From: Thermoanaerobaculia bacterium
Lineage (GTDB): Bacteria > Acidobacteriota > Thermoanaerobaculia > Gp7-AA8
DNA: 64,000 bases
Direction of reading: 5' to 3'
Assembly: GCA_035276475.1 (NCBI GenBank)
Contig: DATELQ010000037.1
Coordinates: 2,482-66,481 of the forward strand
This document shows positions 1 to 64,000 of the stretch, one piece after another. How positions within the stretch are numbered: the stretch's first letter is position 1; every line of letters begins with the position of its first letter. The notes beneath the pieces were generated by a model. It was not told the DNA's origin. It ran no database searches and was given only the letters and a program-made list of their open reading frames with translations. A program made the position numbers and the translations under genes.

Positions 1-36
1 TTCACCAACTACCGCGGTTGAGTTATCCTTGCCTGC

Positions 37-1029
37 GTGACGGTCAACGAGCAACTCTCGCGTGCAGAACGGCTTGTCGACCTGATCGCGCCGAAGCTGC
101 AGCTGGTCGAAGAAGAGCTGCGCCGTAACTTCCAATCGCAGATCCAGACGCTTCACGACGTCGGCGAGCACATTCTCGGCGGCGGCGGCAAACGCCTCCG
201 CCCTGCCCTCGTGCTGCTCGTGTCGAAGATGCTCCGCTACGACGGCTACCGCGACGTGATCTACGGCGCGGTGATCGAGTTCATTCACACCGCGACGCTG
301 GTGCACGACGACATCATCGACGAGGCGGCCATCCGCCGCGGCCGGACGTCGATCAACTACCGCTGGGGCAACAACCTCACGGTGCTGGTCGGCGATTATC
401 TCTACACGCACTCGATGAACATGGCCCTCGCGGAGGGGAACCTCGACGTGCTGCGCCTCTTGTCGAACGTGACGATCCGGATGATCGAGGGCGAGATCCT
501 CGGCCTGGAGACGAACGGCCGCGCCGACATCACCCGCGACGACTATTTCGAGATCGTCGGCCGCAAGACGGCGGCGCTTTTCGGCGCCTGCTGCCGCATT
601 CCGGCGTACCTCGTCGACGTCCCCGAGAGCTCCTCCACGTCGCTCTTCAACTACGGCTTCAACCTCGGCGTCTGCTTCCAGCTCATCGACGATCTCCTCG
701 ACTTCACGTCGAGCACAGAGGTCCTCGGCAAGCCGGCGCTGTCGGATCTGAAGGAAGGGAAAGTCACGCTGCCGCTGATCCTGGCGCTGCCGCGCGCGAC
801 GGAGAGCGAGCGGGCCATGGTCGCGCGCGTGGCCTCGACGAAGACGTTCGACAGCGATCCGGCGGAGATCCTCCGCCTCGTGCAGAAGTACGGGACGCTC
901 GACGAGACGCGCGCCATCGCCCGCGACTACGCCGGCCGCGCCCGCGCCGCGCTCGTGCCGTTCGCCGATTCGCCGGCAAAGGACGCGCTGGAGACGGCGC
1001 TCGACTTCGTTCTCGACCGCGACCGGTAA
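37..1029 (+). CDS. ispB: trans-polyprenyl diphosphate synthase (octaprenyl-PP synthase family)
   Basis: 330-aa ORF with both aspartate-rich prenyltransferase motifs (LVHDDIIDEA and FQLIDDLLD); GTG start. Confidence 0.85.
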   Translation: MTVNEQLSRAERLVDLIAPKLQLVEEELRRNFQSQIQTLHDVGEHILGGGGKRLRPALVLLVSKMLRYDGYRDVIYGAVIEFIHTATLVHDDIIDEAAIRRGRTSINYRWGNNLTVLVGDYLYTHSMNMALAEGNLDVLRLLSNVTIRMIEGEILGLETNGRADITRDDYFEIVGRKTAALFGACCRIPAYLVDVPESSSTSLFNYGFNLGVCFQLIDDLLDFTSSTEVLGKPALSDLKEGKVTLPLILALPRATESERAMVARVASTKTFDSDPAEILRLVQKYGTLDETRAIARDYAGRARAALVPFADSPAKDALETALDFVLDRDR

Positions 1030-1053
1030 CAAAAGACCCCTTTCCGTCACTCC

Positions 1054-1665
1054 ATGGGTGTGGGTGACATCAATTGCGGCGTCGACTCCTCCTCCCCCGT
1101 CACACCGTCCGCAGCACATTGCCTGGCGCAGCTCGGCTTCACGTTCGTGGCGCGCTACTACCGCAGTCATAAGAGCAGCGCCAGCCGCCTGACGCGCGAG
1201 GAAGCGCTCGCCATCAGCGCCGCGGGGCTGAACCTCGTCACGGTCTTCGAGTACGCCGGGACGAAGGCGTCGTACTTCACCGCCGACCAGGCGCTCTTGG
1301 ACGCGAAGGACACGCTCGCGCAGATCGCCGAGGTGCAGCAGCCGATCGGCAGCGCGATCTACTTCGCCGTCGACTACAACGCCACAGCCGAGGACATCGC
1401 CGGGCCGATCACGAACTACTTCACCGTCGTCAACGGCGCGCTGCGCCCCCGCTTCGCCCCCGGCGTCTACGGCTCCGGCGCCACGTGCGCGGCGATGCTC
1501 ACCGCCGGTCTCGCCGACTTCGCCTGGCTCTCGCAGTCGGTCGGGTTCCTAGGCACGCCGGGCTTCACGCAGTGGAGCATCAAGCAAGGGATGCCGCACA
1601 TGTTCTGCGGGCTGGATACGGATCCGGATGAGGCGCACGGGCATTACGGGGGGTTCACGGTTTAG
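1054..1665 (+). CDS. DUF1906 / glycoside-hydrolase-25-like (Rv2525c-like) domain protein
   Basis: 203-aa ORF; N-terminal G.D....P......L...GFTFVARYY pattern typical of GH25-like DUF1906 proteins; no recognisable signal peptide. Confidence 0.45.
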   Translation: MGVGDINCGVDSSSPVTPSAAHCLAQLGFTFVARYYRSHKSSASRLTREEALAISAAGLNLVTVFEYAGTKASYFTADQALLDAKDTLAQIAEVQQPIGSAIYFAVDYNATAEDIAGPITNYFTVVNGALRPRFAPGVYGSGATCAAMLTAGLADFAWLSQSVGFLGTPGFTQWSIKQGMPHMFCGLDTDPDEAHGHYGGFTV

Positions 1666-1756
1666 AGACAGGTGACAGATCACAGGGAACGGGTGACAGG
1701 TCGTGTTCTCGCGACGGTACCACCTGTGACCTGTCACCCGTCACCCGTGACCTGCT
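1666..1756. repeat. palindromic intergenic repeat element, copy A (GGTGACAG / CTGTCACC family)
   Basis: About 90 bp between convergent genes built from imperfect inverted copies of a ~32-bp unit (ggtgacagatcacagggaacgggtgacagg ... cctgtgacctgtcacccgtcacc); near-identical unit recurs at 57236-57345. Confidence 0.8.
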
Positions 1757-3766
1757 TTACTTGAAATGCGTCTCGATCCAATCGATCCAGCGGCGATAGA
1801 CGTCGGCGTTGCGGACCGGATCGCCCGGGAAGTGCCCGCCGACCGGGTAGGCGACGAACTTCGTCTCCACGCCGTTGTCCTTGAGCGCGTGGTACATCTC
1901 GAACGACTGCGTGGCCGGCACGCGCGTGTCGCCGGTGTCGGTGAGGATCAGCGTCGGCGTCTTGATGGCGTGCGCGTAGGTGATCGGCGACTGCTCCATC
2001 CACGCCTTCGCGGTCTTGGGGTTGTACGGCGAGCCTTCGAGCGAGTAGCGCACGGTGACGTTGTTGTCGGACAAGACGTACTCGTGCACGAGGTTGTTGA
2101 CGGCCGCGCCGGAGACGGCGGCGCGGAACGGGCCGTAGTGGCCGATGAGCCACGACGTCATGTAGCCGCCGTACGACCAGCCGGAGACGGCGATGCGGCT
2201 CTCGTCGATGAAGCCGCGCTTCTCGAGCATGGCCACGCCGGCCATGACGTCGCGGCCCGGCCCGGCGCCAGCGTCGTTGTAGATGGCGCGCTGGTAGGCG
2301 TTGCCGAGGTTGTCGCTGCCGCGGTAATTCGGGGAGAAGACGATCCAGCCGCGCGCGGCGAGGAGCTGCGAGAAGAGGCTGAAGGAGCGGATCGACGCCG
2401 CTTGCGGACCGCCGTGGATGCTGAGCACGAGCGGGTACTTCTTCGCTGGATCGAAGTCGGGCGGATAGACGACGATGCCGTCCTCGTCGAAGCCGTCGTT
2501 CTTCCACGTCACACGCTCGACTTTTCCAAGCTCCAGCGTGCCGACCCAGTCGTTGAACGAGGTGAGGCGGCGCGGCTTCGCGTCGGCGGAGCTCATGTAG
2601 TACAGCTCGCGGGCGCGATACGGCTCGCTGCCGGTGAAGGCGATCGCGCCGTCACGGCCGACGTTCATGTCCACCCAGTACGACCACGACGGATTGATGT
2701 CGCCCAAGTCGAGCTTGCGCGCGGCGCCGCCGCCGGCGGGCTGCAGCCAGAGCGCGGTCTGGTCTTTGTCGTGGCCGCCGACGAGGAGCGTCTTGCTGTC
2801 GGGCATCCAAAGCTGGCGGAAGAAGCTGCGGTCGATGCCGCGCGTGGCGTCGACGCTGTCGCCGCCGGAGGCTTGGGCGACGTAGATGTCGTTGACTGCG
2901 GCGCCGTCGCCGTCGCGGTAGTACCAGTACGCGACCTGTTTGCCGTCGGGCGAGAACTGCGGCGTGAACTCGAACTTCGTCTTCTTCGTCAGCGGCCGCG
3001 ACGCGCCGGTGGCGACGTCGACGATCTGCACCGACGTCTGGTCGCTGTCGCCGTAGACCGGCGTCTCCTGCCGCGTGATGGCGATCTGCTTGCCGTCCGG
3101 TGACCACGACAGCGGCGACGGGATCGGGCCGGGCGGCTGGTAGGTCGGCAGGCTCCACGTGCCCGTCGTGATGCGCTTCGCGTTCGCGCCGTCCGCGTCG
3201 ATGGTCCACAGATGCGTCGGGAGCGGGTACTCCTGCGCGAGGAAGTCGAGGTTGCCGACCTCGAACGCGTCCTCGTGCTTGGCGCGGTCCTTCTTCTGCG
3301 GCTTCTCGTCCGAGGCCGCGTAGGCGAAGGCGTTGCCGTCGGGGCGCCAGGCGAAGTGCGACACCCCCATCGGCGCGCTCGTGACGCGGCGCGCGTCGCC
3401 GCCGTCCATCGGCATGATCCAGATCTGCGGCATCGATTCCTTTTTCTCGCCGGTCGGCGCTTCGTCGAGAAAGGCCAGGCGGTCACCGCTCGGCGACCAG
3501 CGCGGCGAGTTGACGTGGCGCCGCTCGAAGGTCAGCACGCGCTGCCTTCCGCTGGCGACGTCGACGAGGACAAGCTCGCTCTCGGAGCGGTTCTCCGCGA
3601 CGTTCGGCCGCGAGACGATGCAGACGATCGACTTTCCGTCCGGCGAGAGCTGCGGGTCGGAGACGCTGACGGAGCGGAAGAGATCGTCGAGGGAGACGCG
3701 CGGCTTCTGCTGCGCCGACGCGAGCGAGGCGAAGGCCAGGAGGGCGACGAGTTTGATTGTCCGCAT
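1757..3766 (-). CDS. S9 family serine peptidase (prolyl oligopeptidase / dipeptidyl aminopeptidase type) with N-terminal TolB-like beta-propeller, secreted
   Basis: 669 aa; signal peptide; propeller repeats; catalytic nucleophile motif GWSYGGYM; C-terminal Asp/His region (GDTD, GGHF). Confidence 0.9.
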   Translation of the reverse strand: MRTIKLVALLAFASLASAQQKPRVSLDDLFRSVSVSDPQLSPDGKSIVCIVSRPNVAENRSESELVLVDVASGRQRVLTFERRHVNSPRWSPSGDRLAFLDEAPTGEKKESMPQIWIMPMDGGDARRVTSAPMGVSHFAWRPDGNAFAYAASDEKPQKKDRAKHEDAFEVGNLDFLAQEYPLPTHLWTIDADGANAKRITTGTWSLPTYQPPGPIPSPLSWSPDGKQIAITRQETPVYGDSDQTSVQIVDVATGASRPLTKKTKFEFTPQFSPDGKQVAYWYYRDGDGAAVNDIYVAQASGGDSVDATRGIDRSFFRQLWMPDSKTLLVGGHDKDQTALWLQPAGGGAARKLDLGDINPSWSYWVDMNVGRDGAIAFTGSEPYRARELYYMSSADAKPRRLTSFNDWVGTLELGKVERVTWKNDGFDEDGIVVYPPDFDPAKKYPLVLSIHGGPQAASIRSFSLFSQLLAARGWIVFSPNYRGSDNLGNAYQRAIYNDAGAGPGRDVMAGVAMLEKRGFIDESRIAVSGWSYGGYMTSWLIGHYGPFRAAVSGAAVNNLVHEYVLSDNNVTVRYSLEGSPYNPKTAKAWMEQSPITYAHAIKTPTLILTDTGDTRVPATQSFEMYHALKDNGVETKFVAYPVGGHFPGDPVRNADVYRRWIDWIETHFK

Positions 3767-3806
3767 GCGGGGAAGGATAGCAGGGCCAGTCGTTAGGACG
3801 ACGGCG

Positions 3807-4175
3807 TTACGAGAGCATCTCCATGATCTCCGCCATCGCCGCGCGGGCGCGCAGCTGGGCCGGATCTTCGTCCCGGCCGGCGGTCAGGCGGATCACCTTG
3901 TTGTACTGCTCGATCGCGGCCGCGTAGTTCTGCAGGCAGCGGTGGTAGATGTCGCCCTTGGCCAGCTTCGCCTCCAGGTTCATCGGCTCGAGCTCGATGA
4001 TCTTGTTGAGAAAAATCATGGCCGTGTCGTACTTCTCTTCGTCCATGGCCATCTTGTAGCGGAGGCGGTAGAGCGCGATCAGCTCGTCGTGCTTCGGATC
4101 GATCCATGCGCCGGGCAGATGCCGGAAGATCGCGGAGAGGAGATTCGAGCGCTTGATCGGCAGTCGTTGCGACAT
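3807..4175 (-). CDS. small TPR-repeat protein
   Basis: 122-aa ORF with TPR-like helices (AKLAKGDIYHRCLQNYAAAIEQYNKVI); divergent from coaD. Confidence 0.55.
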   Translation of the reverse strand: MSQRLPIKRSNLLSAIFRHLPGAWIDPKHDELIALYRLRYKMAMDEEKYDTAMIFLNKIIELEPMNLEAKLAKGDIYHRCLQNYAAAIEQYNKVIRLTAGRDEDPAQLRARAAMAEIMEMLS

Positions 4176-4235
4176 TCTTCACACCCTCCCTTCGCCCGAA
4201 TTTCAATTGATGGTAGCACGGGTTATCCTTCGCGC

Positions 4236-4721
4236 ATGCGCGCCGCCGTCTATCCGGGCTCGTTCGATCCGCTGACGAACGGTCATCTCGACATCATCCG
4301 CCGCTGCTCGCGCCTCTTCGACCGCGTCATGGTGGCGCTGTTGGAGAACGAAGGAAAGTCTCCCCTCTTCACCATCCCCGAGCGCATCGAACTGATCGCT
4401 CGCTGCACCGCGGAGATGCCCAACGTCGAGGTGCATTCCTTCTCCGGCCTCCTCGTCGACTTCATGCGCCGCCACGACGCCACCGTCGTCGTGCGCGGCA
4501 TCCGGGCCGTGTCGGACTACGAGTACGAGCTGCAGATGGCGCTCATGAACCGCGAGCTCAACGCGCAGGTGGAGACGATCTTCATGCTTCCCGCGGTGGA
4601 GTACACGTACGTCTCCTCTCGCTTGATCAAAGAGGTCTTCCGCCTCGGCGGCGACGTCGGGCGTCTCGTCCCCGCACCGGTCCTCGAGTCGCTCAAGGCG
4701 CGGCTGCCGGTGACGGTCTAG
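4236..4721 (+). CDS. coaD: phosphopantetheine adenylyltransferase
   Basis: 161 aa beginning MRAAVYPGSFDPLTNGHLDII (T/HxGH nucleotidyltransferase motif); the longer track ORF 3333-4721 is an upstream read-through. Confidence 0.9.
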   Translation: MRAAVYPGSFDPLTNGHLDIIRRCSRLFDRVMVALLENEGKSPLFTIPERIELIARCTAEMPNVEVHSFSGLLVDFMRRHDATVVVRGIRAVSDYEYELQMALMNRELNAQVETIFMLPAVEYTYVSSRLIKEVFRLGGDVGRLVPAPVLESLKARLPVTV

Positions 4722-5584
4722 TCGCTGCGCGGATCCATGGCGTCGCGGAAGCGGTCGCCGATGATGTTGAAGGCGGCGACGGTGAGGAAGATGGCGACAC
4801 CGGGAAAGACCGCCAGCCACCACGCGTACTGGATGTGCTCCTCGGCGATCGAGAGGATGCTTCCCCACGACGCCGTCGGGATGGGAACGCCGAAGCCGAG
4901 GAACGAGAGCGCCGACTCGAACAGAATCGCCGAGGCCACGCCGAAGCTCGAGGAGACCAGCACCGGGGCGAGCGCGTTCGGGAGGAGATGCCGGAAGATC
5001 ACGCGCGCGTCGCGGGCGCCGATGGCGCGCGCGGCGTGGGCGAAGTCGAGGTCGCGGATGCGCAGGAGCTCCCCGCGCACGTAGCGCGCCTCCGTGGTCC
5101 ACGACGTCAGCCCCAGCGCGATCATGATCGTGTAGAGCGACGGCTTGAAGAGCGCCACGATGCCGAGGACGAGAAAGAGGAACGGGAAGCAGAGCAGGGT
5201 CTCGATGAGGCGGGAGACGATCCAGTCGGCCGCGCCGCCGTAGTAGCCGGCCAGCGCGCCGAGAATCGAGCCAACGATGAGCGAGATCGCCGTCGCCGTG
5301 AAGCCGACCGTGAGCGAGACCCGCGCGCCGTGGATCATACGCGCCAGCACGTCGCGCCCGAGGTCGTCGGTGCCGAAGCGGTGCTGTGCGGTCGGAGCCT
5401 CGAGGCGGTGCGCGAGGTCGACGTCGTTCGGCCCGAACGGCACCGGCGCCGAGGGCCCGGCGAGGAGCGGCGCAAAGAGCGCGATGACGGCCATCAGCAC
5501 GACGAAGACGAGCGCGATGACGGCCAGCTTGCTCCGGCGGAAGCGCAGCCAGGTCAGACCCCAGATCGACTCCCCTACCCTCAT
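4718..5584 (-). CDS. oligopeptide/dipeptide ABC transporter permease (DppC/OppC type)
   Basis: Start placed at internal MRVGESIWGLTW (residue 91 of track ORF), giving an ATGA overlap with the upstream permease; 6-TM permease with conserved EAA-like region. Confidence 0.85.
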   Translation of the reverse strand: MRVGESIWGLTWLRFRRSKLAVIALVFVVLMAVIALFAPLLAGPSAPVPFGPNDVDLAHRLEAPTAQHRFGTDDLGRDVLARMIHGARVSLTVGFTATAISLIVGSILGALAGYYGGAADWIVSRLIETLLCFPFLFLVLGIVALFKPSLYTIMIALGLTSWTTEARYVRGELLRIRDLDFAHAARAIGARDARVIFRHLLPNALAPVLVSSSFGVASAILFESALSFLGFGVPIPTASWGSILSIAEEHIQYAWWLAVFPGVAIFLTVAAFNIIGDRFRDAMDPRSD

Positions 5585-6561
5585 CGGGTGGCCTCGAGGC
5601 GGATGCGCGGGTCGGCGAACGCGTAGAGGATGTCGGCGAAGAGCGAGGCGAAGAGGGTGATGACCGCCGTCGTCACCGTGAGGCCGAGGATCATCGGGTA
5701 GTCGCGCTGCGACATCGAGTCGAAGTAGAGCCGGCCGATGCCGTCCCACTGAAAGATCGTCTCGACGATGACGCTGCCGGAGATGAGGTACGGAATCGTC
5801 AAACCGAGGAGCGTGATCAGCGGGATCAGCGCATTGCGGAATGCGTGACGCCACATGACCGCCGCTGGCGCCGCCCCCTTCGCGCGCGCCGTGGTGATGA
5901 AGTCCTGGCGGATCACCTCAATGAGCGCCGACTTCGAGTAGCGCGCGAAGATGGCCATCTGCGCGTACGTCAGCGTGACGACCGGAAGGATGAGATGGCG
6001 CACGCGGTCGAGGAGCTGCTGCGCCGCGTTCATCTGCAGATAGTCGTCCGAGGTCATGCCGAAGAGCGGGAGGACATTGAGCTTCACGGAGAAGAACTGC
6101 ATCAGCAGCAGGGCCACCCAGAAGCTCGGCAGCGAATAGAGAAGGAAGAAGCCGACGGCGGAGGCGCGCTCGGACAGGCGCCCCGAGCGCGTCGCGCTCC
6201 AGAGGCCGATCGGCACGCCGAGCATCGCGGCGATGAGGAACGCGATGAGGTTCAGGACGAAGGTATTCGGCATCTTCTCGGCGATGTGGGCCATGACGGG
6301 CTGCTCGTCGATGATCGACTTGCCGAAGTCGAGGGTGACGACGCCCTTCACCCACCACGCGTACTGCGCGACGATGGGCTGGTCGAGGTGATGCTCGTGG
6401 CGGATGTGCTGGACGATTGCGGCGGGCGGCCGTCCCTTGGGGCTCAGGAACAACAAGGTCGGATCGCCGGGCACGGCGTGGATGAGGGCGAACACCGCGA
6501 CCGTGATGCCGAAGAAGGTCAGCACCCCGTAGGCGCAACGGCGGATCAGGTACGAGAGCAC
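5581..6561 (-). CDS. oligopeptide/dipeptide ABC transporter permease (DppB/OppB type)
   Basis: 326 aa; MLSYLIRRCAYGVLTFFGITVAVFALIHAVPGDP is the canonical OppB/DppB N-terminus. Confidence 0.85.
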   Translation of the reverse strand: MLSYLIRRCAYGVLTFFGITVAVFALIHAVPGDPTLLFLSPKGRPPAAIVQHIRHEHHLDQPIVAQYAWWVKGVVTLDFGKSIIDEQPVMAHIAEKMPNTFVLNLIAFLIAAMLGVPIGLWSATRSGRLSERASAVGFFLLYSLPSFWVALLLMQFFSVKLNVLPLFGMTSDDYLQMNAAQQLLDRVRHLILPVVTLTYAQMAIFARYSKSALIEVIRQDFITTARAKGAAPAAVMWRHAFRNALIPLITLLGLTIPYLISGSVIVETIFQWDGIGRLYFDSMSQRDYPMILGLTVTTAVITLFASLFADILYAFADPRIRLEATR

Positions 6562-6565
6562 TGCG

Positions 6566-8215
6566 TCATTTCACGTTCTGAAACCGCTTCGGAATCCACC
6601 ACCCCAGCTCGCCCGGGTACCACAGGTTCAGCCCCCACCCCTTGCTCTCGTTCACGTTGCGCAGGCGCTTGTTGACGGCCCACTTCGACGAGACCTGCAG
6701 CGTCCAGGTGTACGGCTGGTCGTTGGCCAGCACCTCGTGCAGCTTGCGCATGATGGGGATGCGTTTCTTGAGGTCGAGCTGGGTCCGCTCCGCGTCCATC
6801 AACTTGTCGGCCTCGGGATTCGAATAGAAGACGATGTTCTGGCTCTGCGGCGCGAACTGCGAGGAGTGAAAGAGCGTGAACGGATCGGGATCGGGATCGA
6901 CGTCCCAGGCCAGCTGCGCGGCCTCGAAGTTCCCGCCGAGGACTCGCTGCATGAAGGCGCTCGTGTCGAGCGGAACGATGTTCATCTGCACGCCGATCTT
7001 CTTGAGCTCCGCCTGCAGCAGCTGCCCGAACGGACTCGAGACGGCGTTGCCGCCGGGGATCAGCATGTCGAACTTGAACGGCTTGCCGTTCTTGTCGAGG
7101 ATGCCGTCCTTGTCGCTGTCAGTCCATCCGAGGGAGTTGAGGATGCGCTGGGCCTCGAGGGGGTTGTACTGGATGACCGGGACGTCGGGGTTGTAGGCCC
7201 ACTCGTCCGGCGTGAAGGGGCCGTTCATGGCCCGGGCCGTGCCGTGATAGAGGTTGTTGATCACCGACTGCAGGTCGATGCACATGGACATGGCCCGGCG
7301 CACGCGGCGGTCGCCGAAGATGGGGTGGCGGTTGTTCCAGGGGATGAAGTTGTAGGTCAGCGTGTAGAAGCGGCGGAAGTCGATGGTCTTCTGCAGCTCG
7401 GGGCGGCGGCTCTCCATGAGCCAGACGTCAGAGCTGATCTGGGCCTCGTCGACGTCGCCGCGCTGCACGGCCTGCCAGGCGGTCTTGTCGTCGTTGATGA
7501 CCTTGAAGAGGATCGTGTCGATCCAGACCGGCGGGCCCCACCAGTCCTTGCGCCGCTGCAGGACGATCTCCTTCCCCGGCACGCGGCGGACGAGCGTGTA
7601 CGGCCCGGAGCCGATGGCGCGGTCGACCCAGCCGCCGCGGAAGTCGCCCTGACTGTAGACGTGCTCCGGCAGAGGGAGGACGTTGTTGAACTGGGTGAGC
7701 TGCGACGCCAGGGTCTCCTTGAACCCGACGACGATGGTGTGGTCGTCCAGGACTTTGGTGGTGGCGAGGTCGAGCTTGTCGAAGCCGCCGGCGATCTGCG
7801 CGGCCTCGCTGGCGGGATCGACGATTTTCTTGAGCGTGAAGAGGACGTCGCTCGCCTTGATGGGCGTGCCGTCGGAGAACGTCGCCTTCGGGTTGAGGTG
7901 GAAGGTGTAGAGCCTGCCGTCGGGCGAGATCTCCCACTTGTCCGCGAGGCCGGGAATCGGCTGGAGGTTGACGTCGAGATGGACGATGGGGGTGTAGAGG
8001 TAGTAGGCGATGAGGCGGTCGTACTTCGTCGCCGAGACGATGGGGTTGAGCGTGCTGACGTCGCCGGAGAGGCGGCGCAGGACCGTGCCGCCGGCCACCG
8101 GTACGGTGTCATCCTCCACCGCCGTTTGCACCGGCGGCAGCGCAGTCTCTCTCTTGCACGTGGCCGCGCAGAGAGCGAGCAGAAGAACAGCAAGGAGGGT
8201 GCGGGAACTGTTCAC
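6566..8215 (-). CDS. ABC transporter substrate-binding protein, family 5 (OppA/DppA type)
   Basis: Start moved to in-frame GTG (VNSSRTLLAVLLLALCAATC, signal/lipoprotein-like) because the upstream 21 codons of the track ORF are encoded by the heptamer hairpin; SBP_bac_5-like body. Confidence 0.8.
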   Translation of the reverse strand: MNSSRTLLAVLLLALCAATCKRETALPPVQTAVEDDTVPVAGGTVLRRLSGDVSTLNPIVSATKYDRLIAYYLYTPIVHLDVNLQPIPGLADKWEISPDGRLYTFHLNPKATFSDGTPIKASDVLFTLKKIVDPASEAAQIAGGFDKLDLATTKVLDDHTIVVGFKETLASQLTQFNNVLPLPEHVYSQGDFRGGWVDRAIGSGPYTLVRRVPGKEIVLQRRKDWWGPPVWIDTILFKVINDDKTAWQAVQRGDVDEAQISSDVWLMESRRPELQKTIDFRRFYTLTYNFIPWNNRHPIFGDRRVRRAMSMCIDLQSVINNLYHGTARAMNGPFTPDEWAYNPDVPVIQYNPLEAQRILNSLGWTDSDKDGILDKNGKPFKFDMLIPGGNAVSSPFGQLLQAELKKIGVQMNIVPLDTSAFMQRVLGGNFEAAQLAWDVDPDPDPFTLFHSSQFAPQSQNIVFYSNPEADKLMDAERTQLDLKKRIPIMRKLHEVLANDQPYTWTLQVSSKWAVNKRLRNVNESKGWGLNLWYPGELGWWIPKRFQNVK

Positions 8216-8230
8216 GCCGCCATTATAGGC

Positions 8231-8301
8231 AGTGCTGAGTGCTGAGTGCCGAGTGCTGAGTTGGGAGGTACTCAGCACTCAGAACACAGCACTCAGCACT
8301 C
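8231..8301. repeat. perfect stem-loop made of heptamer tandem repeats (4 x AGTGCTG, loop, 4 x CAGCACT)
   Basis: agtgctgagtgctgagtgccgagtgctgag-ttgggaggt-actcagcactcagaacacagcactcagcact lying directly 3' of the propeller gene stop and 5' of the SBP gene start on the minus strand. Confidence 0.85.
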
Positions 8302-8303
8302 TT

Positions 8304-10460
8304 CTACGGCAGGGTGATGGACTCGGTCGAGACGTTGTAGTACGCGTCGGTCGCGCGAACAATTACAAATTTTCCGGCGATGGCGCTGCGCGTCAGCCGG
8401 TAGCTCTCATCCGGCGAGTCGGCGATGCCGTCGACCGGCGTGAGGCGGATCCACTTCTGCGCGTCGATGGAGTACTCGACCTTGCCGATCGGCGAGAGCT
8501 TGTCGGTCACGCGGATGACGACGTCGCTGCCGCTCACGTTCGAAACGATCTGCGGCGGGGTGTTGTCGACCAGGAACTCGATCCCTTCCTTCGTATCCGT
8601 CAGCGCCCCCTCGGCGTTGTCCTGCGCGTCGGTGACGGAGAGGCGCAGCTCGTACACGCCGTCGGGGAGCTGCGAGGTGTCGAAGTTCATCGACGTCTCG
8701 TCGAGGTTGTCGCGCAGGCGCAGCCAGTTGTCCGTCCCCTTGCGGCGGAACGAGAGCGAGTAGCGCAGCGAGTCGTTGTTCTCGTCGTGCGCGCGCCACG
8801 TCACGGTGCGGTAGCCCTTGCGGTAGACCTTCTTCCCCGGCTCGTTCTTGTCGTGCGCCGGCTCGAGGCTGGTGAAGATGCCGTATTCGTCGGGGTTCGT
8901 GGCCTCGACGACGTTGGGCGACTGCGGGTAGCTGCCGGTGATGTAGACGACGGCCGGCTCCTGCACGGCGACGTTGTCGATGACCGGGGCGACGTTGCGG
9001 TTGAGGAAGGAGATGGTGACGGTGTCGACGGCGATGTCGGGCGCGGGATTCGGCATGGTGAGCTTCCACTGCACGTACCGCCCCGCCGGCGCCTGAATCG
9101 ACCCCTCGGACGCCGCCGTCGAGGCGCTCCACGGACTCCACGTGGCGTCGGGCGTGCGCGTGTTGCCGCTGCGGAAGGCGATGGCGAGGTGGCCGTTGTC
9201 GACGTCGCTGCCGTCGATGCGGTAGTGGCCGAAGCGCGAGAAGCGGTCGACGTCCTTCGCCGCGGAGCGGAACTCCGCCTTCGCCGACGGCGCGCTTTCC
9301 ATGCGATAGATCGCACCGCTGTTGGTCGTCGTGATCAAGCCGTCCGAGGAGATCGAGACGACCTGCTTCTCCGGCACGGTGGCGATGAGCGACACCTCGG
9401 TGCCTTTCATCGAATAGACGCGTCCCTGCGGGCCGCTCGACAGCAGGATCGTGCCGTTCGGGCCGCCGCTGATGGCGTAGACCATCTCGCGGTCGAACTT
9501 GCGCACGGTCTGCACGAAGCCGTCGGGATCGATGCGGTAGATCTCGCCGCTGCCGCCACTCGTCACGGCCGCGGCGGCGGAGTCGTCGAACGAGTACGAA
9601 ACCTCGACCGAGGCGGTGGGCTCGTCTTTCTTCGGCTCGGCGCCGGTGGCCGTCGCGGACGTGCTCGTGCCCGAGGGCTGCGGCGTCTTCTGCTGCGGCT
9701 TGGGCGCGCTGGACGGCAGCACGTTGCTCGCCGCCGAGGCCCAGCCGGTGCCGTTCGCATCGACGTAGATCGCGGAGATCTCGCTCAGCGGCGAGTCGAA
9801 GAGCGCGTGGGCGCTGCCGTCCGGACGCACTTCGTAGATCCGGCCCTTGCCCGAGCCGCCGGCGAGGATCGAGCCGTCTTTGCGCACGGCGAGCGAGCGC
9901 AGGTGCGTGTCGGGCGCGTCGAAGAAGACCTTCCCCTCCCCGTTCGCGGCGACGCGGAAGAGCTTTCCTTCGACGCCGGTGGCGGCGAGGAGGTCGTTGC
10001 CGCTGAAGGCGAGGGCCCAGATGTAAGCCTGCTTCGGATCGAAGACGACGGTGGACTTGCCGGTGTCGTCGACGCGGTAGATCTTCCCGTTCGGCGACGT
10101 GCCGGCGTAGAGAGCGCCGTCATGCCAGGCGATGGTGTAGATCTCCGGCTCCGGCGCGGTCCAGACGACTTTGAGGTCGCTGCCGCGGAGGCGATAGAGC
10201 TTGCCGTCGTTGCCGGTGCCGAAGTAGCGGTCGCCGTTCGCCGCCGTGGCCTGGGAGAGGACGAACGGATCGGTGAACGAGGCGATCTTCGTCACGCCCG
10301 GTGCCGGCCGGAGCTCTCCGCGCGAGGTGACGGCGAAGCCGTCAACCTCGCCCGCGAGGAAATCCTCGGTGCTGCGGACTCTCCAGAATTGCGGGACGAC
10401 GGCGAAGGCGGTGGACGAGAACAGTGCCACTAAAAGCGCAAGGCGAAACCGCATGCACAC
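8304..10460 (-). CDS. secreted beta-propeller repeat protein with C-terminal beta-sandwich (Ig/FN3-like) region
   Basis: 718 aa; signal peptide; about 7 repeats of G(K/R/E)(L/I)(Y/F)R(V/L/I/M) blade motif; 3-nt gap to S55 peptidase gene. Confidence 0.6.
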   Translation of the reverse strand: MCMRFRLALLVALFSSTAFAVVPQFWRVRSTEDFLAGEVDGFAVTSRGELRPAPGVTKIASFTDPFVLSQATAANGDRYFGTGNDGKLYRLRGSDLKVVWTAPEPEIYTIAWHDGALYAGTSPNGKIYRVDDTGKSTVVFDPKQAYIWALAFSGNDLLAATGVEGKLFRVAANGEGKVFFDAPDTHLRSLAVRKDGSILAGGSGKGRIYEVRPDGSAHALFDSPLSEISAIYVDANGTGWASAASNVLPSSAPKPQQKTPQPSGTSTSATATGAEPKKDEPTASVEVSYSFDDSAAAAVTSGGSGEIYRIDPDGFVQTVRKFDREMVYAISGGPNGTILLSSGPQGRVYSMKGTEVSLIATVPEKQVVSISSDGLITTTNSGAIYRMESAPSAKAEFRSAAKDVDRFSRFGHYRIDGSDVDNGHLAIAFRSGNTRTPDATWSPWSASTAASEGSIQAPAGRYVQWKLTMPNPAPDIAVDTVTISFLNRNVAPVIDNVAVQEPAVVYITGSYPQSPNVVEATNPDEYGIFTSLEPAHDKNEPGKKVYRKGYRTVTWRAHDENNDSLRYSLSFRRKGTDNWLRLRDNLDETSMNFDTSQLPDGVYELRLSVTDAQDNAEGALTDTKEGIEFLVDNTPPQIVSNVSGSDVVIRVTDKLSPIGKVEYSIDAQKWIRLTPVDGIADSPDESYRLTRSAIAGKFVIVRATDAYYNVSTESITLP

Positions 10461-10463
10461 CCT

Positions 10464-12356
10464 TTAAATTGTCGGTTTGATATCGATGTCGATCTTCAGC
10501 GCGCCGTCGACGATGTAGCCGAGGGGACGCGCCTGCTTGGCGGCGGGATGGTACTTCACCGCGGCCTGCGCGCCGTTCGTCGTGTCGGCCGCCACCACGG
10601 CGCGCATGGTCGGCGGAAGGTCCGGCAAATAGACGCCGCTCATCACGGCGCCGTCCGATTGCGAGTAGAGGCCGAGGGTCAGGTCGGTCGACGGGCGGAG
10701 CCGCTGCAGCACCGCCAGCACCTGCTCGAGCGTGCGCGGGTCGGGCGGCACGAGCGAGAAGTCGATCTGGTTCATCAGCGACCCGCTGCCGACGAGGAGG
10801 TAGGCCTGCCCGGGCGGCTGGTTGTCCGGGATCTTCACGTCGAACGTCTCCGTGAAGGCCTCGCCGCGGAACGGCTTGAGGAGCGTGCGCACTTTGACGG
10901 TGTCGCCCGCGGTGAACCGTCCCTTCGCCGGCGAGTCGATCGACGCCTCCAGAAGCTTGGCGATCTTGAGGCCGTCGTCGTGGCGGAGGTGGAGCTTCAC
11001 GCTCTCGATGTCGGCCTGGCGGAACTCGTTCGACATCAGGTACCCGGCCACGATGGCCAGGTACTGCGGAATGGCCTGCCGCGCCTGCGCCCCCGCCCAC
11101 CCTTCGTGCAGGACGATCGGCTGGTCGAAGCCTTTGAGCTTGATCTCCGACTCGAGCATGACCGTGCGCTCGCCGGCGGCGCGCTGGGCGTTGGCGACGA
11201 CGCTGTCGGCGGCCATGGCCAGGATCAGCGGCGAGAGCTGCGTGTGCCGCACGATGTTGACGTGGTAGTTCTTGGCCGGGCCGCCCCCCTCGACCGCGAG
11301 GTCGATCGGGATCATGTCGGCGCTCGCGCCGACCGTGCCCATGATGCCGTTGGCGCGGTCCTGCTTGAACGCGCCGACGATCGCGCCGGTGTTGGCGAAC
11401 TTGAACGAGCTCGCCAGCGAGGGCATGACCGTGATGATCTCCGACTTCGCCATCGGGAAGCTCACTTCACCCATGTCGAGGAACGGGTGGCCGAAGGCGT
11501 AGATCTCGTTGCCGTCGACGACGGTGACGGTGCCGGTGGCGGCAACGTTGAAGTCGCCGTTGAGAAGGACGGCGCCGACAGGGTCGCCGGGCTTGAATTG
11601 CGAAGTGTCCGCTTTCGTCGTCGTTGTCGACGTCGAGGTCGAGCCGCTCGGCACGGCCACGAAGCCCATGGCGTCGAGCCACGGCGCGAAGCGGCTGACG
11701 GTCTCGGGCGCGAAGCTCGACAGCGACAGCGGCACGGCGATCGGCTTCGCGCCGCTCATCGTGCTCGCCGGCGCCGCGCCCGCCAGGCCGTTCTGCATCT
11801 TGGCGAAGAGCTCGTCGGTTTTGTGCTCGGTGATGGCTTTGAGGAAGTCGCCCGCACTCATCCGCGCCGCGGTCACCGCGGCGCTGCTCCCGCCGCCGGA
11901 CTCGGCGATCTTCAGCATCTGCGCGATCGGGGTGATGCCCGCCACCGGCTCCTTGGCGAACTGCCACGAGTACGCGAGCGCGCCGATGACCTTGCCGTCG
12001 ATGTAGACCGGCGAGCCGCTCATGCCGGCGATGACGCCGGCGCGCTGCACGACCGGCGAGTCGACTTTGGCGAGGATCAGGTCCTGCCCGGGGCCGATGT
12101 TGTTCAGCACGCCGAGGATCTCGACGTCGAAGCGGTCGAGGCGCGTCCCCTCGAAGACCGTCACGCCGTAGCCCTTCATCCCTTTATGGATCTGGGAAAG
12201 CGGCATGGTCGACTGCGCCGTAGCGGAAAAGGCGAACAGAGCCGCGACGGCGGCGAGAAGGAGAATTTTGGGTGTGCGCACGACGGGTCTAACTGTACTC
12301 CTCCCCGGCGCTATTTCGCGTTCTGTGCCCGGTGAATCACTCGTAACGAAGCGCAT
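10464..12356 (-). CDS. SpoIVB-like peptidase S55 domain protein, secreted
   Basis: 630 aa; signal peptide; serine-protease motif AGVIAGMSGSPVYIDGKVIGA matching the S55 (SpoIVB) catalytic-Ser context; start may be internal (20-nt overlap with upstream permease). Confidence 0.65.
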   Translation of the reverse strand: MRFVTSDSPGTEREIAPGRSTVRPVVRTPKILLLAAVAALFAFSATAQSTMPLSQIHKGMKGYGVTVFEGTRLDRFDVEILGVLNNIGPGQDLILAKVDSPVVQRAGVIAGMSGSPVYIDGKVIGALAYSWQFAKEPVAGITPIAQMLKIAESGGGSSAAVTAARMSAGDFLKAITEHKTDELFAKMQNGLAGAAPASTMSGAKPIAVPLSLSSFAPETVSRFAPWLDAMGFVAVPSGSTSTSTTTTKADTSQFKPGDPVGAVLLNGDFNVAATGTVTVVDGNEIYAFGHPFLDMGEVSFPMAKSEIITVMPSLASSFKFANTGAIVGAFKQDRANGIMGTVGASADMIPIDLAVEGGGPAKNYHVNIVRHTQLSPLILAMAADSVVANAQRAAGERTVMLESEIKLKGFDQPIVLHEGWAGAQARQAIPQYLAIVAGYLMSNEFRQADIESVKLHLRHDDGLKIAKLLEASIDSPAKGRFTAGDTVKVRTLLKPFRGEAFTETFDVKIPDNQPPGQAYLLVGSGSLMNQIDFSLVPPDPRTLEQVLAVLQRLRPSTDLTLGLYSQSDGAVMSGVYLPDLPPTMRAVVAADTTNGAQAAVKYHPAAKQARPLGYIVDGALKIDIDIKPTI

Positions 12357-13557
12357 CGATCGGATCGAGCTTCGAAGCCTTCGCGGCCGGGTAGATGCCG
12401 AAGATGATGCCGAGCACTGCGCAGAAGCCGAAGGCGATGGCGATGGCCCAGAGCGGCGTGTGGACGGGCGGCAGCTCGAGAAGGCGCTTCAGGAGAAGGC
12501 GTGCCACGTTGGCAAGTAGGTAGCCGCCGGCGACGCCGATGCCGCCGCCGAGGCCCGACAAGACGACGGCCTCGATGAGAAATTGCAGCATGACGTCGGC
12601 GCGGCGGGCTCCGATGGCCTTGCGGACGCCGATCTCGCGCGTCCGCTCCGTCACGGAGACGAGCATGATGTTCATGATCCCGATGCCGCCGACGAGCAGG
12701 GCGATGCCGACGACCGCGCCCATGACGACGCTCGTGGTCGTCAGCGCCTTGGAGATCATCTTCAGGATCTCCTCCTGCGCCAGGACGCGGAAGTCGTTGC
12801 GCTGATCTTTCTTGAGGTGGTGGCGCGTGCGCAGGATCTCCGTGGTCTGTTCTTCGACCTGATCGAGGTCGCTGCCGTTGCGCATCTGAAACGCCAGGAT
12901 GAGGCGCTTCATGTTCTCCGGGCCCCAGATCGATTCCGCGGTGGTGAAGGGGATGAAGACGACGTCGTCGCGGTCCTGGCCGAAGGAGCCGCCCTTCTTT
13001 TCCATGACGCCGACGACCGTGAAGCCGTTGTCGTTGATCTGGATGCTCTTCCCGACCGGGTCGGCGCCGAGCTCGAGCTTCTCCGCAACGGTCTCGCCGA
13101 TGACGCAGACGCGCTTCTTGCTCTCGGCGTCGAGGACGGAGAAGAAGCGCCCGCGATCGACCCAGTGGTTGAAGACGTCCTGGTAGGCGGCGCTGACGCC
13201 CATCAACTGCACGGCGTGGTGGGTCTCCGCCCGCTTGGTCTCGACGTTGGTCATGAAGAGCGGGGTGAAGTCCTTGATGGTCGGCGTGGCCTTCTGCACC
13301 GCCTCGGCGTCCTCGATGGTCAGCTCCGGCAGCTTCTGGGGCAAGCCGCGCCCCTCGCCGGCGTCAGGGAAGACTTCGATGTAATTCGTCCCGACGCTCT
13401 GCAGGTCCTCGGAGAGTTTGTACTGCATCCCCTGGACGAGCGAGACGACGGCGATGACCGCGGCCACGCCGATCATCACGCCGAGGGTCGTGAGGATCGA
13501 GCGCATCTTGTTGGCGCCGATGGCGCGCAACGCGATTTTTACGTTTTCGAAGAACAT
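12337..13557 (-). CDS. MacB/LolC-type ABC transporter permease (FtsX family)
   Basis: 406 aa; [38 protein letters not shown]-terminus, large periplasmic domain, 3 C-terminal TM. Confidence 0.85.
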
Positions 13558-13569
13558 GGCCGCGACGCG

Positions 13570-14262
13570 CTAATTCGCAATTTTCCCATCCCGAATATGA
13601 ATCACCCTCTTCGCCTCCTGCGCCACATCATCCTCATGCGTCACCATGATGATCGAGTTCCCGCGGCTGTGGAGGTCGCGGAAGAGGTCGAGGATCTCGC
13701 GGCCGGTTTGGGAGTCGAGGTTGCCGGTGGGCTCGTCGGCCAGCAGCAGCGACGGCTTGTTCACCAGGGCGCGGGCGATCGCCACGCGCTGGCGCTGGCC
13801 GCCGGAGAGCTCGTTCGGCTGGTGGTTCATGCGGTCGCCGAGGCCCACCGCGGAGAGCGCCTCCTCGGCCAGCTGACGGCGCTCGGCCCGGGGGATCTTC
13901 GCGTAGACGAGCGGCAGCTCCACGTTCTGCAGCGCCGTCGTGCGGGCCAGCAGGTTGAACGTCTGGAACACGAAGCCGATCTTCTTGTTGCGCACGGCCG
14001 CCAGCTCGTCGTCGTTCATCGACTCCACCGGCGTGCCGTCGAGGATGTACTGCCCCGCGCTGGGGCGGTCGAGGCAGCCGATGATGTTCATCAGCGTCGA
14101 CTTGCCCGAGCCCGACGGCCCCATGATCGCCACGTACTCCCCCTGCGCCACGATCAGGTCGACGCCGCGCAGCGCGTAGATCTCCTGCGGCCCGAGTTGG
14201 TAGACGCGGGTCAGCTCGTGCATCTCGATCAGGTGTGCGCCGTTGCCGTTTCCGTTGCTCAC
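13570..14262 (-). CDS. ABC transporter ATP-binding protein (MacB/LolD type)
   Basis: Walker [10 protein letters not shown], signature [15 protein letters not shown], Walker [13 protein letters not shown]. Confidence 0.9.
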
Positions 14263-15482
14263 GTCTTGGTCTCCTTCGCCGGCTCCTTCGTCGCTTCGAC
14301 GTGCGCGCCGTCCTTGAGACTCTTCAGGATCCGAAATGGTCCGGTGACGATCTTGTCGCCCGCTTTGACGCCGCTCGTGATGGCTACGTTGGTCGCGTCG
14401 CTGATCCCCGTCGCCACCTCGGTCATCTTGGCCACGCCGTCCTTCACCACGAATACGTATTTTTTCTTCGGCGCGTTCTCGTCGACCGTGTCGGTCTTCT
14501 TCGCTCCGGCCACCGGCGGCACGCGCTCGACGACGGCCTGGATCGGCACCGCCACCGCGCTCGGCGCGGAGAGCGTCGTGATCGACACCTGCGCGGTCAT
14601 GCCGGGGCGGAGACGGTCGTCGGCGTTCTCGATTGCGGACTTCACCTTGAAGTAGCGCATCCCCGAGCCGGCGCTGGCGCGCTGCGTAGCCGAGCTGCCG
14701 ATCTCCACGACGCGGCCGACGTAGTCCTTGTCCGGCACGGCGTCGACTTTGATCTTCGCCGGCTGCCCGAGCTTGATTCCGACGACTTCAGTCTCGCCCA
14801 CGTCCGCCTCGGCGAGGATCTCCGCCAGGTCGGCAATCACCGCAATCACCGACGCAGGATTGTTCATCGTCCCGGTGACGACGACTTCGCCCTCGTGGGC
14901 GTTGAGCTGCACGACCTTCCCGTCGATCGGCGAGACGATCGTTGTGTGCGACAGGTCGGTCTGCGACGACGTCAGGAGGGCCACGGCCTGCCGGACCCCT
15001 TCCTGCGCCGAGGCGTAGCCGGCGCGGGCGTTCTCGATGTCGAGCTTGGCCTTTTCGAAGATCTCCTGCGCCTGGATCCCCTGCGTCTGCATGTTCACGG
15101 CGCGTTTGTACGCGAGGTCGGCCGTCGCCAGCGCCACGCGCGCGCGCTCGACCTCGATCTTTCGGTTCTGCACCTCGGCCTGGGCGCGCTGGTACTGCGC
15201 TTCGTAGGCCGGGCGCTCCAGATCGATGAGCTTCTGGTTGCGGCGCACCATGTCGCCCTCTTTGATGTAGAGGCGCTCGATCTTGCCGACGATGTGCGCG
15301 CTGATGTTGACCTTGAGACTCGGGTTGATCTCCGCGGGCGCCGTGACGACCGACTCGATCTTCTTCGTCTTCACCGTGTCGATGTAGACCTGCTCGGCGT
15401 TCGACGAGGTCGATTTGATGCTGAAGAGGACGATGACGGCGACGACGATGACGGCGCCGCCGATGATCAGCGTCCGCTTCAC
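14259..15482 (-). CDS. efflux periplasmic adaptor subunit (MacA/HlyD family)
   Basis: 407 aa; N-terminal TM, coiled-coil and beta-barrel/lipoyl pattern; ATGA overlaps with both neighbours. Confidence 0.85.
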
Positions 15483-16222
15483 TTAGCCCTCATCTTCGCC
15501 ATCGCTCCCCCGCCCAAGGCAAAGAGAGTCCCGATGCACCACACCACGAACACGACCGCTGCGGTCTTCGCCTTCGACAGGCGCGAGGACGCCGACAGTC
15601 CGATCACCACCAGGATGAGCGTCCAGAGGAGGAAGAGGTCGAAGCGCTGCAAGACCGCCCACAGCATCGGATTGGCCTTGAAGCTCGTAAGGAACGCGGG
15701 ACTCGATCGGACGATCGTCTCCACCTCCTGCGGGGCGATGGAGTTCTTCGTCAGGACGATCGGAATGCGCACGAGCATCCGTATGGCCAGCGGCATCCAC
15801 GAGTAGAGCACGACGGAGAAGACCTGCGCATACGTCGCTACGCCGCCGAGCATCTTCGTGCCGACCCAGTAGAGGAGCGCGGCCACGGCGATGAAGCCGA
15901 TGATGAAGATCGGGCTGAGATACTGCGCGCCCTTCGCGAAGGCGAGGCCGATCCTCATGGCCTGATCCGCCTGCGGCCCCGAAACGCCCTTTGCGTCCAT
16001 GGCCTCGCGCATCTGGGATTCGAAGTCCAGACGCGGCACCGTCACGATCACCGCGGCGAAGGCGACGAGCACGATGACAATCGCCGGCACGACCCAGTCA
16101 GGCTTCCGGGCGATCTCCGCGAAGGTCTGACCGGGCGAAAAGAGCACGCCGATGATGCGGCTGAACGAGCTGGAGGGCTTTTCGCTGGGCGGCGCTTCGA
16201 CCGCCGGGCTGACGTCCGTCAT
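15479..16222 (-). CDS. Yip1-domain integral membrane protein
   Basis: Start set at internal MTDVSPA, giving an ATGA overlap with TolC stop; 5 predicted TM helices in Yip1-like arrangement. Confidence 0.6.
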   Translation of the reverse strand: MTDVSPAVEAPPSEKPSSSFSRIIGVLFSPGQTFAEIARKPDWVVPAIVIVLVAFAAVIVTVPRLDFESQMREAMDAKGVSGPQADQAMRIGLAFAKGAQYLSPIFIIGFIAVAALLYWVGTKMLGGVATYAQVFSVVLYSWMPLAIRMLVRIPIVLTKNSIAPQEVETIVRSSPAFLTSFKANPMLWAVLQRFDLFLLWTLILVVIGLSASSRLSKAKTAAVVFVVWCIGTLFALGGGAMAKMRAK

Positions 16223-17928
16223 TTCTTCTTCTCCTCGGTGTTGGACTGCTGTTTTTCGTAGTTCAGCCAACTATACCGGTCGAAGAAAGTAAAGAGACGG
16301 GGTTCCTGCACGGTTTCCTGATCCACCTTGATGTTGCGGACGTCGAGGAGGTCGCCGACGGCGCGGTGGTACGCGGAGACGGCCTTGTTGTAGGCGACGA
16401 GGGCCTGGAGCTCGCGGGCGCGGGAGTCGGAGAGCTGCTGCTGGATCTGCAGGACCTGGAAGATCGTGGTCATGCCGTTCTCGTAGCGCTTCCGCTCCGC
16501 GTCGAGGTTCTGCTCCGCGGCCTCGCGCGCCGTCTTCGTGGCCGTGATCTCCTTCGCCGCCGTGTCGGTGGCGCGGGCGGTATTGCGGACTTCGAGGGCG
16601 ATGTTCTGCCGGGTCTGGTCGGTCAGGATGCGCGTGCGGTCGACTTCGAGCTCCGCGCGCTTGGCCTCGGCGCGCGCGCCGATGTTCAGCACCGGCACGC
16701 CGACGAGGAAGCCGACGGTCCACGACGGAAAGTTGTTGCCGAGGACCTGGCCGACGGCGTGCGGCAGCCCGGTGCTGTCGAAGCCGATGACCTGGTTGGT
16801 GACGGGATCGACGATCGGGGCGCGGCCGCCGAGGCCGGCGGCGGTGTAGTTGACGATGGCGTCGAGCTTCGGCCGGACCTGGTTGCGCGCGTAGGTGTAC
16901 TGCACCTGCGCGTTAGAGGTGGTGAGCTGCGACTCGCGCAGCTCGGGCCGGAGGTCGAACGCGCGCGCCAGGGAGTCCTGGACGTTGATCGTCATCGGCG
17001 TGTACGTGACCGTGTCGGTCGGCACGATCGGCCGGTCCCATTCCTCCTGCGGGAGGTTGAGCAGCGCGCGGATCTGGTCCTCGGCGTCGCGCACCGACGC
17101 GATGGCGGCGATGAGCGACTCCTCGGTCGTGGCGATCTGCACTCGCGGCTGGAGGATGTCGAGCGGCGCCGAGGCGCCGACGTTGATGCGGATCTGGGTG
17201 ATGCGGGCCTGGTCGCGGGCCAGGAAGAGCGCTTCCTTCTGCACGTCGACGAAGCGCCGCGCGTAGACGAGGTCGAGGTAGGCCTGCTCGGTGGTGACGA
17301 CGGTGTTGATCAGGATGCGCCGGAACTCCTCGGAGTTGATGCCGAAGGTATTCCGCGCGATGGTGATCTGCCGGCGGTTGATGTCCATGCCGAAGTTGCG
17401 CAGCAACGGCTGCTGCAACCCGAGCGAGAGCGAGGAGCCGAACGCCGGCGACACCGTGGTGAAGCCGCCCGTCTGCACGAGGCGGTTGTTGTCGACGAAG
17501 ACGGAGTACGTGCCGCCGGTCGGCAGGAGCTGCGACACGCCGAGGTTGACGAACGTGTTGCGGCTTGCCGATGCCGTCGCCTGCGACGAGACCGGGCTCT
17601 CCTTGCTCGAGTGCTCGATGTCAGCGGTCGTGAACCAGTCGAACGGCCCGTAGGCCTCGCGCAGGCTCTGGCCGGACTCGCGCCAGTCGTAGCGCTGCAC
17701 CTGCACGCCGAGGTTCTGCCCCACGGCCGTGCGGATGGCCTCGTCGAGCGAGAGCTTCAGCGCCCGCGGGTTGCTGACGTCCTTGTCCGTCTCGGCCGTC
17801 ACCGGCGACGTGTAGGTCTCTTCTTTCTGTTCCTGCTGCGTAGTCGTCGTCCCTGGCGTCTGGGCGATGAGCGCAGTCGCGCTCAGCGCAAAACAGGCGG
17901 AGATCAGGACACGGCGGATTTGCGACAT
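16219..17928 (-). CDS. TolC-family outer membrane efflux protein
   Basis: Start set at MSQIRRVLISACFALSATALIAQ (signal peptide), preceded by GGAGGAATCCGC-ATG Shine-Dalgarno; two outer-membrane-efflux repeats. Confidence 0.85.
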   Translation of the reverse strand: MSQIRRVLISACFALSATALIAQTPGTTTTQQEQKEETYTSPVTAETDKDVSNPRALKLSLDEAIRTAVGQNLGVQVQRYDWRESGQSLREAYGPFDWFTTADIEHSSKESPVSSQATASASRNTFVNLGVSQLLPTGGTYSVFVDNNRLVQTGGFTTVSPAFGSSLSLGLQQPLLRNFGMDINRRQITIARNTFGINSEEFRRILINTVVTTEQAYLDLVYARRFVDVQKEALFLARDQARITQIRINVGASAPLDILQPRVQIATTEESLIAAIASVRDAEDQIRALLNLPQEEWDRPIVPTDTVTYTPMTINVQDSLARAFDLRPELRESQLTTSNAQVQYTYARNQVRPKLDAIVNYTAAGLGGRAPIVDPVTNQVIGFDSTGLPHAVGQVLGNNFPSWTVGFLVGVPVLNIGARAEAKRAELEVDRTRILTDQTRQNIALEVRNTARATDTAAKEITATKTAREAAEQNLDAERKRYENGMTTIFQVLQIQQQLSDSRARELQALVAYNKAVSAYHRAVGDLLDVRNIKVDQETVQEPRLFTFFDRYSWLNYEKQQSNTEEKKK

Positions 17929-17978
17929 GCGGATTCCTCCTAAGACTCGCCTCATGTACGAAGTTCTGTTTGGATTGT

Positions 17979-20224
<2,246 letters not shown>

Positions 20225-20260
20225 AGGTGGATCGTAGCAAGAACGGTGTCAGCAGCGGGA

Positions 20261-21880
20261 TTATCGCCGCCGGAACCGCGACAACGTCGCCATGGCCTCG
20301 GGTAACCCCACCGCGATGGCCGCGCCGAAATAGACGGCCCCGAACACGCCCGCCACGAGCATGGCCTGAAGAATATGGTTGTGCGGCCCGATCCACAGGT
20401 TGAACGCGTTCGCGACGAGGGCGGCGGCGACGGCCGAGGCCCAGAGGCGGCCGAGGAACGACGGCGCCAGGCGCACGGCGCCGATGCGCCGGGCCAGCGC
20501 GCGGCGGAGCAGCGCGAACTCGATCCAGCCCGCCATCCCCGCCGAGGCGGTCAGGCCGATCGCGCCGAAGAGCGATTCCCCTTCCGTCAGCTGCGGCACG
20601 CGCAGGTGCAGCAGGCGAATGGCGTCGATGATGTACGGCCGCAGCGGAAACGCGAAGAGCACGCCGAGCACCGCCGTCAGGCTCACGCGGACGACGGCGA
20701 AACGCAGCGGCGTCTTCGGATCGCGCAACGCATAGAACGCGGATGAGTACAAACGCCCGAGGGTGACGGCGAGGAGGCCGACCGTCGAGCCGATCAGGAT
20801 GTACCAGACGTACAGCGTATCCTCGCCGCGGAACTGGCCCGTCTCGTACAGCGCCGCGACAAGCACGCGCCCGATGAAGATGAAGGCGATGACCGACGGC
20901 ACGACGAAGAAGGCGATCTGGCGGAGGCCGCGCTCGAGCCGCTTTCGCAGCGTGGCGTGGATCTCCTCGTCCGAGCCGAGCGTCCCCGACATCTGCGGCA
21001 GCTCCGCCGCCGCCACCGACATCCCGAAGAGGCTGATCGGCAGAAAGTAGATGGTCTGCGCGTACGCGAGGCCCGACACGGCCGCCGTGCCGAGGTAGCT
21101 AGCGATGACCTGGTCGATGTAGCCGCTCAGCTGCACGACGCCGCGGCCGATGACGACGGGAAAGAACGCCCGGATGACTTCGCGCACCGGCGCCAGTGCC
21201 GTCGTCAGCGCCAGGCGGATCCGCGGCGCGTAGCGCCAGACGAACGGCACCTGAATCCCGAACTGCAGCGCCGATCCCGCCACCGTCCCCCACGCCAGAG
21301 CGATGGCGAGCTTCGGCTGGGTCGTGCGCGTGCCGAAGTAGATGAGCGTCGCGATCATGGCCGCGTTCCAGAACACCGGCGCGACGTACGAGAGGAAGAA
21401 CTTGCGGTGGCTGTTCAGCACGCCGAGGCACCAGGCGGAGAAGACCAGGAGCCCAGTCGCGGGAAAGAGGATCTGCACGATGCGGATCGTCAAGAGGCGC
21501 ACGTCGCCATGAAAGCCGGGCGCGATGAGGTCGATGATCCACGGCGTGATGAGCACGCAGACGAGGACGATCGCTCCGACGACGACCGCGAGGAGCGCGA
21601 AGATGACGCCGGCGACGCGGCCGGCCATCTCCTCATCGTCTTCCGCGAGTAGGCGCGCGTAGACCGGGATGAACGACGCGGAGAGGACCCCTTCGCCGAA
21701 GAGGTTCTGCAGGAAGTTCGGGATCTTCAGCGCGGCTTTGAACGCGCCCGCGGCGGCGGAGTTGCCGAGGTAGTGCGCGAAGACGCGCTCCCGGACGAGC
21801 CCAGCCACGCGGCTCAGGAAAATCCCCGCCGCGACGAGCACTGCGAAGCCCGCACGCGGGCGTGAATTCACCTCGGACAC
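20261..21880 (-). CDS. murJ: lipid II flippase MurJ (MviN)
   Basis: 539 aa, 14-TM; N-terminal LSRVAGLVRERVFAHYLGNSAAAGAFKAALKIPNFLQNLFGEGVLSASFIPV is the MurJ signature region. Confidence 0.85.
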   Translation of the reverse strand: MSEVNSRPRAGFAVLVAAGIFLSRVAGLVRERVFAHYLGNSAAAGAFKAALKIPNFLQNLFGEGVLSASFIPVYARLLAEDDEEMAGRVAGVIFALLAVVVGAIVLVCVLITPWIIDLIAPGFHGDVRLLTIRIVQILFPATGLLVFSAWCLGVLNSHRKFFLSYVAPVFWNAAMIATLIYFGTRTTQPKLAIALAWGTVAGSALQFGIQVPFVWRYAPRIRLALTTALAPVREVIRAFFPVVIGRGVVQLSGYIDQVIASYLGTAAVSGLAYAQTIYFLPISLFGMSVAAAELPQMSGTLGSDEEIHATLRKRLERGLRQIAFFVVPSVIAFIFIGRVLVAALYETGQFRGEDTLYVWYILIGSTVGLLAVTLGRLYSSAFYALRDPKTPLRFAVVRVSLTAVLGVLFAFPLRPYIIDAIRLLHLRVPQLTEGESLFGAIGLTASAGMAGWIEFALLRRALARRIGAVRLAPSFLGRLWASAVAAALVANAFNLWIGPHNHILQAMLVAGVFGAVYFGAAIAVGLPEAMATLSRFRRR

Positions 21881-21903
21881 GCGGCGTTAAGATACCTCCA
21901 CTG

Positions 21904-23037
21904 ATGGAGCCTCACTCCCCGATCCGTATTGCAGGTGCCGGGCCGTCCGGCCTCGCCGCAGCGATCACTCTCGCGCGCGCCGGGCGCGCGGTGGAGGTGC
22001 ACGAGGCCAAGCGCGACGTCGGCATGCGCTTCATCGGCGACCTGCAGGTGATCGAAGGCGCCTCGGAATCGGAAGCCGTCCCGGCGTTCCTCGACCGCAT
22101 CGGCATCGAGCGCAATTTCTACTTCCGCCCGGCGACGTGGGCGACGTTCTACGACCACCGCGGCGTGGCCCGCACGATCCGCTCGGGCGAGCCGTACGGC
22201 TACTTCATCCGCCGCGGCGCCGAGGAGGGAACGCTCGACCGTGGGCTCCTCGCGCAGGCGCGCGCCCTCGGCGTCGACGTCAGGTTCAACTCGCGCCTGG
22301 CGGAGGCGGACATCATCGCCACCGGCCCCGCGGCGCCCGACGGCCTGGCGCGCGAGATGACGTGGCGCACGAGCGACGACGAGCGCATCGACGTCTTCTT
22401 CAACCATCACCTCTCGCCCGGCGGCTACTCGTACCTCTTCATCCTCGACGGCATCGCCACGTTCGGCTGCGCGATCGTCGCCGACTTCAAGCGCATCGAC
22501 GACTACTTCGAGCATTCGCTCGCGGCCGCGCAGGCGCTGCATCCGTTCACTGTCCCGGGCGAAACGCGCACCGGCTACTCGTACATGAACTTTCATCTGA
22601 AGGCGGAGGCGAAGTCGAACGGCACGCGCTACGTCGGCGAGGCCGCCGGCTTTCAGGACTACCTCTTCGGCCTCGGCATCCGCTACGCGCTGACGAGCGG
22701 CTGGCTCGCCGCGCAGAGCATTCTCGAAGGGCGGCCGTTCGACAGCAGCGCGCTGGCGATGAAGCAGGAGACGAGTCTCGTCAATCGATTCCTCTACGAG
22801 GCCGGCGGCAACTTCGGGCTGTCGATGTTCGTCCGCCAGGCCGCGCACGCGAAGGACTTCCAGCGCTATCTCCGCGGATGGCATCAGCGGCGCTGGTGGA
22901 AACGGCTGCTCTCGCCGTTCGTGCACCGCGTCTGGCGCCACGAAGGCCGCTGCGCGCATCGCGCCGCCGAGCATTGGTGCCGCGCGCGCGACACGGAGAT
23001 GAAGGTGCCGCCGCTCGGCCCGGTGGCGGGCGCATGA
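21904..23037 (+). CDS. FAD/NAD(P)-binding oxidoreductase (geranylgeranyl-reductase-like)
   Basis: Start at MEPHSPIRIAGAGPSGLAAA (Rossmann GxGxxG); 23-bp divergent spacer from murJ. Confidence 0.6.
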   Translation: MEPHSPIRIAGAGPSGLAAAITLARAGRAVEVHEAKRDVGMRFIGDLQVIEGASESEAVPAFLDRIGIERNFYFRPATWATFYDHRGVARTIRSGEPYGYFIRRGAEEGTLDRGLLAQARALGVDVRFNSRLAEADIIATGPAAPDGLAREMTWRTSDDERIDVFFNHHLSPGGYSYLFILDGIATFGCAIVADFKRIDDYFEHSLAAAQALHPFTVPGETRTGYSYMNFHLKAEAKSNGTRYVGEAAGFQDYLFGLGIRYALTSGWLAAQSILEGRPFDSSALAMKQETSLVNRFLYEAGGNFGLSMFVRQAAHAKDFQRYLRGWHQRRWWKRLLSPFVHRVWRHEGRCAHRAAEHWCRARDTEMKVPPLGPVAGA

Positions 23038-23912
23038 CCGCGGACGCGCTGCCGCTGCCGCAGGCGCCGACGGTCGACGAGGCCTACGCATTCTGCCGCC
23101 GGATCGCGCACCGGTACGGGGCGAACTTTTCGGTCGGCTTTCGCTTTCTGCCGCGCGTGAAGCGCCGCGCGGTGTACGCGGCGTACGCGTTTTGCCGCTG
23201 GGCGGACGACATCGCCGACGAGCCGGGCGACGACGTGCTGCGCCGCCTCGATCAATGGCAGGTGGAGCTCGACCGCTGCTACGCCGCCCAGCCCACCCAC
23301 CCCATCACCGTCGCTCTCGCCGACGCGCTGCAGCACTTCGCCATCCCGAAGTCCGCGTTCGCCGCGCTCATCGACGGCTGCCGGCAGGACGTGGTCAAGC
23401 ATCGCTACGCAACGTTCGATGAGCTGCTGCACTACTGCGAGCTCGTGGCGACGTCGATCTCCGACATTTCTCTCGCGATCTTCGGCTACCGCACGGACGC
23501 TGCGATCGGCTACGGCCGCAATCTCGCCACGGCGCTGCAACTCACCAACGTCACGCGCGACGTCGGCGACGACCTGGCGCGCGACCGCATCTACATTCCG
23601 TCCGCGGAGCTGCGCGAGTTCGGTGTGAGCGAGGAGGAGCTGATCGCGAAGTCGGAGAGCGACCGCTTGCGCCGCCTCATCGAGTTCCAGATCGATCGCG
23701 CCGAGTCGTACTTCCGCGCCGCCGAGCCGCTCCTGGGCGAGCTCTCCGCCGACGCGCGCTTCCCCGTCATCCTCATGGGTGGCGTCTACGCGACCGTGCT
23801 CCAGCGCCTGCGCCGCGACCCGCTCGCCGTCCTGCGTTACCGGATGTCGCTGTCGCGCGTCCAAAAGATCATTGTGGTTCTGCGGAGGATTTTCCGGCCG
23901 CACTTTGTTTGA
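23034..23912 (+). CDS. squalene/phytoene synthase family protein (HpnD/CrtB-like)
   Basis: 292 aa; YAFCRRIAHRYGANFSVGFRFLPRVKRRAVYAAYAFCRWADDIADE and later DRIYIP aspartate-rich motifs; ATGA overlap with upstream oxidoreductase. Confidence 0.75.
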   Translation: MTADALPLPQAPTVDEAYAFCRRIAHRYGANFSVGFRFLPRVKRRAVYAAYAFCRWADDIADEPGDDVLRRLDQWQVELDRCYAAQPTHPITVALADALQHFAIPKSAFAALIDGCRQDVVKHRYATFDELLHYCELVATSISDISLAIFGYRTDAAIGYGRNLATALQLTNVTRDVGDDLARDRIYIPSAELREFGVSEEELIAKSESDRLRRLIEFQIDRAESYFRAAEPLLGELSADARFPVILMGGVYATVLQRLRRDPLAVLRYRMSLSRVQKIIVVLRRIFRPHFV

Positions 23913-23922
23913 AGACCGAACG

Positions 23923-24729
23923 ATGCCTCGGATTTCCCTCATCGCCGCCGTGCTCCTCGCCGCGAACGTCGCGTTCGCGCAGGCGCCCGAACCACCGGCG
24001 GCGGCGGAAGCGCCGAGCGCGACGGTAATGGTGCCGGTCGTCGGCAAGGTCTTCGGCGCCGGCTCGGTGCAGTGGCGCACGGACGTCGATCTTATCAACA
24101 ACCTCGGCCGCCCCGTGAAGGTCATGCTGTCGCTCCCGACCGCGCCCGACCCCGAGGACGCGTGGATCTTCTTCGAGCTCCCCGCCGGCGCGACGCAGCG
24201 CTTCACCGACGTCATCGCCTCCTTCAACATGGACCGCGCGCTCTCGCCGCTGATGGTGAAGACGCTCAACAGCAAGCAGCCGATCCGGGTCAACGCCACG
24301 GTCTACGCCGTGAAGCTCGACGAGCCGGGGACACCAATCCATCCGGAGCCGATCGCCGTCGCCTACGCCGACGCGTTCTATCCGCTGCGCGCGCTCTACG
24401 GCCTCTCCTTCAGCGACGCCTTCCGGACGAACATCGGCCTGGCGAACCTCGGCGAGAATCCGGCGCTCTTCACCATCGCCCTGCAGCGCGTCAGCGGCCG
24501 CAACATCGCTGTCACGCAGCTGACCGTGCCGCCGGGGACGCTGTGGCACACGTCGATCCAGGCCCTCTTTCCGCTGATCACGAAGGGCGATGACTTCTCG
24601 CTCCTCATCGAGACCGGCTCGCGGGCGACGTACGTCTACGGCTCGGTGATCGAGAACGCCACGAACAACGCGCGCTTCATCGAGCCGTCCATCGCCACGA
24701 ACATGCAGAGCGCCTCGACATCGCAGTAG
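23923..24729 (+). CDS. secreted hypothetical protein
   Basis: 268 aa from MPRISLIAAVLLAANVAFAQ signal peptide; no recognised family. Confidence 0.5.
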   Translation: MPRISLIAAVLLAANVAFAQAPEPPAAAEAPSATVMVPVVGKVFGAGSVQWRTDVDLINNLGRPVKVMLSLPTAPDPEDAWIFFELPAGATQRFTDVIASFNMDRALSPLMVKTLNSKQPIRVNATVYAVKLDEPGTPIHPEPIAVAYADAFYPLRALYGLSFSDAFRTNIGLANLGENPALFTIALQRVSGRNIAVTQLTVPPGTLWHTSIQALFPLITKGDDFSLLIETGSRATYVYGSVIENATNNARFIEPSIATNMQSASTSQ

Positions 24730-24744
24730 TAGAATTTCGCCGCG

Positions 24745-24909
24745 ATGGACGAGCCCGAATACCTGATCTGCCTGCAGTGCGAGACGCCGACGTACCAGTT
24801 CGAGTACGTGAACGGCAAGCTGGCCACGGTCGTTTGCAACACCTGCGGCGCCGACGACGTCTCCGACTTCGTCACGGAGTCGGAGCTCGAAGAGCAGACC
24901 GGCGGATGA
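24745..24909 (+). CDS. small zinc-ribbon-like protein (54 aa), not present in the 60-aa ORF track
   Basis: MDEPEYLICLQCETPTYQFEYVNGKLATVVCNTCGADDVSDFVTESELEEQTGG; CxxC-N22-CxxC; stop overlaps udk start (ATGA). Confidence 0.5.
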   Translation: MDEPEYLICLQCETPTYQFEYVNGKLATVVCNTCGADDVSDFVTESELEEQTGG

Positions 24910-25523
24910 AGACGCCGGTCATCATCGGGATCGCCGGCGGCACCGGCTCCGGCAAGACGACGGTCGCGCGCGCGATCTACGACCGCGTCGGCCGCGACCG
25001 CATCGAGTGGATCTCCCACGACTCGTACTACCGCAACTTCGACGCGCTGTCCGCCGAGGAGCGGACGAAGATCAACTTCGACCACCCCGACTCGCTGGAG
25101 ACGGAGCTCCTGATTCGCCACCTCGACGTGCTGATCAAAGGCTCCTCGGTGGAGGTGCCGGTCTACGACTTCGCCACGCACTCGCGCAAGGCGGAGACGC
25201 AGCGCGTCGAGCCGCGCAAGGTGATCATCGTGGAAGGGATTCTCGTCCTCGCCGAGCCGGAGCTGCGCAAGCGCCTCGGCATCAAGCTCTTCGTCGACAC
25301 GCCCGCCGACATCCGTTTCGTGCGCCGGCTCACCCGCGACATCGAGTCGCGCGGCCGGTCGCTACGCTCCGTCGTCGAGCAGTACATGACGACCGTGCGC
25401 CCGATGCACGAGGAGTTCGTCGAGCCGTCCAAGCGGCACGCGGATCTGATCATCCCGGAGGGTGGGGAAAATCAGGTGGCGCTCGACGCGATCATTTCTC
25501 GCGTCGAGCATTTGTTAGCGTAA
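24906..25523 (+). CDS. udk: uridine kinase
   Basis: MKTPVIIGIAGGTGSGKTTVARAIYDRV P-loop; whole-length similarity to bacterial Udk (FVDTPADIRFVRRLTRD, RGRSLRSVVEQY). Confidence 0.9.
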   Translation: MKTPVIIGIAGGTGSGKTTVARAIYDRVGRDRIEWISHDSYYRNFDALSAEERTKINFDHPDSLETELLIRHLDVLIKGSSVEVPVYDFATHSRKAETQRVEPRKVIIVEGILVLAEPELRKRLGIKLFVDTPADIRFVRRLTRDIESRGRSLRSVVEQYMTTVRPMHEEFVEPSKRHADLIIPEGGENQVALDAIISRVEHLLA

Positions 25524-27587
25524 CTGCCATTCGAGGAACGCGATCGTCTCCGCCGCGTTGTTGACCTGCACCTTCAGCGGATCGCCGCCGGAGTGGCCGC
25601 CGCTGACGTGGTAGCGGATCATCACCGGGTTGTCGGAGCCGGTGCTGTTCTGCATCAGCGCGGCCATCTTCCGCGCGTGCAGCGGCGCCACGCGCGTGTC
25701 GGCGTCGCCGGTGATGAAGAGCACCGCCGGGTACTTCGTCCCCTTCGTCACGTGCTGGTACGGCGAGTACGCGTAGAGCCACTTGAACTGCTCGGGATCG
25801 TCGGCCGAGCCGTACTCCGGCACCCAGTACGAGCCGACGAGGAACTTGTGATAGCGCAGCATGTCGACGAGCGGATAGCTGCAGACGACCGCCTGCGCGA
25901 GGTCGGGGCGCTGCGTCAGGAACGCCGTCACCAGGAGCCCGCCGTTCGAGCCGCCGCTGATACCGAGGTGGCGCGGCGAGGTGTACTTCTGATCGACGAG
26001 ATACTGCGCCGCGGCGATGAAATCGTCGAACGTGTTCTGCTTCTGCGCCAGCATCCCGGCGTGGTGCCACGCCTCCCCGAACTCGCCGCCGCCGCGCAGA
26101 TTCGGCAGCGCGTAGATGCCGCCGTGCTCCGCCCACGTCACCGCGCTCGTCGAGAATCCGGGCGACTGGCTCAAGAGAAATCCGCCGTAGCCCGTCAGCC
26201 ACGTCGGGTTCGCGCCGTTGCGCTGCAGACCCTTCTTGTAGAAGAGGAACATCGGGATCTTCGTCCCATCCTTCGACGCGTACCACACCTGCTCGACCGT
26301 GAAGTCTTCGGTCTTGACCGGCACGTTCGGCCGGAAGAAGACGCTGCTCTTCTCCGTCGCGGTGTCGTACGTGTAGATCGTCGACGGCAGTGCGAACGAC
26401 GTGAAGCGGTAGAACGCCAGCGGCGACGACCAGCGGCCGCCGACGTCGCTCAAGGAACCGAGGACGTCGAACTTGATCTCTTCGTGCTTCTTGCCGGTGA
26501 GGTCGTAGGCGATCACGCGCGGGCGCACGTTCTCGAGATAGCGGACGTACACCTTCCCGCCCACGAGCGACGTCCCCTGCAGCGCCGCGTTCTTGTTCTC
26601 CGGCACCAGCTCCTTCCAATTCTCCGTGCCCGGATTCGCGACCGGCGCGACCATCACGCGCTCGTTCGGCGCGTTCCAATCCGTCTGGATGACGAGCGTG
26701 TCGCCGGCGACGTCGGCGCTCGACTTGTTGTCGAGGTCCTTCACCACTGTCTTGATCGGGCCATCGTTGGCGATGTCCTTGACGTACACCTCGATCTTCT
26801 TCGGCGCTGCGCCGTAGTAGACGTGCATCAGCAGATAGCGTCCATCGTCAGAGAGGCCCGTGCCGATGATCTTCTCGGGGCCGTAGCCGTCGCCGAAGAG
26901 CTTCTCCTCCGCGCCGCCGGCCACGGGGCGGCGGTAGACGCGGTCGCCTTCGCTGTCTTTGCGCGAGTAGTAGACCGTGCGGCCGTCGGGCGTCACGGAG
27001 GTTCCGGAGTAGCGCGCGGTCGCCAGAGGCTGGCCGACGTCGTGGCGCGCGTCGACGTCGAAGAAGCGCGTCTCTGTCTCGTCGGCGCCGCCGTGGCGGA
27101 CGTAGTACGCGAGGAGCTTCCCATCGTCAGTGAGGTCCTGAATCCCGACGCTCGTCGTGTGCTTCGGGTCCATCGGCAGCGGGTCGATGAGGAGGACGTC
27201 GGGCCCGGTCGCACTCTCCCGCATGTAGATTGCGTACTGATCGGCGCCCTTCGGACGCTTGCTGAAGAAGTAGCGCCCGTTGCGGACGACCGGCGTGGAC
27301 ATCTGATCGATGTTCAACATCTCCTCGATCCGGGTCGCCGCAGCCTGTTTCTGAGGGAGATTGCCGATCAGGGCGTCGGTGTAGGCGTTCTGGCGGGTGA
27401 TCCAGTCGCGGGTTTCGGGCGCCTGCTGCTCTTCGAGCCAGCGATAGGGGTCGGTGACCGTAACTCCTTGCACCGTCTCGGTTACCGGCTTCGCTTCGGT
27501 TGCCGGCACCGCGACTCTCGAAATCTGAGTGGATGTCGCGCAGGCGACGAGAATGGTGAGTCCGACGGCAACGAGCGTGCGTTTCAT
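25515..27587 (-). CDS. prolyl oligopeptidase family S9 peptidase (prolyl endopeptidase-like), secreted
   Basis: 690 aa; signal peptide; 7-blade propeller then catalytic domain with GGSNGGLL nucleophile motif and C-terminal D/H. Confidence 0.85.
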   Translation of the reverse strand: MKRTLVAVGLTILVACATSTQISRVAVPATEAKPVTETVQGVTVTDPYRWLEEQQAPETRDWITRQNAYTDALIGNLPQKQAAATRIEEMLNIDQMSTPVVRNGRYFFSKRPKGADQYAIYMRESATGPDVLLIDPLPMDPKHTTSVGIQDLTDDGKLLAYYVRHGGADETETRFFDVDARHDVGQPLATARYSGTSVTPDGRTVYYSRKDSEGDRVYRRPVAGGAEEKLFGDGYGPEKIIGTGLSDDGRYLLMHVYYGAAPKKIEVYVKDIANDGPIKTVVKDLDNKSSADVAGDTLVIQTDWNAPNERVMVAPVANPGTENWKELVPENKNAALQGTSLVGGKVYVRYLENVRPRVIAYDLTGKKHEEIKFDVLGSLSDVGGRWSSPLAFYRFTSFALPSTIYTYDTATEKSSVFFRPNVPVKTEDFTVEQVWYASKDGTKIPMFLFYKKGLQRNGANPTWLTGYGGFLLSQSPGFSTSAVTWAEHGGIYALPNLRGGGEFGEAWHHAGMLAQKQNTFDDFIAAAQYLVDQKYTSPRHLGISGGSNGGLLVTAFLTQRPDLAQAVVCSYPLVDMLRYHKFLVGSYWVPEYGSADDPEQFKWLYAYSPYQHVTKGTKYPAVLFITGDADTRVAPLHARKMAALMQNSTGSDNPVMIRYHVSGGHSGGDPLKVQVNNAAETIAFLEWQLR

Positions 27588-27629
27588 GCCCTGATTCTAA
27601 CCTCGGAATGAACGCCCCGCTGCGCCCGG

Positions 27630-27670
27630 TTACACCGGGCCGATGTAGAATGCGCCGACGCAGAAGGGGG
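27630..27670 (+). promoter_or_regulatory. putative rpsU promoter/RBS region (TAGAAT -10-like box, G-rich SD)
   Basis: TAGAAT at about 27646-27651 and AAGGGGGGG 10 nt before ATG; weak -35. Confidence 0.3.
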
Positions 27671-27680
27671 GGATTTCGGG

Positions 27681-27887
27681 ATGCCTCTGGTTCATGTGAA
27701 AGAGGACGAGACCTTTGAAAATGCACTCCGCCGGTTCAAACGGAAATGCGAGAAGTCGGGAATCCTCTCCGAGTTGAAGAAGCGGCAGCATTACGAGAAG
27801 CCGAGCACGAAGCGGAAGCGGAAAGCAATCGCAGCGCGCAAGAAAGTGCTGCGGAAGCTCGCCGAAGAGCGCCGCGCCGGCTACTAA
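27681..27887 (+). CDS. rpsU: 30S ribosomal protein S21
   Basis: 68 aa; [48 protein letters not shown]. Confidence 0.95.
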
Positions 27888-27910
27888 CCGGAACGACGAC
27901 ACGAACCGAA

Positions 27911-27942
27911 GGGACCTGCCTCGCAGGTCCCTTTCTTTTTTG
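27911..27942 (+). terminator. intrinsic terminator after rpsU
   Basis: gggacctgc-ctc-gcaggtccc stem (9 bp) followed by tttctttttt. Confidence 0.8.
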
Positions 27943-27990
27943 GTAGCCTTCCCCCGTCACCCCCAACCCAGGCGAAGTCGGAAGGGCGTT

Positions 27991-28506
27991 TTGAGTTACG
28001 CGCTCGCGCTTCTGCTGCTCCTCCTCGGCCGCGCCGCCGCCGCGCCGCCGAAGCCGCTGGCCGGCTACAACGAAGCTGTCGTCGAGCGCTTCTCGATCAT
28101 CAAAGGATGCAACCTCGCGCCGACGCTGTCCGACGTCGTGCAGCAAACGGTGGTGTCGCGCCTGCGGACGAAGAAGCTCGTCGCGGTGATCGACCGCCTC
28201 GACGCCGACGACGAGGAGCTGGCGAAGGCGCCGCCGGCGGACGGCGTGAAGCGGATGACGGTGACGGCGACGATCGTCGAGTTCGCGCGCGGCAGCCAGA
28301 CCGCGCGCTCGATGGGCATCGGCGCCGGCGCGACGAAGCTGCGCGTCCGCTTCATCTTCAAGGATGCGGTGACCGGCGCCGAGCTCTTCACGACCGAGCG
28401 CCTCGGCCGCTACAGCTACGGCAGCGGCACGAACGAGGCGGGCTTCAGCGCCGCGGCCGGCGAGGTGGTGGATGGGCTGATCGCGGAGATGGAGAAGAAC
28501 CGCTGA
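27991..28506 (+). CDS. secreted hypothetical protein
   Basis: Start moved to in-frame TTG after the rpsU terminator (GGAAGGG SD 5 nt upstream); hydrophobic signal LSYALALLLLLLGRAAAAP; no recognised family. Confidence 0.5.
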   Translation: MSYALALLLLLLGRAAAAPPKPLAGYNEAVVERFSIIKGCNLAPTLSDVVQQTVVSRLRTKKLVAVIDRLDADDEELAKAPPADGVKRMTVTATIVEFARGSQTARSMGIGAGATKLRVRFIFKDAVTGAELFTTERLGRYSYGSGTNEAGFSAAAGEVVDGLIAEMEKNR

Positions 28507-28561
28507 ATCCCGAATCGCGAATTCGGAATTCGGAATTCGCAATTCACGTCTACTGCCCCGC

Positions 28562-30937
28562 ATGAACGCCTCCCCTCTCGAGATCGAACGCGTTCTGACG
28601 CTCATCGCCCTGGAGGCGAAGTCCTCGCTCGGCAAGGACGCGATCGCGCGGCGGCGGCCGCTACGCACGCTCGCCGAGTGCGAAGCGGCGCAGGGCGACC
28701 TCGCAGAGATGGTGCGCTTCTACCACCGCGAAGGGCTCCTCCCGCTGGCCGGCCTCACCGCCATCGCGCCGCTCTTCGCTCGCGAGACGGTGCTCGAGCT
28801 CGAGGAGTCGTGGATCGTCGTCCGCGCCGCGCGGGCCACGCAGGCCATCCGCGAGACCTTCCTCCGCAGCGACGGCTACCCGCGCCTCACCGCGCTTGCC
28901 CACGCCATCCCTGACCTCGACGAGATGCTCGGGAAGCTCAACAAGTACTTCACGCGCGACGGCAAGCTCCGCGAAGAAGCCTCGGCGGAATTGAAGGCGA
29001 TCCGCCAGCGCGTGCAGCAGAAGCGCGCCGCCATCCAGCGCGTCTTGACCGACGTCATGAACCGCAGCGCCGACGCCATCCAGGAGCCGCTCATCGTCCT
29101 CCGCGGCGACCGCTACTGCATCCCCGTCCGCGCCGATCACCGCAACGCCGTCACCGGCATCCTGCACGAGCGCTCCGGCTCCGGCGCGTCGTTCTTCATC
29201 GAGCCGATGCCGGCCATCGAGTTGAACAACGACCTCGCCGATCTCCTGATCCAGGAGCGCGAGGAGATCGCGCGCATCACCCGCTTCGTCTCGCAGGTGA
29301 TCGTCGACAACGAGAGCGACCTCCTCGCCGCCACGCGCGAATGCGGCGACTTCGACGCCTTGCAGGCCTGCGCCGTCTTCCACGACGTCGTCGGCGCCGC
29401 GCGTCCGGCCTTCAACGACGACCACGTCCTGCACATCCTGGACGGCCGCCATCCGCTCCTCGACGAGCGCCTCGCCTCCGCGCGTGCCGACGCCTTCGGC
29501 GAGCAGCCGAGCGGCCGCAACGTCGTTCCCATCACCGTGCAGCTCGACCGCGAGCGCACAGCGCTCGTCATCAGCGGCCCGAACGCTGGCGGCAAGACTG
29601 TCGCGCTGAAGACGACCGGCATCCTGGTGGCCATGGCCATGAGCGGCCTTCCGGTGCCGGCCGCGGAGGGGACGATCATCCCGATCGTCGATGCGTTCCA
29701 CGTGCTCATCGGCGACGACCAGTCGCTCCTCGAGCATCTCTCCACCTTCTCCGCATACCTCGTGCGCCTCAAGCGCGTGCTCGACAAAGCCACGGAGCGC
29801 TCGCTCGTGCTCCTCGACGAGCTAGGCTCCGGCACTGATCCCGAAGAAGGAGCGGCGCTCGCCGCAGCGGTCATCGAGCATCTGCTCCAGATCGGCGCGC
29901 TGATGATCGTGACGACGCACCTCTCCGCACTGAAGAGCTTCGCCGTGAACGACACGCACATCGTCAACGCTTCGATGGAGTTCGACTCCGCGACCGGGCA
30001 GCCGACGTACCGGATGATCACCGGCATCCCCGGCCGCAGCCGCGCCATCGACGTGGCCAAGATGATCGGCCTCCCCTCCCCGATCATCGACCGCGCCCGC
30101 GAGCGCTTGGGCGACCGCTACGGCGAGACCGACACGCTCCTCGCGCAACTGCAGAAGCGGATGTCCGAGGTCCTGGCGCAGCACGACGAAGTGGCGACGC
30201 TGCGCCGCGAGCTGGAGCGCGAGCAACGCGCCACCGCCGAGTCGCGCGAGAAATTGGAGAAGGAGCGCGCCAAGCTCGGCTCGTCGTACCGCGAAGAGCT
30301 CGAGCGCCTGCGCGACGACGTCACCCGCCAGCTCGGCGCGGAGCTCAAGCACCTCCGCGAGATCGACCGCGACGCGCGTGCCAACGTCAAGGCGCAGGAG
30401 ATCGTCAATACGCTGACGAAGCCGGTCGACCGTGCCATGGAATTCATTCCTGTTGAACAGAGAGAAGTGCACGCCGGCGACAAAGCCGAGCACCGCAAGT
30501 TCAAGGTGAAGGGCGACGTCGTCTCGGTCGACGGCGCGAAGGCCGTGCTCAACGTGAACGGACGAAAGATGCAAGTGGAGACGCGGGATCTGAGTGTCAT
30601 CCCGAGCGAAGCGAGGGACCCCCACGCCAAGCGCCGAGGGGGTGCTTCACCGTCTTCGCGGCTCAGCATGACACTTGGCGACGAGTCGACCATCGGCGCA
30701 GAGCTCAACCTCATCGGCCAGCGCGTCGACGACGCCATCGAAGCCTCCGACAAGTTCCTCGACCGGGCCCTCCTCGAAGGGAAGCAGGCCGTGCGCATCG
30801 TCCACGGCTACGGCACCGGCACGCTCCGCAAGGCCCTGCGCGACTACCTCCGCAAACACCCGGCAGTGAAGTCGTGGCGGCCGGGCAACGACAACGAAGG
30901 GGGCGACGGCGCCACCGTCGCGGTGCTGGAAGGCTGA
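28562..30937 (+). CDS. mutS2: endonuclease MutS2
   Basis: 791 aa; MutS domain III/V with Walker A GPNAGGKT; C-terminal Smr domain (VRIVHGYGTGTLRKALRDYL). Confidence 0.9.
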   Translation: MNASPLEIERVLTLIALEAKSSLGKDAIARRRPLRTLAECEAAQGDLAEMVRFYHREGLLPLAGLTAIAPLFARETVLELEESWIVVRAARATQAIRETFLRSDGYPRLTALAHAIPDLDEMLGKLNKYFTRDGKLREEASAELKAIRQRVQQKRAAIQRVLTDVMNRSADAIQEPLIVLRGDRYCIPVRADHRNAVTGILHERSGSGASFFIEPMPAIELNNDLADLLIQEREEIARITRFVSQVIVDNESDLLAATRECGDFDALQACAVFHDVVGAARPAFNDDHVLHILDGRHPLLDERLASARADAFGEQPSGRNVVPITVQLDRERTALVISGPNAGGKTVALKTTGILVAMAMSGLPVPAAEGTIIPIVDAFHVLIGDDQSLLEHLSTFSAYLVRLKRVLDKATERSLVLLDELGSGTDPEEGAALAAAVIEHLLQIGALMIVTTHLSALKSFAVNDTHIVNASMEFDSATGQPTYRMITGIPGRSRAIDVAKMIGLPSPIIDRARERLGDRYGETDTLLAQLQKRMSEVLAQHDEVATLRRELEREQRATAESREKLEKERAKLGSSYREELERLRDDVTRQLGAELKHLREIDRDARANVKAQEIVNTLTKPVDRAMEFIPVEQREVHAGDKAEHRKFKVKGDVVSVDGAKAVLNVNGRKMQVETRDLSVIPSEARDPHAKRRGGASPSSRLSMTLGDESTIGAELNLIGQRVDDAIEASDKFLDRALLEGKQAVRIVHGYGTGTLRKALRDYLRKHPAVKSWRPGNDNEGGDGATVAVLEG

Positions 30938-32688
30938 TGTCGCTGCTCGACCTCAACGACGGCGTCATCGCCCAGGTCCGCAGCGCCGCCGACATCGTCG
31001 ACTTCGTCGGCCAGGTCACGCCGCTCAAGCTCGCCGGCAAGAGCTACAAGGGCCTCTGCCCGTTCCATCGCGAGAAGACCCCGTCGTTCCACGTCGACCG
31101 CGACAAAGGGCTCTTCTACTGCTTCGGCTGCGGCACCGGCGGCGACGTCTTCAAGTTCTTGACGCTGACGGAGCGATTCACCTTCCCCGAGGCGGTGGAG
31201 TACGTGGCGGGGAGAGTCGGCATCGAGCTGCCGCGGAAGAAGCGCACCGCGCGCGAGGCCGACAAAGACGACCTCCTCGAAGTCATCGATGAGGCCTCGC
31301 TCGCCTTCCACCAAGCCCTCGGGTTTCCCGACAACGCCGCGGTGCGTTACCTGCGCGAGCGCCGCGTGCCGAAGGAGATCATCGACAAGTACGGCTTCGG
31401 CTACGCGCCCGACTCATGGGACTACATCGTCACGCGCCTGGCGCGGAAGTTCGGGGAGAAGAAGCTCGAGCTCGCGGGCCTCGTCACGCCGCGCAAGAGC
31501 GGCAGCGGCTACTACGACCGCTTCCGCAACCGCCTCATGATCCCGATCCACAGCGAGACCGGCGCGCTCGTCGGCTTCGGCGGCCGCTCGCTCGACGGCA
31601 GCGATCCGAAGTACCTCAACTCCCCCGACTCCGATCTCTTCAACAAATCGCGCATCCTCTACAACCTTCACCGCTCCAAGGACGCCATGCGCCGGTCAAA
31701 TATCGACCGCGCCATCCTCGTCGAGGGCTACTTCGACGCCATCGCCATCGACCATGCCGGCGTCCCCGGCGTCGTGGCCTCGATGGGGACGTCGCTCACG
31801 AGCGGACAGGCCTCGCTCCTGCGCCGCTACACCACGCGCGTCGTCATCGCCTACGACGGCGACGACGCCGGCCGCAGCGCCACGCTGCGCGCCGCGCCGG
31901 TGCTGCTGTCGGCCGGCCTCACCGTCTCCGCGCTCGATCTGCAGGGCGAGAAAGACCCCGACACGCTCGTGCAAAAGTACGGCGTCGACCGCTTCCTCGA
32001 GCTCCTCGGCAACGCCACCGACATCTTCGACTTCGCGCTGAAGGAATGGGCGGGCGACGTCGGCAAGCTCACCGGCCGCGAGAAGTCGGAGCGCATCGAA
32101 GGCTTCGTCCCGCTCCTGGGCGCCGTCACCGATCCGGTCGTGCGCAACGACGCCGCGCAGCGCATCGCCGACGCCTTCCGCCTCGAGTTCGAGACCGTCT
32201 GGTCACGCGTCTCCTCCGGTCGGGGCGCACGGCGCGCGCCCGTCGAGCCGGCGCCGCGGATGCCCGGCGCAACCGCCGAGAAGACTCTCCTCGCCCTGGC
32301 GCTGCAGGGGAAACTATCAGGGTCAGTGGTGGGGAGGCTGCGGGAGGAGCTCTTCGTAGAGCCGGCGTGCAAAACGATCTTTTCTATCATAAAAAGTGAC
32401 GTCCAGGCCGGGAATCCTATTGACTTTGCGGAAATCGCAACCCAGCTTAGGGGCGAGGCCGAGCTAACCCTGTTTTCCGAGCTGAGCCTTACCGAAGAAG
32501 TCGACGACGCTGTCCTCGGCCGTCTGGAAGAAAGCCTTCAGCCCTTGGAGCGCCGCTACATCGACAACCGCCTGTTACAGATCCAGCGCGACATCCATGA
32601 CGCCGAAAAGCGCGGCGATGACAACAGTGTGCGCAACCTCTTCGTCGAGAAGCAGGCCCTCACTCGTATGTTGAACACGATGAAATAA
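30937..32688 (+). CDS. dnaG: DNA primase
   Basis: Start at [10 protein letters not shown]; zinc-ribbon [13 protein letters not shown]...CFGCG, Toprim domain ([20 protein letters not shown]). Confidence 0.9.
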
Positions 32689-32771
32689 TTATCGGGCCTA
32701 CCCGATTACGTGAGTGTCCTCCGCGGGAAGCGATTTTTCCTCCGCAACGGACGCTTCGAGGAGCGAAACGA

Positions 32772-34584
<1,813 letters not shown>

Positions 34585-34598
<14 letters not shown>

Positions 34599-35247
34599 CA
34601 AGGGCGGCCTCGCGGCCGCCCTTCTGCTTTTTGCGTTGCCGCTCGTCGCCGCGCAGCCCTATCACCTCCAGCTCGAAGCGAATCCCGCCGCGCCGTTCCC
34701 GTTTCTCGGCAAGTTCGGCACGGTGACGATCGACGTCTACCCCGGCGGCGTGCGCGCGGAGACGCTGCTGATGAACGGCTTCTCCCGCAACGGCGCGGCG
34801 GCGATCACGGTCGAGAATCCGCTGACGAGGATCGCCTCGAACGAGCCGCTGGCCGGCATCGCGGCGACGCTGCAGAAGCTCGGCCGCGTCGACGTCGACA
34901 CGTCGGCCGTGCCGTCGCGCGCGCCCGACGTCGCCGGCAAAGTCGGCGGCATCACCGCGACGCGCCACCGCCTCGTCTACGGACCGACGGCGTGGATCGA
35001 CGTCTGGACGACGACGGCCATCCCGGAGAACCCGCAGTTCCGCGCCGTCGCCATGGAGATCGTGCGCGGCCTCGCGCCCGGCACGGCCGCAGCGATGCGC
35101 ACGATCCCCGGCACGCCGCTCTACGTCGAGCTGAACTTCCGCCGCTACAAAAACGTCGCGCTGCTGCGCCTCAAGAGCTTCGTGCCGAACAATGAGGGCG
35201 AAGAGTCCGCGCTCAAAGTTGGACGGCTATACTTTTTCGCGCCGTGA
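34585..35247 (+). CDS. secreted hypothetical protein
   Basis: 220 aa; signal peptide [24 protein letters not shown]; start overlaps rpoD end by 14 nt. Confidence 0.45.
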
Positions 35248-35591
35248 AGCCGCTCGACCGCGTGCGCAAGATCTGCCTCTCGCTTCCGGGCGCGACGGAG
35301 AAGCTCGCCTGGGGCGAGCCGACGTGGCGCGCCGGCAAGATGTTCGCGATGATGTCGACCTACCACCACGGCGATCCGCACCTCTCCGTTCTGCTGAACG
35401 CAGAGGAAGGCGTGCAGGAATCGCTCGTCTCCGCCGACCCGAAGCACTTCTTCCGCCCGCCATACGTCGGCCCGGCCGGCTGGATCGGCGTGCGGTTGGA
35501 CACGGGACTCGCCTGGGGCGTGGTCGAGTCCCTGATCAAGGCGGCGTGGAAGGTGACGGCGCCGAAGCGGCTACAGACTCGCGCGCAGTGA
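35244..35591 (+). CDS. MmcQ/YjbR family DNA-binding protein
   Basis: 115 aa; LDRVRKICLSLPGATEKLAWGEPTWRAGKMFAMMS matches YjbR family N-terminus; ATGA overlap upstream. Confidence 0.7.
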   Translation: MKPLDRVRKICLSLPGATEKLAWGEPTWRAGKMFAMMSTYHHGDPHLSVLLNAEEGVQESLVSADPKHFFRPPYVGPAGWIGVRLDTGLAWGVVESLIKAAWKVTAPKRLQTRAQ

Positions 35592-35595
35592 CGCG

Positions 35596-37566
35596 TCAGC
35601 GCGATTCCGCCGTCGTTCCCTCGTACTTTTTCCACTGCTCCGTACGCCCGCCGAGGTGCTTGGCGAGAAAGGCCTCCACCCGGGCGTAGAAGTCGAGGGC
35701 GTTCTCGGGGCGGTCGAGCCCGTGCCCCTCGTCGGGGTAGACGATGTACTCCACCTCGCGCTGATTCTCGCGGAGCGCCTTCACCATCGCGTCGGCGTTG
35801 GCGATCGTCACGCGCACGTCGTTGGCGCCCTGCGCGATCAAGAGCGGCGCGCGGATGTCGCCGGCGTGGTAGAGCGGCGAGATGGCGCGGTTCAAGGCCT
35901 CGTCGTGCTCGACGTCGCCGACGCGCCGCCGCCAGCGGAGCATGATCCCCGACCAGTACGTCGGGAAGCTGCGGAAGAGCGTGGCCACGTCCGCCGGCCC
36001 GACCATGTCGACGCCGCAGGCGAAGAGATCCGGCCGCTGCGACAGCGCGCGCAGCGTCGCATAGCCGCCGCCCGAGCCCCCCATCGCCGCGATGCGCTTC
36101 GGATCGGCGATCCCCTGCGCGACCGCCCACTTCACGGCGTCGTACAAATCCTCCTGCGTTCCGCGGCCCCACTGGTTCGTGGAGGCGTTGAGGTACTTCA
36201 GACCCAGGCCGGTCGAGCCGCGATAGTTGACCTGCAGCACGGCGTAGCCGCGGTTGGCGAGGAACTGGATCTCCGCCTCGTAGTCGGCCGTGTCGCGGTA
36301 CCAGGGGCCGCCGTGGATCATGAGGATGAGCGGAAGGTTCTTCGCCTCCACGCCGGGTGGGATCGTCAGGTAGCTGACCATCTGCAGCCCGTCGCGGGCC
36401 GGAATGATCACCGGCTTCTTCGCCGCCAACTGGTAGCCATCGAGCGCCGGGTAGTCTTTGAAGAGCGGCGTGAGGCGCCGCGTGCGGCGGTCGAACGTGT
36501 AGTACGACGGCGGCAGGTCGCTGCGCTCGGCGAGGATGATCCAGGTCTTGTCGTCGCGGTCGCGGCTCAAGAGAGTCAGGAACGCCGGCACCTCTTTCTC
36601 GATCCGCGCGAAGTCGGCCTTCATGGCCGGATCGAGGAAAACCCAGTGCGGCGTCGTGTAGTTGAAGCGCACCGCCTGCAGCGCGTGCGTGAGCGGATGG
36701 CGGATGACGGCGAGGGCGCCGTCGGAGTCGACGTCGGAATCGGGATCCTGGGCGATCACGCCGAGCTCCTTGCCGGTGGCGGCGTCGATGCGCACGAGCC
36801 GTCCCTTGTCGGAGTGCATCGCGGAGTGGACCATCAGCACCTTGCCGCCCGGCTCGAAGCCGGCGATCAGGGACCCGTTGACGACCTGCCCGTCGAAGAG
36901 GGCCTGTTCGAACGGCATGGTCACGAGGTCGCGCCACGGCGCGGCCGCGCTGTCGCGCACGCGGATGATCGTCTGTCCCTTCGCGTCGAAGGCCGTGGCG
37001 GCGCGGACGACGAAGTCCTCGTCCGTCGTCCAGGTCAGCACGTCGCCGGGGTTCTTCGCCGCGAGGGTGAGGGCGCCGCTCCGGAGATCGACGCGGTACA
37101 TGTCGAAGCGCTGCCGGTCGCGCAGGTTGAGGGCCACGAGGACGATGTGCGGGTGCGCGAGGTCGACCTTGAGGTTCTGCGCCTTCACGCCGCGGAACGG
37201 CGTGAGGTCGCGCACGTTGCCGTCGGCGAGGTCGGCGGCGTAGAGGTGGTTGACCTCGTCCCCTCCGCGGTTTTGCAGATAGAGCAGATGCTGCCCGTCG
37301 GCGGCCCAGCGATAGAAGTAGAGCGGTCGCTCGCGCTCCGTGGTCAGGAGCCGCGGCTTCTCCGCGCCGCTCGTCGGCTGGACCCAGACGTTCAATACGC
37401 CGTGGTCGTCGGGCGCGAGCCAGGCGATGCGCTTGCCGTCCGGCGAGAGCTGCGGCGTGGAGCGCTCGGGATTGCCGAACAGCAGCTCCCGCGGAATGAG
37501 CCGCGGCAGGTCGGCAGCGAGCGTGGTGGCAGAGAGGAGAGAGAGGAGAAGAGCCAGGCGTCGCAT
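35596..37566 (-). CDS. S9 family serine peptidase (acylaminoacyl/dipeptidyl peptidase type), secreted
   Basis: 656 aa; signal peptide; propeller; GGSGGGYATL nucleophile motif; C-terminal D...H. Confidence 0.85.
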   Translation of the reverse strand: MRRLALLLSLLSATTLAADLPRLIPRELLFGNPERSTPQLSPDGKRIAWLAPDDHGVLNVWVQPTSGAEKPRLLTTERERPLYFYRWAADGQHLLYLQNRGGDEVNHLYAADLADGNVRDLTPFRGVKAQNLKVDLAHPHIVLVALNLRDRQRFDMYRVDLRSGALTLAAKNPGDVLTWTTDEDFVVRAATAFDAKGQTIIRVRDSAAAPWRDLVTMPFEQALFDGQVVNGSLIAGFEPGGKVLMVHSAMHSDKGRLVRIDAATGKELGVIAQDPDSDVDSDGALAVIRHPLTHALQAVRFNYTTPHWVFLDPAMKADFARIEKEVPAFLTLLSRDRDDKTWIILAERSDLPPSYYTFDRRTRRLTPLFKDYPALDGYQLAAKKPVIIPARDGLQMVSYLTIPPGVEAKNLPLILMIHGGPWYRDTADYEAEIQFLANRGYAVLQVNYRGSTGLGLKYLNASTNQWGRGTQEDLYDAVKWAVAQGIADPKRIAAMGGSGGGYATLRALSQRPDLFACGVDMVGPADVATLFRSFPTYWSGIMLRWRRRVGDVEHDEALNRAISPLYHAGDIRAPLLIAQGANDVRVTIANADAMVKALRENQREVEYIVYPDEGHGLDRPENALDFYARVEAFLAKHLGGRTEQWKKYEGTTAESR

Positions 37567-37618
37567 GCAGAAAGTTTACGGCGGGGTGGAGGGGGCGGCA
37601 GGTGAACATCCGTCGACG

Positions 37619-37996
37619 TCACATCCCCGGCTCGAACGGCGCGGCGATCGCCAGCAGCGGCAGCAAGACGCAAGGCGTGATCGCCGCGATCAGCATCTGC
37701 TGCCGAAGCGGGCGGCGGCGCACGAACGGCATTGCCCAAACGAGTGCGGTGATGACGGAGCCGATGATCATCCAAAGCAAAAGGATGAAGGCGACGACCG
37801 CCGCCATCGAATGCGTATGCCCTTTCGGGATGTAGTTCCAGACGGCGTAGAACAGGTCGACTTCGAATTGAGAAAAGAACGGGCGAACGCCGTGGTATGC
37901 GCCGTAGAACGCATAAAAAACACGCGGGATCGTGCCCGCGACGCCGAAGACCGCGGAGCCGGTGGCAACGGCGGCCGCGTAGTCACGCGCAGTCAC
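37619..37996 (-). CDS. small integral membrane protein of unknown function
   Basis: 125 aa, GTG start 1 nt after sensor-kinase stop; 3-4 predicted TM helices. Confidence 0.5.
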   Translation of the reverse strand: MTARDYAAAVATGSAVFGVAGTIPRVFYAFYGAYHGVRPFFSQFEVDLFYAVWNYIPKGHTHSMAAVVAFILLLWMIIGSVITALVWAMPFVRRRPLRQQMLIAAITPCVLLPLLAIAAPFEPGM

Positions 37997-37997
37997 C

Positions 37998-40763
37998 CTA
38001 CGCCGCCGCCTGCACCGCCGTCATCGTCTGCCGGTCGAGATCCGCGAGCAACGCGCCGGCGTCGGCGTAGCGGTCCTTGGGATTCTTGGCCAGGCAGCGC
38101 ATCACCATGGCGTCGACGGCGCGGCCGACGTCCGGGCGCACCTCGACGAGCGGCTTCGGCGTCTCGGTGATGTGCGCGGTCAGCACGCCCGTCAGCGATG
38201 ACGACGTGAACGGCTTCACCCCGCCGAGGATCTCGTAGAGCATCACCCCCATCGAGTAGACGTCGCTGCGCGCGTCGAGCTGCTGGCCCTGCACCTGCTC
38301 GGGGCTCATGTAGTGCGGCGTCCCCACGATTAGCCCCGCCTGGGTCATCCCTTCCTTCGCCTCGGCCATGCGCGCGATGCCGAAGTCCATCAGCTTCACT
38401 TCGCCCTTGTGGTCGATCAGCACGTTCTGCGGCTTGATGTCGCGGTGGATGATCCCCTGCTCGTGCGCGGCCTGCAGCCCGCGGCAGATCTGGCGCGACA
38501 GGCCCATGGCCGCGCGCGCGGCCATGCGGTGGTCGGGCGCCTCCTCGAGCAGCTCGGCGAGCGTGTAGCCGCGCACGTACTCCATGGAGATGAAGTAGAC
38601 GCCGTCAGCCTCGCCGTAGTCGTACGTGCGGAGCACGTTGCGGTGCGTGATCTTGCGCGCCAGGCGGATCTCGCGCTTGAAGCGCTCCAAATCCTCGGGG
38701 GACTTTTGCATCACGTCGCCGGGCAGCGTCTTGATCGCCACGGTCTCGTCGAGCTGCGTGTCGATGGCGCGGTAAACGACACCCATGCCGCCGCGCCCGA
38801 GGATCTGCTCGATGCGGTAGCGGTTCGCGAAGAACTGGCCTGCCGTCAACTCCGCGAGGGCGCCGGCGGGCGCGGTCTGCCCCGGCACGGTCGAATCGAC
38901 GCGCATCGTAGCCATCGAGCTCGTCGTCTGCCCGAGCGTGCGCATCATCGTCGAGCCGAGATTCGCCAGCGGCACCGCCGCGACGGGGAGCGGCTGCGGC
39001 AGCCACCGCAGCGCCACCTGCTCGTGCGTCGACGACGACAGGATCTCATTCCCCGCCGCCTGCGCCGTCTCGTACGAGATGTACGCGTAGCCGGTCGGCG
39101 CGTGCCATGCGAAGACTTCCGCGAGCAGCGGCGCGTTGCCGACGACCGCGAGACCGCTCTCCTGCTGTAGGTCGACCGAGCCGGTCACGAACTCGCCCGT
39201 GGCGATGCCGACGCCGATCTGCATCGTGTTGCCGTTGCCCTGCGCCACCAGCTCCTCGTTGATCGCGCGCGCGGCGCGGATGGCGTGGATGATGCCGCGC
39301 TCGCCGCGGAAGACGCTGACGAGGCGATGCCCTTTGATCTCGCGGACGACGCCGTCCTGGCGGTCCACTTCCGCTTCCTGCAGCTTCATGACGCGGGCGA
39401 CGTCGGCGATGACGTTGGCGGCGTCGCCGCCGCCGACCGTCGGCGGCAGTCCGCGCAGGTCGGTGACGAGCACCGTCCCCTCTTCGAGCTTGGCCGGCTC
39501 GCTCTTGCGGATGGCCTCGCGCTCCTCCGACCGCGCCGCCATCTGCTCGTACAGCTCCTCGAGCTCGGCCTTGTCGCGCAGCGACGTGATCATCTTCGCG
39601 AACGAACGCCCGAGGATGCCGACTTCGTCCTGGCGGTCGATGGCGGGGTGGACGTCGTAGTCGCCGTGCGTGACGGCTTGCGCGACGCCGGCCAGCTCTT
39701 CGATCGGCCGCGTGATGCGCTTGGCGATGAACCAGGAGAGGATGAAGGCGAGCAGCACCGCCACTCCGCCGCCGAGGAGGAGCGCCTTCTGGATCTCGCG
39801 GAACGGCGCGAGCTCGACGTCGAGCGAGCGGAGGAACACCGCGGCGCCGACGGTCTTGTTGCCCGAGGTCATCGGCTCGCCGGTCATGACGTACTGCGAG
39901 CGGTCGATCGTCACGGTTTTCGGCGGCATCTGCTTGCCGGTTCGGAAGATATCCTCGACGCCGGTCATCTGCTGCATGGTGAATTGAGGGGCGTTCTTGG
40001 AGCGGCCGGGCAAGCCGGCCTGCGAGACAAAGACCACGCCGGCGTTCGTCACGTTGGCAATCTTGTTGGCGAAGAGATCGTCGATGGCGACGCCGTTGAC
40101 GAAGTAGCCAATGCGCACGTTGTTCACGCCGAGGACCAGTGGCGCGACTGCGACGTGATAGAGATGATTGCCATCGGCCAGCACACCGGTGACCGCCGGA
40201 AGCGTGGCGTCGTCGACGATCTGCTTCACCAACGCCGATTCAGAGGCCATGTTCTCGTTCGGCGCTTGCGTCAGTGTCGGGCGATCGGTGCGCCCCATCA
40301 GATTGCCCTGCTCGTCGAGCAGCATCATCAGATCGGTACCGAGGGCTTCTTTTCGTTGCGTGAGCTGATCGGCGATGTCGAGATAGTTGATCGCAGGCGG
40401 CGCCGTCGGATTGGCCGGATCGGACGTCGGGTGAATGGCGTTCTGCAGGTAGGGGACGACGTTCGGATCATTCCCAAGCAGCCGCGTCGTGAGAGACAGC
40501 CGGGACAGCCGCTGTCTTTCGAATTCGCCGAACAACTGCGCCGCGCTCGAGATCGACTTATCCGCCGTCGCATGCGCGATCACCTGCGCGCGCTGCAGCG
40601 TCAGCCCCACCGCCACCGCCACGACGATGGCGATCAAGAGCGCGGTGAGAAAGAAAATCTTCCAGACCAGCGGGAACCGCGCCTTCTCCACCGCCATCTG
40701 CCGCGGCGTGACCGCGGGCATCGTTCCCGGCGTGACCGTGGTGTCGAGCGTCTGCGCGGTCAC
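37998..40763 (-). CDS. membrane sensor protein: TM / periplasmic domain / TM / HAMP / degenerate class-III cyclase-homology domain / C-terminal Ser/Thr protein kinase
   Basis: 921 aa; TM at about 35-57 and 335-357; HAMP (AKRITRPIEELAGVAQAVTHGDYDV); CHD-like block (GTVLVTDLRGL ... MQIGVGIATGEFVTGSVD ... AVVGNAPLLAEV) lacking the second metal Asp; kinase with GRGGMGVVY, AIK, HRDIKPQN, DFG, SPE. Confidence 0.8.
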   Translation of the reverse strand: MTAQTLDTTVTPGTMPAVTPRQMAVEKARFPLVWKIFFLTALLIAIVVAVAVGLTLQRAQVIAHATADKSISSAAQLFGEFERQRLSRLSLTTRLLGNDPNVVPYLQNAIHPTSDPANPTAPPAINYLDIADQLTQRKEALGTDLMMLLDEQGNLMGRTDRPTLTQAPNENMASESALVKQIVDDATLPAVTGVLADGNHLYHVAVAPLVLGVNNVRIGYFVNGVAIDDLFANKIANVTNAGVVFVSQAGLPGRSKNAPQFTMQQMTGVEDIFRTGKQMPPKTVTIDRSQYVMTGEPMTSGNKTVGAAVFLRSLDVELAPFREIQKALLLGGGVAVLLAFILSWFIAKRITRPIEELAGVAQAVTHGDYDVHPAIDRQDEVGILGRSFAKMITSLRDKAELEELYEQMAARSEEREAIRKSEPAKLEEGTVLVTDLRGLPPTVGGGDAANVIADVARVMKLQEAEVDRQDGVVREIKGHRLVSVFRGERGIIHAIRAARAINEELVAQGNGNTMQIGVGIATGEFVTGSVDLQQESGLAVVGNAPLLAEVFAWHAPTGYAYISYETAQAAGNEILSSSTHEQVALRWLPQPLPVAAVPLANLGSTMMRTLGQTTSSMATMRVDSTVPGQTAPAGALAELTAGQFFANRYRIEQILGRGGMGVVYRAIDTQLDETVAIKTLPGDVMQKSPEDLERFKREIRLARKITHRNVLRTYDYGEADGVYFISMEYVRGYTLAELLEEAPDHRMAARAAMGLSRQICRGLQAAHEQGIIHRDIKPQNVLIDHKGEVKLMDFGIARMAEAKEGMTQAGLIVGTPHYMSPEQVQGQQLDARSDVYSMGVMLYEILGGVKPFTSSSLTGVLTAHITETPKPLVEVRPDVGRAVDAMVMRCLAKNPKDRYADAGALLADLDRQTMTAVQAAA

Positions 40764-41426
40764 TCAGTAATCCCTCGGCGGCGCCGTGTAGGGCTTGCCG
40801 ACCTTGTTGAGGTGCGAGGCCGACTTGTAGTTGCTGCTGTCGAGCGTCAGGGCCACGTTCGTCGCGCCGGCGGCGCCGACGTCGACCATCGTCGCCGTCT
40901 GCCCCCCCTGCTCGTTCCAGGCGACGACCTTGTACTTCCCGGCCGGCACGTCGTGGATCGTGTAGTTGCCGGCGGCGTCGGCGAAGACGTAGTACGGCGT
41001 CGGCATCACCTGGATGACGGCGGACATGTTCGGGTGCACGTTGCAGTAGACGTTGACGACGCCGGGTGTCGTGAACTTCTGCGACTTGCCCGCGCCCTTG
41101 CGATAGAGCCCGAGGTCGAACGTGCTCGCCGAGGAGAGGGAGAAGAGGTTGTGCGAGATCGGATCGTCGTTCGGGAACTCCACCGTCGATCCGACCGGCA
41201 CCGCCAGCACGTGCGGGATCAGTGTCTTGCCACGCGTCGTCATCGTGACCTTCGCGGGCGGCTTCGGCGCGGGCTTTCCGGCGGCGGGCTCGAGCCAGAC
41301 CAGCGTCTCGGCCACGACCGGCGTTTGTCCCTTTTTCGTCACGAAGTTGACTTTGCCGCCGACCGTGGCGGCGGCGAGCGGCGCGGCGGCCGCGACGAGG
41401 CTCGCCAGAGCGAGAAGTCGTTTCAT
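40764..41426 (-). CDS. secreted cupredoxin-like protein with carboxypeptidase-regulatory-like (CarboxypepD_reg) domain
   Basis: Start at MKRLLALASLVAAAAPLAAA; His...Cys-x2-His-x2-Met arrangement (ISHNLF ... YCNVHPNMSAV) typical of type-1 copper sites; C-terminal YVFADAAGNYTIHDVPAGKYKVVAW. Confidence 0.55.
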   Translation of the reverse strand: MKRLLALASLVAAAAPLAAATVGGKVNFVTKKGQTPVVAETLVWLEPAAGKPAPKPPAKVTMTTRGKTLIPHVLAVPVGSTVEFPNDDPISHNLFSLSSASTFDLGLYRKGAGKSQKFTTPGVVNVYCNVHPNMSAVIQVMPTPYYVFADAAGNYTIHDVPAGKYKVVAWNEQGGQTATMVDVGAAGATNVALTLDSSNYKSASHLNKVGKPYTAPPRDY

Positions 41427-41516
41427 GTCAATTAGCTCCGGAGGTTCGACATGGTAGCACAAGGACTTGTGCGGAATTGATGTTGCTATTTGGCATGGAA
41501 AACGTATCATCTAAAA

Positions 41517-41841
41517 CATCAACGAAGAGGAAAACACCCGAGACCGTTGCAATAAAAACCGCCCACGGGTCCTTTCCATCCGTAAGATTTACGGCTGTGC
41601 TCTTTGACTAGATGACAAGTTCCCGCTCCTCCCCTCTACCTCGGGGCAGGCAGGAGCGGTCGATCCGGTCCGCGGCGTGGCGAGGTGGGTTACGGGCATG
41701 CACGTGACGCTTGCCGCGGGTCCGCCGGAAATTCATGGGGGAGGAGGTACTGCGTTCGATGGATTGTTCTCATAAACCTGAGGGGGAGAGTTCCTGACCC
41801 CCACCCCGGAAGGGCGCCTGCAAAGGCGCCCTTTTTCATTT
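41517..41841 (+). ncRNA. candidate small RNA (unknown family) ending in an intrinsic terminator
   Basis: No credible CDS in 41427-41844; AT-richer segment with TTGCTA-N16-TATCAT promoter-like boxes at 41483-41510; several internal hairpins; ends at terminator 41812-41841. Confidence 0.25.
41812..41841 (+). terminator. intrinsic terminator immediately upstream of tRNA-Leu
   Basis: gggcgcc-tgcaaa-ggcgccc followed by tttttcattt. Confidence 0.7.
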
Positions 41842-41844
41842 CCG

Positions 41845-41933
41845 GCCCCGGTGGCGGAATAGGCAGACGCAGCGGACTTAAAATCCGCTGCCGCGTAAGC
41901 GGCGTGCCGGTTCGAGTCCGGCCCGGGGCACCA
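41845..41933 (+). tRNA. tRNA-Leu (anticodon TAA)
   Basis: 89 nt; acceptor gccccgg/ccggggc, long variable arm, anticodon loop cttaaaa, T-loop ggttcgagtcc, encoded CCA. Confidence 0.9.
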
Positions 41934-41957
41934 CGACTCGGATATCATCCCCAGGCC

Positions 41958-43136
41958 ATGACCACCGCCGCAGCAGAGCCCACCGCCTCTCCCCTGACCC
42001 TCCTCTCCGAAGAAGAACAGATGTTCCAGCAGAGCGTCCGCGACTTCGCGGTCGAGAAGATCCGTCCGCTCGTGCACCAGATGGATCACGACGCCAAGAT
42101 GTCGCGCGAGCTCATCGACAGCTTCTTCGACCTCGGCATCATGGGCATCGAGGTGCCGGACCAGTGGGGCGGCGCGGGCTCGTCGTTCTTCACCGCCGTC
42201 CTCGTCGTCGAGGAGCTCTCCCACGTCGACGCCTCCTGCGGCGTGCTCGTCGACGTGCAGAACACCCTCGTCAACAACGCCCTACTCCGCTGGGGCAACG
42301 AAGACCAGAAGTCGAAGTACCTCTCCATGCTGTCGAAGGACACGGTCGGCGCGTATGCGCTCTCCGAGGCGGGGTCGGGATCGGACGCGTTCGCGCTGGC
42401 GTGCCGCGCCGAGGACAAGGGCGACCATTGGGTTCTCAACGGCCAGAAGCTGTGGATCACGAACGCCTTCGAGGCCGGCGTCTTCATCGTCTTCGCCAAC
42501 GCCAATCCCGACGCCGGCTACAAAGGCATCACGGCGTTCCTGATCGAGCGCGACTTCCCCGGCTTCACCGTCGGGAAAAAAGAGGACAAGCTCGGCATCC
42601 GCGCCTCGTCGACGTGCGAGCTCATTCTCGAAGACTGCCGCGTCCCGAAAGAGAACGTCCTCGGCGAGCCGGGCAAGGGCTACAAGATCGCCATCGAGAC
42701 GCTCAACGAAGGGCGCATCGGCATCGGCGCGCAGATGATCGGCGTCGCGCGCGGCGCGCTCGAGCACGCCATCTCGTACGTGAAGGAGCGCAAGCAGTTC
42801 GGCACGCGCATCTCCGAGTTCCAGGGCGTGCAGTTCCAGATCGCCGAGGCGGCGACGGAGCTCGAGGCGGCCCGGCTCATGGTCTACAACGCCGCGCGGC
42901 TCAAGGACGCCAAGCAGCCGTTCCTCCGCGAGGCGGCCATGGCCAAGCTCTTCTCCTCGAACGCGTGCGAGAAGATCACTTCGCTGGCGGTGCAGCTCTT
43001 CGGCGGCAACGGCTACACGAAGGAGTACCCGGTCGAGAAGTACTGGCGCGACTCGAAGGTCGGACAGATCTACGAGGGGACGTCGAACATGCAGCTGGCC
43101 ACGATCGCCAAGACGATTCTGACCGACCGGCTGTAG
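41958..43136 (+). CDS. acyl-CoA dehydrogenase
   Basis: 392 aa from MTTAAAEPT; ACAD N/middle/C domains, catalytic-base region YEGTSNMQLATIAK. Confidence 0.9.
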   Translation: MTTAAAEPTASPLTLLSEEEQMFQQSVRDFAVEKIRPLVHQMDHDAKMSRELIDSFFDLGIMGIEVPDQWGGAGSSFFTAVLVVEELSHVDASCGVLVDVQNTLVNNALLRWGNEDQKSKYLSMLSKDTVGAYALSEAGSGSDAFALACRAEDKGDHWVLNGQKLWITNAFEAGVFIVFANANPDAGYKGITAFLIERDFPGFTVGKKEDKLGIRASSTCELILEDCRVPKENVLGEPGKGYKIAIETLNEGRIGIGAQMIGVARGALEHAISYVKERKQFGTRISEFQGVQFQIAEAATELEAARLMVYNAARLKDAKQPFLREAAMAKLFSSNACEKITSLAVQLFGGNGYTKEYPVEKYWRDSKVGQIYEGTSNMQLATIAKTILTDRL

Positions 43137-45161
43137 TCATTCGATGTAGCCGACGACGACCGTACCACGCGGAACTCTCGTTCCCGCTTTCGGTTCCTGA
43201 TGCCGCACGTAGGCCGAATGAGAGGGCTTCCCGCTGTATTGCGACAAGAAGCGAAGCCCGTATTTCTCGACCTCTGCTCTCGCCTGGTCTGCGCTCATCT
43301 TGAGGATGTACGGGACGACGACTTCGTCAGACAAATTGCGACCGGTCGACACATACACGGTGATGACCGATCCGCGCTTGACGAGCGTTCCTGGCGGCGG
43401 GTCCTGGCGCACGATGAGGCCGCGTGCGGCTCTGCTGTCGACGGATTCTGCACGCAACGTCAACCCCAGCCACGGGAGGTCGTCGGACGCCTGCATCCAT
43501 GTCTCTCCCCTGAGCTCGGGCACGATGACCGGCGGAGGTGGAGGCACGGGCGTAGGCGTGGGAGTAGGGGCAGATGACGACGACGATGGAGGTGGAGGTG
43601 GATGCGGCGGGCTCGGAACGAGCGGCGATGCGAGCTGCGCATATGCCTCCGAGTAGCTCTGTGCCAATTCGGAACGACCCAGTTTTGTCAGCGCTACGTC
43701 CGCGGCATGGAACGGAGCGGCGAAATCTGGATCGGATTGCGTGGCCCGCAGGAACGAAGCGAGTGCCTCCTCCCAATTTCCGCGGCGTGCGTGCAAGTAG
43801 CCCATGTAGAGGTGCGCGGGTGCGAACGAGGGGTCGCGCCGCAGGACGTCCTGGTATTGCGCGGTGGCGCGCTCGACGTCATTCGCCGCCTCGGCGACGC
43901 GCGCCAATCCGACGCGCGCGAACAGCGACTCCGGCTCGAATTTGAGGGCCAGGTTGAAATACCTCCGAGCCTCTTCGAGATTCGCGTTGGCGCGCAGCAG
44001 GGCCACCTCGCCGCGATGATAGGCAGGCTTGGCATGGTTCGGTTCGGCGCGGCCTTGGAGCGCCGGCTCGAGCACCTTGTCATACGCACTCTCGGCGCGT
44101 TCCAGGAGTTTTCGTGCCCCATCGGCGTCTCCTCGGCGATAGGCGGTCCCAGCTTCGTCAAGATAAAAATCTCCGGCGTCGTTGTTGGAAACGAATGCCG
44201 AGGGATTGATCTTGATAGCCCTCGCCAAGCGTTCCCCAGCTTTCGTGAAATCGCCCACCAGACGGTACGCCGTAGCGAGATTGTGATTGTAGACAGCGAC
44301 GTGACGCTCGTCGCCGGCGGAGGGCTCGCCACTTTTGACATAGGCCGCAATGGCCTTCGCCGGTTCCGCCCAATCGACATAGACATTGCCGAGGATTTCG
44401 AACTGCCCTTTGTCCTCAGGAGACCAGATCGTCCGGAAGCGCGCTTCACGATACGCGGCCGCGCGCTCTTTGTCGGAATCGAAGTTCGGAATCAACTGCA
44501 CGGACGGCCGCGCCGGCCGCATGGAGAGAATCACGTTCGCGTTGGCGTCGACGGCCTTGCGCACGCTCTCCTCGCCCGCAGGGCTGACCTCTGGTGACGC
44601 GCCGCCGGACGGAATCGTGAGACGGCGGAGAGGCGTCAGCCGGCGCCCGAGGCGTGCCTCCGGCGGCGCGACGGGCATGACCTCGAGCTCTCCTTCGAGT
44701 TGGAGAATCTCCGTTCCCGCCTCGGTCACTTCGACCTGGAATTCCGTTCCCTTTGCGGCAAGCGTCACGGTTTGCGTTCTTGCCTCGAAAAATCCCCGCA
44801 AGGTCGCAAACAACTTTCCAACGAGCAGGAAGATGGACTTCGAATTCGCCAGTTCGAACGAAGTGACGCCGTGAACCGTGATGTCTGCTTCCGACGCGCC
44901 GAGGGACATGACCAGAACCGAGGCGCCCAAAACCTGGATCCGGTCGCCGGCACAGAGCGGCATCCCCTTCCGAACCCTCGTCGACATCTGCCGGCGGATG
45001 ATCTTGATCTGCTCCTCGCCGGCGGACTGGGTGCTGACCGAGCCGATCGCGATGCCGGTGATTCGTCCGACCACCGGCGTATTGCACGACACTTCGTCCG
45101 GGGCGGCAAATCCGCTGGCTGCAATGGCCGACAATGCGACGACAGCCAGCGCCGTGCGCAT
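43137..45161 (-). CDS. secreted FecR-domain / TPR / proline-rich linker / tandem PASTA-domain protein
   Basis: 674 aa; signal peptide; FecR-like LAAKGTEFQVEV; TPR array; PPHPPPPPSSSSSAPTPTPTPVPPPPPV linker; two C-terminal PASTA-like modules. Confidence 0.7.
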   Translation of the reverse strand: MRTALAVVALSAIAASGFAAPDEVSCNTPVVGRITGIAIGSVSTQSAGEEQIKIIRRQMSTRVRKGMPLCAGDRIQVLGASVLVMSLGASEADITVHGVTSFELANSKSIFLLVGKLFATLRGFFEARTQTVTLAAKGTEFQVEVTEAGTEILQLEGELEVMPVAPPEARLGRRLTPLRRLTIPSGGASPEVSPAGEESVRKAVDANANVILSMRPARPSVQLIPNFDSDKERAAAYREARFRTIWSPEDKGQFEILGNVYVDWAEPAKAIAAYVKSGEPSAGDERHVAVYNHNLATAYRLVGDFTKAGERLARAIKINPSAFVSNNDAGDFYLDEAGTAYRRGDADGARKLLERAESAYDKVLEPALQGRAEPNHAKPAYHRGEVALLRANANLEEARRYFNLALKFEPESLFARVGLARVAEAANDVERATAQYQDVLRRDPSFAPAHLYMGYLHARRGNWEEALASFLRATQSDPDFAAPFHAADVALTKLGRSELAQSYSEAYAQLASPLVPSPPHPPPPPSSSSSAPTPTPTPVPPPPPVIVPELRGETWMQASDDLPWLGLTLRAESVDSRAARGLIVRQDPPPGTLVKRGSVITVYVSTGRNLSDEVVVPYILKMSADQARAEVEKYGLRFLSQYSGKPSHSAYVRHQEPKAGTRVPRGTVVVGYIE

Positions 45162-46610
45162 TTACGTCCCCTCGTTCTCCGAAGGTTTGGCGGACAAAGC
45201 CGGCGCGGCTCCGCAGTAGTAATACGACGCAATGACGGCGACTGCGCCGTATCCGACGTCGAAGAGCACCGAAGCGCTGCGGTAGAAGATCCAGACCACG
45301 ATCGCGTACAGCACGAGGAGCACGATCAGGCCCGCGGGGAGCTTGCGCTTTCCGGCGACCTTCGTGTCGACTTCGATGTCTGACTTCGGTAGTGACGATC
45401 GGCCAAAGCCGGCGATCGCGCCGAGGAGGAGCAGCACCGAAAGGTTGGCCCAGCCGGGCAGCGTTCGCGGATAGGTGTTGCGCGACAAGTCGCTGAAAAC
45501 GCTGGCGTGAAGCTGATAGCCGTATGCCTTGACCTGAGGCGTGATCTCGCAACGCTCCCTCTCGGTCTTTACGCCGATAAGCACGATCTGTCCCTTGTAC
45601 TCGTTTGCAAGACTGGACAGACGCTTGAGCTCTTTCACATATGAGTCGCCTTCGCCGAAACCGCGCCGGCCATAGCGAAGCGGCATGGTGGCGATGTTGT
45701 GACCGGTCTCGTCGGATTCGATCGTGCAGGAAATGCGGTCGATCTCCCGGTCGCCGGCATAGAGGATCAGACGTCGCGCTTTGGTGTCGAGCCTGACGGA
45801 CGGCCGCGCCTTCGACGATGGACTCTTCTCCAGAATTCGCATCATGACCGCGAGCGAGGCATACGCATCTTCCGGCGATACCGCGACGTTTGCGGGGAGC
45901 TTCGACCGCGCCAGCACGTATTTGCGGACGTACTCCGTGGAGGCGCCATGCTCGAGCCGCTTTCCACCGACGTGGACCCATCCCCAGGCGACGTCTTTGA
46001 ATGCATCGAGCAGGTCGGGGGTGTCATCGTTGCGCAGATCAGCTCCGAGCAGGATGCTCGTGGTCGCGCTCTGCACGGCTTTCACCATTTCGGCGTTGGC
46101 GCTCTGATACTCCGCGCCGTCGTTCGGCGAGGGAAACGTCAGATCGAACGCGACGAACTTCGGCGCATTCGCGAGCGCCTGAAGGAACAAGGCGTGCTGC
46201 CGCCGCCATAGTTGTTCCTCTTGAGCGAAATTGCCGCGGACGTTCTCGAGCGTGTCTTTCTCGTCGATATACAGCATGTGCAGCGACGGCGTGGATCGCG
46301 CCGCGACGCTGTATTCCATCTGTTCGAGCTGCAGACGCTCGAGCCAGTCGTCGATGCCGAGAAGGTTGAGCAGGTGAGTGAATGAGGCTAGGGAGACGGC
46401 GAGTACGACGAGAAAGAGTTTCCACACGAATCGCGCACGGCGATGATTCGTGACCAGCAGGAGCTTCCGCAGCGTATGACCTCCGGACGTATGCAGATCA
46501 TGATACGCGCGACCGGCCTCGAGGATGCGATCGGGACGTACTGGCGCGACCGGCTGTAATTTCGCTGAAACGCTAGCGGTCTTTCCGTCACTACATAACG
46601 GAATGACCAT
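45162..46610 (-). CDS. stand-alone CHASE2 sensor-domain membrane protein (no output domain)
   Basis: N-terminal TM, about 300-aa extracytoplasmic CHASE2-like region, 3 C-terminal TM; start uncertain (ATG at 46610 would overlap the divergent gene by 8 nt; a downstream GTG is possible). Confidence 0.65.
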   Translation of the reverse strand: MVIPLCSDGKTASVSAKLQPVAPVRPDRILEAGRAYHDLHTSGGHTLRKLLLVTNHRRARFVWKLFLVVLAVSLASFTHLLNLLGIDDWLERLQLEQMEYSVAARSTPSLHMLYIDEKDTLENVRGNFAQEEQLWRRQHALFLQALANAPKFVAFDLTFPSPNDGAEYQSANAEMVKAVQSATTSILLGADLRNDDTPDLLDAFKDVAWGWVHVGGKRLEHGASTEYVRKYVLARSKLPANVAVSPEDAYASLAVMMRILEKSPSSKARPSVRLDTKARRLILYAGDREIDRISCTIESDETGHNIATMPLRYGRRGFGEGDSYVKELKRLSSLANEYKGQIVLIGVKTERERCEITPQVKAYGYQLHASVFSDLSRNTYPRTLPGWANLSVLLLLGAIAGFGRSSLPKSDIEVDTKVAGKRKLPAGLIVLLVLYAIVVWIFYRSASVLFDVGYGAVAVIASYYYCGAAPALSAKPSENEGT

Positions 46611-47364
46611 CGTCCAGGCACCCGTCCAACGGGTATGCACCACCTGCGGCGCCACGCTCAGTCCGGGCGCGCGCAAGTGCTCGGAATGCACGTCGTATCA
46701 GGGCGAATGCGACGCCTGCGGGATGCCGATCCCCGAGAACGCCAAGCGCTGCTCCGGATGCAAGGCCTTCCAGGACGGGCATCCCTGCCGGTCGTGCGGA
46801 CTGACAATGCCGGCTTCCGCGAAGCGATGCCCGGAGTGCAAGGCGTTCCAGAACTGGCGGGCCTTCGTTCCGGACAATCAAGTCGTACTGGCTCTCCTCG
46901 TCTCGCTGATCTCGATCCTGAGCGCCGTCGTGCCGGCGGCCTACAAAGCGTGGAACAACCGCTCCGACGCGTACGTGCGCGTGATCGGCCACACCGTCGA
47001 CAACGACTCCAATCCCGTGTTGCTCGTTCTGGTGGCCAACAACGGAGGCCGTCCCGCTCTCGTCCGCGGCGCCGCCCTGGTCGGAAAAGGGCTGCCCATC
47101 GGCAGTACGCCGCTGACGATCCTCGATCCGACGCAGGAGCTCGTGCTGCCGTCGAAAGCGACGATGCTCCGCCTGACGACGCTGGATATCAACACGCCGG
47201 CCAAGCGCGACGCGCTCCTGGCGTTGCTGCCGAAGGGCGAGATCACCGTCAGCGTGGAGGTGGAAGAGACGGGACGGCTCGGCCGCCGTTTCACCCGTCA
47301 GCAGTCCGACGTTGCAAAGGGGGCCCAAATTGAGGAACTGGTGCAGAAGCGCGTTCTTCCTTAG
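46603..47364 (+). CDS. triple zinc-ribbon membrane protein of unknown function
   Basis: 253 aa from MTIVQAPVQRVCTTCGATL; three CxxC-N10/11-CxxC double-zinc-ribbon-like motifs, one TM, about 150-aa extracytoplasmic tail. Confidence 0.6.
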   Translation: MTIVQAPVQRVCTTCGATLSPGARKCSECTSYQGECDACGMPIPENAKRCSGCKAFQDGHPCRSCGLTMPASAKRCPECKAFQNWRAFVPDNQVVLALLVSLISILSAVVPAAYKAWNNRSDAYVRVIGHTVDNDSNPVLLVLVANNGGRPALVRGAALVGKGLPIGSTPLTILDPTQELVLPSKATMLRLTTLDINTPAKRDALLALLPKGEITVSVEVEETGRLGRRFTRQQSDVAKGAQIEELVQKRVLP

Positions 47365-48058
47365 CTTCGTGAGCGCCTCGGCGGCCGCGCAGGTGTGCGA
47401 CCTCGTGCGCGTGGAGTTCAATGGCTGCGCCGGCGCAAGCCTCCCGGCCGCGATCGACGTGAACGTCGGCGACGAGACCCTCACGGTCCGAAAGCAGCCG
47501 GACGGTGCGTGGGAAGGGCGCGCCCAAAGCTCGTTCCGGCCGTCGCAAAAGACACTGACCGTCGATCTGCCGAACGTCCGCACGACGTGCAAGGTCAGCG
47601 GAAGTGCGCAGACCATCGCCGGCGGCGCCTCGTGCCGCGCGGTCTACAGCGTCCGCTGCGAGTCGCTCTGGTCGTTGCACGTGACGAACACGATCAAGAA
47701 GAAGACGCCGCTGTCGTACCGCTGCGAGACGGAAGCGAACACCATCCGCTCCTGCGACGACGATGCGGCGCCCACCGCCGCGACCATCGCGCTCGTTCCC
47801 GAGTCTCCGCTGACCATTCCGCCGGTCGGCGTCTCGCAGGGCGTCATCCTCGGCCTCACCTCCGCCGACGGAACGGCCATCGAGTACATGGTCAAGGAGA
47901 AGACGCTGCGGAAGCTCGGCAAAACGGTGAAGCTCTCCGCGCTCCCTCCCCGTCCGGCAGTGCAGAGCGCCGGAGGCTCGAATCCGTTCCTCACCGCGCT
48001 CAAGACGCAGCAGGCGCTCGCCTTCGAGCACATCGTTCTGACGTGGGACACGCCATGA
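47312..48058 (+). CDS. cysteine-rich secreted hypothetical protein
   Basis: 248 aa; hydrophobic N-terminus; 8 Cys; start uncertain (overlaps upstream gene by 53 nt; TTG alternatives). Confidence 0.45.
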   Translation: MQRGPKLRNWCRSAFFLSFVSASAAAQVCDLVRVEFNGCAGASLPAAIDVNVGDETLTVRKQPDGAWEGRAQSSFRPSQKTLTVDLPNVRTTCKVSGSAQTIAGGASCRAVYSVRCESLWSLHVTNTIKKKTPLSYRCETEANTIRSCDDDAAPTAATIALVPESPLTIPPVGVSQGVILGLTSADGTAIEYMVKEKTLRKLGKTVKLSALPPRPAVQSAGGSNPFLTALKTQQALAFEHIVLTWDTP

Positions 48059-48960
48059 GACGCGTCGGGCTGGCCGCCGTTCTTCTGCTCTGCTCCATCG
48101 CGAGCCGCGCGCAGGAGTTCGAGATCTTCGATCCGAACGACTTCATCGACCCGCGCGAGCGCGGCGCCGTCTTCGCCCCGACGGGGTGGCAGCTTCTCGC
48201 GCCCGGGAGTCCGTTCTCGGTCGTGCGGGTCTACGGCGGGCAGGTCAGCAACTATCAGTGGCGCGACACGCCCACCGGCGCGGATCTCACGTTCGCGCAC
48301 GTGGTCTGGAACCGCTATCGCGACAACCGCCAGTTCAACCTGAAGCTGACGACGTACGACGTCGAGGAGGGCGCTCACCTGCCGTGGTACCGCGGCACGA
48401 TCCAGTTCGCGCGCTACTTCGCCATTCCGACGACCCGAGGAATGTCGGTCGGCGCCGGAGACCCGGTGCGCGCCGCCGGGCGGATCCTCTTCACCGGCTC
48501 GCTCGAACAGAACCCGCTGCGGGAAACGGACGTCCGCGCGCGCGTGGTCGATCACGAATTCGGCATCGAGGTGGACGCGTATCTCCGGACGACGAGGTTC
48601 ACCACCTCCGGCTCGGTGGTCTGGACGCGGCGCGTCGTCGACGACGGCCGCTACGCCGACCGCCTGGTCTATTTTTACCGCGGACCGGAGATCAGCAAGT
48701 TCGACAACCGCCTCCGCTTCGCCGCGAACCTCGCCTGCGGCGGCGAGCACACCGACCGCTGGCGCTGGGGCGCCACCCGCCTGATCGCAACGACGTCGAT
48801 CGATCTCCCGACGGCGGGCGGCCGGCGGCTCGGAACGGTGAATCTGGCCTGGGGTCCGTCGTACCTGCCGGGCAGCGCGACGCAGCGTACGCAGCGCGAG
48901 CTGGCCATTTACTTCGACCGCACCGTCATGGCCCACCTCGGACCGTTGCCGCTGCGGTGA
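48055..48960 (+). CDS. secreted hypothetical protein
   Basis: 301 aa from MRRVGLAAVLLLCSIASRAQE signal peptide; ATGA overlap with upstream gene. Confidence 0.55.
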   Translation: MRRVGLAAVLLLCSIASRAQEFEIFDPNDFIDPRERGAVFAPTGWQLLAPGSPFSVVRVYGGQVSNYQWRDTPTGADLTFAHVVWNRYRDNRQFNLKLTTYDVEEGAHLPWYRGTIQFARYFAIPTTRGMSVGAGDPVRAAGRILFTGSLEQNPLRETDVRARVVDHEFGIEVDAYLRTTRFTTSGSVVWTRRVVDDGRYADRLVYFYRGPEISKFDNRLRFAANLACGGEHTDRWRWGATRLIATTSIDLPTAGGRRLGTVNLAWGPSYLPGSATQRTQRELAIYFDRTVMAHLGPLPLR

Positions 48961-48989
48961 GCGTGCGGTAGCGGCGACATTCGCGGATA

Positions 48990-49598
48990 ATGGACGCGAT
49001 GTCGACGCCCGAATCCGCTCTGGTCAGTCCGACCGAGTATCTCGAGATCGAACGGAATTCCGAGATCCGGCACGAGTACGTCAACGGACGGATGTACGAG
49101 ATGTCGGGCGCCAGCGACGCGCACTCTCTCATCGGTTGGAACCTGATCAGGGTACTTTCCAATCAGATAGGCGACCGTCCCTGTCGCGTGTACTACGGGG
49201 ACATGCGCGTGAAGGTCAGCCCTACGGGGATGTATACCTATCCCGACATCGCCGCGCTCTGCGACAAACCTCGACTCGAGAATTTCAAGGGCATCGACAC
49301 GCTGCTGAACCCGAGCGTGATCATCGAAGTGCTCTCCCACACGACCGAGTCGTACGACCGCGGCGACAAGTTCGAGCACTACCGCCGTCTGGAGTCGCTG
49401 CAGGAGTACGTTCTCGTGCCGCAGCACCGGATGCGCGTCGAGCAGTTCGTCCGCGACGGCGCCGACTGGCGGCTGTCGGAGCTCAGCGACCCACAGGCAT
49501 TGCTCCGCCTCGCGCCGATCGGCTGCGAGATCAGCCTCGCCGACATTTACCGAGGCGTCGAGTTCCCGAGCATCGAGAGCTCGCGCTGGCCCCGCTGA
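48990..49598 (+). CDS. Uma2-family (DUF820) putative endonuclease
   Basis: 202 aa; PTEYLEIERNSEIRHEYVNGRMYEMSGAS ... YPDIAALCD ... SVIIEVLSHTTESYDRGDKFEHYRRLESLQEYVLV matches Uma2 restriction-endonuclease-like fold family. Confidence 0.75.
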   Translation: MDAMSTPESALVSPTEYLEIERNSEIRHEYVNGRMYEMSGASDAHSLIGWNLIRVLSNQIGDRPCRVYYGDMRVKVSPTGMYTYPDIAALCDKPRLENFKGIDTLLNPSVIIEVLSHTTESYDRGDKFEHYRRLESLQEYVLVPQHRMRVEQFVRDGADWRLSELSDPQALLRLAPIGCEISLADIYRGVEFPSIESSRWPR

Positions 49599-49648
49599 TC
49601 GCACAATCGACGGCAACCGCCGCGGTCATCGCCGGCGTGTTTGCCGCG

Positions 49649-50392
49649 ATGCTGATCGCGGAGTCGCTCGCGCCACTGCGGCGCACCGTCGAGTCGAAGC
49701 TGCGCCGCGTCGCGCGCAACCTGACGATCGGCGGCATCGCGCTGGCGATCACGCCGTGGCTGCAGGCGCTGCTGCTGCATCCGACGGCGGCGTGGATCGC
49801 GCGGCACCACGTCGGCCTCTTGCAGATCGTGCAGTGGCCGCCGTGGCTCGAGACGCTCGTCGCCGTCGTCCTTCTCGACTACACGCTCTGGTGGTGGCAC
49901 TGGGCCACGCACCGCGTGCCGTTCCTCTGGCGCTTTCACCTCGTGCACCACGTCGACCGCGACCTCGACGCCTCCACCGCGCTGCGCTTCCACTTCGGCG
50001 AGCTGGCGCTCTCCGTCCCGGTGCGCGCGCTGCAGATAATCGTCATCGGCGTCGAGCCGCACGCGCTCTGGCTGTGGCAGACGATCGTCTTCGCCTCGAT
50101 CCTCTTCCACCACTCGAACCTGCGCCTGCCCGAGGCCTTCGAGCGCGTGCTCGTGCGCGTCATCGTCACGCCGCGCATGCACGGCATCCATCACTCCGAT
50201 CGCCTCGGCGACACCGACAGCAACTGGTCGAACCTCCTCTCCGCGTGGGACTCCCTGCACGGCACGATGCGGCTCGACGTCGCGCAGCCGGAGATCACCA
50301 TCGGCGTGCCGGCGTACGCGGATCGCGAGGAAGTCACGATCGGGAAGATGCTCCTCCTCCCCTTCCGCCGGCGCCTGCGCGAGTGGCGCTGA
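49649..50392 (+). CDS. sterol desaturase / fatty-acid hydroxylase superfamily membrane protein
   Basis: Histidine boxes HWATH, HLVHH, HGIHHSD; true start probably upstream (in-frame GTG 49637 or CTG 49595) to include first TM. Confidence 0.65.
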   Translation: MLIAESLAPLRRTVESKLRRVARNLTIGGIALAITPWLQALLLHPTAAWIARHHVGLLQIVQWPPWLETLVAVVLLDYTLWWWHWATHRVPFLWRFHLVHHVDRDLDASTALRFHFGELALSVPVRALQIIVIGVEPHALWLWQTIVFASILFHHSNLRLPEAFERVLVRVIVTPRMHGIHHSDRLGDTDSNWSNLLSAWDSLHGTMRLDVAQPEITIGVPAYADREEVTIGKMLLLPFRRRLREWR

Positions 50393-50435
50393 TTGCGCGA
50401 TCGGTGATCGCCGGCGAACGGACCGCGATCGATGC

Positions 50436-50649
50436 CCTGCGTGTCCATGCTCCGAGACCGGCGAGCACTGCTCCACGGCCTGCGTGTCCGTGCTCCGAGG
50501 CCGGCGAGCACTGCTCCACGGCCCGCGTGTCCGTGCTCGCAGACCGGCGAGCATTGCTCCATGCCTCGCGCGTCCGTGCTCGCAGGCCGGCGAGCATTGC
50601 TCCATGCCTCGCGTGTCCGTGCTCGCAGGCCGGCGAGCATTGCTCCACG
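50436..50649. repeat. tandem array of five ~43-bp hairpin-containing units
   Basis: cctgcgtgtccgtgctcgcaggccggcgagcattgctccayg x5 (period 42-43, few SNPs); each unit carries the palindrome TGCTCGCAGGCCGGCGAGCA; between convergent genes. Confidence 0.9.
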
Positions 50650-50692
50650 CGGGGCGTGCACGCGCACGCACGGGAGCGATGCGTGATCGCCG

Positions 50693-51028
50693 CTAGCGGA
50701 TCGTCGCCCGCTCCAGCGCGCCGGCCGCCGCGAGCACTTCGCGCAGCTCGCCGCTCGCGCGCTCCACGTCGTCGACGGCGATGCGCAGGAACATCTCGCC
50801 GCCCCCCGAGCCGGAGTCGTCGACCTTGCCGATGCCGCGCTTGGCGATCTCGTCCTCGATCGTGTTCCGCAGTTGCAGCTCCTCGCGCATGGCCATCCCC
50901 TTTCCCATCAACCGGATCGACACGACGACGTGCGGCCGCGCGTCCTCGGCGCGCAGGCGCTCCGCTTTCTTGCGCACGAAGTGGCCGAAGATGATGAAGA
51001 GGACGAGCGGGACGATGATCCAGACCAC
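50693..51028 (-). CDS. small membrane-anchored hypothetical protein (N-terminal TM, cytoplasmic tail)
   Basis: About 111 aa from in-frame GTG overlapping upstream stop (TAGTG); VWIIVPLVLFIIFGHF TM. Confidence 0.4.
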   Translation of the reverse strand: MVWIIVPLVLFIIFGHFVRKKAERLRAEDARPHVVVSIRLMGKGMAMREELQLRNTIEDEIAKRGIGKVDDSGSGGGEMFLRIAVDDVERASGELREVLAAAGALERATIR

Positions 51029-51495
51029 TACACGGCCTCGCGCGCGCGCTGCCGCTGGGCCAGGCGCTGGAGGAAGTCGTAGGCGAGGCCGCCGCTGGTG
51101 CGCTTGAGCGTGAGGAAGTAGACCGCCAGGGCGACGACCCCGCCGATCCAGGCCAGCGCGCCGAGCTGGTTCGTGCGCCCGGCAAAGAACGGCCAGAGCG
51201 TGAACAGCAGCGCCCCGGCCACGCCCGCGAGGAGCAGCGCCAGCCGCTGCGCCTTCGGCGCGTCGATCTCGCGGTTGCAAACGAGCGTCACCGTCGTCTC
51301 GCTCTCCGCCGCCCACGACACCGTGCACTCCACCCCGCCCGCCACCGCCACCCCGCGGCGCAGCGGCAGCACGAAGTCGCGCTCGTTGTCGCGCTCGGCC
51401 TTCATCTCGCCGCCGTAAAGGTCGACGAGCTCCGCGATCGTCTCTTCGATGCCGTCGCGGGGGATGCGGTCTTCGGTCAGCTCAACGGGGGTCAT
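51028..51495 (-). CDS. hypothetical membrane protein (soluble N-domain then 2 TM)
   Basis: 155-aa ORF; C-terminal LALLLAGVAGALLFTLWPFF and LAWIGGVVALAVYFL helices. Confidence 0.5.
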   Translation of the reverse strand: MTPVELTEDRIPRDGIEETIAELVDLYGGEMKAERDNERDFVLPLRRGVAVAGGVECTVSWAAESETTVTLVCNREIDAPKAQRLALLLAGVAGALLFTLWPFFAGRTNQLGALAWIGGVVALAVYFLTLKRTSGGLAYDFLQRLAQRQRAREAV

Positions 51496-51536
51496 GCGGG
51501 TCTGTCGAACTACTCCTACAACGAAAGGGGATAGTC

Positions 51537-51944
51537 ATGTCAACCACGAATGACGCCGAAGTCACGAAGTACACCGTCGTCGTGAACAGCGGTCAGGCCA
51601 CGCTCAAGGCATTGATGACGTTGAACGGCGGTGCCACGGTCGCGTTTTTGGCATTCATGGGGCACCTCTTGGAAAAAGGCGAGCCCGCTGCGAATCTCCA
51701 CGTGCTGCTGGGCGCGCTGCCGTATCTCATCGGCGGCACCTTCTGCGCGGTCCTGGGCTACGGCCTGATCTTCCTCACGGGCTGTTGCAGCTTGGCCCGA
51801 TGGCACACGGCGTCGAACGTCATGTTCGGCTCCGCAGTCTTCGTCTGCGTCGCGTCCATCGTCTTCTTTCTTTTGGCGAGCTTGCGCGCGGTGAGCGCGT
51901 TCGACTTCCTGACTCAGTCCCGCACCGCAATGTTGTATTTCTGA
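51537..51944 (+). CDS. hypothetical integral membrane protein
   Basis: 135 aa; AAAGGGGA SD 7 nt upstream; 4 predicted TM. Confidence 0.5.
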   Translation: MSTTNDAEVTKYTVVVNSGQATLKALMTLNGGATVAFLAFMGHLLEKGEPAANLHVLLGALPYLIGGTFCAVLGYGLIFLTGCCSLARWHTASNVMFGSAVFVCVASIVFFLLASLRAVSAFDFLTQSRTAMLYF

Positions 51945-54900
51945 ATCTTTGCCTTCAGCGTGTTCCGGGCCAGTCCGAGCCGCCGCGCCGCCTCGCGGAT
52001 GCGGCCGCCCGACGACTCCAGCGCGCGCTCGATGAGCTGGCGGTCGACCGACGACATCACCTCGTCGTAGATGTCGCTGGTGATGTCCATCTTCCCGATC
52101 ACGGGATTGAGCAGCGAGCTCGGCATCGGCACGGGGCCGGCGTCGGGCGAGGGCGGGACGATGTCGGTGAAGAGCCCGTAGAAGTCGTTGCGCGTGATCG
52201 TCTCGCCGTTCGACATCACGATGGCGCGGTGCAGCGTCGCCTCGAGCTCGCGGATGTTGCCGGGCCAGTTGTAGCGCAGGAAAAGATCGAGCACGCCCGG
52301 CTCGAGATGCTTCGTCTCGATGCCGAGGTCACGGCAGATCTTGCGCATGAAATGCTCGGTCAGGACCGGGATGTCGTCCTTGCGCTCGCGCAGCGGCGGG
52401 AGGATCAGCGGGATGATGTTGAGGCGGTAGTAGAGATCCTCGCGGAACGTCCCCTGATCGATGGCCTTCTCGATGTCGAGGTTCGTCGCGGCGATGATCT
52501 TCACCTCGGTTTTGATCGTCTGCGTGCCGCCGACGCGCTCGAACTCCTTGTCCTCGACCACGCGCAGCAGCTTGGCCTGGATCGCCAGGCTCACCTTCCC
52601 GATCTCGTCGAGGAAAATCGTCCCGCCGTTGGCGAGCTCGAAGCGGCCGAGCTTGCGGCGGTCGGCGCCGGTGAACGAGCCCTTCTCGTGGCCGAACAGC
52701 TCCGATTCGGCCAGCGTCTCCGGCAGCGCCGCGCAGTTGAACTTGATGAACGGACCGTTCCGGCGCGGCGAGACGTTGTGGATGATGCGCGCCACGAGGC
52801 CCTTGCCCGAGCCCGACTCGCCGCGCAGCAGCACCGTGGAGTTCCCGCTGGCGGCCTTGCGGATGGAGAACTGGATCTTCGCCACCGCCTCCGACTGCCC
52901 GACGATCGAGTCGAGGTGCTTCTCGATCAGCACCTCGCGGCGCAGCGACTCATTCTCAAGCGATAGCCGCGTGCGCGCCTCCTCGAGCTCCTCGTACAGC
53001 CGCGCGTTCTCGATGGCGATCGCCGCCTGATCGGAGAACGCTTCGAGGAAGTTCAGATCCTTCTGCGAGAAGAGGTGCCGGGCCTGGCGATGGTCGACGT
53101 AGATCGCGCCGGCGATGCGGTCCTTGATGATGAGCGGCACGCAGAGGATCGAGAGGATGTTCTCCGTGATCACCGACTCCGACTCCACGAAGCGCTCGTC
53201 CGCGCGCGCGTCGGCCGACATCACCGACTGCCCGCTCTGGATCACCTCGCGCACGATCGACTGCGGCGAGCGCTTCGAGTCGGACTCCCCCTCGTTGATG
53301 TTGCGCACCACGCGCGTGCGCAAGGCGCTCGTGATCGGATCGAGCAGCAGGATCATGCCGCGCTCCGCGCGCAAACGCCGGATCGCGAGGTCGAGCACGC
53401 GCGACAGCACTTCCTGCAGGTCGAGCGAGGAGTTGATGATCTTGACGACTTCGTAGAGCCCGACGACCGCGCTCGGCACCTGCACCTTGCCGCCCGGGCG
53501 GATGCGGAACAGCGCGCCGCGGGCGCGCTCGAGGTCGTGCGGGGCGTCGAGGCGCTCGAAGATGCGAATCGCGCCGCGGATCGTCTGCGTGGCCTCCTCG
53601 GCGTCGTCCTTCAACAGTCCGATGTCGAACAGCAGCCGCCCGAGCTCGTACGGCGTCTCCAGCTCCTCGAACGTCACGCGCGCCGCTTCGAAGCGGACGT
53701 TGGCGGCTTCGCGGTCGCCGTTGGCGTAGAGGATCTTCCCCCACATCCAATCGTTCTTGGCCTTGCTGAAGCGGTCGCCGAGCTGGTCGGCGTACTGTGC
53801 GCCGAGCTCCGCGTGCTGCATGGCGTCGTCGAGCTTCTGCTGCGAGAAGCAGAGGCTGGCCTTGGCCGTGTGCGCGCGGGCCAGGCCGTTCGTCGTCTGC
53901 TTGTCCTCGAAAATCTTCAGCGCGCGGCCGAGGTAGCGGTCGGCGTCGACGTAGTTCTCGCGCTCGTCCTCGATCGCCGCAAGCACGTAGCAGGCCTCGG
54001 CGATGCTGTCCTCTTCGCGGGCGCGCTCGGCCGCCGAGAGCGCCTTCTGCACGTACTCGAGGGCTTTGGCGATGTCGCCCTTCTTGTTCATCAGGCGCGC
54101 CAGCGGGATGTAGACCGACGAGCGCGACGCACGCGACTCGTCGAAGCCGCGCATGTTGATGCAGCGCGTGTACTGCTCGAGCGCATCGGCCCAGCGCCCG
54201 AGCATCTCCAGCGCCTCGCCGGCGTTCTCGCGCGCCAGGGCCTCGTACTCGATCGCGCCGATCTTCTCGTCGATGCGCACGGTCTTGTCGAAGTATTCGA
54301 GCGCGGAGTGGAAGTTGCCGCGCCCGAACTCGATGATGCCGACGTTGTTGTAGGCGGTGATGAGGTCCCACAGGTCGCCCTCGGACTCGGAAAGCTCGAG
54401 GTTCAACTTGTAGTACTGCAGCGCGCTCGTCCAATCGCCGGTCTTCCAGAGCGTGTTGCCGAGGTTCGTCGACGCCACCTTGGAGAGTTGCTCGGAGCCG
54501 ACTTTCGATCCCACTTCCACGGCCTGCAGCAAGAGCTCCTTCGAAGCCTGCCAGTTGCCGAGCGAGTACTCGATCGAGCCGAGCGTGTTCTTGATGTAGC
54601 CGTAGACGATGTTCGGCTCTTTGCCTTCGAGCAGCGCCTCCGCGCGCTCCGACGTCTCCCGCGCCGTGGCGTAGTCGCCCATGTCCTTATACAGCCAGGC
54701 CATGCGGTTGAGGAGCTCGGCCAGCTCGATCGTCTCGCCGAGGCGCTCGTAAATCTCGCGGGCGTTGTTGTAGTACGAGAGCGCTGAGTCCTGCTCGCCG
54801 CGCTTCGTCAGCACCTTGCCGATCTTCTTCATCACCCGGGCGAGGTCGGCGTTCGCCTCGTGGTCCTTCGCGCGGGTCTGGATGCTCTTCAGAAGGTACT

Positions 54901-57184
54901 GGTACGCCTGCATGGCGCCGCGGAAATCGTTGCTGCGGTAGTAGGCGTCGGCGAGCTTCTCGCGCACCTCGGCCTTGTGCGCCTCGTCGTGGCCGGCCAG
55001 GTCCATCAGGTCGAGCGCGCTGCGGTAGAACTCCGTCGCCTCCTCGTGCGCGAGCGTGCGGAAGGCGAGGTCGCCCGCCTCGACGGCGTAGCCGATCCCC
55101 TTCTCCGGCTCGTCGGCGCGCGCGAAGTGATACGCGACCTGGCCGAGGAGCTGCGTCAATCCGCCGGCAAGCAGCGGCTCGAGCACGTGGCCGACGCGGT
55201 GATGCAGCTCGCTGCGCCGGCGGTCGTGCATGGAGTTGTAGAGCGCGTCGCGCAGGTGGATCTGCGGGAAAGAGACGCTCTTGCCGTCCGAGGCTTCGTC
55301 GAGGAGACCGTCGCGGATCAGGTCGCGCAGGATGAGATACGCCTTCTCGGCCGACGCGTCCGCTGCCTGCGTCAGGAGATCGACCTCCGACACTTCCCCG
55401 AACACCGCCGCCGTCTCCAACAGCGCGCGCTGCTCGTCGGTGAGGTCGTCGACCTTCTCCATCAGGATCGACGCCGCGCCGCCGGGGATGCGCAGCGCGC
55501 GGATGCGGTCCATCTCCACCATCCAGCCGTTCGCCGTCCAGCAGAGGAAGTCGTGGGCGATGAGGTAGTCGACGATGCGGCGGATGTTCAGCGGCGAGCC
55601 GGTCGACTCCCACAACATCCAGCGCACGAATTCGTCGGAGACGTTCTCGTACCCGAGGAGCGATTGCAGGTGCTCGCGGACGAGTGCCTCGTTCAGCGTG
55701 GAGACGCGGATGAGCGGGAAGCTCCCCTCGCGGGCGCGTTGCTCCCACGCCACGAGCTCCGCCGAGCCGTCGTCCGCGGTCAGCGTGCCGATGACGAGAA
55801 GGCGGTTCTGCTTCGCCTCGCCGACGAGGAACGAGAAGAGCTCGCTCGTCGACGGATCGGCCCACTGCAGGTCTTCGATGAGGATGATGAGCGGCGAGCC
55901 GCTCCCCTCGCCGGCAGAGAGGAACCCGTACATGTCCTGCATCGATTGCACGATGCGGTTGTAGAGGCGGTATTTCTGGCTGTGCGCCGGCGTCGTCTCT
56001 TCGCCCTGCGGCGGCACGAGCGGCCGCAGCAACCGCCGCAGCTCCTCGGTGACGTCGGCGCTCGGGTTCACCGCCGCGACCATCTGCTGGAAGATCTCGA
56101 AGAACGGCGCGTAGATCGTCTTGCGGTTGATCGGGCAGCGGCCGCAGAAGACGCGCGCGCCGTCGAGCTGCGCGCGCAGCGTGGCGTCGCGCACGATGCG
56201 GCTCTTCCCCATCCCCTCGGGGCCCGCAACGATGACGCCGCAGCCGCGGCCGTCGCGCGCGTCGCCGATCATCGTGGCGAGCTGGTTGATCTCGTGCTTG
56301 CGCCCGATCAGCGGCGCGGCAAAGAGCTCGCCGCGGCCGACGAGAAGCTCGCCCGCCGGCGCGGTCTTGCCCGCCGCTTGCGCGACCGCTTGCAGCAGCG
56401 CGGCGGCGGAGACGAAGCGGTGCCGCGGGTCCTTCTCGAGCAGCTTCATGATGATCTGCTCGAGCGCGTCGGGCACGCGTGGGTTGATCGACGACGGCGG
56501 ACGGATCTCGCCGTCGAGGTGGAGGCGGATGACTTCGATCTGCTGTTTGCCGTACGCCGGCAGCGCCCCGGTGACGGTCTCGTACAGCGTCATGCCGAGG
56601 GCGTAGAGGTCGGCGCGGGAGTCGACGCGGTCCTGGCGCAGCACCTCGGGCGCCATGTAGTGCAGCGTGCCGCGGATCTGCCGGTCGAGGACCTGATGGC
56701 TTTCGACGGCGACGCCGAAGTCCATGATCTTGGCCTGCCCATGGTCGCTGACGAGGATGTTCGAGGGCTTGAGGTCGAGGTGGATGATGCCGAGGTGGTG
56801 GATGTGGTGCAGCCCCGAGGCGATCTGCAGGATCACGTCGTAGAGCGCGTCCCAGTTCTGGCCGTCGAAGAACTCGGAGATCTTCCGGCCGGCGAAGTAC
56901 TCCATGGTGAAGTACGGGAAACCGTCGTCGAGCAGGCCGAAGTCGAAGACCTTGACGATCGACGGGTGCTCGAGGCCGGCCAGCGTCGCGAACTCTGCCT
57001 TGAACCGTAGGAGTTGCTGCGGCTCGGAGAGCTCGTGGCGGAGGATTTTGATGGTCTCGTCGCGCTTGTCGGAGACGTCGAAGACCCGATAGACGGCGAC
57101 GGCGGGGGTTTCTTTCAGGACCGTCCGGATTTGGAACCGCGGCGGCAGCTGAAGTTCGGGCGCGAGTGTCTCGGCTGTGGTCAT
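51914..57184 (-). CDS. giant multidomain regulator: Ser/Thr kinase / P-loop (STAND/AAA) NTPase / TPR array / GAF / sigma-54 activator AAA+ domain / Fis-type HTH
   Basis: 1756-aa uninterrupted ORF; kinase (IKIL Lys, HLDLKPSN, DFG, APE; no Gly loop); P-loop GPEGMGKSR; long TPR; GAF; sigma54 domain (GESGSGKG, GSFTGA, DEIG); C-terminal HTH RIREAARRLGLARNTLKAKIQKY. Confidence 0.85.
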   Translation of the reverse strand: MTTAETLAPELQLPPRFQIRTVLKETPAVAVYRVFDVSDKRDETIKILRHELSEPQQLLRFKAEFATLAGLEHPSIVKVFDFGLLDDGFPYFTMEYFAGRKISEFFDGQNWDALYDVILQIASGLHHIHHLGIIHLDLKPSNILVSDHGQAKIMDFGVAVESHQVLDRQIRGTLHYMAPEVLRQDRVDSRADLYALGMTLYETVTGALPAYGKQQIEVIRLHLDGEIRPPSSINPRVPDALEQIIMKLLEKDPRHRFVSAAALLQAVAQAAGKTAPAGELLVGRGELFAAPLIGRKHEINQLATMIGDARDGRGCGVIVAGPEGMGKSRIVRDATLRAQLDGARVFCGRCPINRKTIYAPFFEIFQQMVAAVNPSADVTEELRRLLRPLVPPQGEETTPAHSQKYRLYNRIVQSMQDMYGFLSAGEGSGSPLIILIEDLQWADPSTSELFSFLVGEAKQNRLLVIGTLTADDGSAELVAWEQRAREGSFPLIRVSTLNEALVREHLQSLLGYENVSDEFVRWMLWESTGSPLNIRRIVDYLIAHDFLCWTANGWMVEMDRIRALRIPGGAASILMEKVDDLTDEQRALLETAAVFGEVSEVDLLTQAADASAEKAYLILRDLIRDGLLDEASDGKSVSFPQIHLRDALYNSMHDRRRSELHHRVGHVLEPLLAGGLTQLLGQVAYHFARADEPEKGIGYAVEAGDLAFRTLAHEEATEFYRSALDLMDLAGHDEAHKAEVREKLADAYYRSNDFRGAMQAYQYLLKSIQTRAKDHEANADLARVMKKIGKVLTKRGEQDSALSYYNNAREIYERLGETIELAELLNRMAWLYKDMGDYATARETSERAEALLEGKEPNIVYGYIKNTLGSIEYSLGNWQASKELLLQAVEVGSKVGSEQLSKVASTNLGNTLWKTGDWTSALQYYKLNLELSESEGDLWDLITAYNNVGIIEFGRGNFHSALEYFDKTVRIDEKIGAIEYEALARENAGEALEMLGRWADALEQYTRCINMRGFDESRASRSSVYIPLARLMNKKGDIAKALEYVQKALSAAERAREEDSIAEACYVLAAIEDERENYVDADRYLGRALKIFEDKQTTNGLARAHTAKASLCFSQQKLDDAMQHAELGAQYADQLGDRFSKAKNDWMWGKILYANGDREAANVRFEAARVTFEELETPYELGRLLFDIGLLKDDAEEATQTIRGAIRIFERLDAPHDLERARGALFRIRPGGKVQVPSAVVGLYEVVKIINSSLDLQEVLSRVLDLAIRRLRAERGMILLLDPITSALRTRVVRNINEGESDSKRSPQSIVREVIQSGQSVMSADARADERFVESESVITENILSILCVPLIIKDRIAGAIYVDHRQARHLFSQKDLNFLEAFSDQAAIAIENARLYEELEEARTRLSLENESLRREVLIEKHLDSIVGQSEAVAKIQFSIRKAASGNSTVLLRGESGSGKGLVARIIHNVSPRRNGPFIKFNCAALPETLAESELFGHEKGSFTGADRRKLGRFELANGGTIFLDEIGKVSLAIQAKLLRVVEDKEFERVGGTQTIKTEVKIIAATNLDIEKAIDQGTFREDLYYRLNIIPLILPPLRERKDDIPVLTEHFMRKICRDLGIETKHLEPGVLDLFLRYNWPGNIRELEATLHRAIVMSNGETITRNDFYGLFTDIVPPSPDAGPVPMPSSLLNPVIGKMDITSDIYDEVMSSVDRQLIERALESSGGRIREAARRLGLARNTLKAKIQKYNIAVRD

Positions 57185-57235
57185 GTCTCGGAAAGGTTAC
57201 GGTGCGGGGTGCAAGAGTAACCCACATTTGCCGCG

Positions 57236-57345
57236 ACGGGTCAGAAAAGTGACCACGAACCAGGGGACGGGTGACGGGGAACAGGGCACAGGAGTATCGC
57301 CGCGAGAACACCTGTCCCCTGTTCCCTGTGACCTGTCACCTGCGC
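57236..57345. repeat. palindromic intergenic repeat element, copy B (same family as 1666-1756)
   Basis: caggggacgggtgacggggaacagggcacagg ... cctgtcccctgttccctgtgacctgtcacctg inverted arms in the divergent spacer between the two kinase genes; coordinates +/-1. Confidence 0.8.
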
Positions 57346-57363
57346 TGGTACAATCCGCCCGCT

Positions 57364-59802
57364 TTGTCGGAGTTCCCGCAAACGTTCGACCGCTTCGAGG
57401 TTTCCCGCGTCCTCGGCCGGGGCGGCATGGGAACGGTCTACCTCGCCCGCGACGCCCGGCTCGACCGCCTCGTCGCCATCAAAGTGCTGAATGTTCAGGA
57501 TTTGGCCGCCGAGGACCGGCGGGTCAAGTTTTTACGCGAGGCGCGCAACGCCGCGTCGATCCGGCATCCGAACGTCGCCACCATCTATGAGGTTGCGGAG
57601 ACGGACGACGGTCACCCCTTCATCGTCATGGAGTACTGCGAGGGGGAGACGCTCTCGCAGCGCCTCCGCCGCCGGCCGCTCGACGCCGGCGAGTTCCTGA
57701 GCATTGCCCGGCAGATCGCCGCCGGCGTCGCCGCCGCGCACGACGCCGGCATCGCCCACCGCGACCTCAAGCCGGGCAACATCATCATCGAGCCGACCGG
57801 GCAGGTGAAGATCCTCGACTTCGGCCTGGCCAAGTCGCTCTTGCGCGATGCGTCGAAGTCGTTCGATTCGTCGACGAGCCGGAAGCTCTTCGGCACGTTG
57901 CACTACCTCTCGCCCGAGCAGTGCCGCGGCCTGCCCGCCGACGCGCGCAGCGACCTCTTCTCGACGGGCGTGATCTTCTACCAGATGGCGACGGGGCAAC
58001 TGCCGTTCAACGCCGAGGCGCCGCTCGTCGTCGTGGAGAAAATCTGCGACGCCGAGCCCGAGCCGTTCGTGCCGAGCGATCCGGCCTTTCCGCTGACGGC
58101 GGCGAAGATCATCGGGAAGCTCCTGAAAAAAGATCCGGCGCATCGCTACCAGAGCGCGCGCGACCTTCTCTCCGACCTCGACGAGATCGACACGCCGACG
58201 GTGCGCATGAGCGCAGCGCAGACGCGCAGCATGATCGGGCGCACGATCGCCCGGCCGCCGCGCTGGGGACTCCTCGCCCTCATCCTCCTCGCCTTCCTCG
58301 GCGGCGGCGCCGGCATCTGGTGGCTGTCGACGCGGGAAAGGCCGCTGCCGGAATCGCCGGCCACGCCGCCGCCGCCGATCCGCTCGATGGCCGTGCTGCC
58401 GCTCGACAACATCTCCAGCAGCACGCGCGACGAGTTCCTGAGCGTCGGCCTGGCGGACGCGCTCGTGACGAAGCTGCAGAAGATTCCGTCGCTCCAAGTC
58501 CGCCCCACCTCGGCGGTGATGGAGTTCAAGAACAAGAAGGTCGACAGCCGCACGGCCAGCGACCACCTCCGCGTCGACGGCGTGCTCGAGGGACATTTCC
58601 TCTCCGCCGGCGATCTGGTGCGCGTGAACCTGCAGCTCACCGACGGCCGCACCGGCTACAGCGTGTGGGCCGACACGGTCGACGGCAATCGCGCCGATCT
58701 GTTGAAGCTGATCGACGAGGTGTCGTCGCGCACGGTCACGGCGCTCAACGAGAAGCTCGGCGTGCGCGACATGACGCGCGGCTCGGTGCCGCGGTCGTCG
58801 AACCCGAAGGCGTACGAGGAGTATCTGAAGGCGCGCGCGATCGACGGGAGCCTCGTCCCCGCCGAGCACGACGAGCAGATCGCGCATCTCAAGCGTGCCA
58901 TCGCGCTCGATGCGAATTTCGCCGCCGCCTACGCCGACCTCGCGGTGGCGCTGTCGCTCGGCCAGTCGCGCGGTCTTGCGCACGCCGGCGATACGCCGGA
59001 GCGGACGGAGTGGTACGCGCGGCAGGCCGTGCGCCTCGATCCGAACCTTCCCGACGCACACCTCGCGCTCGGCCGTGCCTTTGCCCGTTTGAACGACCGC
59101 TTCCGTGAATCGGTGCGCGAGTATCTCGCCGCGCTCCGCCTCAACCCGAGCGCGCCGCAGGCGCTGAACTCGGTCGGAACGTACTTCGTCGCCGATGGCG
59201 ACACACAGAAGGCGCAGTGCATCACGGAGCATCTCGTGCAGATCGATCCGAATTCGAACGAGGCCAAGATCCGCGGCTACAACTTCGTGAACGCGGTGGA
59301 CGGCGAGAATGCGCTGAAGGCGTCGGCGGACGCGGCGGCCTCACCCGACACGGCGCTGGCCGGCCACGACATCCGCGCCAACGCCTACCTTCTCCTCGGC
59401 AACATCGCCGCCGCGCAGCAGGAGGCCGCACAGCTCGCGAAGCTCGCTCCGAATCACTACTCCGGCAAGAGCATCAAGGCCATGATCGCCGCCGCGAACG
59501 GCGACCGCGCCGCGTGCGAGGCCGCGCTGAAGTCGTTCGAAGCGGACGCGGAGCGCGTGCATTGGGCGGCCATGCGCCAGGCATTGTGCTATGCGAAGCT
59601 CGGCGATCGCGACGCTGCCATGAAGTGGGTGCGCCGCGCGGCCGAAGGCGGAAATCACAGTTGGTTCGCCTGGGTGAAGCACCCATGGCTCGAATCGCTG
59701 CAATCCGATCCCGAATATCAAACGATCGTCGCAAAGATGAAATCCGACCTCGACGACGTGCGCGACGACGTCATCGGCGTGTATCAGTTGATTTGCCGGT
59801 AG
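57364..59802 (+). CDS. Ser/Thr protein kinase with TM and periplasmic TPR domain
   Basis: Start placed at in-frame TTG after the repeat element; GRGGMGTVY, AIK, HRDLKPGN, DFG, SPE; TM WGLLALILLAFLGGGAGIWWL; C-terminal TPRs. Confidence 0.85.
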   Translation: MSEFPQTFDRFEVSRVLGRGGMGTVYLARDARLDRLVAIKVLNVQDLAAEDRRVKFLREARNAASIRHPNVATIYEVAETDDGHPFIVMEYCEGETLSQRLRRRPLDAGEFLSIARQIAAGVAAAHDAGIAHRDLKPGNIIIEPTGQVKILDFGLAKSLLRDASKSFDSSTSRKLFGTLHYLSPEQCRGLPADARSDLFSTGVIFYQMATGQLPFNAEAPLVVVEKICDAEPEPFVPSDPAFPLTAAKIIGKLLKKDPAHRYQSARDLLSDLDEIDTPTVRMSAAQTRSMIGRTIARPPRWGLLALILLAFLGGGAGIWWLSTRERPLPESPATPPPPIRSMAVLPLDNISSSTRDEFLSVGLADALVTKLQKIPSLQVRPTSAVMEFKNKKVDSRTASDHLRVDGVLEGHFLSAGDLVRVNLQLTDGRTGYSVWADTVDGNRADLLKLIDEVSSRTVTALNEKLGVRDMTRGSVPRSSNPKAYEEYLKARAIDGSLVPAEHDEQIAHLKRAIALDANFAAAYADLAVALSLGQSRGLAHAGDTPERTEWYARQAVRLDPNLPDAHLALGRAFARLNDRFRESVREYLAALRLNPSAPQALNSVGTYFVADGDTQKAQCITEHLVQIDPNSNEAKIRGYNFVNAVDGENALKASADAAASPDTALAGHDIRANAYLLLGNIAAAQQEAAQLAKLAPNHYSGKSIKAMIAAANGDRAACEAALKSFEADAERVHWAAMRQALCYAKLGDRDAAMKWVRRAAEGGNHSWFAWVKHPWLESLQSDPEYQTIVAKMKSDLDDVRDDVIGVYQLICR

Positions 59803-59838
59803 GAATTCGCTCCGCACCCCTCCCGTTGCGCCCGGCTC

Positions 59839-61158
59839 ATGCCTTTTACAGCCTTAGGCCTCAACTCTCACCTCACCAAAGCCATCCGCGAAGCCGGCTA
59901 CACCGAACCGACGCCGATCCAGTCGAAGGCGATTCCGATCGCCATCGAGGAGCGCGATCTCATCGGCATCGCCCAGACCGGAACCGGCAAGACCGCCGCG
60001 TTCGTGCTGCCGATCCTGCAGCGGCTCTCCGCGCATCCGGCGTCGCGGCGCATGAGCCGCGCGCTCATCGTCGCGCCGACGCGCGAGCTCGTCATCCAGA
60101 TCGAAGAAGCGACGCGCAAGTACAGCCGCCATCTCCGCAACGTGCGCACCGTCGTCGTGGTCGGCGGCGTCGGCGAGCAGCCGCAGATCGCCGGGCTGCG
60201 GGCCGGCGCGGAGATCATCATCGCCACGCCCGGCCGCCTCATCGATCTGATGCAACAGGGACACGTGAAGCTCAACACGATCGAAGTGGCGGTGCTCGAC
60301 GAAGCCGACCGCATGCTCGACATGGGCTTTCTCCCCGCCATCCGCCAGATCATCCGCGCGCTGCCGAAGGAGCGGCAGACGCTCCTCTTCTCCGCCACGC
60401 TCTCGAGCGAGATCGAGAAGCTGACGCACGAGTTTCTGCGCCATCCGCAGATCGTGCAGATCGGCCGCCGCGCCAATCCGGCGGAGACGGTCGAGCAGGC
60501 GGTGTACGAAGTGCCGAAGAGCCGCAAGGTGGCGCTGCTGCTGCACCTGCTGCGCGACCGCGCCCTCGACTCTGTGCTGGTCTTCTCGCGTACGAAGCAC
60601 GGCGCCGACAAGATCGCGCGCCGTCTGCAGCAGTCGGGGATCTCGACGGCCACGCTGCACTCGAACCGCAGCCAGAACCAGCGCCTGACGGCGCTGCGCG
60701 CGTTCAAGAGCGGCGCGGTGCGCGTGCTCGTGGCGACGGACATCGCCGCGCGCGGCATCGACGTCGAGGGGATCTCGCACGTGATCAACTTCGATTTTCC
60801 TGCGCATCCCGAGGACTACGTGCACCGCATCGGCCGGACGGGACGCGCGCAGGCCGTCGGCGACGCCATCAGCTTCGCCACGCCCGACGACGCCGCGAAC
60901 GTTCGCGCGCTGGAGCGGTTCATCTCCCGTGGGATTCCGAGGAAGCGGATGGGCGACTTCGATTACACGGAGGAGATTTTGTCGGTGCGCCCCGCACCCG
61001 GCCGCCCCGCACCCACCCGACCTGCCCGCCCGGCGCGTGGCACGTTCACGTCGTCGTCACGACCACACGCCGCACCGGCCGCCGCTCGCGCAGGCGCGCG
61101 ACCGCAGCAACGACCGCAGCCCGCAGCGCAGCGACGTCGATTCCGTGGCCGTCCGTAA
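59839..61158 (+). CDS. DEAD-box ATP-dependent RNA helicase (RhlE-like)
   Basis: Q-motif TPIQ, AQTGTGKT, PTRELV, DEAD, SAT, HRIGRTGRAG; Arg/Pro-rich C-terminal tail. Confidence 0.9.
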   Translation: MPFTALGLNSHLTKAIREAGYTEPTPIQSKAIPIAIEERDLIGIAQTGTGKTAAFVLPILQRLSAHPASRRMSRALIVAPTRELVIQIEEATRKYSRHLRNVRTVVVVGGVGEQPQIAGLRAGAEIIIATPGRLIDLMQQGHVKLNTIEVAVLDEADRMLDMGFLPAIRQIIRALPKERQTLLFSATLSSEIEKLTHEFLRHPQIVQIGRRANPAETVEQAVYEVPKSRKVALLLHLLRDRALDSVLVFSRTKHGADKIARRLQQSGISTATLHSNRSQNQRLTALRAFKSGAVRVLVATDIAARGIDVEGISHVINFDFPAHPEDYVHRIGRTGRAQAVGDAISFATPDDAANVRALERFISRGIPRKRMGDFDYTEEILSVRPAPGRPAPTRPARPARGTFTSSSRPHAAPAAARAGARPQQRPQPAAQRRRFRGRP

Positions 61159-61384
61159 TCGAGTCGATCGCAACGATTCCCTCTTCGAGCCGCTCGATGG
61201 CCGCTCGGGCCTGCCCGCGCTCGATGTGGTGCATGCCGGTGGCGACCTGCATGAGCGCGCGCGCGACCTCGACCTCGCCGCGCACCGCCTCGAAGAAGAG
61301 CTCCTCGAACGCGTCCGCCGCCTCGGCATAGTCGCCGGCGTTGAGGAGCTCGATCGCGGCGCGGAAGCGCGGGTCGTCCTTCAT
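61046..61384 (-). CDS. DUF309-domain protein
   Basis: Start at MKDDPRF; FRAAIELLNAGDYAEAADAFEELF ... ARALMQVATGMHHIERG matches DUF309 pattern; ATGA overlap with GNAT gene; 112-nt convergent overlap with helicase. Confidence 0.55.
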   Translation of the reverse strand: MKDDPRFRAAIELLNAGDYAEAADAFEELFFEAVRGEVEVARALMQVATGMHHIERGQARAAIERLEEGIVAIDSITDGHGIDVAALRAAVVAAVARLRERRPVRRVVVTTT

Positions 61385-61902
61385 AGCCGCTTCGACATGT
61401 AGATGTCGGGCTTGCCCGGCCCGTTCGCGTCGGGCATCACGCCGGTGACGACGTAGCTGAGTTTTCTGTAGAAGAGAAACGGATGCGCGCGCCCGAGGTC
61501 GCGGAGATCGCGCAGGTGTGCGGGGATGTCGCGATAGAGATCGACGTTCGACAGCGACGTCATCCCGTCGACGTCGTCCGTGCCGAGCGTGGCCGTATAC
61601 GCGCCGCGCGCCCGCGCCTCCGCCTCGAACGCCGCGACGAGGCGCCGCCCGATGCCGCGGCGCCATGAGTCGCGCCGCACGACGAGCGGGTGCAGCTCCC
61701 AAACGTGACCGTCGTATTCGGGTAGGCCGCCGATCCAGCCGAGGAGCGCGCCGCCGTCGACCGCGCCGCGGGCGAAGCCTTCGCGGAGGACGTACTCGAC
61801 CTCCGCGCGCGCGACGTCGAGCGCCGGCCACGACGCGAACTCGTCGACGAGAAGCTGTGCTGCGGCATCGACCAGCGACGCGTCGAGCTCCACGATTTCC
61901 AT
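61381..61902 (-). CDS. GNAT family N-acetyltransferase (AAC(6')-like)
   Basis: 173 aa from MEIVELDAS; acetyl-CoA motif region VRRDSWRRGIGRRLVAAFEAEARARGA. Confidence 0.75.
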   Translation of the reverse strand: MEIVELDASLVDAAAQLLVDEFASWPALDVARAEVEYVLREGFARGAVDGGALLGWIGGLPEYDGHVWELHPLVVRRDSWRRGIGRRLVAAFEAEARARGAYTATLGTDDVDGMTSLSNVDLYRDIPAHLRDLRDLGRAHPFLFYRKLSYVVTGVMPDANGPGKPDIYMSKRL

Positions 61903-61920
61903 CCTCAGTACACTACCGCC

Positions 61921-62784
61921 GTGCTGCGCGGTCCGCTCGTCATCCTTCTTCTTTTTCTCAACACGTGCCTCTGGGGAACGCTCGTTCTCCTCATCGGCCT
62001 GGTCAAGCTCTTCATCCCGAGGAGCGAGCTGCGGCGGCGGTTGATCCTGGCCGCGGCGTGGCTCGGCGAGCGCTGGGTCGGCGTCAACAACCGCATCTGC
62101 GACCTCTTCCTGCCGGTGCAGTGGCACATCGAAGGCGTCGACGTCGACGACGCGAGCGGGCACTACCTCGTCCTCAGCAACCACGTCTCCTGGGTCGACA
62201 TCTTCGCGCTCTTCCGCATCTTCCACCGCCGTGCGGCGTTCATCCGCTTTTTCATGAAGGCGCAGCTGATCTGGATGCCGGTCGTGGGGCAGGCCTGCGC
62301 GGCGCTTGAGTTCCCGTTCATGCGCCGCTACTCCCCCGACTACCTGGCGCGCCATCCGGAGAAGCGCGGCCGCGACCTCGTCATGGCCCGGCGCATGTGC
62401 CGCCGTTACCGCCGCGTGCCGGTCGCGGTGGCGATCTTCCTCGAGGGAACGCGCTTCACGCGCGAGAAGCAGGAGAACCAGGAGTCGCCGTACCGCCACC
62501 TCCTCCGCCCCCGCGTCGGCGCGCTGAGCTTCGCCCTCGGCGCCCTCGGCGATCAGCTCGACGCGGTGCTCGACGTCACGCTTGCGTACCCGGAGGGGGA
62601 GACGTCGATGTGGGACTTCGTCAGCGGGCGGCTGCGCGAAGTGCGCGTCGTCGTGCGGCGGCTCGACGTGCCGCCGGAGTTGCTGACCGAGTCGGCCGAC
62701 CGGGAGACGCTCAAAGAGTGGATCGACGAGGTGTGGCGGGAGAAGGACGTACTGCTGGATCGTGGTACACTGGTACCATGGTAA
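61921..62784 (+). CDS. acyltransferase (PlsC / lysophospholipid acyltransferase family)
   Basis: 287 aa; N-terminal TM; HxxxxD motif NHVSWVDI; FLEGTRF motif. Confidence 0.7.
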   Translation: MLRGPLVILLLFLNTCLWGTLVLLIGLVKLFIPRSELRRRLILAAAWLGERWVGVNNRICDLFLPVQWHIEGVDVDDASGHYLVLSNHVSWVDIFALFRIFHRRAAFIRFFMKAQLIWMPVVGQACAALEFPFMRRYSPDYLARHPEKRGRDLVMARRMCRRYRRVPVAVAIFLEGTRFTREKQENQESPYRHLLRPRVGALSFALGALGDQLDAVLDVTLAYPEGETSMWDFVSGRLREVRVVVRRLDVPPELLTESADRETLKEWIDEVWREKDVLLDRGTLVPW

Positions 62785-63050
62785 CAATCGAACGAGCCCA
62801 GACCGGCGTCCGCATCGAGAAGCGAATCCTGAAAGTGCTCAAGGGCCTGGCCGAGTTCCACGACCTCACCGTCGGCGACCTCCTCGAGGGCGTGCTCCTG
62901 CACGTCTTCGAAGGGAAGACGCCGTTCGGAGAGCGGTCGCTGCGCAAGATCGCGGAGCTCCGGAAGGTCTACGAGCTCGATCTCAACGCCTCGCACAGCC
63001 ACACGCTCGTCGAAGAGGCGCCGGCGAAGAAACGGAAGGCCAAGCGATGA
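62778..63050 (+). CDS. small putative DNA-binding protein (ribbon-helix-helix-like)
   Basis: 90 aa from MVTIERAQTGVRIEKRILKVLKGLAEFHDLTVGDLLEG (beta-strand then helix), Lys-rich tail; start sits in palindrome-rich sequence. Confidence 0.4.
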   Translation: MVTIERAQTGVRIEKRILKVLKGLAEFHDLTVGDLLEGVLLHVFEGKTPFGERSLRKIAELRKVYELDLNASHSHTLVEEAPAKKRKAKR

Positions 63051-63421
63051 GTGACAAAGAGATCATCGACCGCTTCGAGCGCGTCGACGTCGAGGAGTTC
63101 CACCACCGCGACCACGTCCGCGTGGCGTTCGCGTATCTGCGGACGATGCCGCTCCTCGAGGCCGTCGGCCGCTTCACCGCGGCGCTGCGGCGCTTCGCCA
63201 CGGCGCAGGGGAAGCCGGAGCTGTACCACGAGACGATCACGTGGGCGTTCCTCTTCATCATGCACGAGCGCATGCAGCGCGCGCCGGCGGAGTGGGACGC
63301 ATTCATCGGCGCGAACGGCGACCTGCTGCGCTGGAAGCCGTCGGTGCTCGACGCGTATTACCCGCCCGAGGTGTTGCGGTCGGAGCTGGCGCGGCGGGTG
63401 TTCGTGCTGCCGCATGCGTAG
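63047..63421 (+). CDS. hypothetical protein
   Basis: 124 aa from MSDKEIIDRF; ATGA overlap with upstream small gene; no recognised family. Confidence 0.45.
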   Translation: MSDKEIIDRFERVDVEEFHHRDHVRVAFAYLRTMPLLEAVGRFTAALRRFATAQGKPELYHETITWAFLFIMHERMQRAPAEWDAFIGANGDLLRWKPSVLDAYYPPEVLRSELARRVFVLPHA

Positions 63422-63435
63422 ACCGCGCGGTTAAT

Positions 63436-63476
63436 TACGAACGTCTTCGTTGACATTACGAAGTCCTTCGTATATC
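63436..63476 (+). promoter_or_regulatory. putative BlaI-family operator pair overlapping a sigma70-like promoter
   Basis: Two dyads TACGAAcgtcTTCGT and TACGAAgtccTTCGTA flanking TTGACA (63450-63455) with TATATC about 15 nt downstream; 9 nt before blaI-like ATG. Confidence 0.45.
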
Positions 63477-63484
63477 TTCCTCGC

Positions 63485-63874
63485 ATGACCGAACGTCAGC
63501 CTCCCCGCCCCACCGACGCCGAGCTGAGCATCCTCCGCGTCCTCTGGCGCCGCGGCCCCTCCACCGTCCGCGACGTCCAGGAGGACCTCATCCAGGAGAA
63601 CCCGACCGGCTACACCACCGTACTGAAGCTCTTGCAGATCATGACGGAGAAGGGACTCGTCGTCCGTGACGAGGCGCAGCGCGCCCACGTCTACGACGCG
63701 CGGTACAGCGAGCAGAAGACGCAGCGCCAGCTCCTGGCCGACCTCGCCAACCGCGCCTTCGACGGCTCGGCGGCGAAGCTCGTCATGCAGGCGCTCTCGG
63801 GGCGCAAGTCGTCGGCCGCGGAGCTGACGGCGATCCGCGAGCTGCTCGACAGAATCGAAGGAGAGACGAAATGA
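63485..63874 (+). CDS. BlaI/MecI/CopY family transcriptional repressor
   Basis: 129 aa; LSILRVLWRRGPSTVRDVQEDL ... GYTTVLKLLQIMTEKGLV winged helix; C-terminal dimerisation helix. Confidence 0.85.
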   Translation: MTERQPPRPTDAELSILRVLWRRGPSTVRDVQEDLIQENPTGYTTVLKLLQIMTEKGLVVRDEAQRAHVYDARYSEQKTQRQLLADLANRAFDGSAAKLVMQALSGRKSSAAELTAIRELLDRIEGETK

Positions 63875-64000
63875 GCGCAATCGAATTGATGCTCGGCACT
63901 CCGTTGGCGCAGGCGATCGGCTGGGCCCTCGTGCACCTCGTGTGGCAGGGTGTCGTCGTGGCCGGGATTCTCGCCGCGGCGCTGGCGCTGCTCGAAAAGA
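63871..64000 (+). CDS. BlaR1/M56-family membrane sensor-peptidase, N-terminal fragment (runs off window)
   Basis: MSAIELMLGTPLAQAIGWALVHLVWQGVVVAGILAAALALL typical BlaR1 N-terminal TM; ATGA overlap with blaI-like gene. Confidence 0.6.
   Translation, partial: MSAIELMLGTPLAQAIGWALVHLVWQGVVVAGILAAALALLEK

Follow-up and report, generated by a model that had tools for sequence, protein, structure and literature searches.

Three overlapping genes on one strand of DNA from a soil Thermoanaerobaculia bacterium (Acidobacteriota) constitute a self-contained, conserved and so far undescribed unit. Our preferred reading, to which we assign a probability of about 0.45, is that their products form an envelope-spanning module of a diderm cell, in which a periplasmic connector joins a plugged outer-membrane (OM) barrel to a zinc-ribbon adaptor in the cytoplasm. 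The architecture of the trio is well supported, with a zinc-ribbon membrane protein encoded by gene 1, a Cys-rich exported protein by gene 2 and a predicted OM β-barrel by gene 3. To our knowledge, the envelopes of Acidobacteriota are almost unexplored by experiment.

Organisation and conservation of the gene trio

The trio spans positions 46603–48960 of the window, the whole 64,000-nucleotide stretch of DNA analysed, and all features of the trio lie on its plus strand. The open reading frames confirm the extent of the trio and the overlapping, same-strand layout given in an earlier note on this DNA. Gene 1 (46603–47364) encodes a predicted bitopic inner-membrane protein of 253 amino acids and shares its start with the NCBI call HKS22347.1, annotated as 'zinc ribbon domain-containing protein'. 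Gene 2 (47330–48058) encodes an exported protein of 242 amino acids with two domains, as seen in its AF2 model and family alignment. The start that the earlier note placed at TTG 47312 is possible, but TTG 47330, with AAGGGGG 5′ of it, offers both a canonical signal peptide (MRNWCRSAFFLSFVSASAAA followed by QVC) and agreement with the 242-aa gene call in the sequence collection. From either TTG, gene 2 overlaps gene 1, whose stop codon is at 47362–47364, as had been claimed; the overlap is 35 nt for 47330 and 53 nt for 47312. The alternative NCBI call for gene 2 (GTG 47369, 229 aa) has no signal peptide, unlike nearly all members of the family. Gene 3 (48055–48960) encodes an OM protein recognised by its signal peptide, N-terminal box and predicted 12-stranded β-barrel. 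Its length of 301 amino acids and the overlap of its ATG with the TGA of gene 2, in an ATGA at 48055–48058, are as first described, and the same 4-nt overlap occurs in the related loci L001, L002, L004, L006, L023 and L032.

Alignment with the DNA of a further relative, L005, delimits the cassette. The two sequences are unrelated farther 5′ and become nearly identical from GCTGAAACG...TTTCCGTCACTACATAAC up to the ATG of gene 1. The similarity sets in about 40 nt 5′ of gene 1, in a conserved leader (46562–46602), and ends at the stop codon of gene 3; its onset at the leader therefore marks the 5′ boundary of the cassette. A search upstream of gene 1 found no sigma-70 consensus promoter.

At least 12 independent Thermoanaerobaculia loci carry the trio; their flanks are unrelated and differ in each lineage, and the order gene 1–gene 2–gene 3 is kept in L001, L002, L004, L005, L006, L007, L012, L014, L023, L025, L029 and L032. 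Overlapping or near-abutting frames recur across loci; in this comparison of gene neighbourhoods the trio is co-conserved, and the translational coupling proposed earlier is supported. Relative to L005, dN/dS is 0.20 for gene 1, 0.20 for gene 2 and 0.24 for gene 3, and the products are 91–93% identical (93% for gene 3). All three genes are thus under purifying selection (dN/dS about 0.2), and this together with their recurrence establishes the trio as real rather than a chance arrangement. It is so far seen in Thermoanaerobaculia only, and the gene 2 family is tiny and unannotated, with 31 representatives (clusters) among 1.84 billion. At the distant locus L020, a gene 2-like and gene 3-like pair stands without gene 1, and gene 1 may therefore be dispensable; L031 carries genes 1 and 2, and the 130 nt left on its contig show no gene 3. 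In a distant branch, the gene 2/gene 3 pair adjoins IPTL-CTERM surface proteins.

Gene 3: a predicted barrel with a conserved N-terminal box

The prediction for gene 3 is a 12-stranded β-barrel integral to the OM (residues 54–295) rather than a soluble secreted protein, and its earlier description as secreted needs revising accordingly. The signal peptide comprises residues 1–19 (MRRVGLAAVLLLCSIASRA followed by QE, assigned by eye), and all 17 gene 3 sequences likewise show, by eye, a hydrophobic N-terminal stretch with an invariant A-Q after it. In the model, twelve long antiparallel strands close a barrel, as in solved OM barrels, with very short extracellular loops and a conserved, polar lumen. 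The polar sides of the strands carry the conserved residues R113, Q117, Y121, R143, D174, E282, Y286 and T290. Also conserved is the final strand, E.AIY.DRT..A.L, a candidate for a C-terminal β-signal; a tail of 5–8 residues comes after it in the main branch, while the distant member in L008 ends in ...ALFVKVF.

Between the signal peptide and the barrel lies the N-terminal box of the mature protein, QEFEIFDPNDFIDPRERGAVF (residues 20–40; 48112–48174), in which F25, D26, P27, D29, F30, D32, P33, R34, E35, R36, G37, A38 and F40 are invariant in the 17-sequence alignment. Mean pairwise identity is 0.86 in the box versus 0.46 in the barrel, and the core FDPxDF[IL]DPRER is retained in relatives of only 24–35% identity. 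Residues 31–50 are modelled at pLDDT 84–91 and are therefore ordered, presumably against the barrel. The box is a candidate for a plug of the lumen or a docking handle in the periplasm. Gene 3 represents a new sequence family of predicted small OM barrels with an unusually conserved N-terminal box; no Pfam family matches it at E ≤ 0.1, and Plug and TonB_dep_Rec give no match.

Gene 3 resembles the 12-stranded translocator barrels of NalP (1UYO), Hbp, EspP and FapF (5O65) in the size of the barrel and in a putative plug segment ahead of it. In FapF the plug is joined to a coiled coil that spans the periplasm (PMC5557850), an arrangement not seen in gene 3. It differs from the autotransporters and FapF in lacking a fused passenger, a helical plug with coiled coil and a trimerisation domain; only about 25–35 residues precede the barrel of gene 3, and Pfam Autotransporter does not match. 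A type V autotransporter β-domain was rejected as an assignment, with only about 30 residues from the signal peptide to strand 1, no N-terminal passenger and no Pfam match.

Gene 1 and gene 2: the zinc-ribbon protein and its periplasmic partner

At its N-terminus, gene 1 is a genuine member of Zn_Ribbon_1 and DZR, with predicted zinc ligation. Zn_Ribbon_1 (PF13240) scores 31.6 bits against a gathering cut-off of 25 (E 1.3e-07) and DZR (PF12773) 30.4 bits against 27.3 (E 4.4e-07); DZR also matches all 12 gene 1 homologues. The earlier statement that none of the three products has an assignable motif thus fails for gene 1 and stands for genes 2 and 3, which have no match in Pfam, NCBIfam, PADLOC or PHROGs. 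Pfam and the Cys alignment place three tandem Cys4 ribbons at C12–C29, C36–C53 and C62–C79 (46636–46839), with the motifs C12xxC15-N10-C26xxC29, C36xxC39-N10-C50xxC53 and C62xxC65-N10-C76xxC79; of the CxxC-N10/11-CxxC pattern first reported, the three motifs are correct, but every spacer is 10 residues long. Across 12 homologues, ribbons 2 and 3 retain all eight Cys without exception, and the four of ribbon 1 are absent only from the two-ribbon protein of L025. Since homologues have 1, 2, 3 or 4 ribbons, the 'triple' ribbon is not a defining feature.

After the Cys residues, the best-conserved part of gene 1 is its single transmembrane (TM) helix (V94–Y114; 46882–46944, from the alignment of homologues), in which L96, A97, L98, S104, A108 and P111 are conserved and mean pairwise identity is 0.50, versus 0.29 in the periplasmic domain. 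WRR precedes the helix in most homologues and, together with the Cys4 ribbons, favours an N-in topology that would place the ribbon array in the cytoplasm. A tail of about 135 amino acids follows the helix; sequence, Pfam and alignment agree on the earlier outline of a zinc-ribbon protein with one TM helix and an extracytoplasmic tail. The C-terminal periplasmic domain (46966–47361), with N146 and G148 invariant in the alignment, is probably an Ig-like β-sandwich, as suggested by sub-threshold Pfam matches to Cep192_D5 in three members (best E 3e-4) and to Ig_NUP210_2nd in one. DUF3426, TonB-C and GYF have no Pfam match in the 12 homologues at E ≤ 1. A zinc-binding anti-sigma factor was rejected as a candidate: zf-HC2 (HxxxCxxC) matches neither gene 1 nor its homologues, and the window, like most loci, has no adjacent ECF sigma gene.

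The layout predicted for gene 1, an N-terminal zinc ribbon in the cytoplasm, one TM helix and a periplasmic domain, is that of the bitopic proteins ZitP of Caulobacter and GltJ of Myxococcus. The ZnR domains of these proteins bind cytoplasmic partners of envelope machines, PopZ and MglB, connecting them to envelope or OM machinery (PMC11135422). Unlike ZitP and GltJ, gene 1 has 1–4 ribbons in tandem and lacks a GYF/linker region and any detectable DUF3426 or TonB-C domain, and the likeness is that of a generic ribbon and the layout. Similarly, other membrane proteins of unknown function carry PF12773 or PF13240, families that describe the ribbon alone; what sets the gene 1 family apart is the TM helix combined with the periplasmic domain, along with genes 2 and 3 as obligatory partners. 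Gene 1 adds to such proteins a zinc-ribbon inner-membrane partner of variable ribbon number. No conserved neighbour gene points to a cytoplasmic partner for the ribbons.

The AF2 model of gene 2 (pLDDT 89.8, pTM 0.80) comprises, after a signal peptide (residues 1–20), a predicted β-sandwich (23–133) and an α/β domain (149–240). Signal peptides occur across the family, and C23, C33, C87, C102, C110 and C142 are conserved, as are R84 and W114, in keeping with its earlier description as Cys-rich and exported. The six Cys probably form three disulfides. The search for a solved structural relative of this periplasmic protein found none.

A putative envelope-spanning module and competing explanations

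In the envelope-spanning module, gene 3 would be a small OM barrel whose acidic, invariant box either plugs the lumen, as happens in COG4313 channels and in autotransporter barrels after cleavage, or projects into the periplasm to serve as a docking handle. Gene 2, made at a fixed ratio with the barrel by means of the ATGA coupling, would be a disulfide-stabilised periplasmic connector, to which gene 1, anchored in the inner membrane, would present its Ig-like periplasmic domain. The 1–4 zinc ribbons of gene 1 would in turn be presented to a cytoplasmic partner in the manner of the ZnR of ZitP and GltJ. The module would in this way tie the state or position of a plugged OM channel to the cytoplasm, whether in signalling, gating or tethering. 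If such a physical complex exists, it would provide a compact, tractable OM-to-cytoplasm wiring free of TonB, Tol and Rcs components, and a concrete role for the very common, unexplained architecture of zinc ribbon, TM helix and extracytoplasmic domain.

As a more tentative proposal, the module may act as a trans-envelope relay, in which the box would be read by the periplasmic protein and passed on to the inner-membrane protein, whose array of 1–4 ribbons would engage a cytoplasmic target. Such a relay would follow a TonB-box- or RcsF-like logic with unrelated parts. By analogy only, TonB-dependent transporters have a short conserved N-terminal periplasmic segment on an OM barrel, as does gene 3, and TonB, like gene 1, is bitopic in the inner membrane, where a conserved TM helix carries a periplasmic domain. 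Unlike the TonB system, gene 3 has 12 strands rather than 22 and no plug domain, and the sequence of its box is unrelated; the cassette contains no ExbB/ExbD or TonB-C. In the distant branch, the relay may serve the neighbouring IPTL-CTERM surface proteins, for which we know of no sorting machinery.

It is unlikely that the trio serves to take up a small or hydrophobic molecule, with gene 3 as a COG4313-, KdgM- or PcoB-type channel, gene 2 as binder or carrier and gene 1 as receptor or anchor. The mature length of gene 3 (about 280 aa) and its conserved segment before strand 1 fit COG4313, in whose structure the N-terminal 14 residues lie within a 12-stranded barrel (PMC4493636), and in both the window and L005 the trio has genes for an acyl-CoA dehydrogenase and a fatty-acid hydroxylase on its flanks. 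However, the COG4313 channels (Pput2725, PDB 4RL8; TcpY; SphA) have 8% identity to gene 3 and no Pfam or profile match with it; a profile of 17 gene 3 homologues searched against the PDB did not find 4RL8 at E ≤ 10, and by sequence gene 3 belongs neither to Phenol_MetA_deg, the COG4313 Pfam family, nor to any other OMP family. COG4313 genes are described mainly from proteobacteria, some in catabolic operons, and their descriptions mention no coupling to a zinc-ribbon membrane protein or a Cys-rich periplasmic partner. The trio has no co-conserved catabolic or transporter genes, and the lipid-metabolism neighbours are missing from most loci. In addition, passive import gives a cytoplasmic zinc-ribbon array no obvious role, and the C2 resemblance is at noise level for β-sandwiches. 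Were the trio merely a substrate channel with accessory proteins, it would be a lineage-specific curiosity.

We consider it quite improbable that gene 2 is a cargo secreted through the gene 3 barrel or displayed on it, as in a split autotransporter or FapF-like exporter, with gene 1 delivering or regulating it. The translational coupling of genes 2 and 3 and the IPTL-CTERM neighbours are consistent with such a role, and gene 2 evolves fastest of the trio (mean identity of its C-domain, 20%), as expected of an exposed protein. Yet its compact, confidently modelled fold with six conserved Cys would be hard to thread through a pore of about 10 Å, and it has no amyloid-like or repeat character, while a POTRA domain, a passenger and a coiled-coil platform are all missing from gene 3.

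Very improbable is an enzymatic role for gene 3, for instance in hydrolysing lipid A or phospholipids in the manner of LpxR or OMPLA, with genes 1 and 2 as its regulators. Gene 3 does have many invariant polar residues, including H82, D174, D202, E282, T290 and S187, but its identity to LpxR and OMPLA is 6–7%, both rank below channels and translocators, and conservation peaks in the N-terminal box rather than at a site in the barrel wall. There is a similarly slight chance that the trio is a conflict or defence module, acting at the membrane in abortive infection or exclusion. Its patchy distribution and variable flanks, which at times hold Uma2 (matching the PADLOC candidate PDC-S03), PIN/MazE, or SIR2_2 with CHAT-AAA, would suit such a function. 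Against it, none of the three genes has a significant PADLOC match, a meaningful PHROGs match or an effector domain; the trio was not found in viral contigs or plasmids, and some loci sit among housekeeping genes such as MgsA, SurA-like and MreBC.

The immediate neighbours in the window are not part of the unit. The gene order in L005 is acyl-CoA dehydrogenase, Uma2, trio, fatty-acid hydroxylase; Uma2 is thus on the opposite side of the trio there and is missing from all other loci, and we therefore exclude it. That the trio functions with the CHASE2/FecR signalling pair, which it adjoins in divergent orientation in the window and which the earlier note offered as its context, is barely credible and contradicted by the related loci: a tblastn comparison with 33 of them gives no true match to CHASE2 or FecR-TPR-PASTA, and L005 has neither gene at the equivalent position. 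The lone CHASE2 match, 45 aa in L005, lies within gene 1 on the antisense strand and stems from the 5′ end of the CHASE2 open reading frame, which is over-long.

Layout and distribution of the trio

The three genes lie on the forward strand of the window, which has a G+C content of about 65%, with gene 1 at 46603–47364 (253 aa), gene 2 at 47312–48058 or 47330–48058, depending on which of two alternative TTG starts is used, and gene 3 at 48055–48960. The overlapping same-strand reading frames described in the earlier note are borne out by these ORF coordinates and by the ATGA in which the gene 2 stop codon and the gene 3 ATG overlap. The TTG at 47330 is most plausibly the start of gene 2, judging from its context: AAGGGGG is placed just upstream, and the resulting protein begins with a canonical signal peptide, MRNWCRSAFFLSFVSASAAA followed by QVC. 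The NCBI call for gene 2 (GTG at 47369, 229 aa) lacks the signal peptide that nearly all family members have. Genes 1, 2 and 3 are under purifying selection, with dN/dS values of 0.20, 0.20 and 0.24, respectively, against L005, a close relative among 33 related loci that hold homologues; its products are 91–93% identical. A scan for promoters and terminators found nothing, and an Rfam scan gave no match in window 45000–52000. The public names are 'zinc ribbon domain-containing protein' for gene 1 and 'hypothetical protein' for genes 2 and 3; one such entry, VJZ76_06100 from a Thermoanaerobaculia MAG, is 100% identical to the gene 3 product.

Homologues of gene 3 are scarce. A word-indexed search returned 20 clusters, every match among GTDB representative genomes was a Thermoanaerobaculia MAG, and a metagenome scan yielded 14 further loci. 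Similarly, the gene 2 profile found only 31 representatives among 1.84 billion, and a profile search with gene 2 gained just one extra protein. Wherever the flank suffices, the genes keep the sequence gene 1–gene 2–gene 3 (L001, L002, L004, L005, L006, L007, L012, L014, L023, L025, L029 and L032), usually together with the 4-nt overlap between gene 2 and gene 3. The two exceptions are L020, a distant locus where a gene 2-like gene is paired with a gene 3-like one but gene 1 is missing, and L031, where the contig ends 130 nt past gene 2 and no gene 3 start is visible. The flanks vary by locus, being PIN/MazE with a BNR protein, GGDEF with SIR2_2/CHAT, MgsA with a cyclase, an amidohydrolase with an ion channel, or peptidase S9. 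DNA similarity between the window and L005 starts about 40 nt ahead of the ATG of gene 1 and runs as far as the gene 3 stop codon. On these comparisons of sequence the trio is a discrete unit, because its order is kept, its flanks change, its neighbours are not shared and the similarity to L005 is bounded by the cassette. Searches of viral contigs and plasmids gave no link of the trio to mobile elements.

Features of the three products

The N-terminus of gene 1 contains three CxxC-N10-CxxC units (C12–C29, C36–C53 and C62–C79), followed by one hydrophobic helix (V94–Y114) and then a tail some 135 residues long. Its Zn_Ribbon_1 and DZR scores exceed the Pfam thresholds, so that the earlier statement that none of the three products carries an assignable motif stands for genes 2 and 3 only, which found no family in Pfam, NCBIfam, PADLOC or PHROGs. 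The triple ribbon is likewise a property of the window's gene 1 and not a fixed feature: most homologues have three, L032 has one, L025 two and L029 four. Across 12 homologues, each of the eight Cys in ribbons 2 and 3 is invariant, and the Cys of ribbon 1 are nearly so. The transmembrane helix is unusually conserved (L96, A97, L98, S104, A108 and P111), with a mean pairwise identity of 0.50 vs 0.29 for the periplasmic domain. Because the Cys4 ribbons and a WRR sequence lie ahead of the helix, we infer an N-in, C-out topology. In the C-terminal domain N146 and G148 are invariant, and Ig-like matches are all sub-threshold (Cep192_D5 in three members, NUP210 Ig in one); a relationship of this domain to gene 2 was rejected by profile–profile comparison (probability 0.2%). 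A PDB profile search with gene 1 returned generic zinc-ribbon matches only. Gene 1 has its bitopic ribbon layout in common with GltJ and ZitP; in known proteins of this layout the ribbon serves an envelope machine as its adaptor by binding proteins in the cytoplasm, as with GltJ and MglB or ZitP and PopZ (PMC11135422).

Gene 2 is Cys-rich and exported, as first described: an alignment of 34 sequences reveals signal peptides, six conserved Cys (C23, C33, C87, C102, C110 and C142), R84 and W114. The first conserved Cys is positioned 1–3 residues past the signal peptide, and the cleavage regions are of AxA type, not lipoboxes. The confident AF2 model (pLDDT 89.8, pTM 0.80) comprises a beta-sandwich (residues 23–133) and an alpha/beta domain (residues 149–240). 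The latter, C-terminal domain varies more than any other part of the trio (mean identity 0.20). A Foldseek search of the PDB with the fold found nothing at E <= 1e-3.

Gene 3 was initially described as a secreted protein. Its export is supported by a signal peptide, while the AF2 model (pLDDT 81, pTM 0.77) is a barrel of twelve long antiparallel strands, several with hydrophobic/polar alternation; the order of the strands implies very short extracellular loops (2–12 residues). R113, Q117, Y121, R143, D174, E282, Y286 and T290 are invariant and sit on polar strand faces, which are presumably lumenal. Directly after the signal peptide comes a near-invariant box, QEFEIFDPNDFIDPRERGAVF, with 13 invariant residues and a mean pairwise identity of 0.86 vs 0.46 for the barrel. 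Its core, FDPxDF[IL]DPRER, is retained in L008, L020 and L026 at just 24–35% overall identity. N-terminal plugs are known from the solved COG4313 channel, whose N-terminal 14 residues sit in the lumen (PMC4493636), and from FapF and autotransporters (PMC5557850); gene 3, however, is not a sequence member of those families.

Profile searches of the PDB with genes 2 and 3 gave only noise and no sequence relative, and no such trio is described in the literature searched. The folds of gene 1 and gene 3 are of known kinds; for gene 2, and for the combination of all three genes, no counterpart has been described.

A candidate envelope-spanning assembly

The predicted parts of the trio are distributed over the cytoplasm and inner membrane, the periplasm and the outer membrane. 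They are most simply read as a single assembly across the envelope, because the products cover three compartments, their reading frames overlap and they are inherited jointly. In such an assembly the gene 3 box would act as a plug or docking handle, gene 2 would be the periplasmic connector, and gene 1 would link this connector to a cytoplasmic partner via an avidity-tunable ribbon array. The architecture of the trio is well supported; a complex of its proteins and a purpose in gating, signalling or positioning are what we infer from it.

The predicted barrel and the exported gene 2 product could instead constitute an uptake channel with its carrier protein, which we consider unlikely, and display of gene 2 at the surface by the trio is more doubtful still. 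That gene 3 is an outer-membrane enzyme, or the trio a defence system, is in either case very unlikely.

Neighbouring genes

Between an acyl-CoA dehydrogenase and the trio, window 43137–46691 (reverse strand) encodes a CHASE2 membrane protein together with a FecR-like/TPR/double-PASTA protein. Co-conservation of this pair with the trio, which the earlier note suggested checking, did not hold up, as tblastn with the window's neighbours found no true match to CHASE2 or FecR-TPR-PASTA in the 33 loci, and a CHASE2 partnership is contradicted by the comparative data. Since both are missing at the same position in L005, the pair is, by this comparison, an unrelated, lineage-specific insertion. As called, the CHASE2 ORF (start 46691) is long and overlaps gene 1 in antisense; its 5′ end has probably been placed too far upstream.

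In L005 the trio is preceded by acyl-CoA dehydrogenase and Uma2, in that order, and followed by fatty-acid hydroxylase. The Uma2-family endonuclease gene (window 48990–49598, forward strand; L005 1415–2017; Pfam 7e-33), which also matches the PADLOC candidate system PDC-S03, is a mobile neighbour that comes after the trio in the window but before it in L005; its presence on opposite sides therefore indicates local rearrangement around the cassette. The fatty-acid hydroxylase/sterol desaturase-family gene (window 49136–50392; L005 4474–5223; L009 1260–2006; L006 801–1544, reverse strand) was rejected as a conserved partner. It adjoins the trio, directly downstream, only in the window and the close relatives L005 and L009, and the 72% identical copy in the distant locus L006 lies on the other strand, some 5 kb upstream. 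Its proximity looks like residual synteny, not a functional link. Downstream of this gene, five 43-bp units are repeated in tandem in window 50434–50650 (91% matches), each holding a short G+C-rich palindrome, TGCTCGC...GCGAGCA; the array may be a REP-like intergenic repeat.

In the distant branch, a surface protein with He_PIG repeats is encoded immediately upstream of the family genes (L020 1163–3229 and L025 1–495), with an additional ice-binding-like domain in L020. A C-terminal IPTL-CTERM sorting motif is borderline in Pfam in L020 and L025 (20.7 and 19.6 bits, respectively, vs a cut-off of 20.8), and in L020 the gene directly precedes the gene 2-like gene, where gene 1 is missing. The motif was found neither in the window nor in any main-branch locus; as a neighbour it is confined to the L020/L025 branch and is a lead only. 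In L006 the gene that comes right after the trio encodes an ion-transport channel (8944–9756; Ion_trans 1.5e-36) with a C-terminal Zn_ribbon_3, another membrane protein with a cytoplasmic zinc ribbon in the trio's lineage. Very large ORFs flank the region on the reverse strand of the window (37998–40763 and 51914–57184); by eye, the 921-aa product has a Ser/Thr kinase domain and the 1756-aa product resembles a fusion of kinase, AAA/TPR, GAF and sigma-54-activator domains.

Follow-up and report, generated by a model that had tools for sequence, protein, structure and literature searches.

We have identified, in a Thermoanaerobaculia bacterium, a bEBP whose sensory module is so far undescribed. 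Its gene (51914..57184, minus strand) lies in a 64-kb stretch of DNA, here called the window (GCA_035276475.1, contig DATELQ010000037.1, forward-strand positions 2,482-66,481), and encodes a single 1756-aa chain of kinase, STAND NTPase, TPR, GAF, sigma-54 AAA+ and HTH domains. The sequence shows two parts: a PknK/MalT-like N-terminal part of 1240 residues, made up of a Hanks kinase, a STAND NTPase and a TPR sensor, and a C-terminal part of 515 residues that is a complete NifA-type sigma-54 activator (GAF-AAA+-Fis-HTH) whose sigma-54 contact loop is intact. It is reasonable to infer, as the sequence-only reading of this DNA had done, that Ser/Thr-kinase/STAND signalling is coupled directly to sigma-54-dependent transcription. 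The components are all known, and the fusion is already present in database annotation.

Integrity of the fused gene

The gene is one uninterrupted ORF, as first described, with an ATG start and an N-terminus that is conserved among orthologs. An identical protein (P0001) is recorded from a Thermoanaerobaculia MAG, and 113 full-length orthologs of 1738-1793 aa (71-94% identity) from independent assemblies could be aligned, all with the same continuous architecture. These assemblies came from JGI, ENA, NCBI and Logan, through several pipelines, and the contigs that carry two of the relatives are 5.9 Mb and 1.9 Mb long. The ORF could in principle be an artefact, either of chimeric assembly or of a frameshift fusing a kinase-STAND gene with a separate NifA-like gene; other genomes do have a kinase and a bEBP as separate adjoining genes, which tblastn falsely merged (L032, L049). 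However, because the identical protein and the full-length orthologs recur across independent assemblies, the fusion proposed from the letters is genuine and not chimeric. As far as sequence comparison goes, the artefact is already refuted, and we assign it a negligible probability.

A Pfam profile search of the protein returned Pkinase, AAA_16 (STAND), TPR, GAF, Sigma54_activat, AAA lid and HTH_8, all well over cut-off, so that every domain call of the sequence-only reading was correct. The motifs that it quoted were likewise all found, namely K46 (in ETIKIL), HLDLKPSN, DFG, YMAPE, GPEGMGKSR, GESGSGKG, GSFTGA and DEIG. In all three nucleotide-binding modules the catalytic residues are invariant in the 113 orthologs, with the exception of the kinase Gly-rich loop; such invariance points to selection for function.

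Kinase domain

The Hanks-type Ser/Thr kinase domain occupies aa 13-268 (56381..57148, minus strand; Pfam Pkinase 1.5e-41, match aa 30-261). It scores 143 bits against PF00069, whose cut-off is 31.7, and matches PknB with an E value of 2.4e-39. Residues K46, E64, D137, K139, N142, D155-F156-G157 and P179-E180 are invariant in the 113 orthologs. The catalytic motif is HLD in place of HRD, and the domain is therefore a non-RD kinase; its activation loop is short. The absence of a Gly-rich loop, already remarked on from the letters, is confirmed by the alignment with PknB, in which KETPAVAV stands opposite GFGGMSEV and the GxGxxG pattern is missing. This loss extends over the whole clade (consensus LKETPxTxVYRV, 113 orthologs), whereas most members of the wider family keep GxGxxG. 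Because the loop is missing in the clade, phosphotransfer by this domain is uncertain.

We also considered an alternative with the same architecture, in which this clade's N-terminal kinase domain would be a pseudokinase. It would bind nucleotide, or dock with the neighbouring receptor kinase and be phosphorylated by it, but would not itself catalyse phosphotransfer; the receptor kinase would be the sole active kinase of the pair. On the one hand, a segment with no glycine stands in for the loop, its loss is fixed in the clade, and the loop of the partner receptor kinase is canonical (GRGGMGTV). On the other hand, the invariance of the lysine, the glutamate, the catalytic-loop residues, DFG and APE would be unusual for a dead kinase, and non-RD kinases with short activation loops can be constitutively competent. 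We regard a pseudokinase as unlikely, while giving it appreciable weight.

STAND NTPase and TPR array

The core of the STAND-type P-loop NTPase (AAA_16, aa 291-465; 55790..56314, minus strand; Pfam 2.7e-30) reaches 106.5 bits against PF13191, with a cut-off of 32.6. Its Walker A (GPEGMGKS) and Walker B (LIILIED) fit GxxGxGK[ST] and hhhhD[DE], and G324, G326, K327 and D438 are invariant in the 113 orthologs. As in STAND proteins, a repeat sensor lies C-terminal to the NTPase. This helical arm and TPR sensor array (aa 466-1230; 53495..55789, minus strand) matches TPR_12 in five stretches (1.6e-40) and TPR_MalT at aa 915-1096 (8.1e-15), the TPR_12/TPR_MalT region covering about aa 770-1100, together with SNAP/RPN7-like helical repeats at aa 770-889. 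The array that had been proposed is thus present, but its length had been put at about 600 aa and the recognisable TPR and helical repeats span about 450-530 aa.

The sigma-54 activator half

The GAF domain (aa 1254-1392; 53009..53425, minus strand; Pfam GAF 1.1e-17, GAF_2 7.8e-18) is followed by a linker to the AAA+ domain (aa 1393-1426; 52907..53008, minus strand), which was read from the sequence and contains ARLYEELEEARTRLSLENESLRREV. Nearly all linker positions are invariant or nearly so in the 113-ortholog alignment, and we infer that the linker forms a helix or coiled coil. The sigma-54 interaction AAA+ domain and its lid span aa 1427-1668 (52181..52906, minus strand) and comprise Sigma54_activat (aa 1427-1593, 6.7e-69) and AAA_lid_14 (aa 1599-1668, 4.7e-22). 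The match to PF00158 covers profile positions 1-167 of 168, with 231 bits against a cut-off of 20.2. Walker A (GESGSGKG) and Walker B (DEIG) are invariant or nearly so in the orthologs.

The L1 loop GSFTGA (52664-52681, minus strand) is an intact GAFTGA-type loop; in such loops F and T are the essential residues. Residues G1502, F1504, T1505, G1506 and A1507, as well as D1526 and E1527, are invariant in the 113 orthologs, and position 1503 is A or S. Since the orthologs alternate between GAFTGA and GSFTGA, and since the same A-to-S change at the second position occurs in the validated activator LevR (PMC3162934), the loop is compatible with sigma-54 activator function. The chain closes with a Fis-type HTH DNA-binding domain (aa 1713-1750; 51935..52048, minus strand; HTH_8 3.6e-11), in which the block R1730-K1746 is almost entirely invariant in the 113 orthologs. 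The protein thus carries the sequence features of a bEBP, an AAA+ sigma-54 domain over threshold with an intact L1 loop and Walker A/B motifs, and an HTH of Fis type at the C-terminus.

An alignment with NifA runs the full length of residues 1243-1755 (PDB 9qq6_C, E 9e-91; TIGR01817, 2.3e-135). Like the NifA/NorR/FhlA-type bEBPs, which form group 3 of the classification in PMC7175178, the regulator has GAF, Walker A/B, a GAFTGA-type loop, a lid and HTH_8; it adds 1240 N-terminal residues of kinase, STAND and TPR, which occur in no listed bEBP class. NifA itself was rejected as its identity: the score against the TIGR01817 equivalog (452.4 bits) is under the cut-off of 528.85, and the neighbourhood holds no nif genes. 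The JGI name 'Nif-specific regulatory protein' is accordingly an over-annotation.

The divergent receptor kinase and the intergenic palindrome

A second Ser/Thr kinase gene, which had been noted as divergent from the regulator, lies at 57364..59802 on the plus strand (Pkinase 1.6e-51, with TPR matches). The gene caller gave 57271 as its start; TTG 57364, the start given in the sequence-only reading, is the most likely one, and the orthologs align from there. Its translation contains GRGGMGTV, HRD and DFG; a single TM segment lies near aa 300-320, and the extracytoplasmic domain bears TPRs. We refer to its product as the partner receptor kinase. A receptor kinase divergently adjoins the regulator in all seven orthologous loci, including one whose regulator is just 47% identical over the N-terminal 1200 residues. 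Full-length partner orthologs (63-69% identity) are found in L002-L007, and an 817-aa Pkinase+TPR gene is divergent at the same position in L084.

Between both kinase genes lies the palindrome GGTCAGAAAAGTGACC (GGTCA-N6-TGACC; 57239..57254), a candidate binding site of the regulator and the sole perfect copy in the 64-kb window. The palindrome is perfect in 4/7 aligned loci, at the same position in L002, L003 and L006 as in the window, has one mismatch in L004, L005 and L007, and is less well conserved at the 47%-identity ortholog. Sigma-70-like -10 boxes stand beside it in this short divergent region, TATATT on one side and TACAAT/TAGAAT on the other. The regulator gene is apparently transcribed from a promoter of sigma-70 type, and the conserved palindrome beside this promoter may serve as the regulator's own binding site.

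Neighbouring genes and sigma-54 promoters

Three small membrane-protein genes had been placed beside the regulator as candidate targets. They do adjoin it, with two downstream on the same strand (51028-51495 and 50693-51028, minus strand; gene calls, no Pfam match) and the third (51537-51944) convergent, overlapping the regulator 3' end by 31 nt. The two downstream genes encode 155 aa with two C-terminal hydrophobic segments and 111 aa with an N-terminal TM, respectively. The 155-aa gene recurs downstream of the regulator in L002, L006, L007, L008 and L009, and was not found in L003 or L004; the association of the two same-strand genes with the regulator is loose.

A search for -24/-12 promoters that allowed one mismatch at most found none within 8-10 kb of the gene, whether in the window or at eleven related loci, nor any conserved high-scoring site near the gene in these 11 loci. 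Matches with up to two mismatches numbered 14 in the window, against 17 expected by chance, and none of the 14 lay upstream of the start of a neighbouring gene. The RpoN-box was likewise not found, either in the 64-kb window or in the flanking 8-10 kb of the relatives. Francke (2011) surveyed three cultured Acidobacteria, and all three possess sigma-54. Because no sigma-54 promoter was found near the small genes or the regulator in any ortholog, the proposal that the small downstream genes are targets is not supported. The adjacent genes are probably not what the regulator controls, and its targets may be distant.

These promoter results also bear on whether the regulator might act without sigma-54, as a sigma-70-dependent repressor or activator like TyrR, DhaR and other bEBP-derived regulators, for example by binding the palindrome and so controlling its own gene and the receptor-kinase gene. 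That no nearby sigma-54 promoter was found in the window and the related loci, and that the palindrome stands beside the -10 boxes, would fit such a role. However, the two activities can coexist: PspF and NtrC autoregulate at a sigma-70 promoter and activate distant sigma-54 promoters. Moreover, sigma-70-dependent bEBP relatives have a lost or damaged GAFTGA (PMC3162934), whereas that of the regulator is kept, with only A/S tolerated. We consider a regulator independent of sigma-54 improbable and retain activation of sigma-54 promoters as its more probable function.

Chromosomal synteny around the regulator (PALP, Smr, NadA and the receptor kinase) is stable, even to the 47%-identity ortholog. 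At one locus only, L003, a TIR-domain gene lies directly downstream of the regulator ortholog.

As an alternative to a housekeeping role, we considered that the regulator might belong to a system of phage defence or conflict, either of the STAND (Avs-like) or of the kinase type. A STAND NTPase with TPRs resembles the sensors of defence systems, PADLOC kinase and RtcR models match individual domains, and the TIR neighbour would agree with such a context. However, the best 25 of 40 PADLOC matches are all generic kinase or RtcR-type AAA+ models with no Avs/STAND model among them, Pfam finds no nuclease, protease or other effector domain in the regulator, the neighbourhood is stable where defence islands are usually variable, and the TIR gene is confined to a single locus. 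An Avs-like assignment was rejected on the PADLOC and effector results, and a defence function in general is very improbable.

Proposed mechanism and significance

We propose, with modest confidence, that the kinase/STAND/TPR sensor switches the fused NifA-type sigma-54 activator through oligomerisation. The STAND module would be an ATP-dependent switch. A signal would enter at the TPR array, via phosphorylation exchanged with the neighbouring membrane receptor kinase, or both, and would cause ADP-to-ATP exchange and oligomerisation. Oligomerisation would gather the C-terminal AAA+ domains into a hexameric ring, which would remodel sigma-54 RNA polymerase at promoters that the HTH domain locates. 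The GAF domain and the conserved linker probably restrain the AAA+ domain until oligomerisation or the binding of a small ligand. The role given here to the STAND module in ring assembly is drawn by analogy with MalT and AfsR.

bEBPs are obligatory switches for sigma-54 transcription, and their known control is by receiver, PAS/V4R/ACT, GAF or PRD domains or by trans-acting partners. More tentatively than the mechanism itself, we suggest that the regulator could represent a distinct, unrecognised class of bEBP, in which the AAA+ ring is gated not by two-component phosphorylation or a simple ligand sensor but by a STAND ATP switch, itself under the control of Ser/Thr phosphorylation passed to or from a dedicated membrane receptor kinase. 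If so, one chain would integrate an extracellular signal through the partner kinase, a ligand or protein bound to the TPRs, a GAF ligand and three nucleotide-dependent steps before transcription, and two oligomerising ATPases, STAND and AAA+, would be naturally coupled within it. Control by a Hanks kinase and a STAND NTPase would make this widespread class a eukaryote-like route into sigma-54 regulation. The conserved pairing of regulator and receptor kinase is a concrete, testable two-gene module. Members of the family abound in Acidobacteriota, Planctomycetota and allied lineages of soil and sediment, in which regulation has hardly been explored.

Distribution and comparison with known systems

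The architecture turned out not to be rare: of the 150 nearest 50%-identity clusters, 34 have the full order from kinase to HTH, as do about 100 further 90% clusters, and it occurs in several phyla. Members with named organisms, all MAGs, belong to Acidobacteriota, Planctomycetota, Bacteroidia, Myxococcaceae, Edwardsbacteria and Calditrichota, and such proteins regularly carry the database name 'sigma 54-interacting transcriptional regulator' or 'Nif-specific regulatory protein'. The expectation that no characterised member exists held: full-text literature searches returned no paper on the kinase-STAND-TPR-GAF-sigma54 class, and none of the five regulatory classes in the 2020 bEBP review has a kinase or STAND. 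The class appears to be unstudied experimentally.

In PknK of Mycobacterium tuberculosis and the MalT-type STAND regulators, as in the regulator, an N-terminal Hanks kinase precedes an AAA_16 NTPase, after which comes a MalT-like TPR sensor. They are ATP- and ligand-dependent oligomerisation switches, to which we liken the regulator by analogy. They end in a LuxR HTH or have no DNA-binding domain, whereas the regulator ends in GAF and a sigma-54 AAA+ activator; the kinase of its clade also differs in having no Gly-rich loop. Kinase-AAA-TPR regulators had been expected to end normally in a LuxR-type output or in none. This did not hold, since the sensor chassis is modular and Pkinase-AAA_16-TPR-GAF also bears HisKA/HATPase, SpoIIE (PP2C), GGDEF or sigma-54 outputs in relatives. 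Dual Ser/Thr-His kinases such as Haliangium ochraceum P0382 have this chassis followed by an output module, which in such relatives is HisKA/HATPase (in some with REC), GGDEF or SpoIIE in place of Sigma54_activat-HTH_8. Cyanobacterial HstK-type proteins presumably resemble these relatives.

In AfsK-AfsR of Streptomyces, a Ser/Thr kinase phosphorylates a STAND-TPR transcription factor, and the pairing of kinase and STAND-TPR regulator recalls the 7/7 synteny found here. By description, AfsR differs in having a SARP DNA-binding domain, acting at sigma-70 promoters and having no kinase, GAF or AAA+ sigma-54 domain. The FHA-domain bEBPs of Myxococcus xanthus also connect Hanks-kinase signalling to sigma-54 transcription; there the signal arrives in trans, at an FHA domain that binds phosphopeptides, whereas the regulator has kinase and STAND fused in cis. 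A kinase-less AAA_16-TPR-Sigma54-HTH protein is found in a Polyangiales MAG, and at the Polyangiales locus L033 an FHA-like-GAF-Sigma54-HTH gene adjoins a STAND-TPR-Sigma54-HTH gene.

Architecture and authenticity of the regulator

The sequence-only reading had described a single unbroken ORF, and this is borne out: the regulator gene (window 51914-57184, minus strand) starts with ATG and runs through 1756 codons without interruption. The Pfam profile search detected seven domain kinds, each far beyond its curated cut-off: Pkinase (residues 30-261, E 1.5e-41), AAA_16 (291-465, E 2.7e-30), TPR_12/TPR_MalT (about 770-1100), GAF (1254-1392, E 1e-17), Sigma54_activat (1427-1593, E 6.7e-69), AAA_lid_14 (1599-1668) and HTH_8 (1713-1750). 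This result bears out the proposed order of kinase, STAND, TPR, GAF, sigma-54 AAA+ and HTH domains, and the motifs quoted for them were all found in the regulator sequence. PknB aligns with residues 1-270, and NifA matches the final 515 residues end to end in NCBIfam and PDB searches (TIGR01817, 2.3e-135, under its equivalog cut-off; PDB 9qq6_C against the C-terminal part, 9e-91). In terms of domain content, the regulator joins a complete output of the bacterial enhancer-binding protein (bEBP) type to a complete STAND-TPR sensor and a kinase domain that keeps its catalytic residues but lacks the glycine loop.

An identical protein is recorded from a Thermoanaerobaculia MAG under the name 'sigma 54-interacting transcriptional regulator'. 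In our initial protein search, at least 120 clusters showed 71-93% identity, 97-100% coverage and the same Pfam set; they originate from JGI, ENA, NCBI and Logan assemblies, with contigs of 5.9 and 1.9 Mb among them. Judged from these sequences, the kinase-to-sigma-54 fusion is a genuine gene, and it is hardly conceivable that the long ORF is an assembly artefact. In an alignment of 113 of the 120 listed clusters, the invariant residues comprised K46, E64, D137, K139, N142, D155-G157 and E180 of the kinase, G324, G326, K327 and D438 of the STAND module, and G1455-K1461, G1502, F1504, T1505, G1506, A1507, D1526 and E1527 of the bEBP domain, together with most positions of the HTH. Residue 1503 is either A or S in the orthologs, and the experimentally validated activator LevR carries an A-to-S change at the matching position (PMC3162934). 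The invariant GAFTGA-type loop contradicts the reading that the regulator works at sigma-70 promoters only, which we regard as improbable.

Kinase domain

The absence of the Gly-rich loop had also been read correctly, since the alignment places KETPAVAV of the regulator opposite GFGGMSEV of PknB. In the same alignment, K46, E64, H-L-D137, K139, N142, DFG and APE are all present, and by these motifs the domain is a non-RD kinase that lacks the glycine loop. The loss of the loop is fixed in the clade of the regulator (consensus LKETPxTxVYRV; examples P0001, the identical protein, and P0121), whereas most of 34 distant family members keep the canonical GxGxxG. The loss is a derived trait, and P0128, P0150 and P0153, which are more distant, have lost the loop as well. 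The distant members are nearly all non-RD, with HxD in which x is G, L, F, Y, H, N and others, and their activation segment is short and devoid of the PknB phospho-threonines. That the other catalytic residues are invariant speaks against a kinase domain wholly without activity. That the domain is a pseudokinase serving as a docking site is the less probable reading, and it would be compatible with our main model.

Distribution and outputs of the architecture

We searched 1.84 billion 50%-identity representatives with residues 1-1200 only and obtained 51,132 matches at E <= 1e-30. Of the best 150 of these, 34 showed the complete kinase-STAND-GAF-sigma54 order with HMMs built from the regulator family, at 25-47% identity to the query; in a second search with a Terriglobia seed, about 100 additional 90% clusters among the matches listed shared the Pfam set. 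The named members belong to Acidobacteriota (Thermoanaerobaculia, Terriglobia), Planctomycetota, Bacteroidia, Myxococcaceae and Candidatus Edwardsbacteria. Scanning GTDB species representatives, we also obtained a member from Calditrichota, in which GAF gave no match at the chosen threshold, and a Polyangiales protein that has STAND-TPR-sigma54-HTH and lacks the kinase. All sigma-54-output members bearing an organism name come from MAGs, none from a cultured organism. Apparent full-length matches in Bacterium HR10, Planctomycetales 71-10 and Pedobacter were rejected because they are separate neighbouring genes joined by tblastn.

Close relatives sharing the Pkinase-AAA_16-TPR-GAF part (the chassis) carry HisKA/HATPase (some with REC), SpoIIE phosphatase or GGDEF outputs, and one such relative with a non-sigma-54 output occurs in the cultured Haliangium ochraceum. 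Considering that one chassis is combined with several outputs, the N-terminal 1400 residues act as a portable sensor whose output can be exchanged.

In a Polyangiales MAG (locus L033, 7608-13114), two bEBP genes stand in tandem, the first encoding 605 aa (FHA-like(Yop-YscD_cpl)-GAF-Sigma54-HTH) and directly followed by one encoding 1227 aa (AAA_16-TPR-Sigma54-HTH), so that a kinase-responsive bEBP adjoins a STAND-regulated bEBP.

A 2020 review distinguishes five bEBP classes, none having a kinase or STAND regulatory region. Kinase-fused bEBPs were absent from our full-text literature search; Perez et al. 2008, on the myxobacterial kinome, may mention such fusions. On the one hand, the earlier interpretation thus holds in that the fusion is genuine and that no characterised member was found within this literature search. 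On the other hand, every part is familiar, the fusion is neither rare, occurring in several phyla, nor unannotated in databases, and the targets proposed for it lack support.

Partner kinase and gene neighbourhood

Translation and profile search showed that the divergent gene (window 57364-59802) encodes an 813-aa partner kinase. It has a canonical GRGGMGTV loop with the HRD and DFG motifs, a single transmembrane segment, and TPRs at the end of its extracytoplasmic region. Full-length orthologs (63-69% identity) are divergently placed in all six orthologous loci with upstream sequence. Beside the ortholog that is 47% identical over the N-terminal 1200 residues, an 817-aa divergent Pkinase+TPR gene occupies the same position, and the flanking PALP, Smr and NadA genes are also kept. 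The partner is missing beside the more distant members at L010, L011 and L085. By gene order, the receptor kinase is a conserved partner of the regulator. A role of the regulator in a defence system is very unlikely, as synteny around it is stable and PADLOC matched generic domain models only (best 25 of 40).

Downstream of the regulator, and on its strand, lie two small genes without Pfam match, which code for 155 and 111 aa; the larger one is downstream in five loci and was not found in the orthologous loci L003 or L004. At window 51537-51944 (plus strand), a convergent ORF for a 135-aa multi-pass membrane protein overlaps the last 31 nt of the regulator gene. It has a good AAAGGGGA ribosome-binding site and no Pfam match, and it is not in the orthologous locus L002, where a 163-aa gene comes 50 nt after the regulator. 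In L003, a gene for a 1183-aa TIR_2 and beta-propeller protein (15312-18863) starts 1 nt past the regulator stop codon, where other loci have the small genes, and may be an inserted defence or NADase gene.

Intergenic elements and promoters

The two kinase genes are separated by a short stretch that holds the palindrome GGTCA-N6-TGACC (window 57239-57254), whose central part is AT-rich and which has no other perfect copy within 64 kb. L002, L003 and L006 carry a perfect palindrome at this position, and the versions in L004, L005 and L007 each deviate by one mismatch. We regard the palindrome as a candidate operator, possibly bound by the regulator's own HTH. A conserved 17-mer, GGGTTATATTCTCACCC (window variant GGGTTACTCTTGCACCC), flanked by GGGT/ACCC, lies 19-22 nt past the palindrome and ends at about 57195. 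Its TATATT resembles a -10 box for the regulator gene, and upstream of the partner kinase gene there is a TACAAT/TAGAAT box; with -10-like boxes before both, the two genes appear to be sigma-70 transcribed. By eye, the TGG...TTGCA in GGGTTACTCTTGCACCC was rejected as a -24/-12 element, since its spacing is GG-N9-GC and most orthologs have CTCAC.

The pattern TGGCAC-N5-TTGCW with up to 2 mismatches matched 14 times in the window versus 17 expected from shuffled sequence, and no match with at most one mismatch lay near the regulator gene. In a weighted scan of the window, the signal was swamped by GC-rich noise, and stricter scans of 15 related loci found no conserved site near the regulator gene. 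An RpoN-box motif was not found in a search confined to the window and three related loci. The sequence-only reading had put forward the small membrane-protein genes as targets; as these scans gave no conserved site, that proposal has no support, and we accepted neither these genes nor the partner kinase as demonstrable sigma-54 targets. The targets may be distant.

At window 57261-57342, between the kinase genes, there is an inserted imperfect palindrome with a 12-nt loop and arms of 35 nt that are 83% complementary. It is not at the same spot in L002 and L003; in L004, as judged by eye, another and longer palindrome is inserted at the corresponding position. The two may be independent REP- or MITE-like insertions.

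Proposed mechanism

The description that suits the regulator best is that of a bEBP whose kinase-STAND sensory module is undescribed and whose dedicated partner is a receptor kinase. MalT, AfsR/AfsK, NifA/NorR and NtrC1 are the systems from which we draw its mechanism by analogy. A signal received by the TPR array, by Ser/Thr phosphorylation or by both would bring the STAND module into an ATP-bound, oligomerising state. This switch would lift repression by the GAF domain and linker and free the AAA+ domains to assemble, and the assembled domains would remodel sigma-54 holoenzyme at promoters located by the HTH domain. The regulator and partner kinase offer a concrete two-gene module for studying Hanks-kinase/STAND input to sigma-54 transcription.

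Other features

A second sensory gene pair in the window (43137-46427, minus strand; 20758-24048 in the locus's own numbering, L001) encodes a 421-aa CHASE2 protein and, immediately after it, a 674-aa TPR and PASTA protein. At 63485-63874 (plus strand), a gene for a 129-aa BlaI-like repressor (Penicillinase_R) is followed by a BlaR1-like Peptidase_M56 gene crossing the window end (L001 1686-3700). In L085, intergenic sequence downstream of the distant member P0150 (about 13440-13515, GGGGCCGTAGCTCAGATGGGAGAGCGCC...GGTTCGATCCCGATCGGCTCCACCA) resembles a tRNA gene by eye.
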